32,000 bases of DNA. Origin: Desulfotalea psychrophila LSv54. Lineage in GTDB: Bacteria > Desulfobacterota > Desulfobulbia > Desulfobulbales > Desulfocapsaceae. The notes under the pieces are model-generated. The model was given only the letters and a program-made list of their open reading frames with translations. It was not told where the DNA came from and made no database searches. Position numbers and translations under genes: made by a program. Location of the stretch: NCBI RefSeq assembly GCF_000025945.1, contig NC_006138.1:150001-182000 (forward strand). Direction: 5' to 3'. This document shows positions 1-32,000 of the stretch, piece by piece (positions within the stretch are counted from its first letter, which is position 1; each line of letters starts with the position of its first letter).

Positions 1-570
1 ACTCTACGGCACAAACTCGTAGAGGGTATTCGTTTTGCCCTCTTCGATGTATGGGCAGATATTGCCCTGTGGTTTTTTGCAGGTGTCATCCTTGCCGGAA
101 GCATTACCGCCCTGGTACCAACAGGAATAATAGAGAACTGGCTGGGTGGAGGCATAGAATCACTCCTGTTAATGCTTGTCTTTGGTATCCCCCTCTATAT
201 CTGCGCAACAGCATCAACGCCAATTGCAGCCGCCCTTATCCTCAAGGGAGTCAGCCCCGGAGCTGCCTTGGTTTTTCTCTTGACAGGACCTGCTACCAAT
301 ATCACTTCACTATCAGTTCTATTGAAGATACTGGGAAAGAAGGGCACCATCAGATACCTCATCTCCATTGCCGTAATGGCAGTGATTTTTGGCCTGCTAA
401 CCGATTCCATCTACAGCAGTCTGGGGATTTCCCCACGGGCAATTATCGGTACAGCCGCAAAAATTGTACCTGATACAGTACAGATAACCTGCGCCATAAT
501 TCTGGTATTGCTCACCTATAACCCCCTGTTTACTTACCTCAACATAACGTTTAAAAAGAAAAAACGATAA
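1..570 (+). CDS. UPF0718/DUF318-family permease (YraQ/ArsP-like, possibly SO_0444-type metal efflux), C-terminal part; the 5' end lies outside the window
   Basis: Frame 1 is open from base 1 (TLRHKLVEGIRFALFDVWADIALWFFAGVILAGSITALVP...) and continues into the listed 172..570 ORF. It has hydrophobic helices and the segment PLYICATASTPIAAALILKGVSPGAALVFLLTGPATN, typical of this permease family. A hairpin terminator follows. Confidence 0.75.
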   Translation, partial: TLRHKLVEGIRFALFDVWADIALWFFAGVILAGSITALVPTGIIENWLGGGIESLLLMLVFGIPLYICATASTPIAAALILKGVSPGAALVFLLTGPATNITSLSVLLKILGKKGTIRYLISIAVMAVIFGLLTDSIYSSLGISPRAIIGTAAKIVPDTVQITCAIILVLLTYNPLFTYLNITFKKKKR

Positions 571-588
571 AAGATCCTTGTCTTATTG

Positions 589-633
589 GCCTAACCTATA
601 GTAATTTAGTCTACAGGTTAGGCTGTTCCTTTT
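589..633 (+). terminator. Hairpin terminator after the permease gene
   Basis: Perfect 9-bp stem GCCTAACCT (589-597) / AGGTTAGGC (615-623) with a 17-nt loop, followed by the T-rich tgttcctttt. Confidence 0.55.
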
Positions 634-701
634 AAAGCCCAATAAAAACCTCACTTTGATGACATCTACTCCCCCCTTACCCGCCCCCAAAAGGAGGTTT
701 C

Positions 702-3056
702 ATGCACTCAGGTCGTTTATGGCAACGAATAGTAAATACAGAACGCTGGGGACTTCGGGCACGACTGGCATATACTACTGGATTTCTTTTACTTATTGGC
801 GCATCGGTCACTCTCTTTGCCATAGCAAGTAGCCTCCATCACAGTACCGAAAAAAGCATCCAAACAAGAATAGACAATTTCACCATCCTCCTCTCCCAGG
901 CAACGACTCATATCTCCTCACAGCTTCTGGAAGAGGCAAGCTATATCAGTATCAATCCTGATGTCCAGAAAAGTCTCAGACAAAATAAGCCTGACCTCCT
1001 AGGCGACAAGATTTTCACCTCTCTGGAAAAAATTGCCCTTCTCAGTAAACGCTCACCAACACAGATTCAGATATTCACCCCAACCCTTAAACCATTTTTC
1101 CAAGCCCAGACCAACATCCCAGCAAGAGGAGCCGATGAGTTTCCTCTACTCAAGGCAAGCAAAACATCTTTACAGCCAGCAGCAGGACTTAAAAAGAGCT
1201 CGGGGAAAATAGTCTTTACGGCAAGTGTACCTATTACTTACCAAGGGCAGCTCATTGGCTTTGCCCTGGCGACACGCCCCTTAGAAACACTCAAGCTCAA
1301 TCTGGACCAGACAATCTCCCATAATTTTAGCCTCATCATAAGCACCGATCAAGAAAAGACACCAAAGGCCACCGGCAAAAAAGAGCGCATTGCTATGAGC
1401 TGGGGGATTCCCGATCAAACCAACTCAGCCCCCACAACCTTACCCTCCAAGTCCATCTACACCAAAATAGTTCCCCTTATGGCCTACGATGGCAAAGAAA
1501 TTGGCACCACCCAGATTAACTTTGACGGCAAGGCCTTCTTAAGCCAGGCAGAAAAGACCATCTACATCCTCTTTTTCACCACCGTCATCGGTGTAAGTCT
1601 GGTCTTCCTCTCTATCTTTTGGAATGTCAATATGATCCGTGACTGCCTGAAGCAGATCAAAAAATCACTTATCTCATCGCACTCCAATGATTTTAGCGAA
1701 CGCTTCAACCTCAAGCCCGTTCACTGCCGGGAAATGTTAAACTGCTCCCACAAAGAGTGTCCTGTCTACCAAGAACCAAGCAAAATCTGCTATCTGGAAA
1801 CCGGAGATGAGGCCATTTCTCCCGCCAACAGAGGTGCCTGCATTTTTTTAAACCAATACAAACACTGCACAAACTGTCCTGTCTACGAGACACAACGCGG
1901 AGATGAAATAACGGAGATCAAGCAGATTGTAAATACCATCATGGGCCTGTGGAGCGACTTTCTGGGAGATGTTTCCAATCTCCTCGCCGATGTCTACAAA
2001 AGCACTCCCAATGAAAAACCAGGGCTCGATGATATATCAAGTTATCTTGAGCATATGGCAAGACTAACAGTCTATAGTCACGACGTTCAGGGAGCCAGCA
2101 ACCAAGAGGAGATATACAAACAGCTGGAATATGTCTTCCAACAGCACTTCCATCTTCATAAGTTCAACCTGCTGAAGGTAGATAGCACTGAAAACAGAAT
2201 GACACCTGTTATCTCCAGGCAAAACATAACAGAGAGCCATAATTCTGTTTTCTTTGACTGCTCCCTCTGTCGGGCAAGACGAACAGCAGAAATGGTCTGC
2301 TCCAACAACAACCCCCACCTCTGTCCCTTCTTCGGCCTGGAAAATGAGATGGAAATTCGCTGTTGCCTGCCAATGGTCATGCATGGAAGGGTGGGAGCAA
2401 TTTTCACCTTTACCACAAACCGCAACCAATGGTCGGTCACCCAACGCGAAATCGTTATCATACAAAAATATTTAGATGAGACAGCCCCCATACTCTCATC
2501 ACTGCAACTCCTTGAGGCGACCAAGGCTCAATCTTTGAAAGATCCACTCACTCGCTGCCATAATCGCCGTTTTATGGATGAATATTTAAAACATCTCGAA
2601 GTTCTCCATAAACGTGAGCCACAACAAGTCGGCTTTATCATGGCTGACATTGATCACTTCAAGATGGTAAACGATGAAGAGGGACACCAGGCTGGCGACA
2701 GCGTCCTCCGCCAACTGGCCAAAATATTAAAAATGGTAATCCGCGAGCAGGACCTCACCATCCGTTATGGAGGAGAGGAATTTCTCATCATCCTCCACAA
2801 TATCAGCGAGGCAAGCGCCCCCGAAATAGTAGGAGAAAAGATCAGGGCTGCTGTAGAGAAGACACCACTTACCCTGCCCGGTGGCAAACAGATCCAAAAG
2901 ACCATCAGCATAGGGACTGCTAATTTCCCCAAGGATGCCAGCAAGCTGTATCAGGTTATCAAGTTCGCCGACGTTGCCCTCTATAAGGCAAAAGAGCAGG
3001 GCCGCAACCGTGTCCTCGGCTTCAACAAATCGATGTGGATAGATGAAAAGTACTAG
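702..3056 (+). CDS. Membrane-bound sensor diguanylate cyclase (TM - periplasmic domain - TM - Cys-rich linker - GAF-like region - GGDEF)
   Basis: RBS aaggagg lies upstream of the ATG. There are two hydrophobic segments (about aa 25-45 and 288-310). The C-terminal GGDEF domain has DIDHFKMVNDEEGHQAGD, RYGGEEFLIIL (GGEEF at 2769-2783) and an RxxD I-site (REQD) five residues upstream. Confidence 0.9.
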   Translation: MHSGRLWQRIVNTERWGLRARLAYTTGFLLLIGASVTLFAIASSLHHSTEKSIQTRIDNFTILLSQATTHISSQLLEEASYISINPDVQKSLRQNKPDLLGDKIFTSLEKIALLSKRSPTQIQIFTPTLKPFFQAQTNIPARGADEFPLLKASKTSLQPAAGLKKSSGKIVFTASVPITYQGQLIGFALATRPLETLKLNLDQTISHNFSLIISTDQEKTPKATGKKERIAMSWGIPDQTNSAPTTLPSKSIYTKIVPLMAYDGKEIGTTQINFDGKAFLSQAEKTIYILFFTTVIGVSLVFLSIFWNVNMIRDCLKQIKKSLISSHSNDFSERFNLKPVHCREMLNCSHKECPVYQEPSKICYLETGDEAISPANRGACIFLNQYKHCTNCPVYETQRGDEITEIKQIVNTIMGLWSDFLGDVSNLLADVYKSTPNEKPGLDDISSYLEHMARLTVYSHDVQGASNQEEIYKQLEYVFQQHFHLHKFNLLKVDSTENRMTPVISRQNITESHNSVFFDCSLCRARRTAEMVCSNNNPHLCPFFGLENEMEIRCCLPMVMHGRVGAIFTFTTNRNQWSVTQREIVIIQKYLDETAPILSSLQLLEATKAQSLKDPLTRCHNRRFMDEYLKHLEVLHKREPQQVGFIMADIDHFKMVNDEEGHQAGDSVLRQLAKILKMVIREQDLTIRYGGEEFLIILHNISEASAPEIVGEKIRAAVEKTPLTLPGGKQIQKTISIGTANFPKDASKLYQVIKFADVALYKAKEQGRNRVLGFNKSMWIDEKY

Positions 3057-3169
3057 CTCAAACCCCGACAAAGGGGACAGAGGAAGCAGCTAACTGGCAA
3101 CCTTCCTCTACCCCCCTCCCCGATGGCAAACAATTTCTATTTCTGGCGACCAGAACTCAAGAGGAAAAA

Positions 3170-3982
3170 ATGTCTCATAGCACGGACTTTCAGGACAGCC
3201 ACCTTCACCTCAGTCATCTCAGCCAGGAAGATATAGACAATATTGTCAGCAAGGCCCTAAATCTCAACATTCAGCGCCTCTTTGCCAATACCGCCGAGGA
3301 AGAGGAATGGGCAGGGGCCATCCAGGCAGGCAAGAGGTGGCAGGCCGTGACTCCCTTTCTTGGCATCCATCCCTGGTATGCAGCACATGCAACCCCGGGC
3401 TGGCAGGAGAGACTGGAGAGGATAAGCAGGGAAACGGGCTGCGCCATTGGTGAAATAGGCCTCGACAAAAAATGCCGTACCGAGACAGAGACTCAGGAAT
3501 CGGTATTCAAAGATCAGTTAGAAATTGCCTATCGCCATGGGCGACCAATATCAATACACTGCTTGGGAAGGTGGGAAAGGACAATTAACATGCTGCAGGA
3601 TGCGCGGGGCCAAAAACAGGGTACGCCCCTCCTCTTCCACTCCTATTCTGGTTCAGTGGAGACAATGCAGAGGCTGATTCGCCTTGGCGCCTCCATCTCC
3701 TTTTCTCTGCAAAACCTCAACCAGAAAAAAAGCTTTGAGGTTATGCTGCAGACACCCCTTGAACATATTCTTCTTGAAACAGACCTGAGCTATCAGGTAC
3801 AAGACAAGGCTACAAAACAAAAGGCCACAATAGAACACATTATATTACTCTATGAAAAAGTTGCTAAGGCCCGTCATATCTCAGTAAAGGAACTCTGTGA
3901 ACAAACCTGGAAAAATGGATCGATTTTCACGATTAAAGGCACTAATAGGCGAAAAAAGAGTGGAAAGACTGGCAGCACGTAG
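3170..3982 (+). CDS. TatD-family metal-dependent hydrolase
   Basis: N-terminal DSHLHL metal-binding motif, internal GEIGLD and HC/H..S motifs, and the C-terminal E.D / NG..IF pattern typical of TatD. RBS agaggaaaaaa lies before the ATG. Confidence 0.8.
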   Translation: MSHSTDFQDSHLHLSHLSQEDIDNIVSKALNLNIQRLFANTAEEEEWAGAIQAGKRWQAVTPFLGIHPWYAAHATPGWQERLERISRETGCAIGEIGLDKKCRTETETQESVFKDQLEIAYRHGRPISIHCLGRWERTINMLQDARGQKQGTPLLFHSYSGSVETMQRLIRLGASISFSLQNLNQKKSFEVMLQTPLEHILLETDLSYQVQDKATKQKATIEHIILLYEKVAKARHISVKELCEQTWKNGSIFTIKGTNRRKKSGKTGST

Positions 3983-4661
3983 CGTCACCATCGTCGGCAT
4001 CGGTGCCGTTGGCGGTCATGCCATGGAGGGACTTGCCCGCTCAGGCATTGGCCATTTACGCCTGGTTGACTTTGACCGGATTGACCCCAGTAACATCAAT
4101 CGACAGCTGCTTGCCCTTGACTCCACGGTGGGAAGATTGAAGGTAGAACTTGCCCAAGAGCGCATCTACCAGATCAACCCCCAGTGTAAGGTTGAAATAC
4201 TGCCGCTCTTTGCCAATCAGGAGAGCATAGATAAGATTCTTGACCCCAAACCGGATCTTCTCATCGATGCCATCGACGCCCTCAACCCAAAGACATGTCT
4301 ACTTGAGGCAGCATTTCGGCACAAGATCCCCACTATCTCGTCCATGGGGGCCGCCCTGCGCACAGATCCAACAAAAATAACCTACGGAGACATTTTCGAC
4401 ACCCGCGGTTGCCCTCTGGCCAAACAGCTACGCAAACGTCTGCGCAACCGGGGTATAGGGGAGGGCATCTTCTGCGTATACTCCCACGAGGCGGTGAACT
4501 TCAACTACGGTAACGAAGGCGCAGACGAGCCCAACGACAAGAGTTTGGGGCGTTCACGTAATATCCTTGGTTCTACTCCAACAATTCCGGCAATTTTCGG
4601 ACTAACAATTGCGAATCAAGCAATTTTTGCCCTTGCTGAAAAAGAGATCTCCTTTTCCTAG
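3915..4661 (+). CDS. tcdA: tRNA threonylcarbamoyladenosine dehydratase (ThiF/E1-like, TcdA/CsdL family)
   Basis: FSRLKALIGEKRVERLAARSVTIVGIGAVGG...LVDFDRIDPSNINRQ is a Rossmann GxGxxG plus ThiF-family motif that aligns with the E. coli TcdA N-terminus as I recall it. An alternative ATG at 3897 is possible. Either start overlaps the tatD 3' end. Confidence 0.8.
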   Translation: MDRFSRLKALIGEKRVERLAARSVTIVGIGAVGGHAMEGLARSGIGHLRLVDFDRIDPSNINRQLLALDSTVGRLKVELAQERIYQINPQCKVEILPLFANQESIDKILDPKPDLLIDAIDALNPKTCLLEAAFRHKIPTISSMGAALRTDPTKITYGDIFDTRGCPLAKQLRKRLRNRGIGEGIFCVYSHEAVNFNYGNEGADEPNDKSLGRSRNILGSTPTIPAIFGLTIANQAIFALAEKEISFS

Positions 4662-4811
4662 CAATCGTTTTACCCTTTCTCACTCTTCTGTTTACAGAAA
4701 TGAAACACGTAGTATATAGATCTATAATTATTTATGAGAATAATTCATTAACAGATGCTGCCAGAAAGGCAGTGTTACTCACTTAGGACAAGATTAAAGG
4801 AAAAATTCGGT

Positions 4812-6026
4812 ATGGAACAGAACAACTCTCTTTTTTCTCGGATAATAAATGCTAACCTCGTGTTACAAATTATCTTTGGTATTGCCGCAGGTATAATCCT
4901 TGCTACAGTCTCCCACGATCTTGCAAAATCAGCAGCCACCCTTGGTGGCCTCTTTGTTGGAGCACTTAAGGCCGTAGCCCCAATCTTAGTGTTTGTTCTT
5001 GTGGCATCTTCTATTGCCAATCAGAAAAAGGGCAGCAACACCAATATGAGGCCAATCATCAGCCTCTACCTCATTGGCACCCTACTGGCTGCTCTTACCG
5101 CAGTCACCATGAGTTTTGCCTTCCCCACAACACTTGTCCTGGTGACAGGCGCCGAAGGTGCAGCCCCCCCCCAGGGAATCATTGAGGTACTAAGGACCCT
5201 TGTCTTCAAAATAGTGGACAATCCGATAAACGCTCTGAGGACCGCAAACTACATTGGTATTCTTGCCTGGGCCATCGGCCTTGGTATTGCCCTTCACCAT
5301 GCCTCACAGAACACCAAGGATGTTTTGAGCGACATGAGTCACGGTGTCTCCTTTATTGTCCGTTTTATCATCCGCCTTGCCCCAATCGGTATCTTTGGCC
5401 TTGTCGCCAACACCATTGCCGAGACAGGATTTTCGGCCCTTGGTGGATACGCAAGTCTTCTTGGCGTGCTTCTTGGCTCCATGGCAATTGTTGCCCTTGT
5501 CATTAACCCGCTCATGGTCTTTATCAAGATCAGAAAAAACCCATATCCACTTGTCTTCACCTGTCTGCGTGAAAGTGGGGTGACCGCATTTTTCACTCGC
5601 TCAAGTGCCGCAAATATTCCAGTAAATATGACCCTCTGTGAGAAGCTCAACATCCACGAGGACAGTTACTCTGTATCTATCCCACTGGGAGCAACCATCA
5701 ACATGGCAGGAGCGGCCATCACCATCACTGTCCTTACCCTTGCTGCGGTAAACACCATGGGTATCCAGGTGGACATGTTCACCGCCCTCCTTCTCAGTGT
5801 TGTGGCAGCAATCTCTGCCTGCGGAGCATCCGGGGTTGCCGGTGGATCCCTGCTCCTCATCCCCCTTGCCTGTGGCCTCTTCGGTATTTCAAACGATGTG
5901 GCAATGCAGGTTGTAGGTGTAGGTTTTATTATTGGTGTTATTCAGGATTCAGCTGAGACTGGCTTGAACAGCTCAACGGATGTTCTCTTCACCGCTGCCT
6001 GTCATAGGGCCAGGGAAAGATCATAA
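4812..6026 (+). CDS. sstT: Na+/serine-threonine symporter SstT (DAACS family)
   Basis: Very strong resemblance to E. coli SstT along its whole length ([108 protein letters not shown]). I chose the ATG at 4812 ([10 protein letters not shown]), which is preceded by aaaggaaaaa, over the upstream ATG at 4755. Confidence 0.92.
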
Positions 6027-6040
6027 GTCCAACAAATAAA

Positions 6041-6217
6041 GGTCTGTTGCAAAATAAGATGGCCAAAATTTCGCTCAGGCTTGGGTCAGATTTGGCCGCG
6101 CCGATTGAGCAAAACCGCAGATGGAGCAGGGCTACATCGAGGACTTTGCGATTGAGAAGCGGTCGAAGATGACCCGAAGCTGAGATGCAAGATATTCATG
6201 TTATTTTCTGACAGGCC
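6041..6217. repeat. Long imperfect inverted repeat (nested stems) in the convergent intergenic region
   Basis: The outer arm ggtctgttgcaaaataa (6041-6057) pairs imperfectly with ttattttctgacaggcc (6201-6217). The inner arm ctcaggcttgggtca (6074-6088) pairs with tgacccgaagctgag (6170-6184) apart from one-nt bulges. Confidence 0.4.
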
Positions 6218-6279
6218 CTAAGGGTTTCAGCGATGGATACCATAATTGAATCTATTCTGTCCTACTGGATATGAAACTT

Positions 6280-6311
6280 GGGGACTCTTTCTGTTGGTCT
6301 CCCTATTTTTT
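6280..6311 (+). terminator. Weak plus-strand hairpin plus T-run overlapping the eamA stop codon
   Basis: GGGGAC (6280-6285) / GTCTCCC (6297-6303), a stem with one bulged base, followed by tatttttt. Confidence 0.3.
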
Positions 6312-7221
6312 ATTGCCTCTCTGCACGTTCCTCTAGTTCAGTCCCACCTCTTTGAATCAAATACATGGCAGCTATCACAATAAACAGTCCCGGCAATATC
6401 TGATAATGGGGCAGGCCCTTACCCATAAATAAGTTGAGGAAAACAACAATGACTGGATAGAGATAGCTATAGGATGCGGCCCTGATTGGTCCGATCACCG
6501 ACACAGCGATCTGATTACAATAGAAGGTCACTATTGTGGCAAAAATTGCCAGGTAGAGAATCCATCCCCAGCAACTGCCGGGAACAGCCGACCAGCTATA
6601 GGTAAAGACCAGACGGAAATTAAGGAGAAGCAGCCAACAGGCCCCCGTCACCAGAATCCAGAATGTCATCAGCAGGGCCGATTCCCCCCTCTGGCAGATT
6701 TTGATAAACGGGGAGTAGAATCCCATCAAGAGACAGCCGGAGAGAAAGATAAGATCACCCTTATTCCAACTCAAATGTTGCCAAAAGAAGAGGTCACCCT
6801 GACAGAGAACCCATAGGGCACCAATCCCACCACAGAGCAGGGCAAGTAGCTTCGCCAGCGAAAATCTTTCCCCCAGCAAAATCATCGAATAAAAATAGGA
6901 AAAAAGAGGTGTTACGGCAAAGATGACACTGGTATTAAAGGCCGTTGTATAGCGAAGGCTGAAAAACATTAGCCAAAAAAAGCCAACCAGACAGCCACTG
7001 ACCAGAGAGGAACGAAAAAAAAGGGAGAGGGAAAAGGAGAGGTCGGAACGCAAGCCGACAACGAGAAGGACAATAAGAGCCGCCACCGTAAAGCGCACCA
7101 AGGTAAGAAGCCCCGGATCGATTTGCCCTGCGACCATCTCACCGGCGATAAAGGATGTTGCGACAAAGCAGGAGGAGAGGAGCATCAAGATATGCGCCCA
7201 GATTCGTTGACGATTTACCAT
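6310..7221 (-). CDS. EamA/DMT-superfamily transporter
   Basis: About ten hydrophobic helices with two-fold EamA-like organisation. The start is set at MVNRQRIWAHILML (7221); the upstream in-frame ATG at 7254 is an alternative. Confidence 0.8.
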   Translation of the reverse strand: MVNRQRIWAHILMLLSSCFVATSFIAGEMVAGQIDPGLLTLVRFTVAALIVLLVVGLRSDLSFSLSLFFRSSLVSGCLVGFFWLMFFSLRYTTAFNTSVIFAVTPLFSYFYSMILLGERFSLAKLLALLCGGIGALWVLCQGDLFFWQHLSWNKGDLIFLSGCLLMGFYSPFIKICQRGESALLMTFWILVTGACWLLLLNFRLVFTYSWSAVPGSCWGWILYLAIFATIVTFYCNQIAVSVIGPIRAASYSYLYPVIVVFLNLFMGKGLPHYQILPGLFIVIAAMYLIQRGGTELEERAERQ

Positions 7222-7282
7222 ATTTTTTTCTCTACTTTTTATAGACAGGAGCAAAAAAGATCACCTCGGCGATACGACCAAA

Positions 7283-7320
7283 GAAAAAAAACCTGCTCCT
7301 ACAAAAAGGGCAGGTTTTTC
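7283..7320 (-). terminator. Rho-independent terminator downstream of nfeD (bidirectional shape)
   Basis: The 7-bp stem AACCTGC (7290-7296) / GCAGGTT (7310-7316) is flanked by an A-run on the + strand, which is a T-run on the minus strand after the stem. Confidence 0.6.
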
Positions 7321-7389
7321 TGTTTTAGATCCCAATCTCTCCCAAACCGCCACCCTCACCAAGGAGGACAATCTCTTATATTTAATAAA

Positions 7390-7818
7390 TTATTTACCTA
7401 CGTGCAGAACGGGACCATCACGCCTCACCACATAAACAGTCTGCCCCTCTTCGATAAAAATATCGGCCGTGGCCTGCCAAACATGATCCAAAATCTTTAC
7501 CCTGCCGACGGCAGGAGGGGCAATAAGGGCTACAACTTCCCCACGTGCACCCACCTCGACCACGACCTCATCCACCTCATCACCTGCAAAAAAACTTCCC
7601 TTAAAAATTTTCCTATAGGAACCAAGAAGAAAGAGGGAGAGCAACAGAAAGATCACCAATTGCCAAACCATATTGACCGGATAGAGCCAATTTAATGCTG
7701 CTACACTAGTAGCCCCGACAGCAAAGAAAAAAAGCACCAATCCTGGAGTGGCAAGCCCCATAAGAAGAAGCATACCGCCTATTACCAGCCAAAAAAGACC
7801 CGAATCTATAAATTCCAT
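7390..7818 (-). CDS. NfeD-family membrane protein (short form: TM helices plus C-terminal OB-fold)
   Basis: N-terminal hydrophobic helices and the C-terminal GARGEVVALIAPPAVGRVKILDHVWQATADIFIEEGQTVYVVRRDGPVLHV, typical of the NfeD C-domain. The start is taken at MEFIDSG (7818); the ORF extends to an ATG at 7881. Confidence 0.75.
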   Translation of the reverse strand: MEFIDSGLFWLVIGGMLLLMGLATPGLVLFFFAVGATSVAALNWLYPVNMVWQLVIFLLLSLFLLGSYRKIFKGSFFAGDEVDEVVVEVGARGEVVALIAPPAVGRVKILDHVWQATADIFIEEGQTVYVVRRDGPVLHVGK

Positions 7819-8182
7819 AAATAACCTCAAAGGCATATAAACAACAGGCAAAAGCCTGTTAGAAAGGTTAAAGATTGGCACAAACCTTACCGCACAGGTC
7901 GCCCCCTCTCTCTACCAGTAAATTGTAAACAAAACCGCACTAAACGCAGGGAACAGTGTGGGCGCAATCCTTACCCTGGCTCCACAGAGGATAAACAATT
8001 TCCATTTTTCACCTGCAGAAAAGTAGATCAGAACAAAAAACAAGGTCTTATCCCCATGAACCATACCTACCATAAAATGAGTATATTTTTCACCGTTTTC
8101 GACAAAACACCACAAGCCTAAACCTGCCCGGAAGGCACCTGATCTGCTCTCGGGAAGAGGTACGTTTTAGGCAAGCTAAACA

Positions 8183-8211
8183 TTGACAGAGCCCGCTAAA
8201 CACAGTATGTT
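8183..8211 (+). promoter_or_regulatory. Candidate sigma70 promoter for feoAB
   Basis: TTGACA (8183-8188), 17-nt spacer, TATGTT (8206-8211), about 65 nt upstream of the feoA ATG. It is flanked by the direct repeat GCTAAACA (8174-8181 and 8194-8201). Confidence 0.3.
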
Positions 8212-8274
8212 TGCCAAACTCACTTACGAGGACATCCAGGCTCCATACACTATCAGTACCCCCGGGAGAACAGA

Positions 8275-8511
8275 ATGGCGAAAAGCATACATCTTGCAAA
8301 TATTTGTCATGGAAACACCTACGAAGTTTCAGGATTTGCCGACAGCGATTCAGATTACGCAGAAAAGCTCTTTAAGATGGGTTTTGTTGAAGGAACCGCC
8401 ATCGAACTTGCTCCAGTAAACCTCAGCGACCCCATTATTATCCAGATACGGGGGAGCCGTATTGCCCTAAGAAAGAAAGAAGCCCAACAAGTTTTTGTAA
8501 GGAAAAAATAG
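8275..8511 (+). CDS. feoA: Ferrous iron transport protein A
   Basis: 78-aa SH3-like FeoA pattern (L.....G....V..........KL..MG...G..IE.......DPI.I..RG..IALRK.EA..V). Its stop directly abuts the feoB ATG. Confidence 0.9.
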   Translation: MAKSIHLANICHGNTYEVSGFADSDSDYAEKLFKMGFVEGTAIELAPVNLSDPIIIQIRGSRIALRKKEAQQVFVRKK

Positions 8512-10659
8512 ATGCACAAAATAGGAAGGATTGCCATCGCCGGCGTTCCCAATTGCGGCAAGACAACCCTGTTCAACTCCTTGACAGGGGCAAAGCAAAC
8601 GGTTGGCAACTGGCCGGGAGTAACCGTTGAAAAAGTTGAGGGTAGTTTTTCTTTAAGGGGAAGCAAGGTTGAACTTGTTGACCTTCCTGGAACATACAAT
8701 CTCAGTCCTGACACAGAAGATCAAAAAGTTGCAGAGCGTGTTATTCGAGAGGGAGAATACGACCTCATCCTCAACGTTGTTGACGCCAGTAACCTTTCCA
8801 GAAATCTTTATCTGACCATGGATCTCAAGGAGAGAACAAGTCAGATAATTATCCTCCTTAATATGCTCGATGTTGCCAAGTCTGAAGGTATTGACATTGA
8901 CGTAAATAAACTCAGCGAAGAGCTTGGCGTCCCCGTCATCCCAGTAATTGCCGTATGTCCAAAATCCGTGCAAAAAGCCGTCAAACGTGTAGAAATAGCG
9001 GCGGCAAAACTCCCCAAGCATGACTCGCACGCATCCCGCGCCGAGGTAATGGACACGGTCAAAAAATATGCCCATATTGATAAAATATATAATCTGATTG
9101 CAAAAGAGAAAAAAGACAAAAAAGATAGCATAACCAATAGAATAGACAATATTGTCATGAACCGCTTTGCGGCCATTCCAATATTTTTGCTCTCCATGTT
9201 TGTCACCTTTTGGTTTGCCATTGGGGTTGGCTCGGTTTTTATCGATTTTTTCGATATAATGGGCGGCCTCCTCTTTATTGAGGTGCCCACGGCAATGCTC
9301 AACACAGTACATGCACCCGAGTGGCTCATCGTTATGATTGCAGGAGGATTAGGCACCGGTTGCCAAACCGTTGCTACCTTCATCCCCGTTGTTTTCTTTA
9401 TGTTTCTTGCCTTGGCCATCCTGGAAAATCTTGGCTATATGTCACGGGTAGGCGTTGTTGCCGACCGATTTATGCGCAAAATAGGCCTCCCCGGCTCTGC
9501 CTTCATCCCCATGATAGTAGGCTTTGGCTGTACAGTCCCTGCTATTATGGCAGCACGTACCCTGACGACAACACGCGACCGCTATATGACCATCTTTATG
9601 GCACCATTTATGTCCTGCGGTGCTCGTCTGCCGGTATACGCTCTCTTTTGTTCAGCCCTCTTCGGTGCATACTCCGGCCTTGCAGTCTTTATGATCTACA
9701 TCACCGGGCTTTTTATGGCTATTCTGACCGGTTTTTTCCTAAAGAACACCCTCTTTAAGGGAGCCTCATCCCATTTCGTCATGGACCTGCCGCTCTATCA
9801 CAAGCCCCAGGTGGGCGCTGTCCTGTTAAGCGCTTGGTTACGACTGAAAAATTTTATCGGCAAGGCAGGAGTCATTGTTGTTCTAGCAGTATTTTGTCTC
9901 AGCCTAGTCAACTCCGTTGGTATTGAAGATGGCAAAATGACCTTTGGCAATGAGGACTCACAGTCCTCCATTCTGGCCCATGCCGGCAAGGCTATTACTC
10001 CGATCTTCGAACCAATGGGTATCCAAAGAGATAATTGGCCAGCATCCGTTGCCCTCTTCACGGGCCTCTTTGCCAAGGAAGCTATCGTCGGCACCATTAA
10101 CTCCCTCTATGCCTCTGTCGATATGACCGATCTTGCCGAAGCTACCACAGAACAGGCTCCCGCAAAACTCGACGTTGCAGGTTCAATCACTAAAGCCTTC
10201 ACCTCCGTAGGAGAAGGAATGGTGGGAGTTGTCAGCTCTTTTGATCTATTGGGAATTGGCATTATCAATGAGGATCAAAAAACTATCAGCGAAGAGACGG
10301 GGGCAAGCACCGATGTCTACAAACATATCGCGGCAAACTTCACCGTTTTTTCTGCCTTTGCCTATCTCCTCTTTGTCCTGATGTACTTCCCCTGCCTGGC
10401 CGTGATCGGAGTAGCAAAACAGGAAATGGGTGGCTTCTACACCATGATAATGGCCACATACTGCACCATGCTTGCCTGGTCCGTGGCCACTCTCTTCTAC
10501 CAAATAGCCGAGGGACATAATATTTTATACATCCTTCTGGCCTGCCTGATTCTGGCATCCGTATACGGTCTCCTTCACCTCATTGGCAAAAAAGAGAGAA
10601 TCAACAAGGTCACTACCCCACCACCGCCACCCATGCGAAAACGCTGTTGCGGTCAATAG
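8512..10659 (+). CDS. feoB: Ferrous iron transporter FeoB (G-domain plus permease)
   Basis: N-terminal GTPase motifs (IAIAGVPNCGKTTLFNSLTG, DLPGTY, NMLD) followed by a polytopic membrane domain. The C-terminal tail is PPPPPMRKRCCGQ. Confidence 0.95.
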   Translation: MHKIGRIAIAGVPNCGKTTLFNSLTGAKQTVGNWPGVTVEKVEGSFSLRGSKVELVDLPGTYNLSPDTEDQKVAERVIREGEYDLILNVVDASNLSRNLYLTMDLKERTSQIIILLNMLDVAKSEGIDIDVNKLSEELGVPVIPVIAVCPKSVQKAVKRVEIAAAKLPKHDSHASRAEVMDTVKKYAHIDKIYNLIAKEKKDKKDSITNRIDNIVMNRFAAIPIFLLSMFVTFWFAIGVGSVFIDFFDIMGGLLFIEVPTAMLNTVHAPEWLIVMIAGGLGTGCQTVATFIPVVFFMFLALAILENLGYMSRVGVVADRFMRKIGLPGSAFIPMIVGFGCTVPAIMAARTLTTTRDRYMTIFMAPFMSCGARLPVYALFCSALFGAYSGLAVFMIYITGLFMAILTGFFLKNTLFKGASSHFVMDLPLYHKPQVGAVLLSAWLRLKNFIGKAGVIVVLAVFCLSLVNSVGIEDGKMTFGNEDSQSSILAHAGKAITPIFEPMGIQRDNWPASVALFTGLFAKEAIVGTINSLYASVDMTDLAEATTEQAPAKLDVAGSITKAFTSVGEGMVGVVSSFDLLGIGIINEDQKTISEETGASTDVYKHIAANFTVFSAFAYLLFVLMYFPCLAVIGVAKQEMGGFYTMIMATYCTMLAWSVATLFYQIAEGHNILYILLACLILASVYGLLHLIGKKERINKVTTPPPPPMRKRCCGQ

Positions 10660-10710
10660 ATACCGACACTCAAAAGTCCTCCTCTATGGAGGCCTTGGGC
10701 GTCACGTAGC

Positions 10711-11748
10711 CTACTCCATAACGTTCCCCGGCTCCTCGGGACTTAAAAACTCATCGAGCAACAGAACATTGCAACATTGGTAGTCTCCCTTCCGAATTAT
10801 ACAGTCCAGATAATCACAGGAGACACAGTAGGCTCGCCGGCAGGGATCAAGATGAAAACAGATCTCTCCCCTATAGTCATAATCCGCCATCAACCTTTTA
10901 GTGAAAATCTCCGATTGGATGTGTACCTCGGAAATATCCCAATATTCCGGCACCACCAGATGGGCATCAATATGATGAAAGGCACCCGAACGAAGAATAC
11001 GGGCATGATGGACCTGAACTATCCCCGGGAAACGATCCCTTTTAACCAATTCAGCCAAATGAGAGATCAGCTCTTCATCCCTTGTATCAAGCAGGTCGCT
11101 AAAAGAGTCTCGAACGATTGAAAAACCCGTATAGGTAAGAAACAGGGCAACAACAATGGCGATGGCGGGATCAACCCAGGCCCATCCTGTCAAGAGATAG
11201 AGAAGAAGGCCGGCAATAACCCCCACACTTGTCCACAGATCAGATAAGACATGGGCACTACTGGCAAGCAGTGCCTTAGACCTGCTAGCCTTTCCAGCCC
11301 TTTTAAGATAAAGCCCCAAAAACAAATTCAAAAGACCGGCAAAGCCAATAAGCAGGAGTCCATACCCAAGCTCTTTTATCTCCTGCCCATAAAACAGGGC
11401 ATTTACCGCCTTTACTAAAATTGCCAAGGCAGCAAAGGTAATCAACCCTCCCTCAAAGGCCGCTGAAAAAAACTCCATCTTGCCGTGACCGTAGGGGTGA
11501 CGATCATCAGCTGGCTTCATGGCCATGGTAATGATAATGAGTGCCAACAGGGCAGCCACCACATTAACGGTACTCTCCGCAGCATCAGAGAAAATGGCCT
11601 GTGAATCTGAGACAATAAAGGCCGCGAACTTGCAACACATAATAAAAAAACTGGCCACCAATGAAACACGGGCGGCCTTCACCCTATCCTTTGAGTCTTG
11701 TCCTATTTTTTCTTCCACTAGCGAATCTCCCTCGACACCAAGCACCAC
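10711..11748 (-). CDS. Cation diffusion facilitator (CDF) metal exporter with a Cys-rich C-terminal extension
   Basis: Six TM helices with CDF signatures (SDAAES..N, HPYGHGKMEFF, HVLSDLWTSVGVI), a cytoplasmic dimerisation domain, then a tail containing 8 Cys (CFHLDPCRRAYCVSCDYLDCIIRKGDYQCC). Confidence 0.85.
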   Translation of the reverse strand: MVLGVEGDSLVEEKIGQDSKDRVKAARVSLVASFFIMCCKFAAFIVSDSQAIFSDAAESTVNVVAALLALIIITMAMKPADDRHPYGHGKMEFFSAAFEGGLITFAALAILVKAVNALFYGQEIKELGYGLLLIGFAGLLNLFLGLYLKRAGKASRSKALLASSAHVLSDLWTSVGVIAGLLLYLLTGWAWVDPAIAIVVALFLTYTGFSIVRDSFSDLLDTRDEELISHLAELVKRDRFPGIVQVHHARILRSGAFHHIDAHLVVPEYWDISEVHIQSEIFTKRLMADYDYRGEICFHLDPCRRAYCVSCDYLDCIIRKGDYQCCNVLLLDEFLSPEEPGNVME

Positions 11749-11868
11749 TTCTTGATATTATATAGACTATAGTTGAAATTCATCAGAACTGTCCTTGCCT
11801 TACAGGTGATACTTCTTACAATAAACATATCATTTTAACAAAAAACAACATCTTTATGGAGGCTTGTC

Positions 11869-12066
11869 ATGGCTGGAAAAATTTTTTACCGAGAACGACA
11901 AAAGGCTAAAGAAAAAACAAAAACCCCGCGCTATCGTATAATCGCCGTCAGTGGCGTTGACCTCAAGGTATATGGGGAGCATTTTCGCCAGACCGAGCTC
12001 AAACAAATTGCCCAGGCAGTGGGGGCAAAGCTCATAGCCCTTAAACGTGGCGAAAAGCACAGATAG
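11869..12066 (+). CDS. Small basic hypothetical protein (65 aa)
   Basis: A good RBS (ggagg, 6 nt before the ATG). It lies 26 nt upstream of the next gene on the same strand. I recognise no family. Confidence 0.5.
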   Translation: MAGKIFYRERQKAKEKTKTPRYRIIAVSGVDLKVYGEHFRQTELKQIAQAVGAKLIALKRGEKHR

Positions 12067-12092
12067 CCAACAATATTTAACTGGAGAAGCCC

Positions 12093-12923
12093 ATGGCATT
12101 GGTTCGAGAAAAAGACGGCAAAAGACTACACGTCAAAAGTTCTCTGATGGGAGAGAGTCTGGTCAGTAAAGAATTTATCAAAAACCTCGATATTGCTCCG
12201 CAGGAGCGGCTCTACCCCGATGTAGCTGTGATGAAGATTGGCGGACAATCGATTTGCGATAGAGGCACAAAGGCCCTACCAGGAGTCCTCAAAGAAATTG
12301 CCGCAAATCGCGCTGAGCACAAGATGCTCCTTACCACCGGTGGAGGCACACGTAGCAGACATATCTACACCATCGGTCTTGAGATGGGGATGCCCACGGG
12401 CGTTATTGCTAAATTTGGCAGCATGGTCTCAGAACAAAATGCCCTTATGGTAGCTACCCTGCTCTCACCTTGGGGAGGTACCCAGATTTCCCACTCCGAT
12501 ATTGTCAAATTACCCACATACTTCAAGGATGGAATCATCCCCGTCATGGCCGGCATGCCTCCCTATGATTATTTTGCCATCAAACCCAAGGTGGGACGTA
12601 TCCCCATCCATCGCACCGATGTCGGCCTTATCATTCTCGCCGACCTGATCGGCTCCCGCAACATACTCTTTATCAAAGATGAAAATGGCCTCTACACGGA
12701 TGACCCTAAAAAAAATCCCAAGGCCGATTTTATTGGGGAAATAGGAGCTCAAGACCTACTGGACAGTGGTCAGGACGATCTTGTCATCGAAAGACCATGT
12801 CTGGAAATCATTCAGAACAGTGAAGTTATTGATAAAGTTCAAATTATCAATGGCACAGTTCCTGGAAACATAACAAGAGCCTTAGCCGGCGAGCATGTGG
12901 GCACCTACATCCACAAACAATAA
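12093..12923 (+). CDS. Amino-acid-kinase-fold protein resembling molybdenum storage protein subunits (MosA/MosB-like)
   Basis: VMKIGGQSICDRG...LLTTGGGTRSRHIYTIGLEMGMPTGV...MPPY...RTDVG...LFIKDENGLYTDDPKKNPKA.FI...INGTVPGNITRALAGEHVGT closely follows the Azotobacter MoSto subunit sequence as I recall it. The RBS is ggagaag. Confidence 0.75.
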   Translation: MALVREKDGKRLHVKSSLMGESLVSKEFIKNLDIAPQERLYPDVAVMKIGGQSICDRGTKALPGVLKEIAANRAEHKMLLTTGGGTRSRHIYTIGLEMGMPTGVIAKFGSMVSEQNALMVATLLSPWGGTQISHSDIVKLPTYFKDGIIPVMAGMPPYDYFAIKPKVGRIPIHRTDVGLIILADLIGSRNILFIKDENGLYTDDPKKNPKADFIGEIGAQDLLDSGQDDLVIERPCLEIIQNSEVIDKVQIINGTVPGNITRALAGEHVGTYIHKQ

Positions 12924-12927
12924 AAAT

Positions 12928-12963
12928 AGGGGCGGGAAGAGAAAGCCCCTGCCCCTTTGCTTT
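12928..12963. terminator. Bidirectional hairpin between the convergent MoSto-like and PilZ genes
   Basis: AGGGGCGGG (12928-12936) pairs with CCTGCCCCT (12948-12956). It is A-rich upstream and T-rich downstream. Confidence 0.45.
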
Positions 12964-12980
12964 AGCAGAGATGGCCCTGA

Positions 12981-13340
12981 TCAGTTAATGCCCAGATGAC
13001 CTTTAATTTCTCGCTCTGTCTCTTCAGGATCTTCAGCATTATAGACCAAAATATTCTTTATATGGCCAAGAGATTCCGGCGAGACGGAGGTAAAACGAAA
13101 ACCAAGTCTCCCCTCCTTTACCCAAACAACATGGCCTACCACATCCACCACAAGGCTACCGCCACCAAGATGCATTTTCAGCAAAATATCCTCATCTTCC
13201 GGTAGGATTGCGGCTGTAACCAGCTGACAGCCTCCGAGGGCAAGGTCAAATATTTCATCCACAGGATATATCACCCCAGCCAGCGAAATTTCACCTGTTC
13301 CCCAAAAAAACATTCGGCTAAACCGACGCTTACCATCCAT
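12981..13340 (-). CDS. Single-domain PilZ protein (putative c-di-GMP receptor)
   Basis: RxxxR motif (RRFSR) near the N-terminus and a DxSxxG-like motif (DLALGG, Ser replaced by Ala), about 119 aa. A strong RBS (ggaggag) precedes the ATG at 13340; the track ORF extends to 13382. Confidence 0.75.
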   Translation of the reverse strand: MDGKRRFSRMFFWGTGEISLAGVIYPVDEIFDLALGGCQLVTAAILPEDEDILLKMHLGGGSLVVDVVGHVVWVKEGRLGFRFTSVSPESLGHIKNILVYNAEDPEETEREIKGHLGIN

Positions 13341-13623
13341 ACTCTCCTCCCCTTTATTTTTTTTAAGGATACTTCGTAACAAATTCCCCGTTGCGAATAC
13401 AGAAAAACAACAGCACAGATCTTAAACACATAATTTCAAATAGTCACTCCCCTGCATAATCAGCAAAGCATACAGCAAAACCCCTGATATCGTTCAACAG
13501 GCAAATAGATGAAAGCCATACATTAACATTGAAAATCATCGCCTAACGCAGTATACAGCCTAGAATGTCTTTTCTGCTAAGCCCTTTACTGACAGCTAAA
13601 AAACGAAATACAAGGAGAACAAA

Positions 13624-15171
13624 GTGAAAAAAATCGCCCTATTATTCTTGGCATCTTTCATGTTACTTACCGTAACAGCACAGGCCAAGACCATGAGGCT
13701 GGCAATGGATGCGGATCCAGTATCTCTTGATCCCCACGTCCAACTCTCAGGTGGAATGGTCCAATACTCTCACATGGTTTTCGATCCGCTGGTTCGTTGG
13801 ACCCAGGACATGGAGTTCGAGGCACGTCTTGCCACAAAATGGGAACGTATTGACCCACTTACCCTCCGTATGCATCTTCGCCAAGGTGTAAAATTTCACT
13901 CCGGAAATCCTTTTACCGCAAAAGACGTTGCCTGGACCATCAAACGCCTCCAGGGCAGCGCTGATTTCAAAGCACTCTTTGAACCCTTCGCAGACCCCGT
14001 TATTGTTGATGATTACACAATTGACATCAAGACCAAGCAACCTTATGGCCTTACCCTCAACATGTGTACCTACATCTTTCCTATGGATTCCGTATTCTAC
14101 AGTGGAAAAGATGAGAAGGGACGCGACAAGAGCCTTATCGTAAAAACTGACTACTCCTTTGCCAATGAATTCGAATCCGGCACCGGTAAATACCAGGTAA
14201 TAGAGCGCGAACCAGGTCAGAAATGGGTTCTTAGAGCATTCCCACAATACTGGGATAAAAACAGTGGTAACATTGATGAAATCATCCTTACCCCTATCAG
14301 TGAAGATGCTACCCGCATGGCAGCACTTCTCTCCGGCGATGTAGACTTCATTATGCCCGTACCACCACAGGATTTCAAGAGAATAGAAAGCCAAAAAGAT
14401 CTCCAACTTATCTCTCTTCCTGGTACCCGCATCATTACCCTGCAGATGAACCAGGAACGTCGCCCTGAATTCAAGGACGTTCGTGTTCGTCAGGCAATTG
14501 TCCTTGCGATAAACAATACAGGTATCGTTCAGAAGATCATGAAGGGCCGTGCTACCACGGCCGGACAAACCTCGCCCATGGGTTATGCCGGTCACGATTC
14601 AGCACTCCAGCCTCGCTACGACCTGAAGAAGGCCAAGTCCCTGATGAAAGCAGCTGGATATGAGAAGGGTTTTACCATCTCCATGATCACTCCTAATAAT
14701 CGTTACGTCAATGACGATAAGATTGCTGAAGCAGTTACCTCCATGCTTGCCAAGATCAACATCAAGGTTGAGCTGCAGACCATGCCTAAGGCCCAATATT
14801 GGGATAAGTTCGATGCTCAGGTAGCTGACATTCAAATGCTTGGCTGGCACGCAGATACCGAGGACAGCGCCAACTTTTTCGAATTCCTCTATATGTGTCG
14901 CAACAAAGAGACCGGTTACGGACAGTACAATAGCGGCTCTTATTGTAATCCCAAGGTAGATGAACTTACCCTCGCCTCTCAAACAGAGACTGATCTTGTC
15001 AAGCGGGCGGAAGACCTTAAGGAGATTGAAAGAATTCTCTATAAGGACGCAGCAGGCATCACCCTTCACTGGCAGATGCTTTCCTGGGCAGCAAGCGAGA
15101 AGCTTACCAATGCAAAAGATATTGTTAATGTAATGAACTACCCATATTTCGGTGACCTCAATATGGACTAA
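13624..15171 (+). CDS. ABC transporter substrate-binding protein, family 5 (peptide/nickel/opine type)
   Basis: GTG start preceded by aaggag. It has a signal peptide (LLTVTAQA) and the length and motifs of the DppA/OppA/NikA fold. It sits upstream of matching permease and ATPase genes. Confidence 0.9.
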   Translation: MKKIALLFLASFMLLTVTAQAKTMRLAMDADPVSLDPHVQLSGGMVQYSHMVFDPLVRWTQDMEFEARLATKWERIDPLTLRMHLRQGVKFHSGNPFTAKDVAWTIKRLQGSADFKALFEPFADPVIVDDYTIDIKTKQPYGLTLNMCTYIFPMDSVFYSGKDEKGRDKSLIVKTDYSFANEFESGTGKYQVIEREPGQKWVLRAFPQYWDKNSGNIDEIILTPISEDATRMAALLSGDVDFIMPVPPQDFKRIESQKDLQLISLPGTRIITLQMNQERRPEFKDVRVRQAIVLAINNTGIVQKIMKGRATTAGQTSPMGYAGHDSALQPRYDLKKAKSLMKAAGYEKGFTISMITPNNRYVNDDKIAEAVTSMLAKINIKVELQTMPKAQYWDKFDAQVADIQMLGWHADTEDSANFFEFLYMCRNKETGYGQYNSGSYCNPKVDELTLASQTETDLVKRAEDLKEIERILYKDAAGITLHWQMLSWAASEKLTNAKDIVNVMNYPYFGDLNMD

Positions 15172-15229
15172 ACTCCTTGCAAAGACAAAACTGTTTGCAA
15201 ACGTTACTGACGATTTTTGCACCTTAAAT

Positions 15230-15265
15230 GGCCTGGTAAGATCCACTCTTACCAGGCCGTTTTCT
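15230..15265 (+). terminator. Strong intercistronic hairpin (attenuator/partial terminator) after the binding-protein gene
   Basis: Perfect 12-bp stem GGCCTGGTAAGA (15230-15241) / TCTTACCAGGCC (15247-15258), 5-nt loop, then gttttct. Confidence 0.6.
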
Positions 15266-15455
15266 GTAGCTAAACAGATATAAATCCCCTCTCCAAAAGC
15301 TACAATTAGAATTGCATGAAACTTTCAAAAAGCATAAGGCCTCCCGAGAAGGTTTTACACAAGCACTCACTCCACGGGAGCGGGAAAAATCAAGCGGGAA
15401 AGCTGAACGCAGCCTGTGCGGCACAGCATTTTTTGCAAAAACCAAATAAAAAACC

Positions 15456-16433
15456 ATGATAGCATTCTTTATCCGCCGGTTCACTCAGGCCCTCTTCGTC
15501 ATGCTCGTCATCAGCGTGATTGGTTTTGCCATCAAGCAAAATGTAGGTGATCCTGTCCGTGAAATTACCGGCGTATCCGTATCCGCTGCCGAGCGTGAAG
15601 CTCTACGTGAAGATCTTGGCCTCAACGACCCCTTTATGGTGCAATGGACCCGCTTTGTCGGCAAGGCCATCCAGGGAGACTTGGGCAACTCTTTTTATTT
15701 CAAAAAACCCGCCGTTGACGTCATCATGAGTAAGGCCCCGGCCACCATGGAGCTGGTTTTTTCCACCTCTATCCTGGTCATTTTTCTCTCTATTCCTCTG
15801 GGAATCTATGCCGCCGTCTACCCAAGGTCGACCCTCTCCCGTTTTTTTATGGGAGCCAGTATCGTTGGTGTTTCAATTCCCGTCTTTTTGACGGCAATTC
15901 TTCTTATATATGTTTTTTCTGTAGGGCTCGGTTGGCTTCCATCCTATGGACGAGGTGACCTGGTAGAAATCTTCCCCGGCTGGGAATCAGGGTTTTTCAC
16001 CTTGGACGGCCTACGACACCTGGTCCTGCCGACCATATCCCTGACCGCCATCATGCTCCCCCTCTTTATCCGTCTCATTCGGGCAGAGATGCAGGAATCG
16101 CTGCAAACAGAGTATGTTAAATTTGCCCGAGCAAAGGGTTTAAAGCCAAGCCGAGTACTCTTCGTTCACGCCTTCAAAAACACCCTCCTCCCCGTTATCA
16201 CCGTAGGTGGTGTACAATTAGGAACCCTTATTGCCTTTACCATTTTAACAGAAACGGTCTTTCAGTGGCAGGGAATGGGCTCTATGTTTATCGAGTCTGT
16301 AGAACGTGCTGATACCTCACTCATGGTCGCCTACCTGGTCTTTGTCGGTTTGATTTTTGTGGTGGTCAATACATTTGTTGACCTTATCTATGGTTTTGTT
16401 AACCCCACCATTCGCGTAGCAGGGAGGAAATAA
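15456..16433 (+). CDS. ABC transporter permease (DppB/OppB/NikB-like)
   Basis: Six TM helices, the N-terminal FIIRR-type start (FFIRRFTQALFV) and the EAA-like loop (YVKFARAKGL...VLFVHAFKN). Confidence 0.9.
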   Translation: MIAFFIRRFTQALFVMLVISVIGFAIKQNVGDPVREITGVSVSAAEREALREDLGLNDPFMVQWTRFVGKAIQGDLGNSFYFKKPAVDVIMSKAPATMELVFSTSILVIFLSIPLGIYAAVYPRSTLSRFFMGASIVGVSIPVFLTAILLIYVFSVGLGWLPSYGRGDLVEIFPGWESGFFTLDGLRHLVLPTISLTAIMLPLFIRLIRAEMQESLQTEYVKFARAKGLKPSRVLFVHAFKNTLLPVITVGGVQLGTLIAFTILTETVFQWQGMGSMFIESVERADTSLMVAYLVFVGLIFVVVNTFVDLIYGFVNPTIRVAGRK

Positions 16434-17350
16434 TGAGTAAGTTAAAACAGTTTAAAGAGTCTGATTTCCTCTACCATTTCCTCCGTGACCCTATGGCCCT
16501 CACCAGCTTTGCGGTACTGGCCATCCTTGTGGTACTGAGCTTTGGAGCGCCAATCCTCTCGCCCCATAACCCCTATGATCCGGCCAGCATTGACATCATG
16601 GACTCGGAGCTTCCACCTATTTGGCTAGACGAGGGAGATGCAAACTTCCTCCTCGGTACCGACTCCCAGGGACGCGGTATGCTCTCCACCATGATGTACG
16701 GTATGCGAGTCTCTATTCTCATTGGCCTCGGGGCGGTTATACTTCAATCCATCATCGGTATTATGGTCGGTTTGGTTGCCGGCTATAAGGGAGGGAAAAT
16801 TGATACCCTCCTCATGCGAATGGCCGACGTCCAACTCTCCTTTTCAACCTATATGGTTGCCATTTTCTTCGGGGCAATTTCCCAGGGCATATTCGGCATG
16901 GGCTTTTATGAGCAGTACGCCATCCCCATCCTCATCTTCATCATTGGTTTTGCAGAATGGCCCCAGTATGCCCGTACCGTTCGTGCCTCAGTACTGGCTG
17001 AAAAGAAGAAGGAATACGTCGAAGCAGCCAAGGTTGTGGGCCTCAGCTCCAACCGAATCATGTGGCGCCATATCCTGCCCAATACCATGACCTCTGTTCT
17101 GGTCATCTCCACCGTGCAGGTGGCAAACGCCATCATGAGTGAGGCAGCGCTCTCCTTTATCGGCCTTGGTATGCCTGTAACCCGACCCTCTCTGGGCTCC
17201 CTGATTAAATCCGGTTTCGACTATATTTTCAGCGGCTCATGGTGGATCACCCTTTTCCCCGGTATCTGCCTTGTTGTTCTCATCCTCTCCATCAACCTAC
17301 TTGGTGATTGGTTACGTGATTTTCTCAACCCAAAAATGTACAAGGAGTAG
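16433..17350 (+). CDS. ABC transporter permease (DppC/OppC/NikC-like)
   Basis: Start overlaps the upstream stop (TAATG). It has an OppC-type N-terminal region, an EAA loop (EYVEAAKVVGLSSNRIMWRHILPN) and LLGDWLRD near the C-terminus. Confidence 0.9.
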   Translation: MSKLKQFKESDFLYHFLRDPMALTSFAVLAILVVLSFGAPILSPHNPYDPASIDIMDSELPPIWLDEGDANFLLGTDSQGRGMLSTMMYGMRVSILIGLGAVILQSIIGIMVGLVAGYKGGKIDTLLMRMADVQLSFSTYMVAIFFGAISQGIFGMGFYEQYAIPILIFIIGFAEWPQYARTVRASVLAEKKKEYVEAAKVVGLSSNRIMWRHILPNTMTSVLVISTVQVANAIMSEAALSFIGLGMPVTRPSLGSLIKSGFDYIFSGSWWITLFPGICLVVLILSINLLGDWLRDFLNPKMYKE

Positions 17351-17353
17351 ACA

Positions 17354-18322
17354 GTGAATAAGCATACACTCCTCTCAGTCCAAGGACTTAAGGTTGATTT
17401 CAAACTGAGAGAAAAAATATTTACTGCCGTTGATGGCATCTCCTTTGACCTTGATCGTGGCCAGAGACTTGGTCTTGTCGGTGAATCAGGGGCAGGAAAA
17501 TCGGTTACCGGTTTTGGCATCATCAACCTGATCAGTAAACCGGGTTTCGTCTCCGGCGGCGCCGTCCTCTTTGAGGGAAGAGACCTGACCAAGCTAGGCC
17601 CCGAGGAAATACGACAAATTCGGGGTAACCGTATCAGTATGATCTTCCAGGATCCGATGATGACCCTGAATCCAGTGCTCACCGTCGGCACCCAGATGAT
17701 TGAAACCCTCCTTGCCCATAAAAATATCTCCAAAAAAGAGGCTGAAGCAATTGCCTTGGAGAAGTTGCGCAAGGTGGCAATCCCCTCCCCGGAAAAACGT
17801 TTAAGTCAGTACCCACACGAATTTTCAGGTGGGATGCGTCAGCGTATTGTTATTGCCATTGCCCTGCTGACCTCACCGTCACTGATCATAGCCGATGAGC
17901 CCACCACCGCCCTTGATGTAACCATCCAGGCAGATATCATGGAACTGCTTCTTGAGCTCTGCGAATCCGAAAATATGGCCCTGATCCTCATCACCCACGA
18001 TCTTGCCGTTGTCTCTCAGGTAGCGGAACGGGTAGCTGTAATGTATGCGGGCAATATCGTTGAGCTAGCCTCCACCAAAGACATCGGCGTACGACCTCAA
18101 CACCCATATACCAAGGGGCTACTGGCGGCTCTACCACAAAATGTTTCCCGCCGAGAAAGACTCAATCAGATTCCTGGCTCAATGCCAAGTATCACCAGCA
18201 AATCTGTTGGCTGTGCCTTCCATAAACGTTGCTCCTACGCTGAAGACATTTGCAAAACAACAGTGCCCCCTCTTGAGCTCAAGGCAAGTGGCGCAAGCGT
18301 TGCCTGTCATCTGGTGAAGTAG
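17354..18322 (+). CDS. ABC transporter ATP-binding protein (DppD/OppD-like)
   Basis: Walker A GESGAGKS, signature FSGGMRQR, Walker B LIIADEPTTALD and the C-terminal oligopeptide-type Cys motif (C.FH.RC.......C). GTG start. Confidence 0.9.
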   Translation: MNKHTLLSVQGLKVDFKLREKIFTAVDGISFDLDRGQRLGLVGESGAGKSVTGFGIINLISKPGFVSGGAVLFEGRDLTKLGPEEIRQIRGNRISMIFQDPMMTLNPVLTVGTQMIETLLAHKNISKKEAEAIALEKLRKVAIPSPEKRLSQYPHEFSGGMRQRIVIAIALLTSPSLIIADEPTTALDVTIQADIMELLLELCESENMALILITHDLAVVSQVAERVAVMYAGNIVELASTKDIGVRPQHPYTKGLLAALPQNVSRRERLNQIPGSMPSITSKSVGCAFHKRCSYAEDICKTTVPPLELKASGASVACHLVK

Positions 18323-18392
18323 GTAGGATGGGCATCGACTCTCTCTGATGTCCATCACCCTTTTCCCAAAAGACGAAAACAAAGGTTATGGT

Positions 18393-19406
18393 ATGAAAAA
18401 AGATACTCTTGTTAGCATCCAAAACGTAGTCAAACACTTTGACATCTCAGGTGGTTTGCTTGAACAGATACGTTTTAAAAATAATAAATTCGTTCGTGAA
18501 CAGAGCGTAGTTCACGCTCTCAACGGGGTGAGCCTCGATATTGGTCGTGGCAAGACAGTCAGCGTTGTTGGTGAATCCGGTTGTGGCAAATCCACCCTGG
18601 CTCGATGCGTTATTCGCCTCTATGAGCCAAATGGTGGTCAGATCATCTATGATGGCAAGCGGATAGACAACCTCAGTCACAAGCATATGGCGCCCTACCG
18701 AACACGAATGCAGATGGTCTTTCAGGACCCCTACTCCTCGCTCAATCCCCGCATGAGCGTTGCCCAGATACTTGAAGAACCGATCCGTTTTCACAATCGC
18801 TCCTACACTGCAGGCGATGTCACCGATAAGGTTGCAGAGGTTATGCAGCAGGTGGGAATTGATCCGCTCTGGCGTAAACGTTTCCCCCATGAATTTTCAG
18901 GTGGACAGAGGCAACGCATTGCCATTGCCCGGGCCCTGGCCGTTGATCCTGAGTTCATTGTGGCCGATGAACCCATTGCCGCCCTCGATGTCTCTATCCA
19001 GGCCCAGGTACTCAACCTCCTCATGGACCTTCAGCAGGAGCGGGGACTGACCTATATGTTTATCAGTCACGATCTCTCTGTGGTAGAGCATATTTCCAAT
19101 GAGGTGGCAGTAATGTACCTCGGCACTCTCTGTGAATTCGCCGAGACCGAAAACCTCTACTCCAATCCACGTCATCCCTACACCCGAGCCTTGCTCTCAG
19201 CAATTCCGCAATTTGGCCAGAAGGGTTTTCAGCATCTGCGCCTGCAGGGCGATGTACCAACCCCCATAGACCTGCCATCCGGTTGTGTTTTTCATGGAAG
19301 GTGTCCCTATGCGGATAAACGATGTCGAACCGAAATGCCCATCATCAGACGACTCGACTGCGGATCACAGGTCGCCTGTCATGGCGTTGAAGAAGGAAGA
19401 ATCTAA
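18393..19406 (+). CDS. ABC transporter ATP-binding protein (DppF/OppF-like)
   Basis: Walker A GESGCGKST, signature FSGGQRQR, Walker B FIVADEPIAALD and C-terminal C.FH.RC. The start is set at MKKDTLVSIQNV; an upstream ATG at 18348 is possible. Confidence 0.9.
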   Translation: MKKDTLVSIQNVVKHFDISGGLLEQIRFKNNKFVREQSVVHALNGVSLDIGRGKTVSVVGESGCGKSTLARCVIRLYEPNGGQIIYDGKRIDNLSHKHMAPYRTRMQMVFQDPYSSLNPRMSVAQILEEPIRFHNRSYTAGDVTDKVAEVMQQVGIDPLWRKRFPHEFSGGQRQRIAIARALAVDPEFIVADEPIAALDVSIQAQVLNLLMDLQQERGLTYMFISHDLSVVEHISNEVAVMYLGTLCEFAETENLYSNPRHPYTRALLSAIPQFGQKGFQHLRLQGDVPTPIDLPSGCVFHGRCPYADKRCRTEMPIIRRLDCGSQVACHGVEEGRI

Positions 19407-19852
19407 TGGAAGAACAGCCCTATGCCCCCGCTGGTGAATTACTGCTACGCACTCTGGCCATGCCCTCTGACACAAACCCCAATGGTGACATCTTCGGTGG
19501 TTGGATTATGTCACAGATGGATATTGCCGGTGGTATTTTAGCCAAGGAGATCAGCTGTGCCCGTACAGTCACAGTTGCCGTAGACAGTATCGTTTTCATT
19601 AAACCGGTAAGCGTCGGCGACGTAGTCTGCTGCCATGGCAAGGTAATTCATATCGGCACCACATCGATGAAAATAAATTTGGAGGTCTGGACAAAAAAGA
19701 CCTCCGCATCCGGTACAGCCCACGCCCATGAACGTTTTTTAGTTACCAAGGCAGCCTTTACCTATGTGGCCATCGATGCCATGGGAAAAAAGCAGGTCAT
19801 TGACAAGGAGAGTCCCTGCTTTCAGGAGTTTATGCAAAATCTCCCCCTATAA
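19406..19852 (+). CDS. yciA: Acyl-CoA thioester hydrolase, YciA-type hotdog fold
   Basis: LLLRTLAMPSDTNPNGDIFGGWIMSQMDIAGGILAKEI...VGDVVCCHGK...GTTSMKINLEVW is near-colinear with E. coli YciA as I recall it. The ATG overlaps the upstream TAA (TAATG). Confidence 0.88.
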   Translation: MEEQPYAPAGELLLRTLAMPSDTNPNGDIFGGWIMSQMDIAGGILAKEISCARTVTVAVDSIVFIKPVSVGDVVCCHGKVIHIGTTSMKINLEVWTKKTSASGTAHAHERFLVTKAAFTYVAIDAMGKKQVIDKESPCFQEFMQNLPL

Positions 19853-19909
19853 TCCATAAAGCAGAGAAAATAGTCCTCGAACCAAGAACACTTTTTATTA
19901 GTTTCTCTC

Positions 19910-19951
19910 CCACCCTGACAGATTCCCCCCTGCCAGGGTGGTTTTTTTTTT
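19910..19951 (+). terminator. Rho-independent terminator of the ABC-yciA operon
   Basis: CCACCCTG (19910-19917) / CAGGGTGG (19934-19941), followed by ten T residues. Confidence 0.85.
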
Positions 19952-20033
19952 CAAATCAAGCTATTATCCTGCAAAAGCACTGTAAACAACCCCAACCAAC
20001 CCTCCTCTGCCTAACATAAGAATTGAGGTATCA

Positions 20034-21434
20034 ATGTTTGCTTCACAGCTACGACGATCACTACTCCTCCTACTCACGCCCCTACTGCTGTTAAGCTGTA
20101 GCATGATCCCCCCAAAAGAAGCCCACCACCAACAGCTACTTACCCCAGAAGAAATTGGTATAAGAGCTGAAATGCAGATCAGAACCTGCCGCTGGTGGGA
20201 AGATTTCAGAGACCCTCAACTCAACACCCTGATAGAGATGGGCCTCCGGCAAAACCTCAATTTACAGCAGGTGAGTTATCGCCTCTCATTGGCCAAGCAA
20301 CAGGTTCTTCTCAACCAGGCAGGACAAAAGGTGCAGGCCAACCTTAAACTGAACGGTGGTGGCCTTGCTGCCAAGGGAGATTTTCCCAGTCAAAATTCAG
20401 CATTTGCCCTGGCCCTGCCCATGGTTGGCTACAACTTAGATTTTTGGGGCAAGATAGAGAACAGGGTACTTGCGGCAAGCAACAGAGAGAAGGCCGCTCA
20501 GGTAAATGTCACCCAGGCCAGGTTGGCCCTGGCCGTCTCCATCGCCCAGAGCTATTTAAACCTACAGAACAATCGGCAACAAAAGCAGGTCCTGCATAGG
20601 ATGATAACAAACCAGAAGGCAGCAGAGGAGATTATCGTAGGGAGCGTAAAAAGAGGTTTTCTCCCCTACGAAGAGTTACTGCAGAGCCAAAGCTATAGCC
20701 ACCTTCTCAGGGCAGAACTGACAGGAGCTAAAGCCCAAGAAATACTTGCAAAAAATCAAATAGCACTCTACCTGGCCAGAACAACAGAACAACTCGCCCC
20801 CCTGGTAGATGGAAAACTTACCCTCATAGCACCGCTGCAAGAGGTTCTATCCATCCCCATGAATCTGCTGGCAAGACGCCCCGACATTCAGGGCAAAAAA
20901 TGGATTGTGCAGGCCTATGCCGCCGAGATAAAGGTGGCACGGACTGCCTTCTATCCCGATTTTAACCTTATGCTTGGCGGGGCTTTTCTGGCAATGACCA
21001 ACATACATCCAGACAAGCTCTCCCTTCTCAGCGGATCAATTGCCACCAGCCTCCCCCTCTATGATGGTGGCCTTCGAGATGCGGGTCTCTCTATTGCCAA
21101 TATAATGTACGACAGAGCCGTACTTGACTATAACCAATCCCTGCTCGGAGCCGTACGCGAGGCATCCGATGCCATTATTTTACTCAAGACAAGCCAAGAG
21201 CAAGAGATGCTCACCGGCATCTCAACCGAAAAGCAGAGGCAGGCATATGATATTGCCAGAAAAAAATATCAGCGGGGAATTAGTCCATATCTCCTGATGA
21301 ACCAGGCAGAGAGCAGATGGCAGCAAACCTTCCTCAATCTTATTAAAACAGAGACAGCAACACTGCAGAGCCAATTACGCCTTATCATGGCTCTGGGCGG
21401 CGGTTACAGCCCAAAAGCTGCTACGGAGAAATAA
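20034..21434 (+). CDS. Outer-membrane efflux lipoprotein (NodT/TolC family)
   Basis: Signal peptide with the lipobox LLSC, two OEP repeats, and the size and position upstream of the membrane-fusion and MFS pump genes. Confidence 0.85.
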   Translation: MFASQLRRSLLLLLTPLLLLSCSMIPPKEAHHQQLLTPEEIGIRAEMQIRTCRWWEDFRDPQLNTLIEMGLRQNLNLQQVSYRLSLAKQQVLLNQAGQKVQANLKLNGGGLAAKGDFPSQNSAFALALPMVGYNLDFWGKIENRVLAASNREKAAQVNVTQARLALAVSIAQSYLNLQNNRQQKQVLHRMITNQKAAEEIIVGSVKRGFLPYEELLQSQSYSHLLRAELTGAKAQEILAKNQIALYLARTTEQLAPLVDGKLTLIAPLQEVLSIPMNLLARRPDIQGKKWIVQAYAAEIKVARTAFYPDFNLMLGGAFLAMTNIHPDKLSLLSGSIATSLPLYDGGLRDAGLSIANIMYDRAVLDYNQSLLGAVREASDAIILLKTSQEQEMLTGISTEKQRQAYDIARKKYQRGISPYLLMNQAESRWQQTFLNLIKTETATLQSQLRLIMALGGGYSPKAATEK

Positions 21435-22580
21435 ATGCCCACAACATCACAGGAAAATAAGCCAAAAAGAAACCTCCTTATAGCTATTTTTTTAATAGCC
21501 ATCGCAATCGGCATCGTCATATGGATTTTTCTCTCACAGAGACAACAGGAATCAACCGACGATGCCTATGTTATAGGCAACACCATCATTATCAGCTCCA
21601 AAATTGCCGGAACGGTGCAAAAGATCTCTGTCTCCAACACAGAGTTTGTCGATCAACAACAAATTCTTATCGAGCTTGAGCAAAACGATCTCCTCATACA
21701 GGAAAAAATAGCTGAGGCCAATCTGACCAGGATTGTGCGCACGGTCAAGAGCCAGTACCTTACCACCGGCCAACTTAAAGACAATATAAGGGCCACGGAT
21801 TTTAAAATTGCCGAACTTGAGGCCGATCTGGCCAGACGGGCAGGCGGAGATCTTGATGGCACCGTCACTCTGGAGAACCTACAACACATGGGACAGGCAA
21901 TCAAAATTGCCAGGGCCCAACGTGACAGTGCCCGCCAGGGACTAGAGGCAAAACAGACCATTTTTCCAGGCGAAGAGCTACAAAACAACCCTGAAATCAA
22001 ACTGGCCACCGCTCACCTGCAAGAGATCTATCTGGCAAGGATAAACAGCACCATCATTGCCCCAATGCATGGCCTCATAGCCAACAGGAGCATTCAGGCC
22101 GGCGAAAGGATCTCTCCCGGACAGCCTCTGATGGCCGTCATCCCCCTTGATAATGTCTGGGTGGTAGCAAATTTCAAGGAAACTCAGCTCGGAGATATCC
22201 GCATCGGCCAAGCCGTAGAACTTATCTCCGATATCTATGGCAAGAAGCTCCCATTTGAGGGCATTATTGCAGGCATCGGTGCTGGAACCGGTAGCGCATT
22301 TTCAGCAATCCCTGCCGAGAACGCCACGGGCAACTGGATTAAAATAGTGCAGAGGGTACCCGTCAAAATCTTCATCAGCCCGGATCAAATCAAAAAGCAC
22401 CCCCTACGGATAGGCATGTCGATGACAGTAAGGGTAGATACTAAAGATCAAGAGGAGAAGAGCTTTCAGCACATTCAACAGCACGATGACATCTCCGCGA
22501 TCTATCAAAGCCATAGACAACTGGCCGAGCAACAGGCCAGAGATTTTCTTAATACCCTCCTTATCCATAACAATAAATAA
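21435..22580 (+). CDS. HlyD/EmrA-family membrane fusion protein
   Basis: Single N-terminal TM helix, coiled-coil middle region, a lipoyl/beta-barrel motif (I.AP..G.I....I..G..I..GQPLMAV.P.D..WV.ANFKETQL) and GNW.K..QR.PV.I at the C-terminus. Confidence 0.88.
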   Translation: MPTTSQENKPKRNLLIAIFLIAIAIGIVIWIFLSQRQQESTDDAYVIGNTIIISSKIAGTVQKISVSNTEFVDQQQILIELEQNDLLIQEKIAEANLTRIVRTVKSQYLTTGQLKDNIRATDFKIAELEADLARRAGGDLDGTVTLENLQHMGQAIKIARAQRDSARQGLEAKQTIFPGEELQNNPEIKLATAHLQEIYLARINSTIIAPMHGLIANRSIQAGERISPGQPLMAVIPLDNVWVVANFKETQLGDIRIGQAVELISDIYGKKLPFEGIIAGIGAGTGSAFSAIPAENATGNWIKIVQRVPVKIFISPDQIKKHPLRIGMSMTVRVDTKDQEEKSFQHIQQHDDISAIYQSHRQLAEQQARDFLNTLLIHNNK

Positions 22581-24088
22581 TGGCCAACTCCCCCCAGAGC
22601 ACGCAGTGGCTACAGGGCATTAAGCTTACTGCCGCAACATTTTCCCTGGCCATGGCCGCCTTTATGATGGTACTGGATACCACCATTGCCAACGTCGCCG
22701 TCCCCACCATTGCCGGTAATGTGGGAGTCTCGGTAGATCAGGGCACCTGGGTCATTACCGCCTTTGGAGCAGCAAATGCGATCTCCATGCCCCTCACCGG
22801 CTTCCTCAGTCACCGATTCGGCGAGGTGCGCCTCTTTCTCTTCGCCGTCATAGGCTTCACCCTCACCTCTTTTCTCTGTGGAACGGCAACCAGCATGGAA
22901 TCGCTGGTTATCTATCGCATTCTCCAAGGCGCAGTATCGGGCTCTATAGCCCCCCTCTCCCAGAGCTTACTACTCCGTTGTTACTCCAAAGAGAAGAGAG
23001 GGACAGCCCTGGCCCTATGGACCCTAACCATTATCGTCGCCCCCATTGTCGGCCCCATCCTCGGCGGCTACCTCACCGACAATTACCACTGGTCATGGAT
23101 ATTTTTTATCAATGTACCCATTGGTATTTTTGTCCTTATCTCCTGTAGCATGCTGCTCAAGGGAAAGGAAACTACCCGTAGCCGCCCAAGCATCGATTAC
23201 ATAGGTATAGGCCTATTGGTCTTTGCCGCTGGTAGCCTGCAGATGCTACTTGATCTGGGCAAACAGCACGACTGGTTCCAATCCACATTTATCATAGGCC
23301 TTGGCCTTGTTGCCCTTGTCTCCTGGGGAGTGATGATCATTTGGGAGTATTACCACGACAACCCAGTGGTTAATGTCAGGCTCTTTAAAAACCGTAATTT
23401 TTCCCTGGCCGTTCTTATTATGGGTCTGGGTTACGGCATATACTTTGGTTCATCGGTACTCCTGCCCCTCTGGTTACAGGGAGTCATGGGATATACGGCA
23501 ACATGGGCAGGACTTGCCACCTCTCCCTCCGGAATCCTCGCCGTGGTTTCCGCACCCATGATGGCCTATCTGACAAGAAAAGTTGATCTCCGTCTTATCT
23601 TAACCTATGCCTTTGTTAACTTTGCCATAGTCGGTTTTTGGCGGGCAAATTTTTCTCTCGACAACTCCTTTTTCATCATCTTCCTGCCCCAGCTGGTGGT
23701 GGGGGCTGCAACCATGCCCTTTCTTGTCCCCCTGCAGAGAATGATCATAGACGGTTTACCCTCTTCACAGATTGCCACAGCAGTTGCCCTCTCCAGTTTT
23801 TTTAGAACACTTTCAGGCAGTTTCTCGTCTTCCGTGGTCACCACCGCCTGGGACGACAGAATGACATTTCACTATGCAAGAATCGCTGAAAATTTCACCG
23901 TCTACAACCAGTATTCAATGGGCTACCTCAGAGATGTACATGGCAATATATCTCTTATGAGTAAGATAATTATGCGCCAGGCCTATATGCTCTCCACGGT
24001 GGATCTCTTCTGGGCAACTGGCGTAATCTGCCTCTGCCTTGTCCCCATAATATGGCTGACTAAACCAATAAATATAGAGATAGAGTAA
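22580..24088 (+). CDS. MFS DHA2-family (EmrB/QacA-type, 14-TMS) drug efflux pump
   Basis: LDTTIANVAVPTIAG, RFGEVRLF, GGYLTDNYHWSWIFFINVPIG motifs. The start overlaps the upstream stop (TAATG). Confidence 0.9.
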   Translation: MANSPQSTQWLQGIKLTAATFSLAMAAFMMVLDTTIANVAVPTIAGNVGVSVDQGTWVITAFGAANAISMPLTGFLSHRFGEVRLFLFAVIGFTLTSFLCGTATSMESLVIYRILQGAVSGSIAPLSQSLLLRCYSKEKRGTALALWTLTIIVAPIVGPILGGYLTDNYHWSWIFFINVPIGIFVLISCSMLLKGKETTRSRPSIDYIGIGLLVFAAGSLQMLLDLGKQHDWFQSTFIIGLGLVALVSWGVMIIWEYYHDNPVVNVRLFKNRNFSLAVLIMGLGYGIYFGSSVLLPLWLQGVMGYTATWAGLATSPSGILAVVSAPMMAYLTRKVDLRLILTYAFVNFAIVGFWRANFSLDNSFFIIFLPQLVVGAATMPFLVPLQRMIIDGLPSSQIATAVALSSFFRTLSGSFSSSVVTTAWDDRMTFHYARIAENFTVYNQYSMGYLRDVHGNISLMSKIIMRQAYMLSTVDLFWATGVICLCLVPIIWLTKPINIEIE

Positions 24089-24219
24089 TTTTACGGACAG
24101 TAACAGAGAAGTACCTATCTCAAATAAAATGTGAGTCACACAGCTAGCCCTCGCCCGCTCAATCTATATCCCGCCACACCCTAACGCCAGAGCCTCAATC
24201 TGCCATGAGCCCAACGCAA

Positions 24220-24246
24220 GTAACACGAATTATATCTTTGTGTTAC
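24220..24246 (+). promoter_or_regulatory. Operator palindrome 1: GTAACAC-N13-GTGTTAC (NikR-like half-sites)
   Basis: Perfect 7-bp arms at 24220-24226 and 24240-24246, immediately upstream of the -35 box. Confidence 0.6.
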
Positions 24247-24253
24247 TTCATCC

Positions 24254-24282
24254 TTGACAGAAACGCCTCTCCTTGCTAATAC
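24254..24282 (+). promoter_or_regulatory. Near-consensus sigma70 promoter
   Basis: TTGACA (24254-24259), 17-nt spacer, TAATAC (24277-24282), about 135 nt upstream of the DUF4198 gene ATG. Confidence 0.55.
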
Positions 24283-24292
24283 ATTGAGCTTC

Positions 24293-24319
24293 GTAACACT
24301 TTTTGTAATTTAGTGTTAC
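24293..24319 (+). promoter_or_regulatory. Operator palindrome 2: GTAACAC-N13-GTGTTAC
   Basis: Perfect 7-bp arms at 24293-24299 and 24313-24319 (8 bp with the flanking C/G). It starts 10 nt after the -10 box, so it covers the predicted transcription start. Confidence 0.6.
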
Positions 24320-24416
24320 GAAGTTCAGGCAGTCAAAGAGACTTTTTACCTAAAAAAATATCTTCGGTAAAACATCTCAAATTCTTAGTAGAAACAGATA
24401 ATTTCAGGAGAATTAA

Positions 24417-25190
24417 ATGAAAAAGGCTTTCACCTCACTCACTTTTTTTTGTGCTACTCTGCTCTTCCTCTCATCTGCAAATGCCCATGAATTTATTGTA
24501 AAACCTGTTCAGTTCAATGTTCCCGTCGACCATAAACTACCCTTTAATGTCATCTCCTGTCATGCCTTCATGATCAGTGAAGAGGCAGAGGCAATCAACC
24601 AGGTTGAAGTTGCCCTGATTAAAGGCGACAAAAAAACAAAACTGTCACTACAAAAAAATGACACCCTCCTCACTCTGGATGGTACCGCCGATATCAAGGA
24701 GGCTGGCACATCCATACTTGTTGGCCATCGCCATGGTATTACCTGGACCCAAACAACAACAGGATGGAAACAGGCGAGTAAAAAGAAGTGCAAAGGAGTT
24801 ATCTCCAGCGGTAAATATGAAAAATTCTGCAAAACACTTATCAATGCCGGCAAGGCAGATAATGGTTATAGCCAGATTCTCGGACAACAACTTGAAATAG
24901 TACCAATCTCAAATCCTGCTAAGGCTATTGTCGGCAAAGAGATGTCCTTCCAAATTTTAGCTGACGGCAAGCCACTTTCCACAAAAGTTTATGCCACCTA
25001 TGATGGATTTAGTAACAGAGTAAACACCTATGCCTACTTCACCGAAACCGATGATAGCGGCATAGCCCATGTCCAGATCACTCACGCGGGGACATGGATG
25101 CTTAGGGTTGAGCATATAGATGATAAGGCTACAGCGGATTACGACAAACATATACTACGGGCTGTTCTCGTTTTCAGTGTAACAAGATGA
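24417..25190 (+). CDS. DUF4198 / COG5266 (NikK/CbiK-like) periplasmic metal-uptake component
   Basis: RBS aggag. A signal peptide ends SSANA, followed by HEFIVKP; a mature N-terminal His then a hydrophobic strand is typical of DUF4198. About 257 aa, predicted beta-rich. Confidence 0.7.
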   Translation: MKKAFTSLTFFCATLLFLSSANAHEFIVKPVQFNVPVDHKLPFNVISCHAFMISEEAEAINQVEVALIKGDKKTKLSLQKNDTLLTLDGTADIKEAGTSILVGHRHGITWTQTTTGWKQASKKKCKGVISSGKYEKFCKTLINAGKADNGYSQILGQQLEIVPISNPAKAIVGKEMSFQILADGKPLSTKVYATYDGFSNRVNTYAYFTETDDSGIAHVQITHAGTWMLRVEHIDDKATADYDKHILRAVLVFSVTR

Positions 25191-25675
25191 GAGTAAAAAT
25201 TTACCCATCTCTTGTCGCTCTCTCCCTTCTTCTTATGGCAATGACTCTGAGTTCCCCTACAGCGTCATGCGCCCACGGGACAGGCTACAGAATAGTGGAC
25301 AACGATGACACTGTAACCATGGAATTTTATTACTCTACTGGTAGTCTAATGCCATACGCAGAGGTACTAATTTTTAGCCCGACAGATAAGGAGAGTGAAT
25401 ATCAAAACGGCAGGACTGACAGGAGAGGACGATTTGCCTTCCGGCCCAACAGTCCCGGAGAATGGCAGATAAAGGTCTATGATGGCCGAGGCCATAAGGT
25501 AAACGGCAAATGTTCAGTCACCAGGGCCGATGAAACAGATTCTCCCCTAATACTCAAATCAACATCCGCCAAGACCGTACCAAAGAGGTGGGGCGTGATT
25601 TTAGGAATCAGCCTTATCTTCAATCTCTGTGGCGCAATCGCCCTGTTCAACAAAAAGAGACAAAAAAAAGCTTAA
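25187..25675 (+). CDS. Exported beta-sandwich (transthyretin/CarboxypepD_reg-like) protein with a C-terminal membrane anchor
   Basis: ATGA start/stop overlap with the upstream gene. It has a signal peptide and the motif NGRTDRRGRFAFRPNSPGEWQIKVYDGRGH, typical of this fold. A C-terminal hydrophobic helix (WGVILGISLIFNLCGAIALF) is followed by KKRQKKA. Confidence 0.65.
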   Translation: MRVKIYPSLVALSLLLMAMTLSSPTASCAHGTGYRIVDNDDTVTMEFYYSTGSLMPYAEVLIFSPTDKESEYQNGRTDRRGRFAFRPNSPGEWQIKVYDGRGHKVNGKCSVTRADETDSPLILKSTSAKTVPKRWGVILGISLIFNLCGAIALFNKKRQKKA

Positions 25676-25898
25676 TCTGGCACCACTCTAATACATTAAA
25701 AGCCAGGCCTCAGATCTCTTAACCAAAATAGCCTCAGCTATTCTAAGTTGAATACTGGCGCCCATTTAAAAAGAGAGAGGCCTGGCAGTCCCATATCTCG
25801 ACAATCATAATTCAAGGAGCTGGTAAAATAGCTGCACGGCAGCCTATCTCTTTTTAAAAAACTTTAACTAGCCGTAAACTTATGATAAAATTATTCGC

Positions 25899-26453
25899 AT
25901 GGATAATAAAAATGACATAACACACAGGACGATATTTTTGCGCAATTTTTTCTTCGCCCATAATAAAGAAGAAATCCAACAGGCTGTCACAGAGCTTGCA
26001 GCGTTTTCCCATACCCCACTGCCCGCCAATACGGATTGGTTTAAGGTAGAAGCTGACTTTAAACGCCTCTTTAGCAAGCCGACGCTCAGTCCTGCACCCC
26101 CCTACGCCTCTGCCTATATCAACGAAAACAGCACCAAGACAAGTGCCGCACTTGAAATTCAAAATTTTTACTCTTTCTTAGGCGTTAAGGCCCCGGACAG
26201 CCAAGCTGTCGATCATCTCTCTCACCAACTGAATGCCTATATCCTCCTACTTAAGGAGCAGGCAAATCGACCCAGGGATCAAAACCTGAAGAATCTGCAA
26301 AAAAAATTCATTCAGGTTCACCTGGAACAGTGGTTACCCAAATTTATTAGCGCTATGCGTCAGGAAAAAGACCTTCCCTTAGCCATCACCATGGTCACAA
26401 ACTCCCTGGAAAGTTGGTTTAAGGCCGAAAAAATAGCCCTCACCAACAAATAG
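25899..26453 (+). CDS. TorD/DmsD/NarJ-family redox-enzyme maturation (Tat proofreading) chaperone
   Basis: Family pattern F.RLF..P....APPYASAYI......T...L.I..FY...G........VDHLSHQLNAY.LL. There is no obvious RBS, so the start is uncertain. Confidence 0.65.
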   Translation: MDNKNDITHRTIFLRNFFFAHNKEEIQQAVTELAAFSHTPLPANTDWFKVEADFKRLFSKPTLSPAPPYASAYINENSTKTSAALEIQNFYSFLGVKAPDSQAVDHLSHQLNAYILLLKEQANRPRDQNLKNLQKKFIQVHLEQWLPKFISAMRQEKDLPLAITMVTNSLESWFKAEKIALTNK

Positions 26454-26641
26454 GGACCAATCTAAAGACAAAAAACTTCCGGGGCAGAGTAATAACTGAC
26501 AAATAACTCTGCCCACCCAGATAGTTTTTTGCACCCACCTCCTATCTCCCTAGCAACATCCCTAGCACAGTTTTCCTGAACCCTTTCCACGGGTCGAAGC
26601 AGGGAAAGAATCATACAAAAAAGCCAAAAATACTTATATGC

Positions 26642-26669
26642 TTGATTTAACTTGAAATCATGATAATAT
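26642..26669 (+). promoter_or_regulatory. Candidate sigma70 promoter for the hydrogenase-MCP operon
   Basis: TTGATT (26642-26647), 16-nt spacer, TAATAT (26664-26669), in an AT-rich stretch about 180 nt upstream of the large-subunit ATG. Confidence 0.3.
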
Positions 26670-26847
26670 ACCTAGCAAAGTTCCAGACTTATTAAATTCC
26701 ACCGCGTACATCATAGATTAAACATTTCCACCTGCAATGGAAAAGATGGTCAACTTTATACCCAGCTCGTCAGAATATTCTTTACGTCTCAACAACAGAA
26801 CAAATATCCGTTTTTCTTATCTATATCCAACAGTGGAGTAAGCGACT

Positions 26848-28347
26848 ATGTCCTCGATTGTAAAACTGGATCCCTTTACACGTATTGAAGGGCACCTCGC
26901 AGTAAGTCTTAACGTACAAAACAACAGGGTGAAGGATGCACAGTGCACGGGGGAAATGGTTAGAGGTTTTGAACAGATTCTTCAAGGAAGATCCCCACTG
27001 GATGCGCAACAAATTGTCCAGAGAATCTGTGGTGTATGTCCCGTCTCCCATGGTATTGCCTCGGTGCTTGCCCAGGAACAGGCCTACGGGATTCAACTCC
27101 CTGAAAATGCTCGTCTCCAGCGTAATATCATGCTGGCCAGCAACTATATCCAAAGCCACATCACCCACTTCTACCACCTCTCAGCCCTTGATTTTATCGA
27201 TATAACGGCAATCTTAGACTATAAGGGTGGTGATGCATTTCTCCTGGCCATGCAAAACTGGGTAAAAGCAGAACTCGCCTCCAAAAACTTATTTCCCGCC
27301 GCCCCCTTTCTCCCCCGCTACCAAGGACGCTACCTAAAAGATGTCGACTTTAACATCACCGCCCTACGTAACTACTTTATCGCCCTTGAGATGCGGGCAA
27401 CAGCACACCAGTTAATTGCAATATTTGCCGGTAAAATGCCCCATATGGCCTCTATTGTCCCGGGAGGAATTACCGAAAAAGTCACTACCAAAAAAATCAT
27501 CCAATGCAAATCTAAACTGGCCCAATTAAAGGGCTTCATCAACAACTCCTACCGAAATGACCTATTGGCCATTACTGCAGAGTTCCCCTCATATCTTTCC
27601 ATCGGCAAGAGCTGTGGTAATTTCCTCAGTTTTGGTGCCTTCGGTGATGCCAACCTGGAAAAATCGCCTCTGCTACCCGCAGGCGCCCTCCTGCAAGGAA
27701 AGTTAGAAGAGGTTGATGATATATCAATAAAAGAGGATGTCTCCTTTTCCAAGTACAGCAGTGATTCTGGCAGAGAGAAAACAGTTCCGGAACCGCATAA
27801 AAGCGGGGCCTACAGCTGGATCAAGGCCCCTCGCTATCGAGGAGAAGCTATGGAGGTCGGTCCTCTTGCCAGACTGATGGTCGCCCAGGCCAAAGGCAAT
27901 AAAAAAATGCAGGAGGCGAGCAACGCTTTTCTGCAGAAGACAGATCTCTCCCTCACTGACCTGGACTCCTGCCTCGGCCGTCATATTGCCAGATTCATTG
28001 AACTTGAAGTAATCATAGAGAAATGCGAAGAGTGGATGGAGCAGCTGCGCCCTGACCAGCCAACGGCAGTGGACTTTAACATCCCACAACAGGCAGAGGG
28101 CAGGGGGATGATGGAGGCACCACGCGGCGCCCTGGGACACTGGGTAACGATCGAAAAACAAAAGATCGGCCGTTATGAATGTATTGTTCCCACCACATGG
28201 AACTGCTCCCCAAAGGATGACAAGCAGATCCCCGGCCCCGTTGAACAATCACTTATCGGCACCATCGTTGCCGATAAGACAAACCCCCTTGAAGCAGCAC
28301 GAATCGTCCGTTCCTACGATCCATGCCTGGCATGCGCCGTTCACTAG
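26848..28347 (+). CDS. [NiFe]-hydrogenase large subunit, short form (499 aa) with no C-terminal extension
   Basis: N-terminal TRIEGH, the L1 motif RICGVCPVSH (27022-27051), and the C-terminal DPCLACAVH followed directly by a stop (28318-28347). RBS ggag lies 9 nt before the ATG. Confidence 0.95.
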   Translation: MSSIVKLDPFTRIEGHLAVSLNVQNNRVKDAQCTGEMVRGFEQILQGRSPLDAQQIVQRICGVCPVSHGIASVLAQEQAYGIQLPENARLQRNIMLASNYIQSHITHFYHLSALDFIDITAILDYKGGDAFLLAMQNWVKAELASKNLFPAAPFLPRYQGRYLKDVDFNITALRNYFIALEMRATAHQLIAIFAGKMPHMASIVPGGITEKVTTKKIIQCKSKLAQLKGFINNSYRNDLLAITAEFPSYLSIGKSCGNFLSFGAFGDANLEKSPLLPAGALLQGKLEEVDDISIKEDVSFSKYSSDSGREKTVPEPHKSGAYSWIKAPRYRGEAMEVGPLARLMVAQAKGNKKMQEASNAFLQKTDLSLTDLDSCLGRHIARFIELEVIIEKCEEWMEQLRPDQPTAVDFNIPQQAEGRGMMEAPRGALGHWVTIEKQKIGRYECIVPTTWNCSPKDDKQIPGPVEQSLIGTIVADKTNPLEAARIVRSYDPCLACAVH

Positions 28348-28356
28348 GAGAAGATA

Positions 28357-29259
28357 ATGACCACACTTACACGTAGACAGTTTTTAGAGCTCAGTGCCAA
28401 AATGTCTGTGGTACTGGGACTGGGTTCTTCGGCCATCCCTCAGGTAGCTGAGGCCCTCGAGGCACTTACCACCGGCCGTAGCAAGGTTTTGTGGCTCCAG
28501 GCCCAAAGTTGTTCAGGTTGCAGCATCTCCATGCTTGATTCCGAGTCCCCCGGGCCAGCCGAGCTGCTCACCCAATATATCTCGCTGCTCTTCCACCACA
28601 CCCTCTCGGCAGCAACGGGGGAGAGCTGTATGCATATAGTGCGAAAATCTGTTCAGCAGGGTGGCTATATTTTAGTTGTTGAGGGGAGCATTCCGGCAGG
28701 AATGCCCGAGGCCTGCATGATGGGGGGCATCCCCGTTGGGGAATTGATAAAACAAGCTGCCGAGAGGGCTGATTACGTAATTGCCCTTGGCACCTGCGCT
28801 GCCTTTGGCGGAATTCCAGCAGCCGAGGGCAATCCGACGGGAGCTGTCCCCCTTGGCCCATTTCTCCAGGCCAATAAGATCAAAACCCCAATCATCAATA
28901 TTCCCGGTTGTCCCTCCCATCCCGACTGGTTGGTGGGCACCTTGGTCCATCTCTGTAAATTCGGTCTACCACCATGCGATGAGCAGAGGCGACCCAAGAT
29001 GTTCTTTGCCAGTAAAAATCATGATAAGTGTCCAAGGTTTAGCGACTATGAACAGGAAAATTTTGCCCGTAAATTTTCTGATCCCGGCTGCCTTTTCAAA
29101 CTCGGCTGCCTCGGAGTCAGTACCTATGCAGACTGCACGATACGAGATCGCAACGGCGGCACCAATGCCTGCATAAAAGCCGGTGCTCCCTGCATAGGCT
29201 GCTCATCACCCCAATTTGCTCAAAAAAAATCACTCCCCTTCTATCGCAAGAGCGAGTAA
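28357..29259 (+). CDS. [NiFe]-hydrogenase small subunit with a twin-arginine signal peptide and no C-terminal membrane anchor
   Basis: Tat motif TRRQFLE. Proximal-cluster Cys are present ([21 protein letters not shown]). Distal-cluster H..C (HDKC) and GCLFKLGC, and medial-cluster C...PCIGC (Pro retained), are also present. RBS ggagaag; 9 nt separate it from the large-subunit stop. Confidence 0.93.
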
Positions 29260-29263
29260 CAAT

Positions 29264-30946
29264 ATGAAACTACATACTAAGTTAATTCTAGCCCTTCTCA
29301 GCTGTCTTACTCTAGTTGTTGTAGTAGCACAGCTCATCCAGTATTCACAACTGGAAAAACAAATTAACAACCTTGCTCAAGCAAACATAGAACTCCTGAG
29401 CAACCGAGAACAGGCCTTTGCCGCTAACCTCTATCACTCGGTGGCTAAATCCGTAGAGGGTTCACTTAATCGAGGTGAGATGGAAAAATTTTCTGCCCTG
29501 TTAAAGCAGACCAGAAAAATCGACGGTCTCCTGGAATTCTCTCTCTTTGACACCAATAACAGGGTCAACTACTCCTCAAAAAGCGAATTTCTGGGCCAGA
29601 AGCTGCCCAGAGAGATCCAGAAGCAGATAAGCGGAGGAGAAATATCCATCTCCACCGACGAGAAGAGCATAAACATCTATCAGCCACAGAAGATCACAGG
29701 AGACTGCCTACGCTGCCACACAGGCTGGAACAAACAAATGGACCACGGCGGCGTCATGTTTTTTCGTTTTTCCACCAAGGCCCTGCAACAGGCAAAAAGA
29801 GAGACCGATGAGGGCATAGCAACCATAGCAGATAACTACCTGATTGCCGCAGCCATTTCTGTCCTTACCATGCTAACCGTGATAGGCATTGCCATATTTT
29901 TTCTCCTCCGCCATATGGTAAAAATACCTCTTGAGCAGATCGGCTCAAACTTTAATCAGGCGGCAGATGGTAATCTCACCGTACAGGCAAATATTGCGTC
30001 AAAGGATGAGATAGGCATCCTTGGACATAATTTCAACCACTTTCTCAGCCAACTCCACGACATAATGCAAAACATTGCCCGACAGATAGAAACCCTCAAA
30101 GGTGCATCGGGTTCACTGGAAAATGTCGCGGCAGAGATGTCGAAAGGGGCCGAAGAGATGACCCATAGATCTCATAGTGTGGCCTCGGCAAGCGTGGAGA
30201 TGAGTTCAAACATGACCCTTGTCTCGGAGGCTATGACAGAGGCTAACAGCAATATCAATATAATGGCGGCATCCACTGAAGAGATGACTGCAACCATCAA
30301 TGAAATTGCCAAAAATGCGGCGAATGCAAAAAGCATATCCGAAACAGCGGTGACAGAGGCAAGCCATGCCACCCAAAAAATGAAACATCTAGGGAACTCT
30401 GCTCAGAATATTGGCAAGATCACAGGGACAATCACAGAAATATCGGCACAGACAAATCTCCTTGCCCTCAACGCTACCATTGAAGCGGCCAGAGCAGGTG
30501 AGGCTGGCAAGGGTTTTGCCGTTGTTGCAGCTGAGATCAAACAGCTTGCCAATCAGACCTCTGCTGCAACCATAGAGATTACCAGCAGCATCTCTGAAAT
30601 ACAAACTGATACAGCTGGGGCCATTGAGGAAACCGAGCATATCGGTCAGGTAATCAGTCGTATCGATGATATTATCTCGACAATAGCCTCGGCGGTAGAG
30701 CAACAATCTGCAAGCACACGAGAGATTGCCACCAGCATAAATCAGGCATCCAGCGGTCTTAAGGAAATTAGCTGCAATATCCAATCCAGCTCTGCGGTAG
30801 CGGAAGAGATCAGCAAAGACATCAACAGCGTTGACAGCACTGCCAGCCATATTGCCAGCAACAGTAGCAGTGTTGAAAAAAATGCCAAGGATCTGGCCGG
30901 ACTTGCAGAACAACTCAAGGATCATGTTGAGAGGTTCCAAATATAG
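29264..30946 (+). CDS. Methyl-accepting chemotaxis protein with a periplasmic CxxCH (heme-c) sensor domain
   Basis: TM1 ([18 protein letters not shown]), a periplasmic region of about 170 aa containing CLRCH (29705-29719), TM2, HAMP ([13 protein letters not shown]), and the conserved signalling hairpin [33 protein letters not shown]. The ATG lies 4 nt after the small-subunit stop; the track ORF starts earlier, at 29216. Confidence 0.93.
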
Positions 30947-31104
30947 TCCTCTTCTCTTGGACGGACAGACCTACCCGAGAGAAAGAGCGAGGGGGCGTTG
31001 ACCGACCAGACTAACCCACCTTCGTTACAAGCGAAAGATGGTGCATACGTATTTACGCCAAGATAGATAACGGCCCAATGGGGTTTGGTAAAGAGGGCAA
31101 AAAT

Positions 31105-31127
31105 CCCCTTGCTACAAGGGGTTTTTT
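31105..31127 (+). terminator. Rho-independent terminator
   Basis: CCCCTTG (31105-31111), loop CTA, CAAGGGG (31115-31121), followed by TTTTTT. Confidence 0.8.
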
Positions 31128-31409
31128 GCTATATATACAGATTATATTTTACTGGAAAACTGAAAAGAAAGCAGTTCTCCTTAACATCTGCGGTACTCAA
31201 ATCATCAGTATAAATGATGATTTAGCAACACAGTTTCATTGAATTATTTAACGCATTAAATGATGGGCAATATTTGGGCAAATACTTCTTAAGCTATACC
31301 TAGCACAAGAAGACATCACTCTGGCAGGTACAGAGTACTTGCCCTACTATATCCTCAATGCGATGGTCCGTCTTCCTGAGACAGGTATCATTTAGGTAAT
31401 GAATATTTC

Positions 31410-32000
31410 ATGAAAAACAACTTCTCTCCAAAGCTCTTTTCCATATTAAAATTAGGCTACTCAAAAGAGCAATTTATAAACGATCTATTCTCAGGTTTAG
31501 TCGTGGCTGTTGTTGCCCTGCCGCTGGCAATCGCCTTTGCCGTTGCCTCGGGAGTCTCTCCAGAAAAGGGCTTGGTTACTGCCGTTGTCGCAGGATTAAT
31601 TATTGCTATCCTGGGTGGTAGTCGCGTCCAGATAGGCGGCCCGACCGGGGCCTTTATTGTCATTGTCTTTGGCATACTGCAACAGTATGGAATGGACGGA
31701 CTGATAATTTCAACAATAATGGCAGGATGTTTTCTGGTCCTCTTTGGAGTATTTGGTCTTGGTTCTCTCCTCAGCTATTTCCCCTATCCACTGATCGTCG
31801 GCTTTACCAGCGGCATTGCCATTGTTATATTTACCACTCAAGTAAAAGATGCTCTGGGGCTCACCATCTTCGCCATGCCCGGTGATATGGTTGGCAAGTG
31901 GCATACCTATTTTGCCAACATCTCCTCGACAAATATCTCTGCTGTAAGTATCTGCATAATCACCATACTCATTGCCACCTGTTCTGGCCGATTTATAAAA
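31410..32000 (+). CDS. SulP-family inorganic anion (sulfate/bicarbonate/dicarboxylate) transporter, N-terminal part; continues beyond the window
   Basis: This ORF has no stop codon within the window and is absent from the supplied track. It reads MKNNFSPKLFSILKLGYSKEQFINDLFSGLVVAVVALPLAIAFAVASGVSPEKGLVTAVVAGLIIAILGGSRVQIGGPTGAFIVIVFGI..., the classic SulP N-terminal motifs. The minus-strand ORFs at 31457..31675 and 31710..31904 are its shadows. Confidence 0.88.
   Translation, partial: MKNNFSPKLFSILKLGYSKEQFINDLFSGLVVAVVALPLAIAFAVASGVSPEKGLVTAVVAGLIIAILGGSRVQIGGPTGAFIVIVFGILQQYGMDGLIISTIMAGCFLVLFGVFGLGSLLSYFPYPLIVGFTSGIAIVIFTTQVKDALGLTIFAMPGDMVGKWHTYFANISSTNISAVSICIITILIATCSGRFIK

Follow-up and report, generated by a model that had tools for sequence, protein, structure and literature searches.

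Does the locus of Desulfotalea psychrophila in which the genes of an exported [NiFe]-hydrogenase are followed directly by that of a chemoreceptor with a haem motif encode a device that couples hydrogenase activity to chemotaxis? In the window (the whole stretch of 32,000 nucleotides that was analysed) the cassette consists of three genes on the + strand: the hydrogenase large subunit (26848-28347, an ORF of 499 aa), the small subunit (28357-29259, 300 aa) and a methyl-accepting chemotaxis protein (MCP; 29264-30946, 560 aa). The sequence was read directly at both junctions, giving 9 nt between the large and small subunit genes (28348-28356, + strand; CAC TAG gagaagata ATG), where a Shine-Dalgarno-like AGGAG overlaps the large-subunit stop codon, and a 4-nt gap between the small subunit and MCP genes (GAG TAA caat ATG). 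The ORFs and junctions thus bear out the spacing of 9 and 4 nt given by an earlier interpretation made from the letters alone (called the sequence-only reading for simplicity). The 4-nt gap depends on an MCP start at ATG 29264, which is the right one since 70 orthologues begin MKLHTKL. The longest ORF and the NCBI model P0127 (576 aa) have their start further 5', at TTG 29216. The 394-nt intergenic region upstream (26454-26847, + strand) contains no + strand ORF of at least 80 aa and is the presumed promoter region of the cassette; a promoter would lie here, upstream of the large-subunit gene, and the sole sigma-70-like match upstream of the cassette (26496-26525) is weak, agreeing at 9/12 positions, with shuffled sequence performing equally well. 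No terminator-like site was found on the + strand between the three genes, and a terminator-like hairpin (7 bp, 5 GC; 31105-31121) followed by a T run (together 31105-31129, + strand) lies 159 nt past the MCP stop. The three genes are probably co-transcribed. The gene after the MCP and the hairpin encodes a SulP permease (start 31410), and no cytochrome, Isp or HybA-type gene was found 3' of the MCP.

The large subunit matches Pfam NiFeSe_Hases (3.9e-152) and is 100% identical to D. psychrophila protein P0001. As the sequence-only reading had stated, it is short (499 aa) and ends at the DPCxxCxxH histidine: its C-terminus is ...DPCLACAVH-stop, with H499 as the last residue and without C-terminal extension, and H499 is the terminus in all 26 aligned family members. 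The Ni ligands assigned from the sequence (C61, C64, C493 and C496) are invariant across the 86 large-subunit relatives compared, together with E14, H16, R426, V63 and L111. The small subunit matches Pfam Oxidored_q6 and NiFe_hyd_SSU_C, carries a twin-arginine signal (RRQFLE, nt 28372-28389) and stops 18 residues past the last CxxC; it has no hydrophobic anchor, and all 26 members of the clade described below have a short polar tail, so that the Tat signal and the missing C-terminal TM anchor noticed earlier are both confirmed. Its ligand sets for three FeS clusters are intact: proximal C52/C147/C185, distal H222/C225/C245/C251 and medial C260/C272/C279/C282 are conserved in 26/26 clade members, and proximal C55 is kept in 24/26. 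With Ni ligands, catalytic Glu/Arg and FeS-cluster ligands conserved, the enzyme looks catalytically complete. The closest solved relatives are group 1a [NiFeSe] enzymes for the large subunit (374 bits, versus only 187 bits for the solved group 2a enzyme Huc) and the DvH [NiFeSe] small subunit for the small one (1.2e-65), and its nearest kin by sequence are the [NiFeSe]-type periplasmic hydrogenases of group 1a and not the sensors of group 2. At V63 and L111 the large subunit has the residue pair of ordinary uptake enzymes, and its gas channel is not narrowed as it is in true H2 sensors. The description of the hydrogenase as sensor-like is therefore correct for the missing C-terminal extension but not for the Ni ligands, the catalytic Glu/Arg and V63/L111, which are of the ordinary uptake type. 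The enzyme resembles a working uptake hydrogenase and could in addition pass electrons to the cytochrome pool of the periplasm.

The MCP is built in the order TM1, periplasmic sensor domain, TM2, HAMP (Pfam, residues 222-266) and MCP signalling domain (MCPsignal, residues 351-525); its orthologues are 561-563 aa long. For the sensor domain (approximately residues 28-190; 29345-29833, + strand) no Pfam family above threshold was found, and Tll0287-like (PF11845) gave a weak, sub-threshold match in 11/25 members. Foldseek searches with an AlphaFold2 model (mean pLDDT 89.8) returned WalK, KinD, DcuS and CitA among the matches as well as the haem-c sensors GSU0935 (3b42, E = 5e-5) and GSU0582 (3b47, E = 1.1e-3); this confident model predicts a Cache/PAS-like fold that resembles the Geobacter haem-c MCP sensors. 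A single c-type haem attachment motif, CLRCH (C148-H152; 29705-29719, + strand), is located between the two hydrophobic segments, and the sequence-only reading was accurate in describing the third cistron as a two-TM MCP with a single CxxCH and no redox-partner gene behind it, the SulP permease being next. Invariant in 70 orthologues are R150, C151 and H152 (D147, C148 and W155 nearly so) as well as all residues of the RGEM motif (R70, G71, E72 and M73; 29471-29482, + strand), of which M73 is a candidate distal haem ligand. Both RGEM and CxRCH are present in 122/150 sensor-domain representatives, and the signature of the family reads SLxRGEMxKF...DCxRCHxxW. On these motifs, the domain is predicted to bind haem. 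CxxCH occurs in 21/25 genome cassettes and 80/80 metagenome loci. Four Planctomycetota cassettes (L018, L020, L026 and L028) are without CxxCH yet keep the linkage, and M73 is lost in exactly these four; haem reduction is therefore not the sole or universal coupling mechanism.

Conservation of the linkage was analysed for the 86 related large subunits with their genome loci. In a neighbour-joining tree (no bootstrap), those that combine large-then-small gene order with the absence of a C-terminal extension fall into a single clade of 26 members from Desulfobacterota, Verrucomicrobiota, Planctomycetota and Riflebacteria; 60 relatives are outside. An MCP gene directly follows the small-subunit gene in 25/26 clade members (L011 is without MCP) versus 0/60 outside (Fisher p = 8e-21), and the canonical small-then-large relatives, presumed respiratory enzymes with a C-terminal extension of ~15 aa, never have one. 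All five relatives that were looked up directly had the order large-small-MCP. The synteny test proposed by the sequence-only reading thus spoke clearly for a functional unit, with MCP adjacency conserved, and the subunits are not nested in a characterised respiratory clade, forming their own beside group 1a. Large, small and MCP are the only gene families common to the 26 clade loci, none of which contains a linked redox partner or membrane anchor, and median gaps are ~21 nt (large-small) and ~15 nt (small-MCP). The three genes co-diverge: sensor-domain and hydrogenase divergence are correlated with a Mantel r of 0.75, reached by 0/2000 permutations, and for small subunit and sensor r is 0.86. 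When the sensor domain was used as the anchor instead, a small subunit was located directly upstream in 64/75 assessable metagenome loci. Two Pirellulales loci include further chemotaxis genes, with the order cheW, large, small, MCP, MCP, cheB in L026, and cheW nearby plus a second MCP in L018. The lost C-terminal extension and the inverted gene order point to a specialised role for the clade. As a separate observation, L003, one of the closest relatives, has flanks in common with the D. psychrophila locus (FeoB, a cation-efflux gene, an amino-acid kinase and 4HBT), and conservation among near relatives is therefore in part simple vertical inheritance.

The same haem sensor domain was also encountered without a neighbouring hydrogenase, namely in 11/75 assessable metagenome loci and on hybrid histidine kinases, other MCPs and P0249; in the relative P0316 it is fused to a hemerythrin domain. 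Independently of any hydrogenase, the domain is thus a sensor of redox state or gases, presumably able to sense something by itself. Every hydrogenase-linked sensor protein checked was an MCP, and hybrid-kinase versions with assessable context were unlinked to hydrogenase in 3/3 cases.

The balance tips slightly towards a reading in which the three genes act as a single module, coupling hydrogenase activity to chemotaxis via the MCP haem, and the cassette probably lets cells steer by H2. According to this model, the large and small subunits would assemble in the cytoplasm with no C-terminal processing step and would be exported jointly via the Tat pathway on the signal of the small subunit, after which the soluble enzyme would work in the periplasm with the MCP from the adjoining gene, through the latter's Cache/PAS-like sensor domain. 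A single c-type haem would be bound covalently to this domain (at CxRCH) in D. psychrophila and in most of the relatives, its sixth ligand probably being the conserved Met. Electrons released by H2 oxidation would pass through the three FeS clusters of the small subunit, leave at the distal cluster, which is exposed at the surface, and reach the MCP haem, and the resulting change in haem redox state or ligation would be propagated through TM2 and HAMP to the signalling tip and CheA/CheW. Direct FeS-to-haem electron transfer is plausible, and we infer physical contact, electron transfer and a behavioural output of the module. Because [NiFe] enzymes are reversible, the MCP haem would reflect the H2/H+ potential of its surroundings, in which case the cell would steer along H2 gradients. 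A one-haem acceptor with no obvious re-oxidation route counts against the module. The absence of a redox-partner gene is weak evidence, because in sulfate reducers the cytochrome c3 that serves a soluble periplasmic hydrogenase is commonly encoded elsewhere.

This same habit of sulfate reducers would suit indirect energy or redox taxis, an unlikely explanation: an ordinary soluble uptake hydrogenase of the periplasm would reduce the cytochrome c present there, the MCP haem would equilibrate with this pool and not with the enzyme, and co-expression would let H2-using cells monitor the periplasmic redox state. The proximity of the apparently complete enzyme to respiratory group 1a, its normal gas channel and the occurrence of the sensor domain on kinases and other MCPs without hydrogenase all agree with such a scheme. 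A loose regulatory association is, however, not expected to yield 25/26 versus 0/60 with gaps of a few nt in four phyla, nor does it explain the co-divergence of small subunit and sensor, the consistent lack of an MCP beside the presumed respiratory relatives or the specialisation suggested by gene order and lost extension.

We give slightly less credence to signalling by protein-protein contact, in which the sensor domain would bind the hydrogenase and read a redox-linked conformation of the small subunit, as HoxBC acts on the PAS domain of HoxJ, with haem as an additional or ancestral input. The Planctomycetota cassettes argue for it: without CxxCH and Met, they still have large-small-MCP, che genes close by and a homologous sensor domain (24-27% identity) in which SLxRGE, F76, E91, S104 and G163 persist. 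In the 21 other genome cassettes, 80 metagenome loci and 70 orthologues, however, haem motif and Met are essentially invariant, indicating strong selection on haem in the lineage that includes D. psychrophila. It seems improbable that the role of the hydrogenase is to maintain a gas or redox sensor, i.e. that the MCP haem senses O2, NO, CO or oxidants while H2 only keeps or returns it in the ferrous, ligand-competent state. MCP domains of the haem-c PAS-like type are taken to sense redox state or gases, which the structural similarity to GSU0935 and GSU0582 makes relevant here, and the MCP haem of Desulfovibrio DcrA has reportedly been proposed as a sensor of the O2/NO/CO/oxidant type; the domain works without hydrogenase in other proteins, and the hemerythrin fusion in P0316 suggests an O2-related context. 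A whole [NiFe] enzyme would, however, be a costly reductant supply in an already reducing periplasm, and linkage to MCPs only, absent from the kinase versions, would be left unexplained. Despite the flanking genes that the closest relatives have in common with the D. psychrophila locus, fortuitous or merely inherited adjacency with no functional coupling is effectively refuted and retains next to no probability, since the linkage is clade-specific, is seen from the MCP side too, holds across phyla with unrelated flanks and involves only three common genes, which co-diverge.

Among known systems, the group 1a uptake hydrogenases (DvH HysAB and Desulfomicrobium baculatum; 5jsu, 2wpn, 1cc1, 4kl8) are the best matches for both subunits of the proposed module. 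Common to both are a Tat-exported soluble heterodimer, a ~500-aa large subunit and a medial cluster site formed by four Cys, which implies that all three clusters are [4Fe-4S]. The cassette differs in its gene order (large-then-small, not small-then-large), in the absence of the C-terminal extension (15 residues past the His in the DvH SEQRES), in having Cys in place of the [NiFeSe] selenocysteine, in belonging to a clade apart and in its partner gene, an MCP instead of an unlinked cytochrome c3. With the group 2b systems HupUV and HoxBC/HoxJ it shares the dedication of a [NiFe] hydrogenase to a transducer with a PAS-type domain and the large subunit without C-terminal extension; those enzymes are, however, cytoplasmic and without Tat signal, whereas the cassette enzyme is exported, they are paired with a histidine kinase that controls transcription and not with an MCP, and their gas channel is narrowed (Ile/Phe) where the cassette enzyme has V63/L111. 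Like Geobacter GSU0582/GSU0935 (3b47, 3b42) and Desulfovibrio DcrA, the receptor is an MCP with two TM segments whose PAS/Cache-like periplasmic domain contains one CxxCH, and its candidate distal Met is on the N-terminal helical part, as is the distal-ligand Met of the Geobacter haem-c sensors. No relationship to these known sensors was detectable at the sequence level. The cassette sensor has its own signature and only sub-threshold Pfam Tll0287-like matches. A dedicated enzyme is encoded beside it, whereas the electron donor of the Geobacter and Desulfovibrio sensors is unassigned.

The searchable literature contained no [NiFe] hydrogenase-to-chemoreceptor system and no earlier account of the cassette, and HydDB lists no MCP-linked [NiFe] class (PMC5037454). 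The sequence-only reading had known of no characterised system of this kind, which agrees with the searchable literature as regards [NiFe] enzymes; HydDB nevertheless names [FeFe] group C2 'chemotactic (putative)', the only hydrogenase class predicted to signal through MCPs (PMC5037454), and as a general precedent this class means that the hydrogenase-chemotaxis idea is not wholly new. At the annotation level, an MCP ('MvhV') adjoins the [NiFe] hydrogenase genes of the G. sulfurreducens Mvh cluster (PMC7894505) and MCP neighbour cluster 29 is recorded beside [NiFe] hydrogenases (PMC12727194); neither source analysed or interpreted the association, and neither describes an enzyme in the periplasm, a sensor domain with haem or a clade set aside for such a pairing. 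[FeFe] group C2 belongs to an unrelated superfamily and is cytoplasmic and putative, and Mvh is a cytoplasmic group 3 enzyme, whereas the cassette described here pairs an exported [NiFe] hydrogenase with a chemoreceptor predicted to carry haem, a combination that recurs in several bacterial phyla.

The cassette consists of three plus-strand genes of the window, which encode the large subunit of a [NiFe]-hydrogenase (26848-28347; 499 aa; Pfam NiFeSe_Hases, 3.9e-152; 100% identical to the NCBI protein of D. psychrophila), the small subunit (28357-29259; 300 aa; Pfam Oxidored_q6 and NiFe_hyd_SSU_C) and a methyl-accepting chemotaxis protein (MCP; 29264-30946; 560 aa; Pfam HAMP, 6.7e-09, and MCPsignal, 1.2e-31). 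The junction between the two hydrogenase genes reads CAC-TAG-gagaagata-ATG, a 9-nt gap with an AGGAG that overlaps the stop codon, and the junction between the small-subunit and MCP genes reads GAG-TAA-caat-ATG, a 4-nt gap. The sequence-only reading had proposed these genes as a candidate H2-taxis module, and all items that it reported as directly seen were confirmed (ORFs, gaps, Pfam domains and junction sequences). The start of the MCP was assigned to ATG 29264 because 70 orthologues begin with MKLHTKL. The database model of the protein, P0127 (576 aa), starts at TTG 29216 with a 44-nt overlap with the small-subunit gene, and its annotation probably begins 16 codons too early. A non-coding stretch of 394 nt is found 5' of the large-subunit gene. 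Between the three cassette genes no terminator-like site was found on the plus strand, and a terminator-like hairpin (31105-31121, plus strand) is located 3' of the MCP gene, ahead of a SulP permease gene as the next gene; this arrangement makes co-transcription of the three genes likely.

Directly upstream of the cassette, the window contains two DUF4198-type genes (24417-25190 and 25187-25675) and a gene for a chaperone of the TorD/NarJ/DmsD family (25899-26453). Putative Ni/Co-binding components of the periplasm belong to the DUF4198 family, and these window genes could serve nickel supply or Tat proofreading for the D. psychrophila hydrogenase. As conserved parts of the module they were rejected, since none of the other 25 cassette loci has them. 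Further upstream, window positions 8512-19852 are partly syntenic with positions 1-7916 of L003, the locus of a 67%-identical relative, through genes for FeoB, cation efflux, an amino-acid kinase and a 4HBT thioesterase. L003 lacks the Opp/Dpp-type ABC transporter (13624-19406) that D. psychrophila has inside this shared stretch. It also lacks an OEP-HlyD-MFS efflux system (20034-24088) and the DUF4198 and chaperone genes, all of which D. psychrophila has between the 4HBT gene and the cassette. A GGDEF-domain protein (702-3056; 784 aa, with a large N-terminal region without a Pfam match) is encoded 24 kb from the cassette and is unrelated to it; within the cassette, a GGDEF gene was found in none of the 26 loci.

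The arrangement large subunit, small subunit, MCP was present in all five relatives that were looked up directly (54-67% identity), the more distant of which have unrelated flanks. A genome scan with one genome per species provided 80 loci at 41-56% identity, for which gene order, large-subunit C-terminus and neighbours were tabulated. In a neighbour-joining tree of 86 large subunits, calculated without bootstrap support, all loci with the large-then-small order and no C-terminal extension fell into a single clade of 26, which is placed among uncharacterised 1a-like sequences of small-then-large order. Conserved synteny was pronounced: an MCP gene directly follows the small-subunit gene in 25 of the 26 clade members, and no MCP was found within ±7 kb at any of the 60 non-member loci (Fisher p = 8e-21). 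In L011 (8361-10966), the only clade member without the MCP, the small-subunit gene is followed by an opposite-strand MFS transporter gene. Outside the clade, a C-terminal extension of about 15 aa was seen in 55/60 loci and the small-then-large order likewise in 55/60. The clade covers Desulfobacterota (Desulfotalea, Desulfocapsa, Desulfobacter curvatus DSM 3379, Desulfuromonadales and Deferrisomatales), Verrucomicrobiota, Planctomycetota and Riflebacteria, and it has two cultured representatives, D. psychrophila LSv54 and Desulfobacter curvatus DSM 3379.

Clustering of the ORFs over the 26 loci returned the large subunit, the small subunit and the MCP as the only shared families, with median gaps of about 21 nt (large-small) and about 15 nt (small-MCP). 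Pairwise divergence of the sensor domain, i.e. the periplasmic part of the MCP (approximately residues 28-190), correlated with large-subunit divergence at r = 0.75, a value that none of 2000 permutations reached, and with small-subunit divergence at r = 0.86; since sensor and hydrogenase track each other, the three genes evolved as a unit. In an independent metagenome scan anchored on the sensor domain, the small subunit was found directly upstream in 64 of the 75 loci with enough upstream sequence, and the CxxCH motif was present in 80/80 loci. Some cassettes adjoin further chemotaxis genes. The Pirellulales MAG L026 (6472-14632) has the order cheW, large, small, MCP, HBM-type MCP, cheB; its cassette MCP is split into overlapping ORFs (9549-10265 and 10258-11244), by either a frameshift or an assembly error. 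In L018 (1-2522), cheW and a second MCP precede the cassette. A second, paralogous MCP with the haem motif was observed in L014 (9422-12777), in tandem, and in L038 (5278-6699 and 9529-11193), upstream and on the opposite strand. Comparative genomics lends strong support to the interpretation of the cassette as a candidate module for H2 taxis. We are nearly certain that the three cassette genes constitute a functional unit, and we consider it probable that the cassette links hydrogenase activity to chemotaxis.

The hydrogenase itself looks catalytically complete. The four cysteines that bind Ni lie in the large-subunit motifs RICGVCPVSH (C61, C64) and DPCLACAVH (C493, C496), which are invariant in 86/86 relatives; the glutamate of RIEGH and the catalytic arginine are invariant as well. 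H499 is the last residue of the protein, and the same histidine end was found in 26/26 aligned family members. The small subunit carries a twin-arginine (Tat) export signal; an RRxF[LIM]-type motif is present in most small subunits of the clade, and the apparent misses trace to over-extended ORF starts. The ligand columns of its three FeS clusters, as read from sequence, are conserved (C52/C55/C147/C185 for the proximal cluster; H222/C225/C245/C251 for the His-ligated distal cluster; C260/C272/C279/C282 for the medial cluster), and the site of the medial cluster has four cysteines as in [NiFeSe] enzymes. For both subunits, the nearest solved relatives belong to group 1a and are the [NiFeSe] enzymes found in the periplasm of D. 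vulgaris Hildenborough and of Desulfomicrobium baculatum. Searched against the PDB, the large subunit gave bit scores of 374 for group 1a, 344 for 1b, 306 for 1e, 300 for 1c and about 280 for 1d, followed by 187 for group 2a (Huc) and at most 126 for groups 3 and 4; the small subunit matched the [NiFeSe] small subunit of D. vulgaris Hildenborough at 1.2e-65. In cytoplasmic H2 sensors, the gas channel is narrowed by an Ile/Phe pair. The pair V63/L111 of the cassette enzyme, the same in 86/86 relatives, is taken here, from residue spacing, to be equivalent to I62/F110 of the regulatory hydrogenase.

Similarity to group 1a, intact sites and a normal gas-channel pair argue for a predicted group-1-type exported hydrogenase and not a group 2 sensor. 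Identity as the latter was rejected, with group 1a scoring best, Huc reaching half of that score, a Tat signal present and the channel pair normal. The enzyme had earlier been described as 'sensor-like'; this term fits the missing C-terminal extension only. Among the large subunits outside the cassette clade, those of five Chloroflexota and Actinomycetota MAGs (L048, L051, L057, L083 and L084) also end at the histidine of DPCxxCxxH; these loci represent a third hydrogenase type with the small-then-large order, no MCP and no recognisable twin-arginine motif, and their hydrogenases may be cytoplasmic group-1-like enzymes. Loci L045, L046 and L055, likewise outside the clade, have the large-then-small order with approximately 450-520 nt between the genes, keep the extension and lack an MCP. 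An insertion in the large subunit (approximately residues 119-150), which is absent from solved [NiFeSe] enzymes, was considered as a clade-specific feature for MCP docking and rejected because the nearest small-then-large relatives, which have no MCP, share this segment.

The MCP has two transmembrane segments, a HAMP domain and an MCP signalling domain, with model helices at residues 3-69 and 172-218. Its sensor domain matched no Pfam family at threshold: PF11845 (Tll0287-like/DUF3365, haem-c PAS-like) remained below the cut-off, with E = 0.15 for the window protein, a best value of 0.002 and weak matches in 11/25 members. A profile search of PDB sequences with the sensor domain gave no match to any solved structure. 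In the AlphaFold2 model calculated from 70 sequences (mean pLDDT 89.8), a PAS/Cache-like domain of five strands comes after a long N-terminal helix, and Foldseek matched the model to the extracytoplasmic Cache/PDC sensors WalK, KinD, DcuS and CitA and to the haem-c sensors of the Geobacter MCPs GSU0935 (3b42, E = 5e-5) and GSU0582 (3b47, E = 1.1e-3). The haem-attachment motif CLRCH (residues 148-152) is located inside the predicted PAS/Cache-like fold. Residues S67, R70, G71, E72, M73, K75, F76, G88, R150, C151 and H152 are invariant in the 70 orthologues and D147, C148 and W155 nearly so, which gives the family signature SLxRGEMxKF ... DCxRCHxxW. M73 and CxxCH are both present in 21 genome cassettes and both absent in four, and both occur in 122 of the 150 best sensor representatives. 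Such a joint pattern would be expected of a His/Met-ligated c-haem, in which we infer M73 to be a ligand.

Hydrogenase cassettes are not the only place where the sensor domain occurs. A word-indexed search that used just this domain as query yielded no more than 6 fragments and was replaced by searches with the full-length MCP and by an exhaustive profile search, which gave 493 clusters (50% identity) at E <= 1e-3; at E <= 1e-10, the domain forms an uncurated family of at least 372 such clusters. The RGEM...CxxCH domain heads the hybrid histidine kinases P0281, P0314 and P0333 (loci L090, L093 and L153; HisKA-HATPase-REC-REC-Hpt) and is also present in the MCP-hemerythrin fusion P0316 and in the PAS-containing MCP P0249 (L094). 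Beside kinases P0281 and P0333, the L153 kinase and the PAS-MCP P0249 no hydrogenase genes were found, and several plain MCPs with this domain likewise have no hydrogenase neighbour. All hydrogenase-linked versions examined are MCPs; apparent cases with another output were rejected as short MCPs (about 500 aa) missed by the tblastn threshold.

In the mechanism we propose, the cassette would be a chemoreceptor module with H2 as its input, and the hydrogenase would be exported through the Tat pathway and associate with the sensor domain of the MCP. In the haem-bearing majority, including D. psychrophila, electrons would pass from the distal cluster to the c-haem, and a redox- or ligation-linked change at the haem would be relayed via TM2 and HAMP to the signalling tip. 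The enzyme being reversible, the haem would equilibrate with the H2/H+ couple. At pH 7 and 1-100 Pa H2, the Nernst relation puts this couple at about -270 to -330 mV, close to the potentials of Geobacter haem sensors (approximately -150 to -250 mV). We regard direct electron transfer from FeS cluster to haem as a serious possibility, without calling it probable. With the same reserve we advance the full reading, in which the cassette would represent the first bacterial chemoreceptor for H2 to be defined in molecular terms: a dedicated, Tat-exported [NiFe]-hydrogenase from an unrecognised multi-phylum subclass of group 1 would serve as its 'ligand-binding subunit', its distal FeS cluster would reduce the c-haem of the MCP, and the output would track the H2/H+ potential.

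Other forms of coupling appear less likely than direct transfer. Hydrogenase and MCP haem might communicate indirectly via a periplasmic cytochrome pool, which we consider unlikely. The missing linked redox partner is weak evidence: in sulfate reducers, the usual acceptor of a soluble hydrogenase is a cytochrome c3 whose gene lies at another locus. Slightly more doubtful is a conformational coupling of hydrogenase and MCP without haem. The cassettes that bear on it are those of the Planctomycetota L018, L020, L026 and L028, which retain the hydrogenase linkage and a homologous sensor domain without the haem motif, and which have che genes nearby (cheW in L018 and L026); in the Phycisphaerae small subunits of L020 and L028, Asp replaces the second Cys of the proximal cluster (SCSGDS). 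Haem reduction can thus not be the sole route of communication, and on the other side stands the joint presence of M73 and CxxCH in most cassettes. It is improbable that the hydrogenase merely keeps a gas-sensing haem of the MCP reduced. A fortuitous adjacency of hydrogenase and MCP genes is effectively excluded by the data. Direct transfer to the haem remains our preferred, if tentative, reading for the haem-bearing cassettes.

In HydDB, a putative chemotactic class is listed only among [FeFe] enzymes (C2) and there is no MCP-linked [NiFe] class (PMC5037454). Among the neighbours of [NiFe] hydrogenases, a survey from 2025 lists a cluster of 87 MCP genes on which it does not comment (PMC12727194), and the Mvh cluster of G. 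sulfurreducens includes an MCP named MvhV (PMC7894505). H2 taxis was shown as a behaviour in Methanococcus maripaludis (PMC3817446). Within the searchable full-text literature, outside which most subscription papers lie, we found no description of a [NiFe] hydrogenase-MCP system, and H2 taxis was demonstrated only as this behaviour of M. maripaludis, with no receptor found. By sequence comparison, the cassette enzymes define a putative hydrogenase subclass that spans several phyla and was so far unrecognised.

H2 serves anoxic ecosystems as a central currency, which fermenters, sulfate reducers, methanogens and syntrophs exchange at nanomolar levels. Taxis towards H2 has long been hypothesised, and a conserved hydrogenase-MCP cassette would provide a concrete molecular candidate that is testable in cultured strains. 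If the proposal is correct, the sensory hydrogenases, until now cytoplasmic and linked to kinases or c-di-GMP, would gain a periplasmic, chemotaxis-linked class, and the missing electron donor would be supplied for one family of haem-c MCP sensors. It would also mean that a [NiFe] enzyme is matured and exported via Tat without the checkpoint of C-terminal processing. Metagenome surveys would have to be corrected, as cassette genes are now counted as respiratory group 1 uptake hydrogenases and their role may be sensing instead of energy conservation.

The cassette can be set against several known systems. Its sensor domain resembles the haem-c sensors GSU0582 and GSU0935 in fold and CxxCH motif, with sequence scores below the threshold for family membership. 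The hydrogenase is a relative of group 1a, but its genes are in large-then-small instead of the typical small-then-large order, and whereas group 1a large subunits have a C-terminal extension that is removed by an endopeptidase, the cassette large subunit ends at H499. The putative sensors of group 2c are of group 2 type and linked to diguanylate cyclases through GGDEF/EAL proteins; the cassette has neither feature. In contrast to HupUV/HoxBC (group 2b), which are cytoplasmic, lack a signal peptide, have a narrowed channel and signal to the histidine kinase HupT/HoxJ, the cassette combines a small subunit bearing a Tat signal with the V63/L111 pair and an MCP as partner. What it has in common with HupUV/HoxBC-HoxJ is a hydrogenase dedicated to a PAS-bearing transducer and a large subunit without C-terminal extension.
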